A stretch of 32,000 bases of DNA from Alkalilimnicola ehrlichii MLHE-1. Lineage in GTDB: Bacteria > Pseudomonadota > Gammaproteobacteria > Nitrococcales > Halorhodospiraceae. Under the pieces are notes generated by a model. It was not told the DNA's origin. It saw nothing but the letters and a program-made list of their open reading frames with translations, and ran no database searches. Both the position numbers and the translations under genes were made by a program. The stretch's first letter is position 1. Each line of letters begins with the position of its first letter. The stretch covers positions 1,740,001 to 1,772,000 of the forward strand of contig NC_008340.1 in NCBI RefSeq assembly GCF_000014785.1, read 5' to 3'. Of the stretch, positions 1 through 32,000 are shown in pieces.

Positions 1-139
1 CGGGACGGTTCCGGCGGTTGAGCTGGTTCTGGTATCGCCGGCCGGACTAATGTGGATCGGTGCGCCGCGGCCGGGTCCCCGGTTGCCGCACTGCTGTGGC
101 ACACTCCAGTCTGCACTTGGGTAAGGGAACATCGCGATT

Positions 140-745
140 ATGGATTCATCGGCATTACCGGCAGTACGGATTGGCCTGGTGTCCGTCAGTGACCGGGCCT
201 CCAGCGGTGCCTACGAGGACAAGGGGATCCCTGCACTGCGGCATTGGCTGGAGCAGGCGCTACGCAATCCGGTCGAATGGGAGACTCGGCTCATCCCGGA
301 CGACCAGCAGACCATCAGCGACACGCTGACTGAGCTCGTCGACCAATCGTGCTGCAATCTGGTGCTGACCAGCGGTGGAACCGGACCGGCGCCCCGGGAC
401 GTCACGCCGGAGGCGACCCTGGCGGTCTCGGACCGCGAGATGCCGGGCTTCGGAGAGCAAATGCGCCAGATCAGTCTCACCTTCGTGCCCACCGCCATCC
501 TGTCACGGCAGGTGGCCGTCATTCGGGGCCAGGCCCTAATCATCAACCTGCCAGGGCAGCCCAAGGCCATCGCGGAAACCTTGAGCGGCCTGCCCGACCA
601 TACCCCGCCGGTGCACGGCATATTCGCGGCGGTGCCCTATTGTGTCGAGCTGATCGGTGGCCCCTACATCGAGACCGATCCCGCGGTCTGCAAGGCCTTT
701 CGGCCCAAGTCAGCGCGCCGGGACAAACCCGACGCGCGTCGCTGA
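140..745 (+). CDS. mogA: molybdopterin adenylyltransferase MogA
   Basis: 201-aa ORF that is colinear with E. coli MogA as I remember it. Shared motifs: IGLVSVSDRASSG, DKGIPAL, LVLTSGGTGPAPRDVTPEAT, EMPGFGEQMRQISL, AILSRQ, LPGQPKA, AFRPKSARRD. Confidence 0.93.
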   Translation: MDSSALPAVRIGLVSVSDRASSGAYEDKGIPALRHWLEQALRNPVEWETRLIPDDQQTISDTLTELVDQSCCNLVLTSGGTGPAPRDVTPEATLAVSDREMPGFGEQMRQISLTFVPTAILSRQVAVIRGQALIINLPGQPKAIAETLSGLPDHTPPVHGIFAAVPYCVELIGGPYIETDPAVCKAFRPKSARRDKPDARR

Positions 746-869
746 AGGACGCCTCGGGGGAACCCGATCTGGCAATATCCAGTCCAACTAGGACAACCAC
801 CACGGCCAGTTTACAGAACCAGCCCCTCTCGAGAGGCTGGTGACCACGAGGCGATAAGCGAAGTGCTTT

Positions 870-1184
870 ATGGGACAGCGAACCATGCGAATTGAAATCC
901 CCGGCGACCTCACGTTCTCGGATCTGCACCTGACCCGGGAGTCGGACGGGTCGGTGAGTTTCGACTGGACCGTGATCGAGCAGATCTGCGAGGCCAACGA
1001 CATCGCCCCGGAGGAGTTTATGGACCCACCGGAGGAGAACCTGGCCAACTTACTCATGGGGTGGTACTACCGGCACCGTGCGCTTGGCGGTGAGAGCGAT
1101 CCGGTTGCCGAGAGCCTGGCGACGGAGGTGGCCATGGAGGAGTTGTCCGGGCGCACCATCAGCCATCCACCGGGTCACGCCTGA
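870..1184 (+). CDS. hypothetical protein (104 aa, acidic)
   Basis: Open frame with host-like GC, convergent with the hydrolase gene. No recognisable motif. Start is uncertain (alternative Met 5 codons in). Confidence 0.4.
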   Translation: MGQRTMRIEIPGDLTFSDLHLTRESDGSVSFDWTVIEQICEANDIAPEEFMDPPEENLANLLMGWYYRHRALGGESDPVAESLATEVAMEELSGRTISHPPGHA

Positions 1185-1198
1185 GCATGCGGGCCCAT

Positions 1199-1228
1199 GC
1201 CGTCGCTGCCCCCGGGGGCAGCGACGGC
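1199..1228. terminator. GC-rich perfect palindrome between convergent genes (putative bidirectional terminator)
   Basis: gccgtcgctgccccc / gggggcagcgacggc is a perfect 15+15 nt inverted repeat. It lies between the stop codons of 870..1184(+) and 1238..2125(-). There is no clear U-tract. Confidence 0.45.
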
Positions 1229-1237
1229 CGCGGCGCT

Positions 1238-2125
1238 TCAAGTCACAGCGTGGGTCGGCTCGGCGAGGACGGAATCGAGGAACGCCAGTAGCTCGGGCAA
1301 TTCGGCATCGAGATGCCGGCTGAGGTCATGATCACCGGGTAGCAGGTGCAGCACAGCCGGGGTATCACCGCGGCTGGCAAGTAGCCGTTCGGCATCGCAC
1401 AGCGGAACCACCTGATCATCACGTCCGTGCACGAGCAGCACCGGGCAGCGGACTCGCGGCAGGGTGGTGACCGGGGCAATGGCATCAAAGCGGTGGCCGA
1501 TCACACGCTCCACATAGCGCAACACGTACCAGCCCACCGGGAAAAACGGCAGCCCCTTGTCCGCCAACCAGCGGCGCATCATGTCATCCGGACTGGCAAA
1601 GGCCGAAAGGCTGACTACCGCGGAGATGTCACTGCGCCGCGACGCGGCCAGCAACACGGCCGCAGCGCCCACAGAATGCCCCAGCAGTGCCACCGGCGCC
1701 TTGGCCATTCCGGGACGGGCCCGCACCCACGCCAGCGCCGCCTCGGTGTCCTCGGCGAACCGGGGCATGGAGGAGAAGGCATCGCCCTCGCTGTCCCCGT
1801 GGTTGCGCGCGTCGAACAACAGCACGTTCCAACCCGCCGCCTGTAACCGCTTGCCCAGCGGCAGCATCAGCTCGCGATTGGCCCCCCATCCGTGGGTGAT
1901 GACCACTGTGCCAGGCCCTTGGCCGGGCAGCCACCAACCCACCAGCGTTCTGGCCCTGTACGTGGGGATGCGCACCGTTTCGCCCACCACACCATGGTCG
2001 GCAAGCCCTTGCGTTGGCGGCACCCGTGGTGCCGTCAGGCTGACCTGCAGCCGCCGGTGAAAGAGCTGCAACAGCGCCCCTGCGCCAACCACGCCACCCG
2101 CCACCGCTAGCCACCATCCCGACAT
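1238..2125 (-). CDS. alpha/beta-fold hydrolase with N-terminal membrane anchor
   Basis: 295 aa. Hydrophobic N-terminus (WWLAVAGGVVGAGALL), HGWGANRE oxyanion-type segment, nucleophile elbow GHSVG, and C-terminal VHGRDDQVVP ... GDHD acid/His region. Confidence 0.8.
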   Translation of the reverse strand: MSGWWLAVAGGVVGAGALLQLFHRRLQVSLTAPRVPPTQGLADHGVVGETVRIPTYRARTLVGWWLPGQGPGTVVITHGWGANRELMLPLGKRLQAAGWNVLLFDARNHGDSEGDAFSSMPRFAEDTEAALAWVRARPGMAKAPVALLGHSVGAAAVLLAASRRSDISAVVSLSAFASPDDMMRRWLADKGLPFFPVGWYVLRYVERVIGHRFDAIAPVTTLPRVRCPVLLVHGRDDQVVPLCDAERLLASRGDTPAVLHLLPGDHDLSRHLDAELPELLAFLDSVLAEPTHAVT

Positions 2126-2182
2126 GTTGCTCCCAAGGCCTGTTGGCCGTTTACCGATCTGGGCCGGGTCGTGTCCGGCAAC

Positions 2183-2220
2183 GAAAAAAGCCGCCCCCGG
2201 TCTCCCGTAGGCGGCTGTTT
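2183..2220 (-). terminator. rho-independent terminator downstream of the tRNA remnant
   Basis: Stem agccgcc (2189-2195) pairs with ggcggct (2210-2216). On the minus strand the hairpin is followed by UUUUUU (complement of aaaaaa at 2183-2188). It starts about 14 nt after the CCA end of the tRNA fragment. Confidence 0.6.
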
Positions 2221-2233
2221 TCGTTCGGTTTTA

Positions 2234-2278
2234 TGGTGGGCGGTGCTGGGATTGAACCAGCGACCCCTGCCGTGTGAA
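2234..2278 (-). pseudogene. 3' fragment of a tRNA-Val(CAC)-like gene, a likely att-site repeat marking the island boundary
   Basis: The minus strand reads TTCACAC-GGCAG-GGGTC-GCTGG-TTCAATC-CCAGC-ACCGCCC-A-CCA. In order, these are the anticodon loop, the 3' anticodon stem, a 5-nt variable loop, a perfect T-arm, the 3' acceptor strand, the discriminator and CCA. The required 5' acceptor strand (GGGCGGT), D-arm and 5' anticodon stem (CTGCC) are absent upstream (2279-2312). Confidence 0.75.
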
Positions 2279-2355
2279 CGCATCATGATTGCATGCACTA
2301 CTTTGCATTGCTCTGCAAAAACAACCGCTTCCCCGTGTGACCGCTGAAAGGCAGG

Positions 2356-2404
2356 GCACGTTCGTGCACGTTCATGTTACCATCATGGTCACATATTGGT
2401 CACA
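2356..2404. repeat. two pairs of short direct repeats in the att-proximal arm
   Basis: gcacgttc occurs at 2356-2363 and 2366-2373. tggtcaca occurs at 2386-2393 and 2397-2404. Both pairs have about 10-11 bp spacing and lie between the tRNA remnant and the IS end. Possible recombinase or regulator binding sites. Confidence 0.25.
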
Positions 2405-2456
2405 CGAACGACTACCGCCATGCCCGCCTGTCAATGGCCATTTATTCTGACCCCCC

Positions 2457-4064
2457 TGGGCATGCGGCGGTTTTCTTGGACTGTTTTTGGGAACTCCTCA
2501 TGCTCATGCGGCCAGTCCTAAGCGCTCTCGATACTCGAGCGGGCTCTGGCCTCCCAAGGACAGCTTAACCCTGTTTCGGTTGTGCCACCGGATATACTCG
2601 TCGAGCTCTTCGAAGAATTGCTCAAGTGTTATCCCGTGCCAGTCGCGTGGGTAGAAGAACTCGGTCTTGAGTCGCCCGAAGAAGCCCTCACAGGCGGCAT
2701 TGTCCGGCGAACAGCCTTTGCGCGACATCGACCGGATAAGGCCGACATCTTGGATGCGGGCAAGCCATCCGGGCCAGCGGTAATGAGCTCCTCTATCGCT
2801 GTGGATAATAGGTGTCTCGCCGTCCTCCAGCGTTGCTATGGCGTCATCAAGCATCGTGTTTACCAGGGTGGCATCGGGGCTTGTGCTTATAGTCCAGCTC
2901 ACCGCCAACCCATCGAAGCAGTCGATCACTGGAGAGAGGTAAACCTTGCCTGCAGGGATTTGGAACTCCGTGATATCCGTCAGCCACTTGCGGTTGGGCG
3001 CAGGGGCGCTGAAATCCCGATTGACCAGATTCTCGGGGGCCGGAGTGATTTCTCCGCGGTACGACCTGTACCGTCGACACTTGCGCCTTTGGACGATGAG
3101 CTGTTCCTCAGCCATAAGGCGCCGGACTACCTTCTCAGAGATCACGATGCCAAGTCGGTTGAGAGCAACCCGTATGCGCCGGTAACCGTAGCAGCGGTGG
3201 TTGGTCTCGAAGAGTTGGGTCGCGCTCACGCGAACGGTTGCATACTTGTCAGGTAGCTGGATCCTTGCCCGATGGTAGAAATAGGAACTGCGCGGCAGGC
3301 ACAGTTGCGACAAGATTTCCGAGAGCCGATAAGTCTGTCTCAGGGCGTCAACCAGCAGGGTCTTCTCCCTGTTCGTCAGGAGCCGGAGGTCGACGCCAAG
3401 ATCCTTTTTTATCAGGTCGTTCGCCTTCGCCAGAAGATCGTGCTCGAGCTGGAGTCGATGGACGCGCCTTTGCAGCTCTTTAACTTCCTGCTCCAGCGGC
3501 AACACCTCATCATCGCGTCGTTTCATCCGTGGATTGGCCTCATCACCAAGCAACTGGTCTGTCCACTTGTACAGAACCTGCCTGCTAACGCCCAGGTTTT
3601 TGGCAACCTTCGTGGCGGGATCTTGGCGGGAACACAGTTCAATGACCGCCTCACGTTTCGCCTCAGGTGAGAGCGGTGGACCTTTTGAGCTGCCGGCTGA
3701 GACCTGCCGCCGCCCGGGGTTCTGCTCCATGACCCACTCACGTAGAACGCCCACGCTTGGATAACCCAGGGCCTTTCGGGTCCTTGCGAGACAGCAACCA
3801 TGGCCCAGGTAGTGCTGCACAGCCTTTTGCTTCTGTTCCGGCGAGTACTTCGGCTTAGGAGCACTGCGCTCCGGCAGGTCCCCGGTTCTCATGTAGGCTT
3901 CATGCCAACGGCGCAGGTTTTTCTTCGAGGGGTAGCCGAGCTCTCGGACGGTGGCGGCGGCACTCCTGTGGTACTGGATGTAGAGCTTCACGGCTCTCAT
4001 CCGGTCTTCATACGAATACATGAACCACCTCCGATGTAGTCCAAGATTTCGTCCGCACCACCCC
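2457..4064 (-). mobile_element. IS3-family insertion sequence, copy A (1608 bp)
   Basis: Appears identical to the reverse complement of 6460-8067: the termini I aligned match, and every ORF translation in the track is identical between the copies. Outer end is TGGGCATGCGGCGG... Inner end is ...CCGCACCACCCC(A). The ends form imperfect terminal IRs (TGGGcaTGCGGcgg / TGGGgtgGTGCGGac). Confidence 0.85.
2504..4021 (-). CDS. IS3-family DDE transposase, single fused 505-aa ORF
   Basis: N-terminal HTH repeats and a leucine-zipper-like LQRRVHRLQLEHDLL. DDE region: WLTDITEF, IIHSDRGAHY, SPDNAACEGFFGRLKTE. Start taken at MYSYEDR, as in copy B. Confidence 0.85.
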   Translation of the reverse strand: MYSYEDRMRAVKLYIQYHRSAAATVRELGYPSKKNLRRWHEAYMRTGDLPERSAPKPKYSPEQKQKAVQHYLGHGCCLARTRKALGYPSVGVLREWVMEQNPGRRQVSAGSSKGPPLSPEAKREAVIELCSRQDPATKVAKNLGVSRQVLYKWTDQLLGDEANPRMKRRDDEVLPLEQEVKELQRRVHRLQLEHDLLAKANDLIKKDLGVDLRLLTNREKTLLVDALRQTYRLSEILSQLCLPRSSYFYHRARIQLPDKYATVRVSATQLFETNHRCYGYRRIRVALNRLGIVISEKVVRRLMAEEQLIVQRRKCRRYRSYRGEITPAPENLVNRDFSAPAPNRKWLTDITEFQIPAGKVYLSPVIDCFDGLAVSWTISTSPDATLVNTMLDDAIATLEDGETPIIHSDRGAHYRWPGWLARIQDVGLIRSMSRKGCSPDNAACEGFFGRLKTEFFYPRDWHGITLEQFFEELDEYIRWHNRNRVKLSLGGQSPLEYRERLGLAA

Positions 4065-4127
4065 ACTGGCCATCAGAACTGACCCACCCTTGGGGTGGCC
4101 ACTGGCCACGAGTAGACCGTACCGTCC

Positions 4128-5699
4128 ATGGCCACACGGGCTGGCGAGGACGGGGTATTGAAGGAGTGGGTCGTGATACACAAGATCAAGGCACTGTACG
4201 ACGAAGGCCGTGGGCTCTCAGTTCGGGCCATCAGCCGGGAGCTGGGCATCTCGCGCAACACGGTGCGCAAGTACCTGCGGGCGGACACCGAAGCGGTCGC
4301 AGCGGAGCGGGCCGATGGGCGCCGGGGCCGGCTGCTGGATGAGCACCGGGCTTACATGGAGTATTTGCTGCGCCGCTACCCGCAGCTCAGCGCCGTGAAG
4401 GTGGCGCGCAAGCTCCGGGACAAGGTCGGTGACCTGGCGGTCTCGGACCGCAGCCTGCGCCGGTATCTGCAGGAGCTGCGCGCCAGCGTCCAAGTGGCCC
4501 AGCCGCGCTACTACGAGCCGGTGCTGGACGTGGTGCCGGGCGTACAGTGCCAGGTGGACCCCGGTGAGTTGCGGGGCGTGGCCATCAGCGGCGTGGAGCG
4601 CACGGTCTACTTCGTGGTCTTCGTGCTCTCGTTCTCGCGGCTGATGCACGTTGCGGTGGCCTTCCGGCCCATCGACACGGCGCTGTTCATCCGCATGCAT
4701 GATGAGGCGCTGCGGGCCTTTGGCGGTACCCCGGAGGAGTGCGTCTACGACCAGACGAAGATGGTGGTCATCGCCGAGCAGTTCCGGGAGCTGACGGTCA
4801 ACGAGCGCTTCCATGAGTACGCCACCGGTGCGGGCTTTCGCATCCATGCCTGCCGGGGGTACGACCCGGAGAGCAAGGGCAAGGTGGAGGCCGGGGTGAA
4901 GTACGTTAAGCGCGATTGCCTGTACGGGGAGCGCTTTGCCGACGAGGCAGACGTCCGCGCCCACGTCCAGCAGTGGCTCGACCAAGTGGCCAATGTCCGC
5001 CGCCACGGCACCACCGGGCGTGAGCCCCGGGGGCACTTTGAGGCTGAAGAGCGGGCGCACCTACGGGCCTACCTCACCCCCTCGTGCTTGACCCAGGCGG
5101 CTGCGGCGCGCCAGACCCGCAAGGTGGACAAGACCGGGCTGATCGCCTGGCACTCGAACAAGTATTCGGTACCCATGCGCTACCAGCGTGGCCGGGTGGG
5201 CGTGCAGGCCGACGAGACCCAGCTTCACATCCTCGACCTGGAAAGCGGTGAGATCGTGGCCACCCATACACTGGCCACGGGCAAGGGCCAGACGGTGCGT
5301 AACACCGACCACTACCGGGATCGCCGACAGCAGATCGAGACCCTGGAGGCCGCCATTGGCGAACGCGTGGGCGAGCAGACCGGAGCCCGGCTGTGTGCCC
5401 GGTTGCGGGCCAGCAACCCGCGGATCTATCGCGACCAGGTGGCCGCCGTACACGCCCTGCTGGAGAGCGGGCCGCCCCCGGCACCCGGACTGGTCGAGGA
5501 CCTGGCCGGGCGCGAAGGGATGACCGCCACCCGCTTCAAGGCCCAACTGCAGGCGGCACACCGGGCCCAGGAGCGGGGCCGGGACCTCGAAGCGGATGCC
5601 GACGAGCCCGCCGTGGACGCGCAGGCACTGGCCCTGTCGGCCTACGCCCATCTTGGCCAGTCGGCCGGCCAGGAGGAGCTGACCCATGAGCCTGCTTGA
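4128..5699 (+). CDS. istA: IS21-family transposase IstA
   Basis: 523 aa. N-terminal HTH (IKALYDEGRGLSVRAISRELGISRNTVRKYL) followed by a DDE catalytic core region. Arrangement with istB is typical. The true start may be the internal GTG (VVIHKIK). Confidence 0.9.
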   Translation: MATRAGEDGVLKEWVVIHKIKALYDEGRGLSVRAISRELGISRNTVRKYLRADTEAVAAERADGRRGRLLDEHRAYMEYLLRRYPQLSAVKVARKLRDKVGDLAVSDRSLRRYLQELRASVQVAQPRYYEPVLDVVPGVQCQVDPGELRGVAISGVERTVYFVVFVLSFSRLMHVAVAFRPIDTALFIRMHDEALRAFGGTPEECVYDQTKMVVIAEQFRELTVNERFHEYATGAGFRIHACRGYDPESKGKVEAGVKYVKRDCLYGERFADEADVRAHVQQWLDQVANVRRHGTTGREPRGHFEAEERAHLRAYLTPSCLTQAAAARQTRKVDKTGLIAWHSNKYSVPMRYQRGRVGVQADETQLHILDLESGEIVATHTLATGKGQTVRNTDHYRDRRQQIETLEAAIGERVGEQTGARLCARLRASNPRIYRDQVAAVHALLESGPPPAPGLVEDLAGREGMTATRFKAQLQAAHRAQERGRDLEADADEPAVDAQALALSAYAHLGQSAGQEELTHEPA

Positions 5700-6426
5700 A
5701 CGGACCGCAACCCGTTACCGGGGCCTGCGCTGCAGTGCCATTGCCGCCGAGCTGCCGGATCTGCTGGCCCGGGCCGAGGACAACGCCATGTCTTATCTGG
5801 CCTTCGCTGACCTGCTCGCTGAGCAAGAGCAGCACAGCCGTGACCACAAGCGCCTGGCCGGGAACCGGAAACGGGCCAAGCTACCCGCGGACAAGCGTCT
5901 GGAGGCGTTCGACTACCGCCACCAGACCACCATCACCAAGCGCCAGGTCAACGCCCTGCTGGACTTCGGGTTCATCGACAACCGGGAGAACCTGGTCTTC
6001 ATCGGCCCGCCGGGCGTGGGTAAGACCCACCTGGCCATCGGCATCGCCAACAAGGCCCTGGATGCCGGTTACAAGGTGCTCTTTCGCAGCGCCCTGGAAC
6101 TGGTCGAGGAGCTGGAGATCGCCGAGATGAAGGGCGAGCTGAAGAAAAAACTCGCTCAACTGACCCGGTTCGACCTGCTGGTGATCGACGAGCTCGGCTA
6201 CCTGCCGATGAGCCGCCAGGCCCGGTACAACCTGTTCCAGTTGGTCCACAGCTTCTACGAGTACCGGTCACTGATCCTGACCACCAACAAGGACTTCACC
6301 GATTGGGGCGAGTTCTTCCACAACGACAACGTCGCCGTACCGATCATCGACCGGGTGATCCATCACTCGAACATCTTCATCCTCGGCGGGGAGAGCTACC
6401 GGCTCAAGCAAAAGACCACCGGTTGA
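5686..6426 (+). CDS. istB: IS21-family helper ATPase IstB
   Basis: 246 aa. Walker A GPPGVGKTHLA, Walker B LLVIDELGY. The start overlaps the end of istA. Confidence 0.92.
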   Translation: MSLLERTATRYRGLRCSAIAAELPDLLARAEDNAMSYLAFADLLAEQEQHSRDHKRLAGNRKRAKLPADKRLEAFDYRHQTTITKRQVNALLDFGFIDNRENLVFIGPPGVGKTHLAIGIANKALDAGYKVLFRSALELVEELEIAEMKGELKKKLAQLTRFDLLVIDELGYLPMSRQARYNLFQLVHSFYEYRSLILTTNKDFTDWGEFFHNDNVAVPIIDRVIHHSNIFILGGESYRLKQKTTG

Positions 6427-6459
6427 GCACCGACACCTGGGTCAATTCTGTTGGCCACA

Positions 6460-8067
6460 GGGGTGGTGCGGACGAAATCTTGGACTACATCGGAGGTGGT
6501 TCATGTATTCGTATGAAGACCGGATGAGAGCCGTGAAGCTCTACATCCAGTACCACAGGAGTGCCGCCGCCACCGTCCGAGAGCTCGGCTACCCCTCGAA
6601 GAAAAACCTGCGCCGTTGGCATGAAGCCTACATGAGAACCGGGGACCTGCCGGAGCGCAGTGCTCCTAAGCCGAAGTACTCGCCGGAACAGAAGCAAAAG
6701 GCTGTGCAGCACTACCTGGGCCATGGTTGCTGTCTCGCAAGGACCCGAAAGGCCCTGGGTTATCCAAGCGTGGGCGTTCTACGTGAGTGGGTCATGGAGC
6801 AGAACCCCGGGCGGCGGCAGGTCTCAGCCGGCAGCTCAAAAGGTCCACCGCTCTCACCTGAGGCGAAACGTGAGGCGGTCATTGAACTGTGTTCCCGCCA
6901 AGATCCCGCCACGAAGGTTGCCAAAAACCTGGGCGTTAGCAGGCAGGTTCTGTACAAGTGGACAGACCAGTTGCTTGGTGATGAGGCCAATCCACGGATG
7001 AAACGACGCGATGATGAGGTGTTGCCGCTGGAGCAGGAAGTTAAAGAGCTGCAAAGGCGCGTCCATCGACTCCAGCTCGAGCACGATCTTCTGGCGAAGG
7101 CGAACGACCTGATAAAAAAGGATCTTGGCGTCGACCTCCGGCTCCTGACGAACAGGGAGAAGACCCTGCTGGTTGACGCCCTGAGACAGACTTATCGGCT
7201 CTCGGAAATCTTGTCGCAACTGTGCCTGCCGCGCAGTTCCTATTTCTACCATCGGGCAAGGATCCAGCTACCTGACAAGTATGCAACCGTTCGCGTGAGC
7301 GCGACCCAACTCTTCGAGACCAACCACCGCTGCTACGGTTACCGGCGCATACGGGTTGCTCTCAACCGACTTGGCATCGTGATCTCTGAGAAGGTAGTCC
7401 GGCGCCTTATGGCTGAGGAACAGCTCATCGTCCAAAGGCGCAAGTGTCGACGGTACAGGTCGTACCGCGGAGAAATCACTCCGGCCCCCGAGAATCTGGT
7501 CAATCGGGATTTCAGCGCCCCTGCGCCCAACCGCAAGTGGCTGACGGATATCACGGAGTTCCAAATCCCTGCAGGCAAGGTTTACCTCTCTCCAGTGATC
7601 GACTGCTTCGATGGGTTGGCGGTGAGCTGGACTATAAGCACAAGCCCCGATGCCACCCTGGTAAACACGATGCTTGATGACGCCATAGCAACGCTGGAGG
7701 ACGGCGAGACACCTATTATCCACAGCGATAGAGGAGCTCATTACCGCTGGCCCGGATGGCTTGCCCGCATCCAAGATGTCGGCCTTATCCGGTCGATGTC
7801 GCGCAAAGGCTGTTCGCCGGACAATGCCGCCTGTGAGGGCTTCTTCGGGCGACTCAAGACCGAGTTCTTCTACCCACGCGACTGGCACGGGATAACACTT
7901 GAGCAATTCTTCGAAGAGCTCGACGAGTATATCCGGTGGCACAACCGAAACAGGGTTAAGCTGTCCTTGGGAGGCCAGAGCCCGCTCGAGTATCGAGAGC
8001 GCTTAGGACTGGCCGCATGAGCATGAGGAGTTCCCAAAAACAGTCCAAGAAAACCGCCGCATGCCCA
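6460..8067 (+). mobile_element. IS3-family insertion sequence, copy B (inverted duplicate of copy A)
   Basis: Appears identical to the reverse complement of 2457-4064 (aligned termini and identical ORF translations). It begins immediately after the IS21 terminal CA and ends ...CCGCATGCCCA at 8067. Confidence 0.85.
6503..8020 (+). CDS. IS3-family DDE transposase, single fused 505-aa ORF
   Basis: Identical protein to 2504..4021(-). An A6G heptamer lies in frame at 7114-7120. Confidence 0.85.
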   Translation: MYSYEDRMRAVKLYIQYHRSAAATVRELGYPSKKNLRRWHEAYMRTGDLPERSAPKPKYSPEQKQKAVQHYLGHGCCLARTRKALGYPSVGVLREWVMEQNPGRRQVSAGSSKGPPLSPEAKREAVIELCSRQDPATKVAKNLGVSRQVLYKWTDQLLGDEANPRMKRRDDEVLPLEQEVKELQRRVHRLQLEHDLLAKANDLIKKDLGVDLRLLTNREKTLLVDALRQTYRLSEILSQLCLPRSSYFYHRARIQLPDKYATVRVSATQLFETNHRCYGYRRIRVALNRLGIVISEKVVRRLMAEEQLIVQRRKCRRYRSYRGEITPAPENLVNRDFSAPAPNRKWLTDITEFQIPAGKVYLSPVIDCFDGLAVSWTISTSPDATLVNTMLDDAIATLEDGETPIIHSDRGAHYRWPGWLARIQDVGLIRSMSRKGCSPDNAACEGFFGRLKTEFFYPRDWHGITLEQFFEELDEYIRWHNRNRVKLSLGGQSPLEYRERLGLAA

Positions 8068-8975
8068 AAGCAGATGTTATTGCCTGGCAGGCCAAACGCG
8101 AGCTTGAGGGCCGCAAGTACCCGACACTCCAACGAGCTTACGGCGCGCTGAAAACCCTGCTAAACCGGGCCGCAACGCATGACGATGTGCTGGATGCCAA
8201 CCCGTTACGCGACGTCAGCCTGGAGGCGCCACATTGCGACGAGGTGGACAGACAACTGGAGGCTGAGCAGGCTGTACGGCGTCTGCTCACGACCGAGGAA
8301 GTAAAAGGACTTCACGACGGTCTGAAAGCCTTTGAGGAAAATAAGCGCCGCGAGCGCCGTAACAGCCGAGCACATGGCAAAGCCTACCTGCCCGACGCAG
8401 ACGCAATGGCCTACCCTCATTGGTTCATACCCTTTTGCTGCATCGCATTCTATACCGGCCTGCGGCCCGGCGACATCCTCGCCCTGACATGGACGAACCT
8501 GGACCCGAGGCTTGGCAGGCTTAACCTAGTTCCACAGAAAACGCGACACCATAGGAATCCGGCCCGTGTAACCATGGACTTAGTGCCCGAACTCGTTGAG
8601 ATTGTACGGGCTTGGTGGCTACAGCAAGGCAAGCCGACCACCGGATTGGTATTCCCCTCCCCCGATACCAACAGAAGGATGGACAAGCAGGCACACTTGA
8701 GATCATGGCGGCATGTTAAACGCCTGGGAGGGCTACCCGAGGACCTCGACTTTTATACGCTCCGCCACCATTTTATCAGCACCTTGGTGGCTGCCGGGGT
8801 GCCTTTGCGAACCGTTGCACAACTGGCCGGCCACAAATCCACCGAAATGATCGAACGCCACTACGGGCACCTCTGCCCCGACGCGGCGAGCAGCGCGATT
8901 GATGCGTTCAGAAAGTCACTCCCGCCTTCGCTGTCAGAACCGCCTGGCACTGTCCACTCAGGGGTGCGGAAATAA
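8061..8975 (+). pseudogene. tyrosine recombinase / phage-type integrase, 5'-truncated by the IS nest
   Basis: Catalytic signature present: TGLRPGDI (Arg I), YTLRHHFIS (His-x-x-Arg), GHKSTEMIERHYGHL (His ... Tyr). Only the tail of the N-terminal core-binding domain remains. The apparent ATG at 8061 lies inside the IS3 terminal repeat, and island sequence starts at 8068. Confidence 0.8.
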
Positions 8976-9049
8976 TTGCCATCAACAGGTGATTACGAAT
9001 CAGTAGCCTTAGGGATCCAAGTGATTGATCGCAACAGCACTAAATCCAC

Positions 9050-9550
9050 AGCCCTATCAGTCAACGTAGTTGTCGCCTCAACGCAACCAGCAGGTGACAA
9101 CCATGAAGCACTACTCCGCGGAGCGTAAGGAAGCTGTCCTGCGCAAGCTGGCACCACCGATGAACCTCACTGTCCCTGAGGTGGCCGAGGCCGAGGGGAT
9201 TTCCGCGGCGACCTTGTACAATTGGCGTAAACAGGCCCGCGAGCGAGGACAGGTTTTGCCATCACGAGGATCCACCCCGGAGGGCTGGAGCAGCGAGGAG
9301 AAATTCCGCGTCGTGCTCGAGACCGCGCCGATGACCGAGGCGGAGTTCAGCGCCTATTGCCGTGAGAAGGGGCTCTATCCCGAGCAGGTCGAGGCCTGGC
9401 GGGAGAGCTGCATGAATGCCAACGCTAACTCGGCCGAGCTGGACAAGCGTTCGCGCCAGGAGCGCAAGGCCGAGCTCAAGCGCGTGAAGAAACTCGAGCG
9501 CGAGCTCCGGCGCAAGGACAAGGCCTTGGCGGAGACGGCGGCGCTGCTAA
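9050..9550 (+). mobile_element. left end of a second, different IS3-like element, truncated by the IS66 insertion
   Basis: The left terminus (a)GCCCTATCAGTCAACGTAGTTGTCGCC recurs inverted at about 26284. The orfA reading frame is cut at 9550/9551 by the IS66 IR. Confidence 0.65.
9103..9550 (+). pseudogene. IS3-family OrfA (HTH, Transposase_8-like), 3'-truncated
   Basis: MKHYSAERKEAVLRKL ... GISAATLYNWRKQARERG HTH followed by the coiled coil KRVKKLERELRRKDKALAETAALL. After codon ~149 the frame runs into IS66 sequence (9551 onward). Confidence 0.7.
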
Positions 9551-9636
9551 GTAGGCGATCCACAAACCCCATCTGTTGCGCCCGGAGCTGATTCGGGAAA
9601 CTGCTCCCATCGAATCCAGATGAGGAGGTCAGTTCC

Positions 9637-9843
9637 ATGTGGTTGTCACCAGCGCGCGCCCGTTGGTTGGGGTATCTGCATCATGCGCACGCTTGCGGCC
9701 TGTCGCTGAGCGATTATGCCCAGGCGCAGGATTTGAGCCTCGCCGAGCTTTTGGGCTGGGAGCGTCACCTGGCAGCGCTCGGCATTGCGGTGCCGCAGCG
9801 CCACCGGCCGGCCCGGTTTGTGGCCGTGGCGGTGCAGCCATGA
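9637..9843 (+). CDS. tnpA: IS66-family accessory protein TnpA (small)
   Basis: 68-aa ORF with RBS gaggagg at 9622-9628. Its stop overlaps the tnpB start (ATGA at 9840-9843), which is the expected position for the family. Confidence 0.6.
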   Translation: MWLSPARARWLGYLHHAHACGLSLSDYAQAQDLSLAELLGWERHLAALGIAVPQRHRPARFVAVAVQP

Positions 9844-10196
9844 TCCGGCCCGATACCCAGGTCAATGTCTATCTCTGTCGCGAGCCGGTGGACATGCGCA
9901 AATCCATCGATGGCCTTTCCCTGCTCGTCCAGGAGGCGATGGCGCTCAATCCGTTCGAGCAGGCGGTGTTCGTCTTCTGCAACCGGCAGCGCGACAAGGT
10001 CAAGATCCTCGCCTGGGAGCGCAATGGCTTCGTGCTCTGGTACAAGCGCCTGGAGCAGGAGCGGTTCAAGTGGCCGGATCGGCTGCAGGGCGACACCCTG
10101 ACCCTTTCCGGGCAGGAACTGAACTGGCTGCTGGATGGGTACGATATCGCGTTGATGCGCCCCCATAAAGCGTTGCATTATCAGGCCGTTGGTTGA
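9840..10196 (+). CDS. tnpB: IS66-family TnpB (IS66 Orf2-like)
   Basis: 118 aa: MIRPDTQVNVYLCREPVDMRKSIDGLSLLV ... FVFCNRQRDKVKILAWERNGFVLWYKRLEQERFKWP, the hallmark IS66 Orf2 sequence. The annotated ORF 9639.. is an upstream in-frame extension. Confidence 0.9.
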   Translation: MIRPDTQVNVYLCREPVDMRKSIDGLSLLVQEAMALNPFEQAVFVFCNRQRDKVKILAWERNGFVLWYKRLEQERFKWPDRLQGDTLTLSGQELNWLLDGYDIALMRPHKALHYQAVG

Positions 10197-10240
10197 TCTT
10201 TTTGCTTTTGGAGGGGGCCTGATTCTGCTATAATTGGGCC

Positions 10241-11833
10241 ATGAAATCAGCGGCCATTCAACCAGATAGGGATGTCTCCCGCCTACAGCGTCAGGTCGCT
10301 GAGCTGGAGAAAAAGCTCGCCGAAAAGGACGCCCTGTTGGCCACCAAGGAAGCCCACTGGGCTGCCCGCGAGTGCTCCATGTTCGAGCAGATCCGGCTGC
10401 TGCTCGACAGCCGTTTCGGCCCCTCCACCGAACGCTACCACGTCGATCAGCAGCAACTGCAGTTCGACGAGGCCGAGCAGTATGCCGATGCACCGGTCAC
10501 CGAACCGGAGGCAGAGGCCGCTCAAGCCGGCGAGACGGCCCCGAGCGTGCCGGCCAAGCGCCGGAACCGTGGCGGCCGCGTGCGGCTGCCCGCGGAACTG
10601 CCACGGGTCGAGGTGGTGCACGATATCCCCGAGGCACAGCGCTACTGCCCGCATGGCGGCAGCGAGCTGACCTGTATCGGCGAAGAGGTCACCGAGCAAC
10701 TGGATGTCATCCCCGCCCGGGTGCAGGTCCGCCGCCACATCCGCCGCAAGTACGCCTGCAGATGCTGCGAAGAAGGCGTGCACACCGCAAGCATGCCGCC
10801 GCAACCGCTGCCCTGGAGCATGGCCAGCCCCGGATTGCTGGCCTACATCGCCACCGCCAAGTATGAATACGGGCTGCCGCTCTACCGCCAGGCCAAGGGC
10901 TTCGAGCGCAAGGGCATCCCGCTGCCGCGTAACACCCTGGCGCGCTGGATGGTGGGCATCGGCGAGCTGCTCACCCCGCTGGGGCAGGCCCTGCAGGACC
11001 ATCTACTGGCCCAGCCGCTCATCCACATGGATGAGACCACGGTCCAGGTGAACACCGAGCCGGGGCGAACGGCCTCCAGCACCTCCTACATGTGGGTCCA
11101 GCGCGGTGGCCCGCCCGGTGAGCAGGTGGTGCGCTACGACTACGACACCAGCCGCTCCGGCCGGGTCCCCCGCCGCCTGCTCGGCGACTATGCCGGCGTG
11201 CTGGTCACCGACGGCTACGAGGGCTATGCCCAGGTGGTGCGGGAGAATGGCATCACCCATGCCGGCTGCTGGGCGCATGCCCGGCGGAAGTTTGTCGAGG
11301 CCCAGAAGGTCCAGCCCAAGGGCAAGACCGGCAAGGCCGACTGGGCGCTGAGCCTGATCGGCAAGCTTTACCGCGTCGAGCGCGAAGGCAAAACCCTGGA
11401 CCCGGAGGATCGCCTGGTGCTGCGTCAGCGCCAGAGCCGGCCGCTGATCGACAAACTCCAGCGCTGGCTGGAGAAGTCCATCACCCAGGTGCCGCCGAAG
11501 ACCGCCATCGGCAAGGCCCTACGCTATCTCCAGACCCAGTGGCCCCGGCTGACCCGCTTTCTCGATGATGGGCGAATCCCACTGGATAACAATCCGGCGG
11601 AGAACGCCATCCGACCCTTCGTAGTGGGTCGAAAGAACTGGCTATTCAGTCACACCACCCAGGGCGCGTCGGCCAGCGCGATGATCTATAGCGTGATAGA
11701 GACGGCCAAGGCCAACGGGCTGGAGCCCTACGAGTACCTGGAAGATGTCCTTACCCGCCTGCCGGCTGCGGACACCGACCAGGCGATTCACGCCCTGCTG
11801 CCCTGGAACTGGGGGAAGACCATACAGGCCTGA
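10241..11833 (+). CDS. tnpC: IS66-family transposase TnpC
   Basis: 530 aa. N-terminal leucine zipper, Cys-rich Zn-finger region (CPHGGSELTCIGEE ... YACRCCE), DDE core (HMDETTVQV, VLVTDGYEGY, GCWAHARRKF), and IPLDNNPAENAIRP near the C-terminus. Confidence 0.92.
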   Translation: MKSAAIQPDRDVSRLQRQVAELEKKLAEKDALLATKEAHWAARECSMFEQIRLLLDSRFGPSTERYHVDQQQLQFDEAEQYADAPVTEPEAEAAQAGETAPSVPAKRRNRGGRVRLPAELPRVEVVHDIPEAQRYCPHGGSELTCIGEEVTEQLDVIPARVQVRRHIRRKYACRCCEEGVHTASMPPQPLPWSMASPGLLAYIATAKYEYGLPLYRQAKGFERKGIPLPRNTLARWMVGIGELLTPLGQALQDHLLAQPLIHMDETTVQVNTEPGRTASSTSYMWVQRGGPPGEQVVRYDYDTSRSGRVPRRLLGDYAGVLVTDGYEGYAQVVRENGITHAGCWAHARRKFVEAQKVQPKGKTGKADWALSLIGKLYRVEREGKTLDPEDRLVLRQRQSRPLIDKLQRWLEKSITQVPPKTAIGKALRYLQTQWPRLTRFLDDGRIPLDNNPAENAIRPFVVGRKNWLFSHTTQGASASAMIYSVIETAKANGLEPYEYLEDVLTRLPAADTDQAIHALLPWNWGKTIQA

Positions 11834-11950
11834 GACCGAGCTCGGTAGGTGGGCGGGGTGGACCGCTTACTTCGGGACCTGTCGGAAGAAGCTTCGGGTT
11901 GAGTAGTGTCGGGCCATGTCTCCCTCCCCAGCCGTCCTGCCAGAATCTCC

Positions 11951-11989
11951 TTGGATTATACGGGACGATGCAGTACATTACAGTACATT
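11951..11989 (+). promoter_or_regulatory. putative sigma70 promoter overlapping a tandem operator-like repeat
   Basis: TTGGAT (11951-11956), then N17, then TACATT (11974-11979). Tandem cagtacatt repeats lie at 11971-11979 and 11981-11989 with a 10-bp period. The site is 26 nt upstream of the RHH gene start. Confidence 0.3.
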
Positions 11990-12014
11990 TGCAGCCACCC
12001 TGCGAAGGACCCTG

Positions 12015-12209
12015 ATGGCCACCACTAAGACCGCGACCGTGACCTTCCGCATTGATCCAGCCGTGAAGGAGGGGCTCCGTACCGCTGCCGCCCGGGAGCA
12101 CCGCTCCATTGCCAACATGGTGGAGGTGTTGATCCGGGATTATTGCGGGCGCAACGGCATTGCAATCCCCGAGAACAACGAACGGCCGCATGGAAAAGAC
12201 AACACATGA
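12015..12209 (+). CDS. ribbon-helix-helix (CopG/Arc/MetJ-type) DNA-binding protein
   Basis: 64 aa starting at MATTKTATVTFRIDPAVKEGLRTAAAREHRSIANMVEVLIRDYC. This has the beta-strand, helix, helix pattern typical of RHH proteins. The stop overlaps the SNF2 start (ATGA at 12206-12209). The track ORF 11916.. is an N-terminal extension. Confidence 0.7.
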   Translation: MATTKTATVTFRIDPAVKEGLRTAAAREHRSIANMVEVLIRDYCGRNGIAIPENNERPHGKDNT

Positions 12210-15097
12210 CGATCACGGCCCACCACGCCAAATACTATGCCTATGACCTGACGCGTCAGGCCCCTCCCGGCGCGGCGGACCAGCTCTCCATGTCGCTGTT
12301 CGATGCGTCGGTCGATCTGAACCCCCATCAGATCGAGGCAGCGATGTTCGCCCTGCAGTCCCCGCTCTCCGAGGGAGTCGTGCTTGCGGACGAGGTGGGC
12401 CTGGGCAAGACCATCGAGGCGGGCATCGTGCTGTGCCAGCGGTGGGCGGAGCGCCGCCGGCGCCTGCTGGTGATTTGTCCCGCTGCGATACGCAAGCAGT
12501 GGGCCACCGAGTTGCAGGAGAAATTCAACCTGCCCGCTGTGGTAATGGATTCCCGCGCCTACCGGCAATTCCAGCAACAGGGCCAACCACGGCCATTCGA
12601 GCAGCGGGCCGTGATCCTGGTCTCCTACCACTATGCGGCTCGTATGCAGGACGACCTGCGTATGGTGCGCTGGGAGCTGGTGGTCATTGATGAAGCCCAC
12701 AAGCTGCGCAATGCCTACCGGCCCAGCAACAAAGTGGGCCAAGCCATTCGCTGGGCCACCGAAGGCCGCCGCAAACTGCTTTTGACCGCTACGCCATTGC
12801 AGAACAGCCTGATGGAGCTGTACGGGCTGGCGAGCCTGATCGATGATCACATCTTCGGCGATCCCAACGCCTTCCGTTCCCAGTACGTCAATGCCGGTGG
12901 CGATCTGGCCGGGCTGCGCCAGCGTCTGGCGGGCTTTTGCAAACGCACCTTGCGCCAGGAGGTGCTTGAGTATGTGCGCTACACTGAGCGCCGGGCGCTG
13001 ACCCAACCCTTCCGGCCAACTGATGCCGAGCAGAAACTCTACGACCGCATCTCCGAGTTTCTGCAGCGGGAAAACACCTACGCCATTCCCGACCGTCAGC
13101 GCCACCTGATCGTGCTGATCCTGCGCAAGCTGTTGGCCTCCAGCTCAAACGCGATCGCCGGCACTCTCGAGAGCCTTCGCGACCGGCTGATCGACCTGCG
13201 CGACAGTGAGCAACTGGAGCTGGACTGGAGCAGCCAACTGATCGAAAGCGAGGAAATGGAAACCGAGCTGCTGGACGAGTGGCTGCCGCCGGAGGAGAAC
13301 GGCGAGGCCAATGGTAAGACCGAAGACAATCGTCCGGAACCGAAGAAGCTGCGCGATGAAATCAGCGAGATCGACAGTCTGGCCAAGGCTGCCCGCGCCA
13401 TTGGTGTGGATGCCAAATCCTGCGCACTGCTCACCGCGCTCGATGTCGGTTTCCAGGAGATGGGTCGAATGGGGGCGCGGGAAAAGGCGTTGATCTTCAC
13501 CGAATCCCGCCGAACCCAGGACTATCTGAAAGACTATCTGGAGCAGAACGGTTATGCCGGGGAGGTGCTGCTGTTCAACGGCACCAATGCCGGCCCTGAA
13601 GCCAAGGCCATCTACGAGAACTGGGTCGGCAAAAACCAGGAAAGCGGCCGCGCCACCGGTTCCCGCGCCATCGATGCCCGGCTGGCGCTGGTGGAGCATT
13701 TCCGCGACAACGCCAAAATCATGATTGCCACGGAAGCAGCGGCGGAAGGCGTCAACCTGCAGTTCTGCTCGCTGGTGATCAATTACGACCTGCCCTGGAA
13801 CCCCCAGCGTATCGAACAGCGCATTGGTCGCTGTCACCGTTACGGCCAGCAGCACGATGTGATCGTGGTCAACTTCCTCAACGAGCGCAACGAGGCAGAC
13901 CAGCGCGTGCATGAGTTGTTGACGGAGAAGTTCAGTCTCTTCAACGGTCTGTTTGGTGCATCCGATGAAGTGCTGGGCCAGCTTGAGTCTGGCGTCGATT
14001 TCGAGAAGCGCATCCTCGCCATCTACCAGCAGTGCCGCACCTCGGATGAAATCGAAACCGCCTTTCGCCAGCTCCAAGAAGTACTGGAGGAGCAGATCAA
14101 GAGCCGCATCCAGGAAACCCGCCAGACCCTGCTGGAGCATTTCGACGAAGACGTGCACGCCCGGCTGCGCTTGCGGCTGGAAGACGCCCAGGCCCAGCTC
14201 GACCGCATCGGCCAGCGTTTCTGGCAAGTCACCGGGCACATACTGGATGGCCGCGCACGCTTTGATGATGCCAGGCTGGTCTTCGATCTCCACGAGCCGC
14301 CAAAGGCCGACATCCGGCCTGGCCGCTACCACCTGATCTCCAAGACGCGCAGTGGTGAGCAGGGCGAATCGCCGGACTACGGCTACTACCTGTACCGCCT
14401 CTCCCATCCGCTGGGCGAGCACGTCATCGAATCGGCCAAGCAGCAGCCGACGCCCACAGCGCATCTGCGCTTCAACATCACCGTCCATCCGGGGCGCATT
14501 GCCCTGGTGGAAGCACTCAAGGGTAAGTCCGGTTGGCTGACATTGGCTCGGCTGACCATCGAATCTTTCGAAACCGAGGAATACCTGCTGTTCTCCGGCA
14601 TCGACGACGAAGGCCGCTCGCTGGACAATGAAACCTGCGCCAAGCTGTTTAACGTCGCCGCTGACAATCGTGGCCCGGCGGACTTGCCCGCCGAGGTGGA
14701 GCAGCGCCTTGCCGCTGAGCTTGCCCAACACCAGCGCGCCACTGCGAACCGCTCGCTGGAGGCCAACAACCAGCACTTCAACGCCGCCCGCGAACGCCTG
14801 GAACAATGGGCGGAAGACAAGATGCTGGCCACCGAGAAAACGCTCAAGGACACAAAAGAACAGATCAAGGCCCTGCGCCGTCAGGCCCGACAGGCCGAAA
14901 CCCTGGAAGATCAGCACGACATCCAGGAACGTCTGAAACAACTCGAGCAGCGCCAGCGCAAGCAGCGCCGGGACATCTTCAAGGTGGAAGACGAAATCGA
15001 AGAACAGCGCGACAGCCTCATTGCCGCGCTGGAAAAACGCCTTGCCCGAGACCAGCGTAGTGAGCGCCTGTTTACGCTGCGCTGGTCCGTCGTATGA
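12206..15097 (+). CDS. SNF2-family (SF2) helicase/translocase, 963 aa
   Basis: Helicase motifs: [14 protein letters not shown] (I), [10 protein letters not shown] (II, DEAH), [16 protein letters not shown] (III), [10 protein letters not shown] (IV), [12 protein letters not shown] (V), [18 protein letters not shown] (VI). The roughly 330-aa C-terminal extension ends in a K/R/E-rich coiled coil. Confidence 0.9.
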
Positions 15098-15158
15098 CGG
15101 ACAACAACGGCAACCAGAATCAAGCAATCAACGAAAACACGACAAGGACTATCGCAGC

Positions 15159-18388
<3,230 letters not shown>

Positions 18389-18392
<4 letters not shown>

Positions 18393-21220
18393 GCCAGAAC
18401 CTTACACCCGTGAACAACGAATGGCGTTTTCCCGGTGCCCGCTGGTGGAGCTTCGACTTTCACACGCATACGCCCGCGTCCAGTGACTATGGGAAAGGAC
18501 CAGATCAGGCGGAATTGAGAGAGATAACGCCGGAAGAATGGTTGCTCAAGTTTATGCGGGCAGAGATTGACTGCGTCGCGGTCACTGACCACAACTCAGG
18601 CGATTGGATTGATCGGCTAAAGGCTGCGCTAGACCATCTCCGCGAGCAGCAGCACGCGGATTATCGGCCCCTCTGGCTCTTTCCAGGTGTCGAAATTACA
18701 GCCAATGGAAATATCCATATTCTGGCCATCTTTGATCCAGCCAAGGATGGTGCGGATGTCAGTGCGCTGCTGGGGGCGGTCGGCAATCACGGCAACCGGG
18801 GGGAGAGCAACCGTGCCGTGAACGCTTCCCCAATCGAAGTGATTCAGAGAGTCGTAGAAGCCAGTGCGTTGCCCGTGCTGGCCCACGTAGACGGCCCTTC
18901 CGGCGCCTGGGAGCTAGGCGGCAATACATTAACGCCCTTGCTTGAGTGTGAAGGCCTATTTGCAATGGAGGTGGTTAACCAATGCTCGGAAAAGCCTGCA
19001 CTATACGGTCAGAAGCACCTGCGCTGGGCAGAAGTGCTGGGGTCTGACGCGCATCACCCTTCCGGCCCCGACGGTGCGCGCTATCCGGGTTCGCATTGGA
19101 CCTGGGTAAAAATGGCGCAACCATCGCTGGAAGGCTTGCGCCTTGCCTTGCTTGATGGTGAAGGGTTCTCCATTCGCCGCAGTGATGATCCGGAACCGTT
19201 CGACCCAAACGCGCTGCCTGAGAATTTTATCGAGTCAGTAGAAATTGACGATGCCCGCTATATGGGGCGTGGTCAGCCGGAAACCCTTTCCTTCAGCCCG
19301 TGGTTCAACGCGCTGGTAGGCGGGCGGGGGACAGGAAAATCGACCATCGTGCACGCACTGCGGCTGGTGTTGAGGCGCGAGAATGAGTTGCAAGCCCTGG
19401 AGCAAGGCAGCGAGCCGCGCCGTACTTTCGAAAAATTCAGTCGCGTAGCACGTGGGCGAGACGACGATGGTGCGCTTACGCTGGATACCCATGTGGCACT
19501 GACCTTTATTAGGGACGGCACACGTTATCGCGTGTACTGGCGTCAAGATGGCTCGGGTTCGATCGTCGAAGAACGAAAAGATGGTGAGTGGCGTGAATCG
19601 GATAATCAGGCGGTGATTCCCGAGCGTTTCCCCATCCGGCTGTTCAGCCAGGGCCAGATCGCGGCACTAGCCGGCGGAAGCCATCAGGCGCTGCTCGATT
19701 TGATCGATGAAGCGGCGGGAGTGGATGCCGAACAAACCGCGCTGCGTGAGGCACGGCAGACCTATTTGTCTCTACGCGCCAAAGCGCGTGAACTGGAAGG
19801 CCGGCTTCAAGGGCGTGATGCACTGAAGGTCCGCTTGGAAGACGTGCAGCGGAAATTGAAGAAGTTCGAGGAAGCCCATCACGCCCATGTGCTAAAGGCG
19901 TATCAGCGTCGATCCCGACAGGAACGGGAAGTTAACCGCCAGTTTGAATCGGTTGCTGAAATTGTGGGCCGTGTTCGTGAACTCGCAGAAGAATTGGCGG
20001 CGGAGGATGTCCCGGAGCAACTGTTCGATGAGCAGAACGAACAGGACAAGGAGGCGCTGGCCCTCGTGTCGGGTCTCCATCAGGCGATTGAATCCGCCAC
20101 GAAGGCGTTGAAGGGCACGGCCAATGACTTGGCGGCCACGGTCCGGAAAGAGCGGGAAAAACTCCCGGATACTGACTGGCAGCAGGCAGTGAGCAAGGCG
20201 CGGACCGATTACGAGAAACTTGTCAGGGATCTAAAGGAACAGGGTGTCGCGGATCCTAGCGAGTATGGCCAGTTGGTACAGGAGCGGCAGCGGCTGGAAA
20301 ACCAGTGGAAGGAATTGGAGTCGTTAGCCGCGCAGCGCAGCCGAGTCCTGGATCAGGCCGAAACCCAGCTCGAGTCGGTTGTAGCGGCTCGGCGGGCGCT
20401 CAGCGAGCGGCGGGAAGCCTTTCTTGAGGAGAGTCTGGCCGATAACGAATATGTGCAGATCAACCTGAAGCCTTACGGCCAAGATGTCCGTGCCATGGAA
20501 CGAAGCTTGCGAGAATTGTTGGGCGCGGAAGGCTCAAAATTCGAAGCGGATATACTGATTGAAGAAGATAGCCAGCCTGCCAAGGGGATTGTCGCTGAAC
20601 TGATTAAACAGTTACCTGATGATCTTACTCAGGCAAAAGGGGAACTTGAACGAAGGGTCGGCCAAATCAAACGGCGCCTGAATGAATCCTGCCGGGGCAA
20701 CGGCATTTTCGGTGGTCACTTCAACAACTTCCTTTCCAAGCAGGCGAGTAATCGCCCTGAGTATGTCGATCACATAATGATGTGGTATCCGGACGATGGC
20801 TTGGATGTGAGGTACAGTCAAAAAGGCGATGGGCGGGATTTCAAATCCATTGAACAGGCATCGGCAGGTCAACGCGCGGCTGCGATGCTGGCATTTCTGC
20901 TGGCCTACGGCTCTGAACCGATTGTGCTGGATCAGCCAGAAGATGATCTCGATAATCACCTGATTTACAACCTGGTGGTTCGCCAATTGCGTGAAAACAA
21001 GCGGCGGCGGCAGATTATTTCCGTAACGCATAATCCCAACATTGTGGTCAATGGGGATGCCGAAATGCTCCACGCACTGGATTTTCGCGGCGGCCAGTGT
21101 CGGGTGATCGAAAAAGGCTCGCTACAGGAAGAAGCCATGCGCGATGAGGTTTGCCATGTCATGGAGGGCGGCCGCGATGCATTCGAGCGGCGTTATCGTC
21201 GTTTGGGCAAGGAGGTATAG
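18389..21220 (+). CDS. PHP-domain phosphoesterase fused to an SMC/RecN/OLD-like ABC ATPase with a long coiled-coil insert, 943 aa
   Basis: PHP metal ligands: [27 protein letters not shown]. ATPase motifs: Walker [10 protein letters not shown] (about 19319-19345), signature-like SAGQR, Walker [12 protein letters not shown] (about 20923-20952), H-loop SVTHNPN. About 300 aa of heptad-rich sequence lies between Walker A and the signature. Confidence 0.85.
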
Positions 21221-21223
21221 GGC

Positions 21224-22495
21224 ATGTTTGATACCGCGGCTGCGCTCTTGGAGAAGATACAGCTTGGGGAAGATTCCTTCCTTGAGCTGAAGGAGGTTCG
21301 GATCGCCGGGAAGCGAGTGACCGCACCACATCGCAACTCACTGGTGGACGAATTGGCAGCGTTTGCGAATGCCAAGGGCGGTGTCTGTGTGCTCGGTGTG
21401 GATGATGCAACGCGAGAAATTCTCGGGATTCCGCGAGACAAGCTGGACCTTGTGACTGACTATGTCCGGCAGACCTGCCTGGACTCAGTGACACCACCGT
21501 TGACCCCAGTTATTGAGCGGCTACTTCTGCCTACGACCACCGGTGACGAGGTGGCCGTATTGAAGGTGGAAATCGGTCGCAGCTTGTGGGTGCATCGCAG
21601 CCCCGGCGGCTATATGCATCGGGTGGGTGATGAAAAGCGTGAAATGGCGCCGGACTTCCTCGCCCGACTGTTTCAGCAGCGCAGTCAGGCCCGAATCATT
21701 CGCTTTGACGAGCAGCCAGTGCCGAATGCCACCCTGGATGACTTGAATGAGGCGCTTTGGCAACGATTCGCAACCGCACGTACCCGGGATAACCGCGATG
21801 ACCTGCTGCGAAAGCTCGGCATGGCCCGCATGGATGACGATGTCTTGCGCCCGTCGGTGGCGGGTATCCTTCTGGCTTCCGATGATCCTCGCCATTGGCT
21901 GCCCAATGCGTTTATTCAGGCGGTCGCCTACCGGGGTACTGAAATTCGACCGGTAGGCGACCAAGCGTACCAGCTTGATGCAGCAGATCTCACCGGGCCT
22001 TTGGATCAACAGGTGCTTTCTGCCTGCCATTTTGTCAGCAAAAATATGCGAGTCGCCGCGTCCAAAAGCGTGGGCCGAGAGGATGTTCCTCAGTTTGATA
22101 TGACAGCCGTATTCGAGGCCATCGTCAACGCGGTCGCGCATCGTGACTACGCTATGCAGGACGCCAAGATCCGGTTGCGCGTATTCGCAGACCGCATGGA
22201 ACTGTACTCCCCCGGAGCCATCCCTAACACCATGACGGTGGATAGCCTACCGTACCGCCAGGCTGCACGGAATGAAACGATTACCAGTTTGCTGGCGAAA
22301 TGTCGGGTGCCGGATGAAGGCGGGCTGGGAACAGGCCGATCCACCATGATGGATAAGCGGGGCGAAGGCGTGTCCATCATCCTTCAAAATAGTGAAATGC
22401 TGTCCGGTCGTGTCCCGGAATACAGCCTGGTTGATGATAGTGAGCTCCGCCTGGTGATTTACGCACCAGCGGAAACGGATGGAGGGGAAGACTGA
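21224..22495 (+). CDS. AlbA_2 (Schlafen-like DNA-binding) plus HATPase_c_4-like ATP-binding protein, 423 aa
   Basis: N-terminus [10 protein letters not shown] ... [22 protein letters not shown] is the typical AlbA_2 divergent AAA-like box. C-terminus [34 protein letters not shown] is the GHKL-like box seen in RecG-related putative regulators. RBS aaggagg at 21209-21215, with a 3-nt gap after the upstream stop. Confidence 0.8.
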
Positions 22496-22497
22496 GC

Positions 22498-25400
22498 ATG
22501 CCGCCTCGTAGACGCAACAACCGGCCGCAGGTGCCGTTCGCCTACAAGCTGGTGCTGAACCAGTGGCTGTTCAGCCTGTTTGGGCTGGCGTCCACTGACG
22601 GCTTCTTTACCTGGAACGGAAAGCGCCTGCCGTTACTGGAAGCCTTCAAGCAGAAGTTTCAGTTGAGCGAAGACAGCGCCGGCGGGTTGGACGAGAACAA
22701 CATCCACCGCTTCCACACGGCCCTGACCAACCAGACCGACCCGCTGCCCGAACTGCCGGCCGATCTATTGCTCGAGTATGACCAGAATATCGTCCGTCAT
22801 ACCCAGCGTTTGAACGAGCGCCGGCTGGCGCGCGGCGAAGAGGCTATCGCCTGGAAGTACTTCCAGTACCTGTCGCTGCTGTTCACCGAAATCTATCTGG
22901 ACCGTTATTTCTCCGATGCGGATGCCTTGCTGGCCTCGATCAACGAACAGATTGAGCGCTACAACGCGGACAAGCCGGAACCGGACCAGGTCCCAAATCT
23001 GGATCCGGAAGGCGATGTCACCGGGCAGTTGAACAAGCTGGCCTTCTGGAGCGCCACCGGCTCCGGTAAGACGCTGATCATGCACGCCAATATCCTGCAA
23101 TATCAGCACTACCTGACCAAGCACCGCCGCCGCCGCGAGCTCAACCGGATCATCCTGTTGACGCCCAACGAAGGGTTGAGCCAGCAACACCTGCGAGATT
23201 TCCAGGCTGCCGGGATCGAGGCGGAGTTGTTCGACAAGAACGGTCGCGGGCTGTTCGCCGGGCAGGCTGTCGAGATCATCGACATCAATAAACTGCGCGA
23301 CGAGATGGGCGATAAGACGGTTGCCGTCGATGCCTTCGAGAACAACAACCTCGTGCTGATCGATGAAGGGCATCGGGGTGCCAGTTCCGGTGAGACCGGC
23401 ACCTGGATGCGCTTTCGCAATGCATTGTGCGAGCAGGGTTTTTCCTTCGAATACTCCGCCACTTTCGGCCAGGCGGTAAAGCGCAGCTCCCAACTGGCGG
23501 CCCAGTACGAGCGTTGCGTGCTTTTCGACTATTCCTACAAGTATTTCTATGGCGACGGCTATGGCAAGGACTACCAGATCCTGAACCTGGACCCGCAGAC
23601 CCAGGAAAACACTATGGAGGTTTACCTGGTGGCCTGCTTGCTGTCTTTCTTCCAGCAGCTGCGCTTGTATCGCGAACAGGCTGTGGCTTGCCGGCCGTTC
23701 AATATTGAGAAGCCGTTGTGGATCTTCGTCGGCGGCCGGGTCACCGCGTCTCTTTCGACCAAGGATGCCTCCGACATTGTTGAGATTCTGCGCTTTTTGG
23801 CGCGCTTTCTCGGTGATCGTGCCGGGAGTACGGCGCGCATCCGGCGGGTGCTGGAGGAAGGCTTGATTGCTGCCGATGGGCGCAATCTATTTGCCCGGCG
23901 TTTTGCCTACCTGAACGGATTGGGGCTTTCGGCCGAGCAACTGTTCGAGGAAGTACAGGCCAGCCTCTTCAATGCCGCAGGGGGCGGCGCGCTGCACGTG
24001 GAGAACCTGAAGGGTGTCCCGGGGGAAATCGCTTTGCGCGTTGGCGACAATGAGCCGTTCGGCGTGATCAATGTCGGCAATGACAGCAGACTGTGCTCGC
24101 TCTGTGAGAACGAAGACGGGCTGCTGGTCGGTGATCGGGATTTCAAGGGCTCCCTGTTCCAGTCCATCAATGCTCCCGATTCGTCTGTCAATGTACTGAT
24201 CGGCTCCAAGAAGTTCACCGAAGGCTGGAACAGTTGGCGCGTCAGTACCATGGGGCTGATGAATGTGGGCAGCACGGAGGGTTCGCAGATCATCCAGCTT
24301 TTTGGCCGCGGGGTGCGCCTGAAGGGTTATGACGGCAGCCTGAAGCGCAGTGCCAGGGTGAACCTCCCGGAGGATGTCGCGCGGCCAGGACACCTGCCGA
24401 CACTCGAAACCCTGAATATCTTCGGCATCAAGGCCGACTACATGGCCCAGTTCCGCGAGTTTCTCGAAGAAGAGGGGCTGCCGTCTAACGAGGAGCGTAT
24501 CGAGTTCCTGCTGCCCGTGATTCGCAACCTGGGTCAGAAGCAGCTCAAGACCATTCGCTTGAAGAAGACCATCAACGGGGTAAGTACCCAGTTCGGTGAC
24601 GCCTTCAAAAAGCTCGGGCCAGTGCCGACACTGGCCCGGCCCGATCCCGCGCAGGAGGCGGCCACCCGGTATCTGCAAACCAATCCGGTTGTGCTGAATT
24701 GGTATCCCAAGATCCAGGCGATGCGCTCCAGTGGCGTCGGTGCCGTGGAGGAGGATCGTCAGCCGGATCAGGGTGCCCTGAGCAAGAGACACATCGCCTT
24801 TCTCGACCTGGACGCGCTGTATTTCGAGCTACAACGCTTCAAGGCTGAGCGGGCCTGGCACAACCTGAACCTGCCACGGGATGTGTTGCCCGAACTGCTG
24901 GCCGACCAGAGCTGGTATCGGTTGCTAATCCCGGAGTCCGAGCTGGCCTTCGATTCCTTCGAGAAGATTCACCTGTGGCAGGAACTCGCCGAGGCGCTGC
25001 TCAAGAAGTACTGTGAGCGCTACTACTCGTTCCGCAAAAAGGAATGGGAGCTGCCACACCTGGAGTATCGCTATCTGGATGCCAACGATCCGAACTTTCC
25101 TCAGGTCAATGAGGATTTCCCGGAGGGATACCACCGCATCCTGGTGGAAGAGTCTCAGACCGAGATTGTCGCCAAGCTCAAGGAGCTCAAAGCACAGATT
25201 GATGCGGGCACGCTGAAACCCTGGCAGTTTGGCGGCCTGCAAGCTATTCCATTTGGTCGCCACCTGTACGAGCCACTGTTGCATCTGGCGGGCTCAACCG
25301 TCGAGATCAGTCCCGCACCCCTGAACCAGGGCGAGAGGCGCTTCGTGGAAGACCTGAGGGACTACTGTGACTCGAAACCGGCATTACTGCAGGACAAGGA

Positions 25401-25812
25401 ACTCTATCTGCTACGTAACCTGAGCAAGGGCCGCGGCGTAGGCTTCTTTGAGGCAGGTAACTTCCATCCCGATTTCATCGTTTGGTTGATCGCTGATGGT
25501 CAGGAGTACATCTCGTTCGTCGATCCCAAAGGGATTCGAAACCTCGGTGCCCAGGACCCGAAAATCCAGTTCCACCAGACCATCAAGGAAATCGAAGATC
25601 GGCTTGGCGATTCAACTGTGACGCTGAACAGTTTCGTGATTTCCAATACGCCAGCGCATGAGATGCGATTGCTTTGGGGGGTGGACAAGGCGCAGATGGA
25701 AGCCTGGCATGTTCTTTTCCAGCAGGAGGACAAGGCCAGTTATATCGATTCGCTACTCGCCAAATCACTTGAGCCTGTCAAGTCTCCCGCGAAGGGATCC
25801 GTTTCCAAGTAA
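22498..25812 (+). CDS. SF2 (DEAD/DEAH, type III Res-like) helicase with C-terminal PD-(D/E)xK nuclease motif, 1104 aa
   Basis: Helicase motifs: WSATGSGKT (I, about 23050-23073), LIDEGHRG (II, 23362-23373), YSATF (III), QLFGRGVRL (VI). C-terminal nuclease motif HPDFIVW ... x16 ... FVDPKG (25468-25530). RBS ggagggg at 22481-22487, with a 2-nt gap after the upstream stop. Confidence 0.88.
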
Positions 25813-26093
25813 CGTAAGAACGGCGTACTTATGGGGATCGAGTAGGAGGGGGTGTTACCACCCCCGTCCTCTCACACCACCGGGCATACGGTTCCGTACC
25901 ACGGCGGTTCACGTAAGACGCTTGAGCCCATGGTAGTGGTCCATCAGCGATACCAGTTGAAGCTGATCAAAGTGCTTCTTGGGCAGCGCCTGGTTCAGGT
26001 GCGACGCCCCGGCATTCCACCACGGGCCACGCCCGTTGGTGGCACTGCGCCAGGCCCGCTCCTCGCCCAGTCCCCCGAAGTTCGACACCTCAA
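25813..26093 (-). mobile_element. 3' remnant of a group II intron (maturase C-terminus plus domain V/VI region); ends approximate
   Basis: A minus-strand frame gives ...NGRGPWWNAGASHLNQALPKKHFDQLQLVSLMDHYHGLKRLT*, with the stop at 25909-25911. This resembles the conserved C-terminal tail of bacterial group II intron reverse transcriptase/maturases as I recall them. A 34-nt domain V-like hairpin follows about 35 nt downstream. The 5' part of the intron is absent. Confidence 0.55.
25840..25873 (-). ncRNA. group II intron domain V-like hairpin
   Basis: The minus strand reads GAGAGGACGGGGGUG-GUAA-CACCCCCUCCUACUC. It is exactly 34 nt, has a GNRA tetraloop, a 7-bp upper stem and a GAG/CUC base. 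The lower stem is imperfect. Confidence 0.45.
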
Positions 26094-26284
26094 GCGGGCC
26101 TGTTTACGCCAATTGTACAAGGTCGCCGCGGAAATCCCCTCGGCCTCGGCCACATCAGGGACAGTGCGGTTCATCGGTGGTGCCAGCTTGCGCAGGACAG
26201 CTTCCTTACGCTCCGCGGAGTAGTGCTTCATGGTTGTCACCTGCTGGTTGCATAGAGGCGACAACTACGTTGACCGATAGGGCA
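26094..26284 (-). mobile_element. inverted partial second copy of the IS3-like left end plus orfA 5' part (same family as 9050-9550)
   Basis: High (roughly 95%) nucleotide identity to 9050-9240 by my eye alignment. Encoded MKHYSAERKEAVLRKLAPPMNRTVPDVAEAEGISAATLYNWRKQA differs at 2 residues. Homology stops abruptly at 26094, where intron-derived sequence begins. Confidence 0.7.
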
Positions 26285-26445
26285 CTGCGCTCCCACGCAT
26301 AATGCTCTGTGTGTGAGCATACTAATACTGTACGCTTATAATAAATATTTATTTGAGAGAAAGACGCTGAACACTCACTTCCTCGGTACGCGGCCAGTGA
26401 GAACGCATGACATGAGCCTCATCTTTCCAACTCAACGCTTGAAAT

Positions 26446-26796
26446 CTATCTGAGCATATCCCTCAACCTGCTTCTCCTGCTATCTGATTCATCCAAAACA
26501 TCATCTAAATTATCCTTCAGCACCTCATTTTCTGACTCGAGCTCTTTATTTTTTCGGATTAGATTGTCCTGTATTGAAATGAGACTTTTAATGACCTGCT
26601 CCGGATCATCAAAGTCGATTTCTTCTGGTCGGACATCCCCACCGGAGAGCCCCGCTCTCTCTGCTTGGGAGAGCGCACGCTCCACTTCTGACTTAACTGC
26701 CCGGTCAAGCACGTACCGAGCGGCATCCTCACTGCTACAGGCTACAACGGCGACTGCAACAACAACACCCAGGATCACAGAATTAATCTTAGCCAT
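26446..26796 (-). CDS. small lipoprotein with acidic coiled-coil C-terminal part, 116 aa
   Basis: Signal peptide plus lipobox (ILGVVVAVAVVAC|SS), followed by heptad-like NLIRKNKELESENEVLKDNLDDVL. RBS aaggaa. The start overlaps the upstream gene's stop by 8 nt. Low-GC coding sequence. Confidence 0.65.
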   Translation of the reverse strand: MAKINSVILGVVVAVAVVACSSEDAARYVLDRAVKSEVERALSQAERAGLSGGDVRPEEIDFDDPEQVIKSLISIQDNLIRKNKELESENEVLKDNLDDVLDESDSRRSRLRDMLR

Positions 26797-27874
26797 TACT
26801 TTCCTTCCGGGATTCCGGACCCCCCTTTAGCCAGGCAATTGATCGCTTCGCGAAATTCTCTGCGATATGACGCCTCGGCACGAGACAAAACAACCTATGG
26901 AAAACAGGAAAAACTCGATCCACCATCCCACGCTGTAGCAACACCATGGCAATGGAAAGTGGCATCATCTTCAGAAGGTTAAACAAAAAAACAAGCGCGT
27001 AAAACGCATAAAACCCGTCTAGCCGATCCTCGTCAGAAAAACCCCATATGTCAAGAAACTCATTCGCCGATGCGAGCTTGAACGCATCAAGAATAAGGTA
27101 CATATTTATTAGCGGCCGGGATATTTCATTACCCCCCAAACTCGGCACCTGATTATTTTCTGCATACTCAATGAAGTCAATCTGCCCGAGATCTGAATTG
27201 TAATCGTAGCCTACATTAGAAACAAAAAAAGAATGAAGGTCTTTCGCACTCAGCACACCCGCAAGAACGACATTAATAACAACGATGGCCAGGATTAACC
27301 CCAAAACATTTCGACCAGCATCACCTCCTGCGCCCGCGCTTTCAGAACCGTCTCTTCCAGCCTTAATATCTCCATCTTTATTTTCTATAGGACTGCAACT
27401 TTTTGGAGAACCCTCATTCTCACCAGAAGCACTTGCTGCATCCTTCGAAATATTTCTATCTTGAATACCTTTGACTGCAGCGCTCCCCAAGAAATAAGAG
27501 ACAAAGAAAGCACATATCAAAAGCAGAAAGAAGACAGGAACCACACCATGACTTATAACCGCTCCTTTCGCAACCAGAGAAAAGATAATGGACAATATAA
27601 AGGCAAAAGCCGCAGACCCTAATAGCTGCCAGGCGGACCCACTTTTCTCAAAGAACGCACGAAGCACGGAACCTTTCTCAAAGAATACTTTTACGGAGTT
27701 TCGCAGCACCATCTGAACATCATAGGCAGCACCCCATAAAACCAAAAAAACCACACCAAAAAGCAAAGAAAAACCAAGATCAGTTCTTCCAAATAGAAAA
27801 ACCAAACCGAAAAAAGGGATCATTGACACCAAGACTAAACACCACCTTTTGGAACGACCCATTACTCCCCCCAC
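26789..27874 (-). CDS. polytopic inner-membrane protein of unknown function, 361 aa
   Basis: At least 5-6 hydrophobic segments, including WCLVLVSMIPFFGLVFLF, LLFGVVFLVLWGAAY, LLGSAAFAFILSIIFSLV, VVPVFFLLLICAFFVSYFLG, VLGLILAIVVINVVLAGVL, FYAFYALVFLFNLL. It also has a central G/S/D/E-rich loop. The GTG at 27874 or the ATG at 27862 are possible starts. About 40-48% GC. Confidence 0.65.
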   Translation of the reverse strand: MGGVMGRSKRWCLVLVSMIPFFGLVFLFGRTDLGFSLLFGVVFLVLWGAAYDVQMVLRNSVKVFFEKGSVLRAFFEKSGSAWQLLGSAAFAFILSIIFSLVAKGAVISHGVVPVFFLLLICAFFVSYFLGSAAVKGIQDRNISKDAASASGENEGSPKSCSPIENKDGDIKAGRDGSESAGAGGDAGRNVLGLILAIVVINVVLAGVLSAKDLHSFFVSNVGYDYNSDLGQIDFIEYAENNQVPSLGGNEISRPLINMYLILDAFKLASANEFLDIWGFSDEDRLDGFYAFYALVFLFNLLKMMPLSIAMVLLQRGMVDRVFPVFHRLFCLVPRRHIAENFAKRSIAWLKGGPESRKESNG

Positions 27875-27892
27875 GCAGGATGTTCCCGAATT

Positions 27893-29086
27893 TTATTGCC
27901 ATAGCGACAAGGGTTGTCCAGTTGTAACAACCGCTCCATAGCGGCATTTTATGGTGATCGTATCACGCCATATGACCCATACAACATCGAGAGCCTCCAC
28001 CTCGTGGCGGCCAGGTAGCTGACCGAACCCATCCGTGAAATACACCAGCACCCTCGGCGGATCCGACTTCAAGGCCTCGAACACCGGCCTGAAGTCCGTC
28101 CCCCCACCCCCCTTCAGAATCATCTCAGGCCTCAGATCCGCAGCAGTCACGTACTCATCGCTCTGGATATCGGCATCCGCTTGGATCAACCGAATCCGCG
28201 TATCCGGCCACTGACCCGCAATGCCCCGCAACTCTGCCAGGAACGCGGGCAGGTAGTCCTGCGTGCTGCCGCTGGTGTCGATGGCCACCGCCAGGTCCAC
28301 CCGCTCCCGCGCCGGCCCGGGCAGGTAAAGCTCACGACTGAGGTACCTGCGGTTCGGTGTGGTCCATTGACGCCTGCCCGGGTCCAGGCGGGGAACAAGG
28401 TAGCGTCTCAGGACAGTCTGCCAGGGCACTTGCGGACGGGTCAGGCTGCGCACCAGGCTGCCCATGACGCCGGGCAGACGCCCGATGCCCCGACCACCGT
28501 GGCCCCGGGCCTGCACTTGCTGCCAGGCCCCCACCACCCGTTGCTGCCAACCTTTCCAGATACGCTCGTCGGGTCGCGGGCAGAGGTCGGGATCGCTACG
28601 GCCAAGGGACGGGGCGCGCCAGGTGTGCCTGTCCCGGAATCGGCCCCGGCCCTCATCCGTCAGGTCCTCCGGCAGAACCTCGTAGATGGACTCTGCGCTC
28701 CATCCGCGCCAGTGCCGTCTGTACAGCGCGCCTTTGGGCACGGTCATGCCGGTCTCCGCGAGCAGGCCATTCACCTCGTAGTCCACCGCGTGATTCCACC
28801 GGACCGTGTCCCGACCCTGGCGGCGCAGGTGATGCAGGGCCGCGCAGTGCCATACCTCGTGCGCCAGCACGAAGAGCCGGTCCTCGTCGCTGAGCCGGCA
28901 GAGAAAGTTCGCATTGCCGAAAACCGTGCGGCCATCGGTGGCAGCGGTGGGCAGGGCCCCGTCCACCACCGGTTGCAGTTCCAGTTGCATGGCCAGCATG
29001 CCGATGAACGGCTGCTCGAAGACCAGCCGCGCCCGGTCGTTCTCCCACAGCGCGAGCGCCTTTTCCTTGACCTCGGCCCGCTTCAT
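27893..29086 (-). CDS. VWA-domain protein with N-terminal HExxH metallopeptidase-like domain (DUF2201-type), 397 aa
   Basis: The Met at 29086 (MKRAEVKEK) overlaps the MoxR stop (ATGA). HExxH motif AHEVWHCAALHH (HEVWH at 28847-28861). MIDAS residues AIDTSGST, GGGTDF, YFTDG. The 746-aa track ORF is an artefactual upstream extension. Confidence 0.85.
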   Translation of the reverse strand: MKRAEVKEKALALWENDRARLVFEQPFIGMLAMQLELQPVVDGALPTAATDGRTVFGNANFLCRLSDEDRLFVLAHEVWHCAALHHLRRQGRDTVRWNHAVDYEVNGLLAETGMTVPKGALYRRHWRGWSAESIYEVLPEDLTDEGRGRFRDRHTWRAPSLGRSDPDLCPRPDERIWKGWQQRVVGAWQQVQARGHGGRGIGRLPGVMGSLVRSLTRPQVPWQTVLRRYLVPRLDPGRRQWTTPNRRYLSRELYLPGPARERVDLAVAIDTSGSTQDYLPAFLAELRGIAGQWPDTRIRLIQADADIQSDEYVTAADLRPEMILKGGGGTDFRPVFEALKSDPPRVLVYFTDGFGQLPGRHEVEALDVVWVIWRDTITIKCRYGAVVTTGQPLSLWQ

Positions 29087-30258
29087 GCCGACACGCCGTC
29101 CCAGCGCTGCGCGAAGGCCTGGCCGTGCCGCTCGCTCCATGCGTTGAAGGCCGGGTGCATCAGCAGTCGCTCGGAGCGGCGCTCGGTTTCTGCCTCGTCC
29201 GGCGCGTTCAGTGCATCCACCAGGGCCAGGGTGGCAAAGTCCGACGGCAGTGCCAGGGTGAGCCGGAAGAAGCCTTCCACGAGTGCATCCGAGCCCCCTT
29301 GCGGCCCCTGCCAGAGGTAGTAAACCGCTGCGGCACACAGGGCATAGCGGTGGTCGGCCCGCTCGGGGATAGTGATTTCCGCCTCTCCGCGCAGCATCGC
29401 CGGGACGTCGGGCAGAGTACGGTGCCAGGCACGAAAGGCCATCAGCTCCACTCCGGCACCGGGGCCGACCAGGCCCTGGACCAGCAGGCTCACGTCCTCC
29501 TGCGGCAGCCCGGTCCGCTCCGCCCGGTGCAACGTGTCGCTGACCCGCTCCCAGGTCCGTGGCGAGGGCCAGCCCCGCTCCAGGTTGCCGTCCATGGAGA
29601 AAAAGGCGTGGGGCTGGAAGCGCAGGAAGCCGATCACGTCCGGGTGGATGCCTCGGCTCCGGGCCCAGGGCAGCCAGGATTCCAGGTCCGGGGTGATCTC
29701 CAGGTGACAGAGCCGGTTGGCCAGCGCGCTGGAGAACGTGGTGGCCACGGCCCGGTCCTCGCTGCGATTGCCGGCCGCGCAGACCATCCATCCGGGGGGC
29801 AGTTCGTAGAGACTGCCGAGACGACGGTCGAGGATGATCTCGTAGACAGCGACCTGCAGGCTGCGATCCGCGGCGGTGAGTTCGTCGAACAGGATGATGC
29901 CGCGGCTGTCCCGGTCCCGTGGCCAGTCGGAGGAGAGCAGCCAGTCCACGGCTTCGTCCTTCGGCACGGGCAGACCACGGATATCCACCGGATCGCGCTG
30001 GGCGAGACGGATGTCGATGAAGTCGATCCCCTCCTCTTCGCACAGCTCGCGGATCACGGTGCTCTTGCCCACGCCGGGCGGCCCCCAGAGCATCATCGGC
30101 GGCACGGCGTGCGGGGCCTCGGGATGGTCCCACAGGGCGTGCAACTGATGACGCAGCAGACGACGGACGCGCGCCACGTCCGTGCCGGGTGTGGATGGGA
30201 CATCCGGGGCGAGATCGGGCATGTCGGTTCTGGACCGGGATCGGACGGGACGGTTCAT
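29083..30258 (-). CDS. MoxR-like AAA+ ATPase (AAA_5-type), 391 aa
   Basis: Walker A LWGPPGVGKST, Walker B GIILFDELTAADRS, sensor-1-like VCAAGNRSEDRA. It is paired with a downstream VWA gene, as in MoxR-VWA modules. The start overlaps the upstream gene's stop (ATGA at 30255-30258). Confidence 0.88.
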   Translation of the reverse strand: MNRPVRSRSRTDMPDLAPDVPSTPGTDVARVRRLLRHQLHALWDHPEAPHAVPPMMLWGPPGVGKSTVIRELCEEEGIDFIDIRLAQRDPVDIRGLPVPKDEAVDWLLSSDWPRDRDSRGIILFDELTAADRSLQVAVYEIILDRRLGSLYELPPGWMVCAAGNRSEDRAVATTFSSALANRLCHLEITPDLESWLPWARSRGIHPDVIGFLRFQPHAFFSMDGNLERGWPSPRTWERVSDTLHRAERTGLPQEDVSLLVQGLVGPGAGVELMAFRAWHRTLPDVPAMLRGEAEITIPERADHRYALCAAAVYYLWQGPQGGSDALVEGFFRLTLALPSDFATLALVDALNAPDEAETERRSERLLMHPAFNAWSERHGQAFAQRWDGVSA

Positions 30259-31952
30259 ATGGACGCCTCCTGGGGGGTCTCGGTATCGATGCTGAAGGCG
30301 TGGGTGCGGACGCGAGCGATGGCCGCCGCGGCGGCCTGCTGGCGCAGGTCCTCCTGCAGCCAGTTCAACTTCCGGCTCACGACCATCAACCGGGGTCGGG
30401 CCGGGGCATAGCCATGCTGCGCGAGGGTGATGAACAGCGGGGCGCCGTGCTCCGGCGTGAGCCGGTCCCGCGCGAACGCGAAGATCAGATCGGCCAGCGC
30501 CCGGTCACGTAGCCGGACGGCGAGTTGCAACACCGCCTGCACCGCGTCGTGGATCGCCCGGTTCATGTACCCCCGGCGGGTGATGCGGCGCAGTCCCTTG
30601 TCGATGGCCTGCGTCCAGTCGTCCGGCCAGTCGTCGCCACGGCCATGCCAGCGGCGCAGCGTCCAGGCCAGCCCGTGCAGGGTGTGCGGATCCCCCGGGC
30701 AGTGCAGCAACCGCCCGAAGCCCTCGCCCACCGGCTGATCCGCAACCGCCCGGTAGAGGGCCAGGTCAGAGGCCCGCCCCTCCAGCCAGAGATCGCTGTT
30801 GAAATCCCAGTGCCAGCGGTTGCCCGCCACCCGAAGGGCCTCGTCCATGTCGGGGGGCCGTTTCGGCTGGCTTCTGACCCGCAGGTGGAGCAGGCACCGC
30901 AGGCGCCAGAGCAGTTCCGGGTCATGCTCATCCAGTGCCTCCTCCAGCGCGCGCAGCGCGGAGAGGCGCTGGGCGCGGGTGCGCTCCAGCCACGTCCAGC
31001 CGTACAGGGTGGATAGCGCGTCGTCTCGATCTCGGTGGGTGCCGAGCAACTGCCGGACGCCGTTGGCCTCACTGCCATACCAGCCCAGGGCGCCGTTCAG
31101 GACCGGGAAATGGCCGTGGGTGGTGATGGCGTGCACGCCGCCCGGGACGTGCAGGTGGTTCACGCGGGGGCTGCGCTGGATGACCACCTCGACGGTCTCG
31201 GCGTGGACATCGAAGAAGCTACAGCGCTGGAACGTGAGGCGACGCCAGCCCCCCTTGGCATGCAGGATCGCACCGCGGTGGCCGCAGTCGGTCATGTGCA
31301 GCACGCCGTCCTCGTTGTATGCCTCGCTCAGGCCCGGGCAGGTGCGGAGCTGCACCCGCACGCCGGTCCTGGCGAGTCGGAGTCGGGCCAGCGCCTCGGC
31401 GTCGGTGGCGACCAGGTGGTCGAGCCGCCCCGACGCCTCCACGTGCACGTCGACCAGGCCCTGCGGCCGGTGCAGCCAGACCTGGCGCAGGGCCGGCGGC
31501 ACGGTCCAGGAGCGGGGCAGCGATGGTGAGAGGGCCACCCAGCCCTCCACCGGGCAATCCGGTGGCGAGGGTTGAATGGCGACACCGTTGAGAGGCCGGG
31601 CATGCCGTGGCGCCTGCACCTCAAAGGTACCCCCGGACCAGCAGCAATCCAGCCGCTCGACGGCCCCAAGGACGAGTAATTCGGGTCGGCCATCCCCGGC
31701 GTCCAGGTGCACGGTCGCCCCGGTGTCGCCCGCCGGCAAGCGGATCCATTCAAGACGGGCGCAATCCTGCAGGGTCAGGTGCAACCCGGGCGGACAATGC
31801 GCCAGATCCAGGCCGACAAGGTCGGGACTGCGGGCCACGTCCAGTGCCCGCAGATGGCCATGCGCTACCCGCACGCGGCCCGCCAAGTCGGTAAGGGTTG
31901 CACCGCCGCAGTGGTCCGGAATGACGTCGGGGTCTGATAGTGAATCAGTCAT
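30255..31952 (-). CDS. hypothetical protein, N-terminal LRR-like repeats plus C-terminal helical region, 565 aa
   Basis: First gene of the minus-strand operon, with RBS ggaggg upstream. The N-terminal half has Leu/Cys-spaced repeats (LRALDVARSPDLVGLDLAHCPPGLHLTLQDCARLEWIRLP). The C-terminal half is Trp/Arg/Leu-rich and helical. No catalytic motif recognised. Confidence 0.6.
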   Translation of the reverse strand: MTDSLSDPDVIPDHCGGATLTDLAGRVRVAHGHLRALDVARSPDLVGLDLAHCPPGLHLTLQDCARLEWIRLPAGDTGATVHLDAGDGRPELLVLGAVERLDCCWSGGTFEVQAPRHARPLNGVAIQPSPPDCPVEGWVALSPSLPRSWTVPPALRQVWLHRPQGLVDVHVEASGRLDHLVATDAEALARLRLARTGVRVQLRTCPGLSEAYNEDGVLHMTDCGHRGAILHAKGGWRRLTFQRCSFFDVHAETVEVVIQRSPRVNHLHVPGGVHAITTHGHFPVLNGALGWYGSEANGVRQLLGTHRDRDDALSTLYGWTWLERTRAQRLSALRALEEALDEHDPELLWRLRCLLHLRVRSQPKRPPDMDEALRVAGNRWHWDFNSDLWLEGRASDLALYRAVADQPVGEGFGRLLHCPGDPHTLHGLAWTLRRWHGRGDDWPDDWTQAIDKGLRRITRRGYMNRAIHDAVQAVLQLAVRLRDRALADLIFAFARDRLTPEHGAPLFITLAQHGYAPARPRLMVVSRKLNWLQEDLRQQAAAAAIARVRTHAFSIDTETPQEASI

Positions 31953-32000
31953 TCGGTTGCCCTCCTCTGCCGGGTTTGCCGCCAGTGTCGACCGGCCGTG

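What the first reader, a model, noticed from the sequence alone, without database searches (positions are those of the whole stretch)
12015..25812. Six-gene coupled helicase / methylase / PHP-ATPase / AlbA_2 / helicase-nuclease operon: candidate composite, possibly undescribed defence system
Seen in sequence: six same-strand genes span 13.8 kb with almost no intergenic space.
- ATGA stop/start overlaps occur at 12206-12209 (RHH/SNF2) and 18389-18392 (MTase/PHP-ATPase).
- Gaps of 3 nt and 2 nt lie at 21221-21223 and 22496-22497, with Shine-Dalgarno sequences embedded in the upstream gene ends.
- The only larger gap is 61 nt at 15098-15158.

Established knowledge:
- A beta-class Mod-like MTase plus an SF2 helicase carrying a C-terminal PD-(D/E)xK motif is the logic of type III R-M.
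- SNF2 helicase plus a large N6 MTase is the drmD-drmMI pair of class 1 DISARM.
- A helicase-methylase-ATPase triad was proposed as 'Hma' from PADLOC analyses.
- A PHP+ATPase single-gene system was named Ppl in the Gao et al. 2020 screen, as I recall.

Inference: none of those descriptions covers this architecture.
- The Mod-like and Res-like genes are separated by two inserted genes, the PHP-SMC ATPase and the AlbA_2/HATPase protein.
- No DISARM drmA/B/C (DUF1998 or PLD) gene is present.
- The whole set is headed by an RHH regulator.

The tight coupling argues for one multi-subunit machine with two translocases and two candidate nucleases (PHP and PD-ExK) under one methylation-based self-marking enzyme. 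It argues against three neighbouring independent systems. The locus sits in a tRNA-linked island, bracketed by IS debris, which is a typical defence-island context.
Basis: partly seen in the sequence, partly recalled or inferred. Interest (0 to 1): 0.88.

Follow-up and report, generated by a model that had tools for sequence, protein, structure and literature searches.

The report
Type III restriction operon carrying embedded defence genes
The six tightly packed genes are not one new six-part machine: they are an already described three-gene type III restriction-modification system (plus a small regulator) with a separately mobile two-gene defence cassette inserted between its methylase and nuclease genes.

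Summary
The window is from Alkalilimnicola ehrlichii MLHE-1.

The single-machine interpretation does not hold. Comparison with about 100 related loci splits the cluster into modules:
- **Core.** SNF2 ATPase, type III-like Mod and Res form a conserved core. Mod lies upstream of Res in 56/56 loci, and SNF2 is present in 41/55. This three-gene type III subgroup was described in 2021 (Eco86II, BspHIV).
- **Regulator.** The RHH gene is exchangeable; relatives carry WYL regulators instead.
- **Cassette.** The PHP-ATPase (TrlF/Ppl family) and the Schlafen-HATPase gene are a 4.1-kb insertion. Thioalkalivibrio ALE23 has the same core at about 90% nucleotide identity without it.

The same TrlF-Schlafen pair is also embedded in type 1 BREX loci and stands alone elsewhere. 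The two junctions of the core carry many other cargos in other genomes, including IetAS, GmrSD-like, Fic, AIPR and HEPN genes.

The cluster is therefore layered defence by embedding, which is a known phenomenon. In the literature I searched, the TrlF-Schlafen pairing and its habit of sitting directly behind methylase genes are not described. A tRNA link was not confirmed. The IS66 bracket was.

The parts
9051..11900 (+). Complete IS66-family element (orf1 9070-9591, TnpB-like within 9639-10196, TnpC 10241-11833). It forms the left bracket of the defence cluster.
   Evidence: Pfam HTH_Tnp_1, TnpB_IS66 and DDE_Tnp_IS66 with zf-IS66. Its first 190 nt recur inverted at 26094-26283.
12015..12209 (+). 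G1: 64-aa ribbon-helix-helix (CopG/Arc-type) protein, the presumed operon regulator. Its stop overlaps the SNF2 start (ATGA).
   Evidence: - Pfam RHH_1 scores 21.0 bits, just above its cut-off.
- Found only in near relatives: L006, L026 and L086.
- Absent from the ~90%-identical Thioalkalivibrio locus, whose nucleotide homology starts at 12195 and which has a WYL-type (WCX) gene instead.
- L087 has a BrxR/WYL regulator.
12206..15097 (+). G2: SNF2-family ATPase (963 aa), the accessory third gene of the type III subgroup.
   Evidence: - Pfam SNF2-rel_dom 1.4e-34 and Helicase_C 7.2e-19.
- PADLOC DrmD model PDLC02619 scores 691 bits.
- NCBIfam DrmD_b scores 703 bits, below its cut-off of 950.
- Closest solved structures are RapA.
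- Sits upstream of Mod in 41 of 55 related loci.
- Homologous 'SNF2-related protein' genes head type III loci in E. coli and on a Ketogulonicigenium plasmid.
15159..18392 (+). G3: type III-like Mod methyltransferase (1077 aa). It is beta class, with long N- and C-terminal extensions.
   Evidence: - Pfam N6_N4_Mtase 3.1e-22.
- PADLOC MTase_III PDLC03646 scores 683 bits.
- Core residues 486-804 match solved type III Mods 6k0w, 7dsu and EcoP15I Mod 4zcf_A.
- DPPY precedes FAGSG in the sequence.
- Lies upstream of Res in 56 of 56 loci.
18389..21220 (+). G4: TrlF-family (Ppl-related) PHP phosphoesterase fused to an ABC/SMC-like ATPase (943 aa). It is the first gene of the embedded cassette, and its start overlaps the Mod stop (ATGA).
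   Evidence: - NCBIfam TrlF_fam_ATP scores 623 bits against a cut-off of 350. Ppl_antiphage scores 570 bits against a cut-off of 1000.
- PADLOC Ppl scores 472 bits.
- The C-terminal head matches SMC heads in the PDB.
- NCBI names the protein 'TrlF family AAA-like ATPase'.
21224..22495 (+). G5: prokaryotic Schlafen (AlbA_2) nuclease domain fused to a histidine-kinase-like ATPase (423 aa). It is the second gene of the embedded cassette.
   Evidence: - Pfam SLFN_AlbA_2 6.2e-16 and HATPase_c_4 1.8e-17.
- Residues E16-x4-E21-x-K23 fit the Schlafen catalytic motif Ex4(E/D)xK (sequence; motif as defined in 10.1101/2025.07.24.666596).
- PDB hits to SLFN8, SLFN11 and SLFN14 over residues 10-83.
- Sits immediately downstream of TrlF homologues in BREX loci and in loci without a methylase.
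18383..22524 (+). Approximate limits of the 4.1-kb indel (G4 plus G5, the last ~3 codons of Mod and the first ~9 codons of Res) relative to the cassette-free Thioalkalivibrio sp. ALE23 locus.
   Evidence: blastn of the window against L099 gives 12195-18382 at 89.5% and 22525-25700 at 89.7%, with nothing in between. In L099, Mod and Res are 2 nt apart.
22498..25812 (+). G6: type III-like Res (1104 aa), with an SF2 helicase-type ATPase and a C-terminal PD-(D/E)xK nuclease motif.
   Evidence: - Pfam ResIII 3.5e-10.
- PADLOC REase_III PDLC03654 scores 747 bits.
- Walker A (ATGSGKT) and DEGH motifs are present in the sequence.
- D992, D1009 and K1011 are invariant.
- An alpha-beta-beta-beta-alpha-beta pattern is predicted at 944-1049, with pLDDT of about 65-85 in this part only.
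- More than 7,800 homologues at E<=1e-10, many 67-97% identical.
26094..26283 (-). Inverted 190-nt fragment of the IS66 left end, forming the right bracket of the cluster.
   Evidence: Inverted repeat I2, 97% complementary to 9051-9240. Assemblies of the same strain break on both sides of the cluster, giving the 14.3-kb contig L001.

Best explanation
The cluster is a nested composite of separately inherited units that are transcribed together.

- By analogy with EcoP15I and Eco86II (inferred), a Mod dimer recognises a short asymmetric site and methylates one strand.
- Mod2Res uses ATP to move along DNA and cuts with the C-terminal PD-(D/E)xK domain when unmethylated sites are met.
- The role of the SNF2 protein is unknown. 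In Eco86II it was needed neither for methylation nor for cleavage in vitro.

**Unit B: the regulator (G1).** A small RHH regulator that is swapped for WYL-type regulators in relatives.

**Unit C: the embedded cassette (G4, G5).** A mobile two-gene cassette sits in the mod|res junction.
- G4 is a TrlF/Ppl-family PHP exonuclease coupled to an ABC ATPase. E. coli Ppl is reported to be a 3'-5' ssDNA exonuclease released by nucleotide depletion and free 3' ends.
- G5 is a Schlafen-type nuclease with a histidine-kinase-like ATPase. Prokaryotic Schlafens are reported to be tRNA-cutting abortive-infection effectors.

**How it most likely works.** I take this to be layered immunity. Restriction by unit A is the first line. 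Unit C is a second line that rides on the operon's expression and does not need unit A to function.

**Shown:** the modular distribution, the clean indel, the family memberships and the tight coupling.

**Inferred:** every biochemical activity, the methylated base, and the independence of unit C in vivo.
For: **The core triad.**
- Among 80 genome loci with a G6 homologue (51-92% identity, many phyla), Mod lies upstream of Res in 56/56 and a full-length SNF2 lies upstream of Mod in 41/55.
- The same DrmD-like SNF2 (PADLOC PDLC02619, 627-669 bits) heads a second type III family on a Ketogulonicigenium plasmid and in E. coli, where the DNA search matched 268 of 5,426 complete genomes.
- The three-gene type III group is described in PMC8259958.

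**The middle genes are an insertion.**
- Thioalkalivibrio ALE23 has SNF2-Mod-Res at about 90% nucleotide identity with a clean 4.1-kb gap where G4 and G5 sit.
- Chromohalobacter (L006) has RHH-SNF2-Mod-Res without them.
- L087, L004 and L100 have G4 but not G5.

**The pair travels on its own.**
- It is embedded between pglX and pglZ of type 1 BREX in L089, L090 and L091.
- It sits beside a Dsr1-like gene with no methylase in L092.
- It sits on a Burkholderia thailandensis plasmid after a relaxase gene in L096.
- G4 and G5 are coupled by an overlap or a gap of at most 3 nt in all of these.
- Divergence is incongruent between cassette and host: G4 71% with Res 88% in L086, against G4 80% with Res 72% in L100.

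**The junctions are cargo slots.**
- 19/55 loci carry genes at mod|res and 12/41 at SNF2|mod.
- Cargo includes Fic, Bro-N, AAA_21 plus DUF4276, GmrSD_N, DUF3800, AIPR, PLD, DUF1016, HEPN and HTH-M78 genes.
- In E. coli E24377A, genes matching the PADLOC IetA and IetS models (the IetAS system) sit in the SNF2|mod slot.

**Embedding is an established pattern.**
- See 10.1101/2024.01.29.577857.
- Ppl embedded in Hma is reported in PMC11232893.
- Schlafen-histidine-kinase genes embedded in BREX are reported in PMC12839542.
Against: - The six-gene order is not a one-off. It recurs in metagenomic loci with substantial divergence: L086 has RHH 56%, Mod 70%, G4 71%, G5 91% and Res 88%. Several further contigs appear to carry both a G4 and a G6 homologue; this is inferred from matching contig lengths. 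A stable functional partnership in this lineage is therefore possible.
- TrlF sits directly behind a methylase gene, often with an ATGA overlap, in three unrelated host systems. That could mean more than shared transcription.
- One apparent stand-alone pair (L088) is really a decayed triad. It keeps the Mod 3' end and a Res fragment.
- No experiment on this locus exists.
- G6 shows no detectable sequence similarity to any solved Res subunit, and its structure model was poor. Its mechanism therefore rests on motifs and on PADLOC and Pfam models only.
Confidence: 0.8

Rival explanations
1. One reading: the six proteins form one multi-subunit machine. Two translocases (SNF2, Res) and two nucleases (PHP, PD-ExK) work under a single methylation mark.
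For: - Stop/start overlaps and 2-3 nt gaps, with no internal promoter or terminator signal above chance.
- The order is conserved in diverged loci L083-L086.
Against: - None of 55 species-level homologous loci carries both middle genes.
- A ~90%-identical core exists without them.
- The pair occurs in BREX loci and without any methylase.
- G5 is missing from several loci that have G4.
- Equally tight coupling is seen for unrelated cargo in the same slots.
Confidence: 0.06
2. Functionally wired second line: the TrlF(+Schlafen) cassette is not an autonomous rider but reads the state or the products of the host methylation system. It might fire when the Mod/Res complex (or BREX PglX) is blocked by a phage anti-restriction protein. 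Alternatively it might process the 3' ends that Res cleavage creates. The precedent is PrrC with EcoprrI.
For: - TrlF lies immediately 3' of the methylase gene in type III, BREX and type I-like F-plasmid loci, usually overlapping its stop.
- E. coli Ppl is reported to need free 3'-OH ends (PMC12904381), which a restriction enzyme would supply.
- The arrangement persists through divergence.
Against: - The pair also occurs with no methylase nearby: L092 and L096.
- Ppl works as a single gene in published screens. This rests on my own knowledge of Gao et al. 2020, and on the review text read.
- Position behind the methylase may simply reflect where insertions are tolerated in an operon.
Confidence: 0.25
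3. Pure coincidence: three or four unrelated systems (an orphan DrmD-like helicase, type III R-M, Ppl, a Schlafen) were piled together by IS activity in a defence island, with no relationship at all.
For: - The locus is bracketed by IS66 sequences and lies next to IS3, IS21 and integrase genes.
- Automated tools would most likely label the parts separately, as PADLOC hits to DrmD, MTase_III, Ppl and REase_III suggest.
Against: - SNF2 is conserved 5' of Mod in 75% of loci across phyla and in a second type III family.
- The cassette lies inside the operon with translational coupling, not beside it.
- The same layout recurs in unrelated samples.
Confidence: 0.05

Closest known systems
Three-gene type III R-M subgroup with an extra helicase-like ATPase 5' of mod (Eco86II, BspHIV; Murray et al. 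2021, PMC8259958)
   Same: - Same gene order: SF2/SNF2 ATPase, beta-class Mod, then Res with Walker A, DExH and a C-terminal PD-(D/E)xK motif.
- The G2 DNA finds 'SNF2-related protein' genes that head type III loci in E. coli.
- Both hit the same PADLOC SNF2 model, PDLC02619.
   Different: - Mod (1077 aa) and Res (1104 aa) belong to a different and larger family: PADLOC PDLC03646/03654 rather than PDLC03636/03648.
- The recognition site and the methylated base are unknown.
- Mod and Res are separated here by a 4.1-kb cassette.
Classical type III R-M (EcoP15I/EcoPI)
   Same: - The Mod catalytic core is homologous to EcoP15I Mod (4zcf_A, 2.4e-21).
- Res has a helicase-type ATPase followed by a PD-(D/E)xK motif, and mod precedes res.
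   Different: - There is no detectable sequence similarity between G6 and any solved Res, either by single sequence or by profile.
- Both subunits are far longer.
- A third conserved gene (SNF2) is present.
Ppl (Gao et al. 2020) and the NCBIfam TrlF family
   Same: - PHP domain plus ABC/SMC-like ATPase in one polypeptide of about 940 aa, with full-length matches to both models.
- Passes the TrlF cut-off.
   Different: - Fails the Ppl equivalog cut-off: 570 bits against 1000.
- Here, and in many relatives, it is translationally coupled to a Schlafen-HATPase partner and embedded in a methylation system, rather than standing alone.
Prokaryotic Schlafen-histidine-kinase proteins (pSlfn; 10.1101/2025.07.24.666596; noted as BREX-embedded in PMC12839542)
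   Same: AlbA_2/Schlafen domain with an intact Ex4ExK motif, plus a HATPase_c_4 domain. This is the commonest pSlfn architecture, and it is reported as embedded in BREX and BREX-related loci.
   Different: - Defence activity of this architecture has not been shown. The two positives in that study had other fusions.
- Its pairing with TrlF is not mentioned in the papers I could search.
Embedded defence genes ('guilt by embedding', Payne et al. 2024; PrrC in EcoprrI)
   Same: Cargo genes are nested between the core genes of a methylation-based system, co-oriented and tightly packed, and are also found outside that host (compared).
   Different: The host analysed here, SNF2-associated type III R-M, was not among the hosts surveyed (Hma, BREX, DISARM, type I R-M).
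Class 1 DISARM
   Same: An SNF2 ATPase that scores highest on DrmD models, followed by an amino-methyltransferase.
   Different: - No DrmA, DrmB (DUF1998) or DrmC (PLD) anywhere in the window.
- The methylase is PF01555, not PF13659.
- The SNF2 score is below the NCBIfam DrmD and DrmD_b cut-offs.
Hma / type 1 BREX-related systems and MANTIS (Gao_RL)
   Same: - Methylation-based systems with a helicase-type ATPase that often host embedded cargo.
- Some MANTIS operons start with a CopG/Arc-type repressor.
   Different: - Those systems are built around a DUF499 ATPase, with a DUF1156 methylase or a PLD-helicase.
- None of these is present. G3 and G6 do not hit HmaB or HmaC, and G2 hits HmaA only weakly at 181 bits.

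Membership tests
Type III R-M, three-gene subgroup (PMC8259958) | Beta-class Mod with motif IV (DPPY/F) before motif I (FxGxG), homologous to type III Mods | tested here: met
   - DPPY precedes FAGSG in the translation.
- PF01555.
- PADLOC MTase_III scores 683 bits.
- PDB hits to type III Mods 6k0w, 7dsu and 4zcf_A.
Type III R-M, three-gene subgroup (PMC8259958) | Res with Walker A, DExH and a C-terminal PD-(D/E)xK motif | tested here: met
   - ATGSGKT and DEGH motifs.
- ResIII.
- PADLOC REase_III scores 747 bits.
- D992, D1009 and K1011 are invariant.
- Caveat: no similarity to solved Res chains, and the structure model was poor.
Type III R-M, three-gene subgroup (PMC8259958) | Additional SF2 helicase-like ATPase without a nuclease motif, immediately 5' of mod | tested here: met
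   - G2 ends 61 nt before G3.
- Conserved in 41/55 loci.
- Homologous to the E. coli SNF2 gene that heads type III loci.
Type III R-M, three-gene subgroup (PMC8259958) | mod and res adjacent | tested here: not met
   They are separated by 4.1 kb (G4, G5) in the window. They are adjacent in 36/55 related loci and in the ~90%-identical L099. The separation is a secondary insertion.
Type III R-M, three-gene subgroup (PMC8259958) | Hemimethylation of a short asymmetric site, and ATP-dependent cleavage between inversely oriented unmethylated sites | not testable with these tools
   Needs SMRT or nanopore methylome data and cleavage assays.
Class 1 DISARM | Core drmA helicase, drmB (DUF1998) and drmC (PLD) | tested here: not met
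   No such domains in any ORF of the cluster or its flanks.
Class 1 DISARM | drmD SNF2 helicase passing the curated DrmD models | tested here: not met
   NCBIfam DrmD_b scores 703 bits against a cut-off of 950. DrmD scores 282 bits against 610.
Hma (type 1 BREX-related) | SNF2 with a NOV_C/DUF3883 nuclease, a DUF1156 methylase and a DUF499 ATPase | tested here: not met
   - HmaA scores only 181 bits, against 691 bits for DrmD.
- No HmaB or HmaC hits.
TrlF family (NCBIfam NF045780) | Full-length match above the curated cut-off | tested here: met
   623 bits against a cut-off of 350, over residues 16-940. NCBI uses this name for the protein.
Ppl anti-phage protein (NCBIfam NF042955) | Full-length match above the curated cut-off | tested here: not met
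   570 bits against a cut-off of 1000. The architecture is the same and the PADLOC Ppl model scores 472 bits. It works like Ppl but is filed as the sister family.
Prokaryotic Schlafen (pSlfn-HisKinase) | Schlafen/AlbA_2 domain with the Ex4(E/D)xK motif, fused to a histidine-kinase-like ATPase | tested here: met
   - PF04326 and PF13749.
- E16, E21 and K23 in the sequence.
- SLFN8, SLFN11 and SLFN14 hits.
- The motif is defined.
Embedded defence cassette (Payne et al. 2024) | Nested between core genes of a multi-gene system, and also found outside that host | tested here: met
   - Clean indel against L099.
- The pair occurs in BREX loci and without a host.
BREX / BREX-related / MANTIS | PglZ, BrxC/DUF499 ATPase, DUF3870 or a PLD-helicase | tested here: not met
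   None found in the window.

The most novel reading that the evidence does not exclude
The TrlF-family PHP-ATPase, usually with its Schlafen-HATPase partner, may be a methyltransferase-coupled second-line module rather than an autonomous rider.

- It sits directly behind the methylase gene, often overlapping its stop, in three unrelated methylation systems: type III Mod, BREX PglX, and a type I-like methylase on enterobacterial F plasmids.
- That placement could mean it senses blockade of the host methylase or restriction complex, or uses the complex's DNA-end products. This would resemble PrrC with EcoprrI.
- If so, the TrlF-Schlafen pair would be an undescribed two-gene defence system with a new trigger logic.
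Probability: 0.25. Interest if true: 0.7.

Novelty: new variant of a known kind. Interest (0 to 1): 0.4.

Why it matters
**For annotation.**
- Tight operon packing in defence loci does not imply one machine.
- The PADLOC DrmD model lights up SNF2 genes that belong to type III systems, so 'DISARM' or 'new system' calls on such loci need a neighbourhood check.

**For biology.**
- They turn out to be another host with two defined cargo slots. That extends 'guilt by embedding' to a host that was not surveyed.

**Concrete candidates for testing.**
- The TrlF-Schlafen pair.
- The unnamed cargos in the slots.
- The still unexplained SNF2 subunit.

Tried and rejected
- **Structure of G6.** AlphaFold2 with a 26-sequence alignment gave mean pLDDT 50.7. 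Foldseek against the PDB then returned only generic SF2 helicases, none at E<=0.001. I did not use it beyond the secondary-structure pattern of the better-predicted C-terminal part.
- **G6 against the PDB.** Sequence and profile searches found nothing, not even EcoP15I Res.
- **Literature on 'TrlF'.** Only unrelated hits. No paper combines Ppl, Schlafen and BREX.
- **MANTIS/Gao_RL and BREX-related systems.** Considered as identities for the core and rejected, because there is no DUF499, DUF3870 or PLD.
- **Hma and DISARM.** Rejected on HMM scores and missing genes.
- **Metagenome scan with G4.** Only 4 loci returned, so TrlF contexts had to be sampled one by one.
- **Plasmid megablast of the whole cluster.** Nothing useful beyond one SNF2 stretch.
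- **L088.** First read as an independent stand-alone pair, then re-read as a decayed triad once the Mod 3' end and a Res fragment were seen.
- **The >1-Mb source contig.** Never returned by the look-ups, so sequence beyond the window, such as a tRNA, could not be examined.

Full report
**1. The observation**

The window comes from Alkalilimnicola ehrlichii MLHE-1; exact protein look-ups return ABI56887 to ABI56891. Six co-oriented ORFs occupy 12015-25812, and an independent gene call on an identical contig gives the same six products.

- ATGA overlaps at 12206-12209 and 18389-18392.
- Gaps of 3 nt (21221-23) and 2 nt (22496-97), each preceded by a strong Shine-Dalgarno motif.
- One 61-nt gap before the methylase gene.

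A consensus scan shows no + strand promoter-like site inside the cluster, and terminator-like sites are at chance level.

The domain assignments are correct:

| Gene | Result |
|---|---|
| G1 | RHH |
| G2 | SNF2 ATPase; best PADLOC model DrmD, 691 bits; below the NCBIfam DrmD cut-offs |
| G3 | Beta-class N6/N4 methylase; PADLOC MTase_III, 683 bits |
| G4 | PHP plus ABC/SMC-like ATPase; passes the NCBIfam TrlF cut-off (623 vs 350), fails the Ppl cut-off (570 vs 1000) |
| G5 | Schlafen/AlbA_2 plus HATPase_c_4 |
| G6 | ResIII helicase; PADLOC REase_III, 747 bits; invariant D992, D1009 and K1011 |

On the flanks, a complete IS66 element lies just upstream, and a 190-nt inverted copy of its end lies just downstream. 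No tRNA or Rfam family is found in the window. The 'tRNA-linked' remark is therefore unsupported, while the 'IS bracket' is confirmed.

**2. What the relatives show: the core**

I kept 80 of them, at 51-92% identity, from Proteobacteria, Acidobacteria, Planctomycetes, Bacteroidota, Chloroflexi, Spirochaetes and others.

tblastn of the six window proteins against these loci gave:

| Feature | Count |
|---|---|
| Loci with a G3-type Mod upstream of Res | 56/56 |
| Loci with a full-length G2-type SNF2 upstream of Mod | 41/55 |
| Loci with both G4 and G5 | 0/55 |

- One locus has a distant PHP-ATPase in the mod|res junction (L057, 24% identity). One has a Schlafen-HATPase there (L066).
- Where SNF2 is missing, housekeeping or unrelated genes flank Mod. 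Mod-Res is therefore the minimal unit and SNF2 a frequent third gene.

The same SNF2 type (PADLOC PDLC02619, 627-669 bits) also heads a different, shorter type III pair. This occurs on a Ketogulonicigenium plasmid and in E. coli, where the G2 DNA search matched 268 of 5,426 complete genomes.

This arrangement is already published. Murray et al. [quoted passage not shown]
- It has a highly conserved helicase-like ATPase immediately 5' of mod.
[quoted passage not shown] **3. The two middle genes are an insertion**

Thioalkalivibrio sp. ALE23 carries SNF2 (963 aa), Mod (1077 aa) and Res (1104 aa) contiguously. blastn of the window against that locus aligns 12195-18382 at 89.5% and 22525-25700 at 89.7%, with nothing in between.

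This defines a clean 4.1-kb indel. Its ends lie in the last few codons of mod and the first nine or so codons of res.

Close relatives fill the junction differently:

| Locus | Content of the mod\|res junction |
|---|---|
| L006 (Chromohalobacter) | Nothing |
| L003 | An AAA_21 ATPase |
| L004, L087, L100 | TrlF alone |
| L083, L084, L086 | TrlF plus Schlafen |

G1 is also exchangeable. Homology with ALE23 starts 11 nt before G2, and ALE23 and L087 carry WYL/BrxR-type regulators instead.

**4. The pair is a mobile two-gene cassette**

I sampled TrlF homologues at 53-79% identity by context (identities):

| Locus | Context |
|---|---|
| L089, L090, L091 | TrlF plus a 63%-identical Schlafen-HATPase, embedded between pglX and pglZ of type 1 BREX; TrlF overlaps the pglX stop |
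| L093, L094 | TrlF alone in the same BREX position |
| L092 | The pair next to a Dsr1-like SIR2 gene, no methylase nearby |
| L096 | The pair (G5 73% identical) on a Burkholderia thailandensis plasmid, after a relaxase gene |

In addition, G4 matched 477 plasmid records, mostly enterobacterial. In the one F-type plasmid examined (L095), TrlF follows a type I-like HsdR-like helicase and a methylase.

- In every case with a partner, G4 and G5 overlap or lie at most 3 nt apart.
- Divergence of cassette and host is incongruent: L086 has G4 71% with Res 88%, while L100 has G4 80% with Res 72%. This fits exchange of the cassette between host loci.
- One apparent solo pair (L088) still carries the 3' end of mod and a res fragment. 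It is a decayed triad that kept its cargo.

**5. The junctions are cargo slots**

Of the related loci, 19/55 carry extra genes at mod|res and 12/41 at SNF2|mod. Their products are typical defence or abortive-infection domains:
- Fic
- Bro-N
- AAA_21 with DUF4276
- GmrSD_N
- DUF3800
- AIPR
- PLD
- DUF1016/YhcG
- HEPN RiboL-PSP
- HTH-peptidase M78
- a sigma factor

In E. coli E24377A, genes matching the PADLOC IetA and IetS models sit in the SNF2|mod slot.

This is the 'embedding' pattern described for Hma, BREX, DISARM and type I R-M (10.1101/2024.01.29.577857). Two reports touch these cargo types directly:
- Ppl has been noted inside Hma loci of Halomonas (PMC11232893).
- Schlafen-histidine-kinase genes have been noted inside BREX and BREX-related loci in over 1,000 taxa (PMC12839542).

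**6. Most likely mechanism**

*Shown*
- Modular inheritance.
- Family memberships.
- Co-orientation and tight coupling.

*Inferred from the families*
- **Mod and Res.** A Mod dimer marks one strand of an asymmetric site. Mod2Res restricts unmarked DNA in an ATP-dependent manner through its PD-(D/E)xK domain, as in EcoP15I and Eco86II.
- **SNF2.** It assists or regulates in an unknown way.
- **RHH.** It controls the operon, as C proteins and the CopG-type MtsR of MANTIS are thought to do.
- **TrlF.** It is taken to act like Ppl, a 3'-5' exonuclease held off by bound NTPs and triggered by free 3' ends (PMC12904381).
- **Schlafen.** G5 keeps the Ex4ExK catalytic motif. It probably cuts tRNA under control of its HATPase module.

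I rate 'layered defence with an autonomous embedded cassette' at about 0.8. A version in which the cassette is wired to the host system is possible at about 0.25. In that version the cassette would sense inhibition of the host system or use Res-made ends. TrlF's repeated placement right behind methylase genes favours this version, but the methylase-free instances speak against it.

**7. Comparison and novelty**

- **Not DISARM.** There is no DrmA, DrmB or DrmC, the methylase family is wrong, and the SNF2 score is below the cut-offs.
- **Not Hma, a BREX-related system or MANTIS.** There is no DUF499, DUF1156, DUF3870 or PLD.
- **The core.** It is a large-subunit member of the published three-gene type III subgroup.
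- **G4 and G5.** G4 is a TrlF-family relative of Ppl. G5 is the commonest prokaryotic Schlafen architecture.
- **Embedding.** It is a known phenomenon.

In the literature I could search, two things are not described:
- The TrlF-Schlafen pair as a unit, with its preference for the position 3' of methylase genes.
- The fact that SNF2-type III systems are embedding hosts with two slots.

I therefore file this as a new variant of a known kind, of moderate interest (0.4).

**8. Limits**

- All functions are inferred.
- The structure prediction for Res failed to reach useful confidence.
- TrlF contexts were sampled, not censused.
- Sequence beyond the 32-kb window was not available.

Noticed in passing
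window 2457-4086 and 6438-8067: Two 1,630-nt, 100% identical inverted copies of an IS3-family element flank an IS21-type element (istA-like 4128-5699, IstB 5686-6426). This looks like a recent composite arrangement.
   Followed up: partly
window 8061-8975: A 304-aa phage-integrase-family gene lies between the IS3 copy and the IS66 element. No tRNA or attachment site was found in the window.
   Followed up: partly
window 26789-27874 (- strand): A 361-aa ORF sits in a 44% GC patch, against 64-70% in the flanks. It has no Pfam or PADLOC hit and lies just beyond the IS66 fragment, so it is possibly further foreign cargo.
   Followed up: partly
L101 (E. coli E24377A, NC_009801.1 3330029-3340792) and the other E. 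coli genomes matched: In E24377A and one other genome examined (L102), the E. coli SNF2-type III locus carries an AAA ATPase and an S8 peptidase between SNF2 and mod. In E24377A they match the PADLOC IetA and IetS models, next to tRNA-Phe and an integrase. IetAS is thus an embedded system here.
   Followed up: yes
window 12206-15097; L097 8524-11385; L101 7906-10755: PADLOC's DrmD model PDLC02619 scores 627-691 bits on SNF2 proteins that sit next to type III Mod and Res, with no DrmA, DrmB or DrmC nearby, in three lineages. Such genes risk being read as DISARM remnants.
   Followed up: partly
L095 (E. coli plasmid pL37-4, NZ_CP034592.1 8987-16535); 477 plasmid records matched G4: G4 matched 477 plasmid records, mostly from Escherichia and Klebsiella and mostly conjugative. 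In the one F-type plasmid examined, downstream of traX and finO, the order is a type I-like HsdR-like helicase, a type I-like N6 methylase, then TrlF. No specificity gene is annotated and there is no Schlafen partner.
   Followed up: partly
G4 start codons in the window and in L083, L085-L093, L095 and L096: All 13 TrlF-family genes examined begin with ATGA, whether or not an upstream gene overlaps. The TGA could serve as a ready-made stop for an upstream reading frame. It could equally be shared ancestry.
   Followed up: no
L088 (Desulfobacterales MAG, JAXHNP010000006.1): The TrlF-Schlafen pair survives between the last ~60 nt of a mod gene and a 63-aa fragment of res. The host system has decayed while the cargo stayed intact.
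   Followed up: yes
window 15159-15169 and 18389-18399: The methylase gene and the TrlF gene both open with ATGAGCCAGAA (Met-Ser-Gln-Asn). This is probably coincidence.
   Followed up: no
L100 431-2017 and 5320-8148: One metagenomic locus has both slots filled by different cargo: a Fic protein before mod and TrlF after it.
   Followed up: yes

Follow-up and report, generated by a model that had tools for sequence, protein, structure and literature searches.

The window analysed here is a stretch of 32,000 nucleotides from Alkalilimnicola ehrlichii MLHE-1, and on its plus strand lies an operon of five genes. These encode an SNF2 helicase (12206..15097), a DNA methyltransferase (MTase; 15159..18392), a TrlF-like protein (18389..21220), a TrlG-like protein (21224..22495), and a type III Res-like helicase (22498..25812). 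The SNF2 protein is DrmD-like, 963 aa in length, with the Pfam domains SNF2-rel_dom and Helicase_C, and scores 691 bits against the PADLOC DrmD model and 703 bits against NCBIfam DISARM_DrmD_b, which is under the cutoff of 950 for the latter. The 1077 aa MTase is a type III-like N6/N4 enzyme (Pfam N6_N4_Mtase 3e-22; PADLOC MTase_III PDLC03646 683 bits), and the 1104 aa Res-like helicase (Pfam ResIII; PADLOC REase_III PDLC03654 747 bits) has a C-terminal PD...DPK motif, HPDF...VDPKG, as read from the translation. With a Mod N6/N4 MTase and a Res SF2 helicase that carries a C-terminal PD-(D/E)xK motif, the host system is of the type III restriction-modification (RM) kind, and, having an SNF2 gene in addition, it is an atypical triad of this type, which is also found at other loci. 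Identification of the host system as DISARM was rejected since DrmA, DrmB, and DrmC are absent, none of the best matches of the five operon proteins being to the models for these three. The only DrmA match in the operon is a weak secondary match of the SNF2 protein.

The tight packing of the operon reported in the initial annotation of this region is real. At its junctions the stop and start codons overlap or are 2-3 nt apart, with internal Shine-Dalgarno sites. The trlF start, ATG at 18389, shares bases with the MTase stop, TGA at 18390-18392 (ATGA), and has GAGGAGG 7 nt 5' of it, trlG starts 3 nt past the trlF stop with its AAGGAGG Shine-Dalgarno inside the 3' end of trlF, and the Res-like gene has a GGAGG inside the 3' end of trlG. 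Promoter and terminator signals for the operon are no commoner than in shuffled sequence. A 64 aa ORF (12015..12209, plus strand), called on an identical contig, has a stop codon that overlaps the SNF2 start. It is possibly a ribbon-helix-helix regulator, a reading taken from its sequence pattern only, with no match in HMM scans and no similarity to the HTH gene upstream of an SNF2-MTase-Res core in Klebsiella. The five-gene operon is conserved in close relatives (88% identity), which have BrxR upstream of it. A BrxR remnant was looked for upstream of the operon in the window and none was found, the 146 aa antisense ORF at 11751-12191 being unrelated to BrxR. For the unannotated ORFs at 25852-27874 and 30255-31952, neither PADLOC nor NCBIfam models gave a match.

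The third gene, 18389-21220, encodes a protein of 943 aa in which a PHP nuclease/phosphoesterase domain is fused to an SMC-like ABC NTPase. Its coordinates, frame, and overlap with the MTase stop are as first annotated, and the same 943 aa product is present in the public gene calls of identical contigs. The protein is a member of the TrlF family, matching NCBIfam TrlF_fam_ATP (NF045780) over profile positions 2-944 of 944 with 623.4 bits (E = 1.1e-186), where the curated cutoff is 350 bits. Against the NCBIfam equivalog Ppl_antiphage (NF042955) it scores 570.1 bits, under the 1000-bit cutoff of that model; its score against the PADLOC Ppl model is 472 bits. The relatives of TrlF form 1133 clusters at 50% identity (E <= 1e-30). 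A PHP domain had been thought a rare or novel effector in this setting, which does not agree with a family of this size that has both NCBIfam and PADLOC models. The window brings no new architecture, and TrlF is not a new kind of protein, the family being very large and already named.

The PHP domain lies at 18440..19183 on the plus strand (residues about 18-265). All nine of its metal ligands are present: H25 and H27 (HTHTP), D33, H68 (DHNS, with D67), E102, H110, H166 (AHVD), and D220 and H222 (DAHH). In the ABC head, also on the plus strand, are Walker A (19319..19345, residues 311-319, GGRGTGKST), the Q-loop residue Q421, the signature QASAGQR (823-829, with the core 825-SAGQR-829) followed by the Walker B/D-loop (845-855, with 848-DQPEDDLD-855) at 20855..20953, and the H-loop THNPN (880-884) at 21026..21040. 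Conservation was counted in 128 sequences, among them 126 unbiased HMMER family representatives and E. coli Ppl, instead of in the 80 loci sampled for gene neighbourhoods, which were collected with the DQPEDDLD pattern and are biased for Walker B. The PHP and ABC motifs quoted initially, including the full set of His/Asp ligands, are all present and are invariant across the 126 representatives and E. coli Ppl. A Pfam scan matched no PHP family at E < 0.01. The PHP assignment is therefore based on the ligand pattern, on NCBIfam matches of this region to CehA/McbA (8e-9) and RNase RNM, and on the fold search described below.

Gln849 fills the position of the catalytic Glu, with LDQ in TrlF aligned by HMMER to LDE in SMC heads. 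D848, Q849, P850, and E851 are invariant in 128/128 sequences. The whole TrlF family thus has Gln where SMC/ABC ATPases have the catalytic Glu, and in this it departs from SMC, Rad50, and RecN.

An AlphaFold2 (AF2) model of TrlF has a pLDDT of 74, with the PHP core and coiled coil mostly at 80-95. In its secondary structure there is an antiparallel coiled-coil insert (19682..20434, plus strand; helices 432-535 and 551-682) that falls between Walker A and the signature/Walker B, splitting the ABC head. Foldseek matched the model to the heads with coiled coil of MukB, JetC, Smc, Rad50, RecN, and LmuB (E = 3e-8 to 1e-4). The SMC/Rad50/RecN layout that had been proposed is supported. The spacer had been described as about 300 aa of heptad-rich sequence. 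An antiparallel coiled coil is indeed present, but it is shorter, at ~250 aa or about 100-130 residues per arm, and after it there is ~115 aa of further alpha/beta structure before the signature motif. The apex, residues 536-550, is a short acidic loop in which the translation and the AF2 model have no hinge domain, no CxxC zinc hook, and no Cys; Phe546 in this loop is conserved in 96/128 sequences. The SMC and Rad50 HMMs match the coiled-coil region weakly and below threshold. Among PHP enzymes, Foldseek matched 3o0f, RNase AM (7ug9/9etk), and 2yb1 (E = 5e-6 to 2e-4) with target TM values of 0.47-0.60, and with the ligands intact this bears out the predicted PHP fold and metal site. A PDB sequence search with TrlF returned SMC heads only, with no solved Ppl or TrlF structure.

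The trlG-like gene (21224..22495, plus strand) encodes a 423 aa protein with a Schlafen/AlbA_2 domain and a GHKL-type HATPase_c_4 domain, a 'Schlatpase' (Pfam SLFN_AlbA_2 6e-16, HATPase_c_4 2e-17). A gene of this kind is also adjacent and downstream in the founding TRL locus. The PADLOC SLFN-pAgo model matches TrlG over profile positions 169-436. Conserved residues are E16, E21, K23, and D61 on the Schlafen side, and E298, N302, and H306, with the Schlafen E-E-D and the GHKL N-box kept at a conservation of at least 95%. The AF2 model of TrlG, from an alignment of 16 sequences, has a pLDDT of 47.6, so that its fold is read only from HMM matches and motifs.

Gene neighbourhoods were sampled at 80 loci from 80 genomes in many phyla (>15). 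In 61 of these, TrlG is directly downstream of TrlF on the same strand, across >15 phyla and with 44-92% identity; it is absent beside about 19 of the 80 TrlF homologues. The identity matrices of TrlF and TrlG are correlated (Mantel r = 0.83, a value reached in 0 of 999 permutations), and TrlG is the better conserved, with a mean identity of 54% versus 41%. Other than TrlF-TrlG, no gene family is conserved beside the cassette in the 80 loci, and the MTase family of the window is near TrlF in just one, as a distant homologue. In the initial annotation the MTase was the partner, its 1:1 coupling suggesting a physical complex, and the downstream Schlafen/GHKL gene was left unlinked. It is this downstream gene that is conserved and co-evolves with TrlF. 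Since the conserved partner is TrlG and not the MTase, the pair is to be seen as a separate two-gene module inside a restriction-like operon.

It is quite unlikely that TrlF is instead an integral subunit of the SNF2-Mod-Res system, made 1:1 with the MTase and bound to it as a DNA-clamping second nuclease. Such a role would fit the ATGA overlap with its Shine-Dalgarno, the retention of the five-gene operon in close relatives, and an independent Polaromonas locus with the order SNF2-x-N6_N4 MTase-TrlF-ResIII. It would also fit the 14-17 or so of 42 loci with a same-strand upstream gene where this gene encodes a DNA MTase or a specificity subunit, in many cases with codons that overlap. However, these upstream MTases are from unrelated families (PglX, PglXI, HmaB, Mod, HsdM/S), other same-strand upstream genes are not MTases at all, and at about 30 of 72 informative loci there is no same-strand gene within 200 nt upstream of TrlF. 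Tight coupling is generic across the operon junctions. The TrlF-TrlG pair also stands alone, as on an annotated Burkholderia plasmid and on the Yersinia ruckeri plasmid pYR3, the latter locus being the TRL synteny cited in PMC7554251. Likewise the core exists without TrlF: on a Klebsiella IncF plasmid the SNF2, MTase, and Res genes are found with the MTase coupled directly to Res, its stop overlapping the Res start. Co-evolution with TrlG speaks against the subunit role as well, and a physical complex with the MTase is not supported.

The cassette is nested in several unrelated methylation-based systems. It is between PglX and PglZ-BrxL in BREX1, between HmaB and HmaC in Hma, and after PglXI in BREX3, and loci L008, L024, and L077 look like type I RM, with Methylase_S, HSDR_N, and N6_Mtase matches among the upstream genes. 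One Hma operon among the sampled loci has both HEC-08 and TrlFG. In the same orientation as its host, between host genes, and also found without the host, the TrlF-TrlG cassette has the properties of an embedded system. The distribution of TrlF is patchy and horizontally mobile, on plasmids and on islands that have IS elements and an integrase at their flanks. Relatives in a phage collection were found in 7 of 50,697 records, all of them distant. This mobility and the nesting in defence operons make it highly improbable that TrlF is a housekeeping DNA-repair enzyme, an analogue of SbcCD/Mre11-Rad50 with PHP in place of the Mre11 nuclease, even though its architecture mimics Rad50 plus a nuclease and at one locus TrlF is followed by SbcD-SbcC. 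The lack of a zinc hook and the Gln in place of the catalytic Glu are further points against such an enzyme.

TrlF and TrlG probably constitute a self-contained two-gene defence cassette, nested between the MTase and Res genes and co-transcribed with the SNF2-Mod-Res operon. The anti-phage protein Ppl of E. coli is a full-length homologue of TrlF, aligned over 98% of its length with 31% identity in a global alignment and about 30% by tblastn. Ppl is a single-gene anti-phage system (Millman et al. 2022) and in a passage of a review it is reported as a PHP exonuclease that degrades ssDNA 3'-5', with NTPs inhibiting it and 3'-OH ends activating it (PMC12904381), making the nuclease-type effector suggested in the initial annotation a reasonable idea. 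By homology with Ppl, at 31% identity, TrlF may dimerise via its ABC heads and/or its coiled coil, bind free 3' ends of DNA, and use the PHP site to degrade DNA 3'-5'. On the same grounds, the Q-for-E head would bind nucleotides as a sensor or gate and not as a motor, and activity would be released when NTP pools are drained and DNA ends are formed in phage infection. TrlG, judged from Schlafen-GHKL modules and Photorhabdus genetics, may be an oligomeric Schlafen RNase under ATP control, whose likely substrate is tRNA and which executes growth arrest when triggered by TrlF or acting together with it. Embedding would let the cassette be regulated together with the restriction-like system and form a second layer behind it. 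Weighing against this explanation are the identity of only ~31% to the tested Ppl and the ability of Ppl to work alone without TrlG.

The genetics of the pair come from Photorhabdus laumondii, where the Temperature Restriction Locus (TRL) causes a temperature-induced, TrlG-dependent growth arrest (Hapeshi et al. 2020, PMC7554251). Point mutations in trlG abolish this arrest and no trlF mutations were found in that study, so that a functional dependence between TrlF and TrlG stays putative. As this is the only genetic work on a TrlF-TrlG locus, the pair could be a stress- or temperature-triggered growth-arrest module, toxin-like, for which residence in defence operons is incidental and an anti-phage role not the main one. 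This is improbable given how strongly and how often the context is one of defence (BREX, Hma, RM, plasmids, islands), and given that the anti-phage function of the homologue Ppl has been validated. An abortive-infection module could plausibly arrest growth at high temperature as a side effect of autoimmunity. The Photorhabdus-type pair is also distant; compared with that of Y. ruckeri, local identity is 23-40% for TrlF and 30% for TrlG.

It is conceivable, if unlikely, that TrlF alone is the working defence protein, like single-gene Ppl, with TrlG only a DNA-binding regulator (COG2865) of the cassette or the host operon. COG2865-type proteins such as TrlG often have the annotation of HTH regulators, and in source annotations the TrlG relatives are named 'predicted HTH transcriptional regulator' or 'putative DNA binding domain-containing protein'. 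TrlG might accordingly act in regulation and not as an effector. Ppl and the TrlF homologues that have no TrlG, together with the lack of trlF mutants from Photorhabdus, point the same way. A pure regulator, however, would have no need of the conserved Schlafen E-E-D and GHKL N-box, and TrlG is also better conserved than TrlF. The trlG mutations that relieve toxicity are loss-of-function, which fits an effector (PMC7554251).

Two points are left unexplained, the family-wide Gln-for-Glu after Walker B being one of them. A purely autonomous cassette does not explain its recurrent position directly 3' of MTase genes. Tentatively, TrlF-TrlG may be an undescribed two-component immune module, in which a Ppl-like DNA-end/nucleotide sensor-nuclease is joined to an effector of the Schlafen tRNase type, and which is functionally tied to MTase-based systems. 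The tie to these systems is drawn from where the cassette lies, directly 3' of the gene for the MTase or the specificity subunit in systems of the BREX1, BREX3, Hma, and type III-like kinds and, apparently, in type I RM. TrlF-TrlG might serve as a back-up that fires upon inhibition of the host system, or might act on DNA ends made by the host system. The Gln-for-Glu Walker B would then make the SMC-like head of TrlF a sensor of nucleotide levels and not a motor.

For annotation, the gene at 18389-21220 should be seen as a defence nuclease of the TrlF/Ppl family paired with TrlG, rather than as a restriction enzyme subunit, and the five-gene operon as two systems, one nested inside the other. 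Most of the Ppl-like proteins in the 80-locus sample have a Schlafen-GHKL partner, while current catalogues of defence systems list Ppl as a one-gene system; no paper in the library searched connects Ppl with Schlafen. If TrlF and TrlG are sensor and effector, a nuclease that senses DNA ends and nucleotide pools would be connected to a Schlafen RNase, which bears on eukaryotic Schlafen biology, and the temperature restriction of Photorhabdus would be autoimmunity of a defence module.

In comparison with known systems, TrlF has its top structural matches in Rad50/SbcC, RecN, MukB, JetC (Wadjet), and LmuB (Lamassu), where an antiparallel coiled coil likewise splits the ABC head. It differs from these SMC-like ATPases in having its nuclease fused in cis, this being PHP and not Mre11/SbcD, TOPRIM, or Cap4, and in its short coil without zinc hook or hinge domain and its Gln replacing the catalytic Glu. 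With RNase AM (YciV/TrpH), the PHP exonucleases of PolX and Pol III alpha, and Cv1693 it has in common the TIM-like PHP fold and the pattern of a His/Asp/Glu trinuclear metal site. Those PHP domains are stand-alone or fused to polymerases, and none is joined to an SMC-like ATPase as in TrlF. E. coli Ppl has the same architecture of PHP, ABC head, and coiled coil, and it does not differ from the window TrlF in any of the nine PHP ligands or in Walker A, the Q-loop, the signature, the DQPE Walker B, or the H-loop. Ppl is stand-alone with no adjoining TrlG, and the annotated ppl of pCARB35_02 lacks a partner on its own strand, whereas the window TrlF forms a pair with TrlG inside an operon of five genes.

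The Photorhabdus TRL has the same pair in the same order, TrlF and then AlbA_2 plus HATPase_c_4, with stop and start codons close or overlapping. The founding locus is a stand-alone three-gene operon between polA and dsbA that includes the small regulator trlR, whereas the window pair is inside a larger operon and there is no small ORF between the 1077 aa MTase and trlF that could be trlR. The phenotype described for TRL is temperature-dependent growth arrest and not phage defence.

Embedded defence systems include PrrC in EcoprrI, BrxU in BREX, and HEC-01 to HEC-09 in Hma (Payne et al. 2024 preprint). The cassette is likewise an ABC-ATPase-based module in the same orientation as, and inside, a methylation-based multi-gene system, although its host here is an SNF2-Mod-Res triad and not Hma, BREX, or type I RM. 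By term search of the main text of that preprint, Ppl is present only in lists of ABC-ATPase systems and TrlF-TrlG is not named as an embedded system. In SLFN-pAgo, ATP binding assembles the module of SLFN and GHKL, which is a tRNA nuclease (Kuzmenko et al. 2026 preprint, 10.64898/2026.05.29.728809). TrlG has the same two Pfam domains as this Schlatpase (SLFN AlbA_2 and GHKL PF13749), and it retains the Schlafen E-E-D and the GHKL N-box. Unlike it, TrlG is a stand-alone protein of ~420 aa without an Argonaute core, for which the sensor partner is presumed to be TrlF.

The trlF gene (18389-21220, + strand) encodes a product of 943 aa, which is also called on three public contigs with an identical protein. 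The calls for its neighbours agree on these contigs (SNF2, 963 aa; MTase, 1077 aa; a 423-aa protein; Res-like, 1104 aa). The NCBIfam TrlF_fam_ATP profile is covered over its whole length at 623 bits (cutoff 350), the PADLOC Ppl model scores 472 bits, and the Ppl anti-phage equivalog reaches 570 bits, under its cutoff of 1000. Annotated E. coli Ppl is ~31% identical to the protein over its full length and every catalytic motif is common to both. There are more than 3800 family hits in a word-indexed search and 1133 clusters at 50% identity (E <= 1e-30) in an exhaustive search, while 1165 plasmid records have a match, 420 of them covering at least 80% of the protein. TrlF is named after the Temperature Restriction Locus (trlR-trlF-trlG) of Photorhabdus laumondii (PMC7554251).

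The PHP ligands H25, H27, D33, D67/H68, E102, H110, H166, D220 and H222 are fully or almost fully invariant in an alignment of 14 TrlF sequences (57-88% identity), and Walker A (311-GGRGTGKST-319), Q421, the signature 825-SAGQR-829, 848-DQPEDDLD-855 and 880-THNPN-884 are equally kept. As two of these motifs had been used to select the 80 TrlF loci, conservation was recounted on an unbiased set, made up of annotated E. coli Ppl and 126 full-length representatives that a whole-library HMMER search had supplied; there, too, none of the listed positions varied. The motifs quoted in the initial annotation are each present. Its reading of a PHP domain and a split ABC head with a coiled coil is upheld by an AlphaFold2 model and Foldseek; Pfam alone gave no match to a PHP domain in TrlF. 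The model (mean pLDDT 74; PHP core and coiled coil mostly 80-95) has five parts: a beta/alpha PHP domain (residues ~18-265), the N-terminal half of the ABC head, two long antiparallel helices (432-535 and 551-682), ~115 aa of additional alpha/beta structure without assignment, and the C-terminal half of the head. The matches in the PDB are to the heads with coiled coil of MukB, JetC, Smc, Rad50, RecN and LmuB (E = 3e-8 to 1e-4) and, separately, to the PHP enzymes 3o0f, RNase AM (7ug9, 9etk) and 2yb1 (target TM 0.47-0.60).

TrlF resembles Rad50, SMC and RecN in layout, but has no hook or hinge and no catalytic Glu. It is very unlikely that it is a housekeeping SbcCD-like repair enzyme, a reading for which a Legionellales MAG speaks (L076, 4775-12048), where a TrlF-like gene is followed by SbcD-SbcC and its stop overlaps the SbcD start. 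In the Walker B motif D-Q-P-E (20930-20941, + strand; residues 848-851), Gln occupies the SMC/ABC catalytic-Glu position. This Gln, aligned with the catalytic Glu in SMC heads, follows the Walker B Asp in 128 of 128 sequences, including the experimentally studied E. coli Ppl. Engineered E-to-Q changes in SMC/ABC proteins trap the ATP-bound engaged state. The TrlF Walker B is a natural 'EQ' state, which suggests nucleotide sensing and not fast hydrolysis, and its presence throughout the family fits a head that is a sensor and not a motor. The DEPE motif is a feature of OLD/GajA-type ATPases, and Glu851, two residues on as in that motif, could still permit slow hydrolysis.

Three nucleotides past the trlF stop is the start of a second gene (21224-22495, + strand), with AAGGAGG within the 3' end of trlF. 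Its product has the Pfam domains SLFN_AlbA_2 and HATPase_c_4 and is therefore a TrlG. The 80 loci were sampled from one-genome-per-species contigs and include Pseudomonadota, Bacteroidota, Acidobacteriota, Actinomycetota, Chloroflexota, Verrucomicrobiota, Planctomycetota, Spirochaetota, Chlorobiota and others. In 61 loci the next gene downstream, in the same orientation, is a TrlG homologue (44-92% identity), and all-against-all clustering of 1115 neighbouring ORFs returned no other family conserved with TrlF. The identity matrix of TrlF correlates strongly with that of TrlG (Mantel r = 0.83, n = 54, 0 of 999 permutations), with TrlG the more conserved of the two. Both proteins have intact catalytic sites, and the genes are linked and co-evolve. 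Their identity and their association as a cassette can be stated with high confidence. The TrlF genes without TrlG, of which E. coli Ppl is one stand-alone form, are dispersed across the TrlF similarity clustering, which fits sporadic loss of TrlG. That most Ppl-like genes of this sample come with a Schlafen-GHKL partner is possibly under-appreciated.

The SLFN domain of TrlG retains E16, E21, K23 and D61 and its GHKL domain the N-box residues E298, N302 and H306. The spacing of these SLFN residues is like that of the Schlafen E-E-D catalytic triad known from SLFN13. The same 'Schlatpase' supradomain is found in SLFN-pAgo, whereas in TrlG it is stand-alone. In SLFN-pAgo it is a tRNA nuclease, the active form of which is assembled by ATP binding of the GHKL part (10.64898/2026.05.29.728809). 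In Photorhabdus, point and nonsense mutations in trlG (AlbA_2 + HATPase_c_4) lift growth arrest at 36 degrees C (PMC7554251). Together, these point to TrlG as a growth-arresting effector. A module for growth arrest under stress or temperature change, with no role in defence, is an improbable reading of the cassette. Ppl is a validated single-gene anti-phage protein and, according to a 2026 review, a 3'-5' ssDNA exonuclease inhibited by NTPs bound to its PHP and NTPase domains and activated by 3'-OH ends from phage homing endonucleases (PMC12904381); an earlier preprint still termed it uncharacterised.

By homology to Ppl, TrlF would act as an SMC-like dimer, recognising 3' ends of DNA and digesting them at its PHP site, and nucleotide binding would serve as the gate. 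A two-step mechanism, with TrlF as sensor and DNase and the stand-alone Schlatpase TrlG as growth-arresting effector, is put forward tentatively, at slightly less than even odds. That TrlF acts alone and TrlG is no more than a regulator has a small chance of being correct.

The cassette is mobile and is nested in other systems. Annotation of its recurrent neighbours with PADLOC places it between BrxC...PglX and PglZ-BrxL in BREX type 1 (L019, L061, L054, L042, L004), between HmaA (HEC-08)-HmaB and HmaC in Hma (L025, L032, L036, L080), and after BrxC-PglXI in BREX type 3 (L030, L059, L049). Three others (L008, L024, L077) look like type I RM loci, judged by gene sizes and by Methylase_S, HSDR_N and N6_Mtase matches in genes lying upstream rather than by scanning every gene directly. 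Two plasmids, one of Burkholderia thailandensis (small ORF, TrlF, 'ATP-binding protein') and one of Yersinia ruckeri, have annotated stand-alone cassettes; the TRL paper (PMC7554251) cites synteny with Y. ruckeri plasmid pYR3. Two loci (L048, L003) have two TrlF copies near each other, and in L048 TrlF-TrlG is present twice in tandem, beside BREX genes.

Where a same-strand gene lies within 200 nt upstream (42 loci), about 14-17 of these genes are DNA MTases or specificity subunits of unrelated families, with ResIII/HsdR, REases and BrxL among the others. No such gene is present in ~30 of 72 informative loci. A further cassette is found immediately after a methyltransferase gene on E. coli pVNCEc57. 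The tendency to adjoin the 3' side of an MTase gene, seen in at least five unrelated systems, is possibly under-appreciated. In a term search of the main text of the Payne et al. 2024 preprint on embedded systems, Ppl came up only within lists of ABC-ATPase systems. This position may be merely a permissive junction, or it may be functional. It is possible, at perhaps one chance in four, that the Ppl-Schlafen pair is a two-component module functionally tied to methylation-based immunity.

The recurrent position after an MTase would also suit the model of the initial annotation, in which TrlF is an integral subunit bound to the MTase. However, the conserved and co-evolving partner of TrlF is TrlG, the cassette occurs inside a variety of other systems, and the host core exists without it. 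The SNF2, MTase and Res genes of the window are essentially never beside TrlF among the 80 loci, so that the proposed TrlF-MTase complex is disfavoured and an integral subunit is unlikely. The distant exception, with SNF2 and MTase, is in Polaromonas sp. OV174 (L072, 8346-15549), an independent SNF2 - x - N6_N4 MTase - TrlF-like - ResIII operon, the TrlF of which is 36% identical and nested without TrlG, with codon overlaps at both sides.

The trlF ATG does overlap the TGA stop of the MTase as reported (ATGA), with GAGGAGG 7 nt upstream. The junctions are all tight: the stop of a 64-aa ORF overlaps the SNF2 start, and trlF-trlG and trlG-Res are 3 nt and 2 nt apart. A Shine-Dalgarno sequence lies within the preceding gene at each junction, and consensus promoter and terminator matches within 11700-26500 are not above shuffled-sequence frequency. 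It is therefore plausible that trlF is translationally coupled to the MTase; this coupling characterises the compact operon as a whole and is not specific to an MTase-TrlF complex. The initial observations are confirmed and their interpretation is supported in part only. The 64-aa ORF (12015-12209, + strand; MATTKTATVTFRIDPAVKEGLRTAAAREHRSIANMVEVLIRDYC...) has a ribbon-helix-helix-like appearance, no HMM match, and no similarity to the HTH gene of the Klebsiella core. It may be a regulator of the operon, since its stop overlaps the SNF2 start.

The host system (SNF2, 12206-15097; MTase, 15159-18392; Res-like, 22498-25812; all + strand) combines a type III-like Mod/Res pair with a DrmD-like SNF2 helicase as an additional component. 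DISARM was rejected because DrmA, DrmB and DrmC are absent. A Res homologue at ~39% identity recurs on Klebsiella, E. coli and related plasmids. On a Klebsiella IncF plasmid the order is HTH - SNF2 - MTase - Res without the cassette (SNF2 52% and MTase ~36% identical to the window), and MTase stop and Res start fall together. The system's closest homologue on a plasmid, that of Hymenobacter swuensis pHsw1 (L085, 1-15270; Res 51%, MTase 51%, SNF2 58%), has an insert unlike that of the window, between SNF2 and MTase, which encodes an AAA ATPase (1210 aa) and a hypothetical protein (433 aa); therefore both junctions of the triad take cargo. In the close relatives L081 and L083 (TrlF 88% identical) the exact five-gene operon is kept. 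The MTase is the most diverged gene (window 15159-18392 versus L081 6798-10004, 74% identity; the other four 88-95%), which fits a swapped or fast-evolving target-recognition region.

These relatives have a divergent BrxR/WYL regulator upstream, at the place of the integrase and IS66 genes of the window, in which no BrxR remnant is left. Directly upstream of the operon (8061-11833), a gene for a tyrosine integrase (8061-8975) is followed by the full set of IS66 genes (9070-9591, 9639-10196, 10241-11833). Further out, two inverted IS3-family copies (2457-4086 and 6438-8067; 1630 nt each, 100% identical) lie either side of an IS21 element (4128-6426; istA 4128-5699, istB 5686-6426), an arrangement that either resembles a composite transposon or reflects two very recent insertions. 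After the operon, 25852-27874 is of low GC (44-52% against 58-70% around) and may be additional island cargo; for its ORFs (25852-26223, +; 26446-26796, -; 26789-27874, -) there is no family match in Pfam, NCBIfam or PADLOC. The genes at 27893-31952 (- strand), for a 746-aa DUF2201_N/DUF2201 protein (VWA-like metallopeptidase) and then a 565-aa ORF without family match, lie in the flank of high GC and probably belong to the host chromosome.

By its profile score the protein falls within the TrlF family, which had been named before. It would work like Ppl, but lies outside the narrower Ppl equivalog on score, and in being neither a single-gene system nor stand-alone. It should be seen as an ordinary though illustrative representative of a known family, within the known arrangement of embedded defence.

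What the first reader, a model, noticed from the sequence alone, without database searches (positions are those of the whole stretch)
26446..31952. Five-gene LRR-like / MoxR AAA+ / VWA-metallopeptidase / membrane protein / lipoprotein operon: candidate NTPase-driven conflict or stress module next to the defence locus
Seen in sequence:
- ATGA overlaps occur at 30255-30258 and 29083-29086. An 18-nt gap and then an 8-nt overlap follow, so all five genes are likely co-translated from one transcript.
- The VWA protein has an intact MIDAS (DTSGS ... T ... D) and an HExxH motif.
- The MoxR protein has intact Walker A and B motifs.

Established knowledge: MoxR ATPases work with VWA partners as chaperone-like remodelling pairs. 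MoxR-VWA cores with variable third components and effectors have been proposed, in comparative-genomic work from the Aravind group, as biological-conflict systems. Few of these have been tested.

Inference: the LRR-like protein could be a sensor, MoxR-VWA/peptidase the switch, and the membrane pair the effector. That would give an abortive-infection-style design. Its location inside the same island, directly after a defence operon, supports a defence role, but this is guilt by association.
Basis: partly seen in the sequence, partly recalled or inferred. Interest (0 to 1): 0.6.

Follow-up and report, generated by a model that had tools for sequence, protein, structure and literature searches.

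The report
LRR-like, AAA+, protease-vWA triad plus add-on
The first three genes form a conserved, uncharacterised ATPase/protease module found in many bacteria and marine archaea, with two of its genes matching core genes of N4-like phages. The two membrane genes are a foreign add-on joined to its end, and a defence role is plausible but untested.

Summary
All sequence observations hold: five co-directional minus-strand genes, two ATGA overlaps, and intact Walker A/B, MIDAS and HExxH motifs.

**The conserved unit is three genes, not five.**
- X (565 aa) has an LRR-like beta-solenoid and a helical-repeat domain.
- The second gene is a midasin/MoxR-clade AAA+ ATPase.
- The third is a DUF2201 protein, a zincin domain fused to vWA.
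- AAA+ precedes vWA in 80 of 82 related loci. An X homolog precedes the AAA+ in about 50 of 66 loci with room, including Poseidoniales archaea.
- The AAA+/DUF2201 pair is homologous to phage N4 core genes gp24/gp25, whose function is unknown.

**The membrane and lipoprotein genes are a foreign cassette.**
- Their GC3 is 0.42-0.48, against 0.82-0.86 for the triad.
- They join inside the last 43 codons of the vWA gene.
- The only other lineage with this cassette (Vreelandella) has it at the same position.

**Context.** Bacterial triads lie in variable regions with WYL-WCX regulators, NERD/UvrD helicases, toxin-antitoxin genes, restriction-modification genes, CRISPR and DISARM-like genes. This fits an inducible conflict or stress module. 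It matches no PADLOC model and none of the four described MoxR-vWA ternary classes.

**Verdict:** a new variant of a known kind. The defence role is still guilt by association.

The parts
30255..31952 (-). X, the third component (Mlg_1547). Residues 1-295 form an LRR-like all-beta solenoid. Residues 297-545 form a TPR/Sel1/ARM-like helical repeat with invariant W349, R352, W380 and W382.
   Evidence: There is no Pfam, NCBIfam or PADLOC hit. The AlphaFold model has pLDDT 92.4 and pTM 0.84; the N-terminal domain alone has pLDDT 94.9. Foldseek lists are dominated by LRR and helical-repeat proteins, but none is significant. The family has 186 representatives at 50% identity. A family member lies directly upstream of the AAA+ in about 50 of 66 loci.
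29083..30258 (-). AAA+ ATPase of the midasin/MoxR (helix-2 insert) clade, homologous to phage N4 gp24.
   Evidence: Walker A, Walker B, sensor-1 and the SSALANR motif are invariant. It matches phrog_1297 at E=3e-80 over its full length. The pairwise comparison with N4 gp24 gives E=3e-28. The family profile hits midasin AAA domains at 3e-12. Pfam AAA_5 (20.8 bits against a cutoff of 22) and AAA_3 (16.5 against 27) fall below threshold.
27893..29086 (-). DUF2201 protein: an N-terminal gluzincin-like metallopeptidase domain (HExxH) fused to a C-terminal vWA domain with a complete MIDAS. It is homologous to phage N4 gp25.
   Evidence: PF13203 scores E=2e-38 and PF09967 scores E=3e-17. It matches phrog_1314 at E=6e-76. 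The catalytic and MIDAS residues are invariant. The family profile gives weak hits to an M48 peptidase and the MJ1213 minigluzincin.
27893..28023 (-). Replaced 3' end of the vWA gene (last 43 codons). This is the junction between the conserved triad block and the variable low-GC DNA.
   Evidence: DNA homology to the 80%-identical relative L004 stops at 28023. GC3 falls to 0.628 here. The C-terminal sequence departs from the family consensus but keeps W370 and G384.
26789..27862 (-). Accessory six-TM membrane protein (ACN2MM_08435) with foreign composition.
   Evidence: There are no family hits. Six hydrophobic segments sit in the same pattern as in the only homolog, P0278 of Vreelandella. GC3 is 0.416. 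The homologs in L040 and L088 lie directly after the triad's vWA gene.
26446..26796 (-). Accessory coiled-coil lipoprotein, overlapping the membrane gene by 8 nt.
   Evidence: It has a signal peptide, a VVAC lipobox and a coiled coil. An analogous 97-aa lipoprotein (LVGC lipobox plus coiled coil) overlaps the membrane gene in L040, although BLAST finds no similarity.
26094..26283 (.). A 190-bp fragment of an IS66-family left end. It separates the cassette from the restriction/SNF2 defence locus.
   Evidence: It is a 97%-identical inverted copy of 9051-9240. IS66 genes lie at 9070-11833.

Best explanation
**The functional unit is a three-gene accessory module.**

Shown:
- X (LRR-like solenoid plus helical repeat), a midasin/MoxR-clade AAA+ ATPase and a zincin-vWA (DUF2201) protein are encoded in this order, usually with overlapping or near-touching reading frames.
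- The order holds in dozens of bacterial and Poseidoniales genomes.
- All ATPase, MIDAS and HExxH residues are conserved.
- X diverges fastest of the three.
- The ATPase/zincin-vWA pair is homologous to phage N4 gp24/gp25.

Inferred mechanism:
- The AAA+ forms a ring.
- The vWA MIDAS grips an acidic peptide of a partner. That partner is either X itself or a client that X's repeat surfaces recruit.
- ATP-driven remodelling then exposes or positions the substrate for cleavage by the zincin domain. The module would be an ATP-gated, specificity-subunit-directed protease switch.

Inferred role:
- Bacterial copies sit in variable regions. Ssdna-sensing WYL-WCX regulators, helicases/nucleases, toxin-antitoxin genes, restriction-modification genes, CRISPR and DISARM-like genes are common neighbours.
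- The most likely role is an inducible conflict (anti-phage/anti-MGE) or genotoxic-stress response.

**The membrane protein and lipoprotein are a separately acquired low-GC cassette.**
- The cassette recombined into the last 43 codons of the vWA gene.
- It is probably co-transcribed and may act as an optional membrane output or anchor.
- It is not part of the conserved machinery.
For: **Gene order.** AAA+ lies directly upstream of vWA in 80 of 82 loci. An X-family ORF is adjacent in 46 of 66 loci by a strict criterion. Four more are adjacent by the coordinates. This includes 14 of 15 archaeal loci.

**Motifs.** The catalytic and binding motifs are invariant.

**Divergence.** Window against L004: X 78%, vWA 82%, AAA+ 92.5% identity. 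Window against Natronospira: 27%, about 47% and about 62%.

**Phage homology.** Shown. gp24 and gp25 are 2 of the 14 N4-like core genes (PMC4193335).

**Block mobility.** The roughly 4.4-kb block is the only DNA shared with an 80%-identical relative. Both flanks differ.

**Neighbours.**
- WYL-WCX regulator in 26 of 63 bacterial loci.
- NERD-UvrD, GajB-like and IetA-like proteins and DrmD-like SNF2 helicases.
- Cmr CRISPR, HigB, HipA and a MunI restriction-modification pair.
- WYL-WCX regulators control defence systems and DNA-damage responses (PMC9122601, PMC11662680, PMC10853764).

**Cassette.**
- The GC3 break is, and the homology break at 28023 is.
- Only two membrane-protein family members turned up in 5.8 billion proteins. 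Both lie directly after a triad vWA gene.
- The start codon overlaps the vWA stop (GTGA) in L040.
Against: - No experiment exists for any member.
- Nothing matches PADLOC v2 or NCBIfam.
- The pair is a core gene set of lytic phages. The Aravind group proposed a virion-assembly role for it in jumbo phages (PMC7824862). A non-immune chaperone/protease role is therefore equally compatible with the biochemistry.
- The A. ehrlichii copy has no WYL regulator nearby.
- In Poseidoniales the neighbourhood is syntenic and includes housekeeping genes such as phosphoglycerate kinase.
- I did not measure neighbourhood enrichment against a background.
- Peptidase activity, complex formation and co-transcription are all unverified.
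Confidence: 0.5

Rival explanations
1. All five genes form one obligate abortive-infection system: the LRR sensor feeds a MoxR/vWA-peptidase switch, which triggers the membrane/lipoprotein pair as the killing effector.
For: - Gene spacing is tight in the window.
- The same five-gene order occurs in Vreelandella utahensis, with a GTGA overlap between the vWA and membrane genes.
- Every known homolog of the membrane protein sits right after a triad vWA gene.
Against: - The pair is absent from about 80 other triad loci.
- It has foreign GC3.
- It is truncated and replaced by a MunI restriction-modification pair in L088, where the triad stays intact.
- In L004 a Cmr locus occupies the same position.
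Confidence: 0.15
2. The membrane and lipoprotein genes belong to the neighbouring SNF2/methylase (DISARM-like) island. That island lands at a hotspot at the 3' end of the vWA gene, and the two genes have no functional tie to the triad.
For: - In L040 the pair is followed by a DrmD-like SNF2 helicase and a giant Eco57I-like methylase.
- In the window the pair is followed by an IS66 fragment and then a locus containing a DrmD-like helicase. Undoing an IS66-mediated inversion would make that locus co-directional with the pair.
- The membrane protein and DrmD both show about 25% identity between the two genomes, against 40-55% for the triad proteins.
- Halospina has the triad directly followed by SNF2 and methylase genes without the pair.
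Against: - The GC3 of the pair (0.42-0.54) also differs from that of the SNF2 and methylase genes (0.70-0.72 in L040).
- A 560-nt gap separates the pair from SNF2 in L040, whereas the pair overlaps the vWA stop.
- No membrane/lipoprotein pair is part of described DISARM systems. This last point rests on my own knowledge.
Confidence: 0.3
3. The triad is a non-immune, dedicated remodelling/protease system. It would be either a client-specific chaperone like NorQ/NorD, CbbQ/CbbO or RavA/ViaA, or a DNA-damage/replication-associated factor that strips or cleaves proteins. X would be the adaptor or the client.
For: - Characterised MoxR-vWA pairs are maturation chaperones (PMC9976466, PMC13036017).
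- The pair is expressed as middle genes in N4, and a phage assembly role has been proposed.
- Neighbours include recBCD, AddAB-like genes and UvrD helicases that replace X in Lentisphaerae.
- Ssdna-sensing WYL regulators are also neighbours.
- The Poseidoniales loci are syntenic.
Against: - No conserved candidate client enzyme lies next to the triad across lineages.
- Distribution is patchy. Only 139 confirmed matches came from a pattern scan of 185,579 species genomes.
- The flanks differ even between relatives that are 80% identical.
- Helicase and nuclease neighbours are equally typical of defence islands.
Confidence: 0.3
4. The block is a leftover or cargo of a mobile element and serves that element, for example in anti-defence or in assembly or replication of a phage or plasmid. 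It would not serve the host.
For: - There are 599 phage records and 66 plasmid records with DUF2201 homologs.
- The matches to PHROG families cover the full protein length.
- The pair is present on Synechocystis pSYSA.
Against: - No phage structural or replication genes lie near the triad in the window or in the loci I examined.
- X has no viral homolog.
- The triad's GC3 matches the high-GC genes flanking it in the source genome.
- The triad is conserved within genera such as Marinobacter, together with its neighbours.
Confidence: 0.08

Closest known systems
Phage N4 gp24/gp25 pair (phrog_1297 + phrog_1314; core genes of N4-like Schitoviridae). The same kind of MoxR plus metallopeptidase-vWA pair was noted in group 2.2 jumbo phages (PMC7824862).
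   Same: The AAA+ is homologous over its full length (E=3e-28 pairwise; 3e-80 to the PHROG). The zincin-vWA protein is homologous too (30% identity; 6e-76 to the PHROG). Gene order is the same, and the HExxH and MIDAS residues are the same.
   Different: The phage versions have no X gene. They sit among middle or replication genes of lytic phages, and their function is unknown or proposed to be virion assembly. The cellular version adds a conserved third protein and lies in variable chromosomal regions.
MoxR-vWA ternary conflict systems of Kaur, Burroughs, Iyer and Aravind 2020 (VMAP, iSTAND, FtsH and beta-propeller classes; PMC7159879).
   Same: Both have a MoxR-clade ATPase, a vWA protein and a distinct third protein. 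In both, peptidase domains can be fused to the vWA component. Both are proposed to act as thresholding switches in conflict systems.
   Different: The third component here is an LRR-like plus helical-repeat protein. It is not VMAP, iSTAND, FtsH or a beta-propeller. The ATPase lacks the N-terminal WxhapG/PsWRxa motifs described for VMAP-type MoxR (against the sequence). The Pfam bpMoxR model is not matched. The taxa are halophilic and marine unicellular bacteria and archaea, not multicellular lineages.
Classical MoxR/vWA chaperone pairs (NorQ/NorD, CbbQ/CbbO, RavA/ViaA, CoxD/CoxE) and eukaryotic midasin.
   Same: An AAA+ of the helix-2-insert clade is coupled to a MIDAS-containing vWA domain. 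The best solved-structure match of the ATPase profile is the midasin AAA domains.
   Different: No adjacent client enzyme is present. The vWA protein carries a zincin domain. The sequence is too divergent to reach the Pfam AAA_3 or AAA_5 thresholds or to hit RavA, CbbQ or NorQ structures.
IetA/IetS and similar ATPase-plus-protease defence pairs (PADLOC models).
   Same: The logic is the same: an AAA ATPase paired with a protease in defence islands.
   Different: There is only a P-loop-level match to IetA (E=0.044). The protease here is a zincin-vWA, not a serine protease.

Membership tests
DUF2201 family (Pfam PF13203 DUF2201_N + PF09967 DUF2201) | Both domains score above the Pfam gathering thresholds, in the order metallopeptidase then vWA. 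| tested here: met
   132.9 bits against a cutoff of 23.2, and 63.2 bits against 26.4.
vWA domain with a functional MIDAS | DxSxS motif plus the downstream Thr and Asp metal ligands. | tested here: met
   D270, S272, S274, T330 and D352 are invariant in 16 cellular homologs and in the N4 and phiFa phage homologs. Metal binding itself was not tested.
Gluzincin/zincin metallopeptidase | HExxH motif plus a third ligand, and proteolytic activity. | tested here: inconclusive
   H76, E77, H80 and H85 are invariant. The family profile gives only weak hits to an M48 peptidase (E=0.002) and the MJ1213 minigluzincin. The third ligand and the activity cannot be tested here.
MoxR family AAA+ (Pfam AAA_3 / AAA_5) | Reaches the family gathering score. 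| tested here: not met
   AAA_3 scores 16.5 bits against 27, and AAA_5 scores 20.8 against 22. There is no NCBIfam MoxR hit. No RavA, CbbQ or NorQ structure is hit with the family profile.
MoxR/midasin (helix-2 insert) clade of AAA+, in the broad sense | Walker A/B, sensor-1 and Arg-finger motifs, closest structural relatives within the clade, and an obligate vWA partner. | tested here: met
   The motifs are invariant. The profile's best PDB hits are midasin AAA domains at 3e-12 to 1e-10. A vWA gene is adjacent in 80 of 82 loci.
Leucine-rich repeat proteins | Match to an LRR sequence family, or a significant structural match to LRR solenoids. | tested here: inconclusive
   X itself has no Pfam hit. 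Four of 60 homologs hit PF24758, with a best E of 2.5e-5. The Foldseek list for the N-terminal domain is almost entirely LRR proteins, but the best E is 0.02 and TM is at most 0.40.
Aravind MoxR-vWA ternary systems (VMAP, iSTAND, FtsH, beta-propeller) | The third component belongs to one of the four defining classes. | tested here: not met
   X is an LRR-like solenoid plus helical repeat. It has no STAND, FtsH or propeller domain. The class descriptions are in PMC7159879.
Catalogued anti-phage defence systems (PADLOC-DB v2.0.0) | Significant match of the component proteins to a system model. | tested here: not met
   There are only P-loop-level hits, with E of 0.003 or weaker, for the ATPase. 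X, the vWA protein and the membrane protein have none.
Phage gp24/gp25-type pair (phrog_1297 + phrog_1314) | Full-length match of both proteins, and adjacency of the two genes. | tested here: met
   E=3e-80 covering 326 of 356 profile positions, and E=6e-76 covering 384 of 394. The genes are adjacent and in the same order in N4.
Bacterial lipoprotein | N-terminal signal peptide ending in a lipobox [LVI][ASTVI][GAS]C. | tested here: met
   The sequence MAKINSVILGVVVAVAVVAC has its Cys at residue 20. Lipidation cannot be tested here.

The most novel reading that the evidence does not exclude
The X/AAA+/zincin-vWA triad is a fifth, undescribed class of MoxR-vWA ternary immune system. A fast-evolving LRR-plus-helical-repeat sensor would license an ATP-gated protease. 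Its enzymatic core would be shared with, and perhaps exchanged with or countered by, the universally conserved gp24/gp25 genes of N4-like phages. Output cassettes such as the membrane/lipoprotein pair would be swapped by recombination inside the 3' end of the vWA gene.
Probability: 0.3. Interest if true: 0.8.

Novelty: new variant of a known kind. Interest (0 to 1): 0.58.

Why it matters
- **A new domain family.** The triad would add a widely distributed third-component family to the MoxR-vWA systems. That family has 186 clusters at 50% identity and spans bacteria and marine Group II archaea. It also gives the family a confident structural model.
- **A route to N4 gp24/gp25.** The triad links an uncharacterised cellular module to two of the 14 core genes of N4-like phages, whose role has never been established. 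A phenotype in either setting would inform the other.
- **A mode of island growth.** The splice of foreign cassettes into the last codons of the vWA gene shows how defence islands can grow at a specific gene end.
- **If it is not defence.** It would still be a new ATP-gated protease, probably tied to DNA-damage signalling through WYL regulators.

Tried and rejected
- **X as an orphan.** The word-indexed search found only 3 homologs of X, which suggested an orphan. I rejected this after the exhaustive profile search (186 representatives) and the iterated HMM on fetched loci.
- **Structure searches.** Foldseek gave no significant match for the full-length X model against PDB or BFVD, or for the N-terminal domain alone. 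Only a fold class could be assigned.
- **Family libraries.** NCBIfam and PADLOC gave nothing useful for any of the five proteins.
- **Lipoprotein homology.** BLAST between the two lipoproteins found no similarity. I inferred analogy only from position, lipobox and coiled coil.
- **Wider searches for the membrane protein.**
  - The viral contig scan found none.
  - The metagenome scan found only a truncated copy, from the Vreelandella lineage.
  - The X alignment was too divergent for a pattern scan of viral contigs.
- **Regulatory and RNA scans.** The promoter/terminator scan was uninformative, with counts at or below the shuffled expectation. There are no tRNA genes or Rfam families at the junctions.
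- **Zincin classification.** I considered a SprT/Wss1-type identity for the zincin domain, because a SprT-like gene lies upstream in the genome. The profile instead points weakly to M48/minigluzincin.
- **Literature.** Searches for DUF2201, COG3864 and the Pfam accessions returned no functional study.
- **Gene calling.** My crude longest-ORF gene caller produced antisense artefacts in high-GC loci. I used only clusters confirmed by Pfam or PADLOC.

Full report
**Observation**

The window carries five minus-strand ORFs:
- X, 30255-31952, 565 aa.
- An AAA+ ATPase, 29083-30258, 391 aa.
- A DUF2201 protein, 27893-29086, 397 aa.
- A membrane protein, 26789-27862, 357 aa from the ATG.
- A small protein, 26446-26796, 116 aa.

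The two ATGA overlaps and the 8-nt overlap are exactly where stated. Pfam confirms DUF2201_N (E=2e-38) and DUF2201 (E=3e-17) in the third protein. The ATPase gets only sub-threshold AAA, AAA_5 and AAA_3 hits, and X and the two small proteins get nothing. NCBIfam and PADLOC add nothing.

- HExxH and the MIDAS residues are invariant in 16 cellular homologs and in phage homologs.
- Walker A, Walker B, sensor-1 and an SSALANR motif are invariant in 20 ATPase homologs.
- The membrane protein has six hydrophobic segments.
- The small protein has a signal peptide, a VVAC lipobox and a coiled coil.

**Source and boundaries**

The sequence is Alkalilimnicola ehrlichii MLHE-1, and X is Mlg_1547.

Composition breaks sharply inside the cluster. 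GC3 is 0.855, 0.844 and 0.822 for X, the ATPase and vWA codons 1-354. It is 0.628 for the last 43 vWA codons, 0.416 for the membrane gene and 0.479 for the lipoprotein gene.

DNA homology to a metagenomic relative about 80% identical (L004) covers only a 4.4-kb block. The block runs from a small divergent membrane-protein gene, through X and the ATPase, to position 28023, which is 130 nt before the vWA stop. Both flanks are unrelated. In that relative a type III-B Cmr CRISPR locus follows the triad. In Natronospira the triad lies between recBCD and a HigB toxin.

The membrane and lipoprotein genes are therefore not part of the block shared with close relatives.

**The conserved unit**

A scan of one genome per species with a DUF2201 alignment returned 80 loci.
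- The ATPase is directly upstream of the vWA gene in 80 of 82 loci, counting L004 and L005.
- The word-indexed search had made X look like an orphan with 3 hits. An exhaustive profile search found 186 representatives, nearly all 530-650 aa.
- An iterated HMM found an X-family ORF in 63 loci.
- X is adjacent to the ATPase in 46 of 66 loci with room by a strict criterion. Four more (L014, L034, L044, L068) are adjacent by the coordinates. This includes 14 of 15 Poseidoniales archaeal loci.
- Where X is missing, a UvrD-type helicase sits in its place (Lentisphaerae), or nothing does.
- X diverges fastest: 27% identity to Natronospira, against about 47% for the vWA protein and about 62% for the ATPase.

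**What the parts are**

With a 60-sequence alignment X folds confidently, at pLDDT 92.4 and pTM 0.84. Residues 1-295 form an all-beta solenoid and residues 297-545 form a helical repeat. The N-terminal domain alone gives pLDDT 94.9.

Foldseek finds no significant match. The N-terminal list is almost entirely LRR proteins (RPP1 LRR, PcpA, Bacteroides LRR proteins, TLRs), with a best E of 0.02 and TM of at most 0.40. The C-terminal hits are TPR, ARM, Sel1 and SNAP-like repeats. Four of 60 homologs touch an LRR Pfam model. 'LRR-like' is therefore a fair description of the fold class, not a family assignment.

The ATPase profile's best solved relatives are midasin AAA domains (3e-12). It hits no RavA, CbbQ or NorQ structure. 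It belongs to the MoxR/midasin clade but not to MoxR proper.

The zincin domain gives weak profile hits to an M48 peptidase and a minigluzincin.

**Phage connection**

The ATPase matches phrog_1297 (3e-80) and the vWA protein matches phrog_1314 (6e-76), both over their full length. tblastn finds DUF2201 homologs in 599 phage records.

In phage N4 the homologs are gp25 (30% identity) and the adjacent gp24 (E=3e-28). gp24 and gp25 are 2 of the 14 core genes of N4-like phages. They are middle genes and their function is unknown (PMC4193335).

The Aravind group noted a MoxR plus metallopeptidase-vWA pair in jumbo phages and proposed a virion-assembly role (PMC7824862). The pair also occurs on 66 plasmids, including Synechocystis pSYSA, where it sits among toxin-antitoxin genes and a DUF262 gene. 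No functional study of DUF2201 turned up.

**Neighbourhood**

Recurrent bacterial neighbours:
- WYL-WCX regulator, in 26 of 63 bacterial loci.
- ADP-ribosylglycohydrolase, in 15 loci.
- Calcineurin-like phosphoesterase, in 23 loci.
- NERD-UvrD and GajB-like helicases.
- An IetA-like double AAA protein, in 11 loci.
- DrmD-like SNF2 helicases, in L035, L040 and L051.

Other neighbours are HipA and HigB toxins, a MunI restriction-modification pair and Cmr CRISPR.

WYL-WCX regulators sense ssDNA and control both defence systems and DNA-damage responses (PMC9122601, PMC11662680, PMC10853764). This context fits an inducible conflict or stress module. I measured no background frequency, so it remains association. 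In archaea the context is syntenic and mixed: phosphoglycerate kinase, a DNA methylase and an AAA_15/21 ATPase.

**The cassette**

The membrane protein has a single homolog among 5.8 billion proteins, in Vreelandella/Halomonadaceae.
- It lies directly after the vWA gene of that organism's triad, and its GTG start overlaps the vWA stop.
- It is followed by an overlapping 97-aa coiled-coil lipoprotein.
- Its GC is similarly low.
- A metagenomic relative of that locus (L088) has the membrane gene truncated and replaced by a MunI restriction-modification pair, while the triad remains intact.

The five-gene layout recurs, so it is not strain-unique, but the cassette is rare and dispensable. In both genomes a DrmD-like SNF2 locus follows it.

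In the window an IS66 end fragment at 26094-26283 is an inverted copy of 9051-9240. This suggests that the restriction/SNF2 locus was inverted. The cassette could therefore belong to the neighbouring island instead of the triad. Halospina has the triad followed tightly by SNF2 and a giant methylase with no cassette.

**Comparison with known systems**

The four MoxR-vWA ternary classes of Kaur et al. 2020 are defined by VMAP, iSTAND, FtsH or beta-propeller third components (PMC7159879). X is none of these. The closest known entity is the phage gp24/gp25 pair. The closest concept is the ternary MoxR-vWA switch.

**Verdict**

- The finding is best described as a conserved, undescribed three-gene ATP-gated protease module. 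It is a new variant of the MoxR-vWA ternary theme, carrying a horizontally acquired membrane cassette in this strain.
- A defence role is plausible, at roughly even odds, and untested.

Noticed in passing
window 1-1199 and 2146-2282; L001 7568-8769 and 7389-7526 (about 33184-34385 on the window's scale, just outside it): A 1.2-kb direct repeat at 94% identity, plus a 137-bp piece at 88%, carries a MoCF_biosynth gene. It brackets the whole roughly 32-kb stretch that holds the IS elements, the defence locus, the cassette, the triad and a glycosyltransferase gene. This looks like a Campbell-type integration of DNA from a related strain, or an old segmental duplication.
   Followed up: partly
window 26094-26283 and 9051-9240: A 190-bp fragment of the IS66-family left end is present as a 97%-identical inverted copy on the far side of the defence locus. 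An IS66-mediated inversion of 9051-26283 would explain why the restriction/SNF2 genes converge on the cassette. In Vreelandella the equivalent genes are co-directional with it.
   Followed up: partly
window 12143-25812 (+): The neighbouring defence locus reads as follows: a DrmD-like SNF2 helicase (E=8e-208), a type III methyltransferase, Ppl, a SLFN_AlbA_2/HATPase_c_4 protein and a type III restriction enzyme. This is an unusual hybrid of DISARM-like and type III restriction-modification parts. A 59%-identical DrmD homolog lies about 6 kb from the triad in Marinospirillum minutulum (L051).
   Followed up: partly
window 2504-11833: A pile-up of mobile elements: two inverted IS3 copies (2504-4066 on the minus strand, 6503-8020 on the plus strand) flanking an IS21 istA/istB pair, then a 304-aa tyrosine recombinase (8061-8975), then IS66 tnpA/B/C. 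A 39%-identical recombinase lies 3.6 kb downstream of the triad in L022.
   Followed up: no
L004 943-2638: In the closest relative the X gene is split into 494-aa and 89-aa ORFs by an apparent frameshift, while the ATPase and vWA genes are intact. A complete type III-B Cmr locus starts 277 nt after the vWA stop.
   Followed up: no
L016, L024, L029, L030, L034, L043, L048 (Marinobacter); L050, L027, L005: An extended cluster recurs across genera in different arrangements. It contains ADP-ribosylglycohydrolase, calcineurin-like phosphoesterase, a NERD-UvrD helicase, the triad, a second ADP-ribosylglycohydrolase and a WYL-WCX regulator. This suggests a larger functional unit than the triad.
   Followed up: partly
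L075, L080, L084 (Lentisphaerae/Victivallaceae): A GajB-like UvrD helicase sits directly upstream of the ATPase, where X normally is. The ATPase/zincin-vWA pair therefore accepts alternative third components.
   Followed up: no
RefSeq phage records such as NC_008720.1 (N4), NC_020848.1 and NC_023719.1; phrog_1314: The gp25-type zincin-vWA protein is labelled 'HNH endonuclease' in RefSeq phage records and in the PHROG description. Nothing in the sequence supports that name. It looks like a propagated mis-annotation.
   Followed up: no
L035 7878-17087 (Halospina denitrificans): The triad is followed at -4 nt by a 77-aa ORF, then by a DrmD-like SNF2 helicase and a protein of more than 1598 aa resembling the Eco57I methylase. 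Gaps are minimal throughout, as if all were one operon.
   Followed up: no
L089 5985-8263 (Synechocystis PCC 6803 plasmid pSYSA): A two-gene version (MoxR family ATPase plus VWA-like protein, with overlapping ORFs and no X) lies among toxin-antitoxin pairs and a DUF262 gene. This plasmid belongs to a genetically tractable model organism, so it is a convenient place to test the pair.
   Followed up: no
L088 7989-8354 and 9210-10521: In a marine metagenome relative of the Vreelandella locus, the membrane gene is cut off after about 120 codons. A MunI-type restriction enzyme and an MT-A70 methylase follow it. This shows active turnover immediately downstream of the vWA gene.
   Followed up: yes
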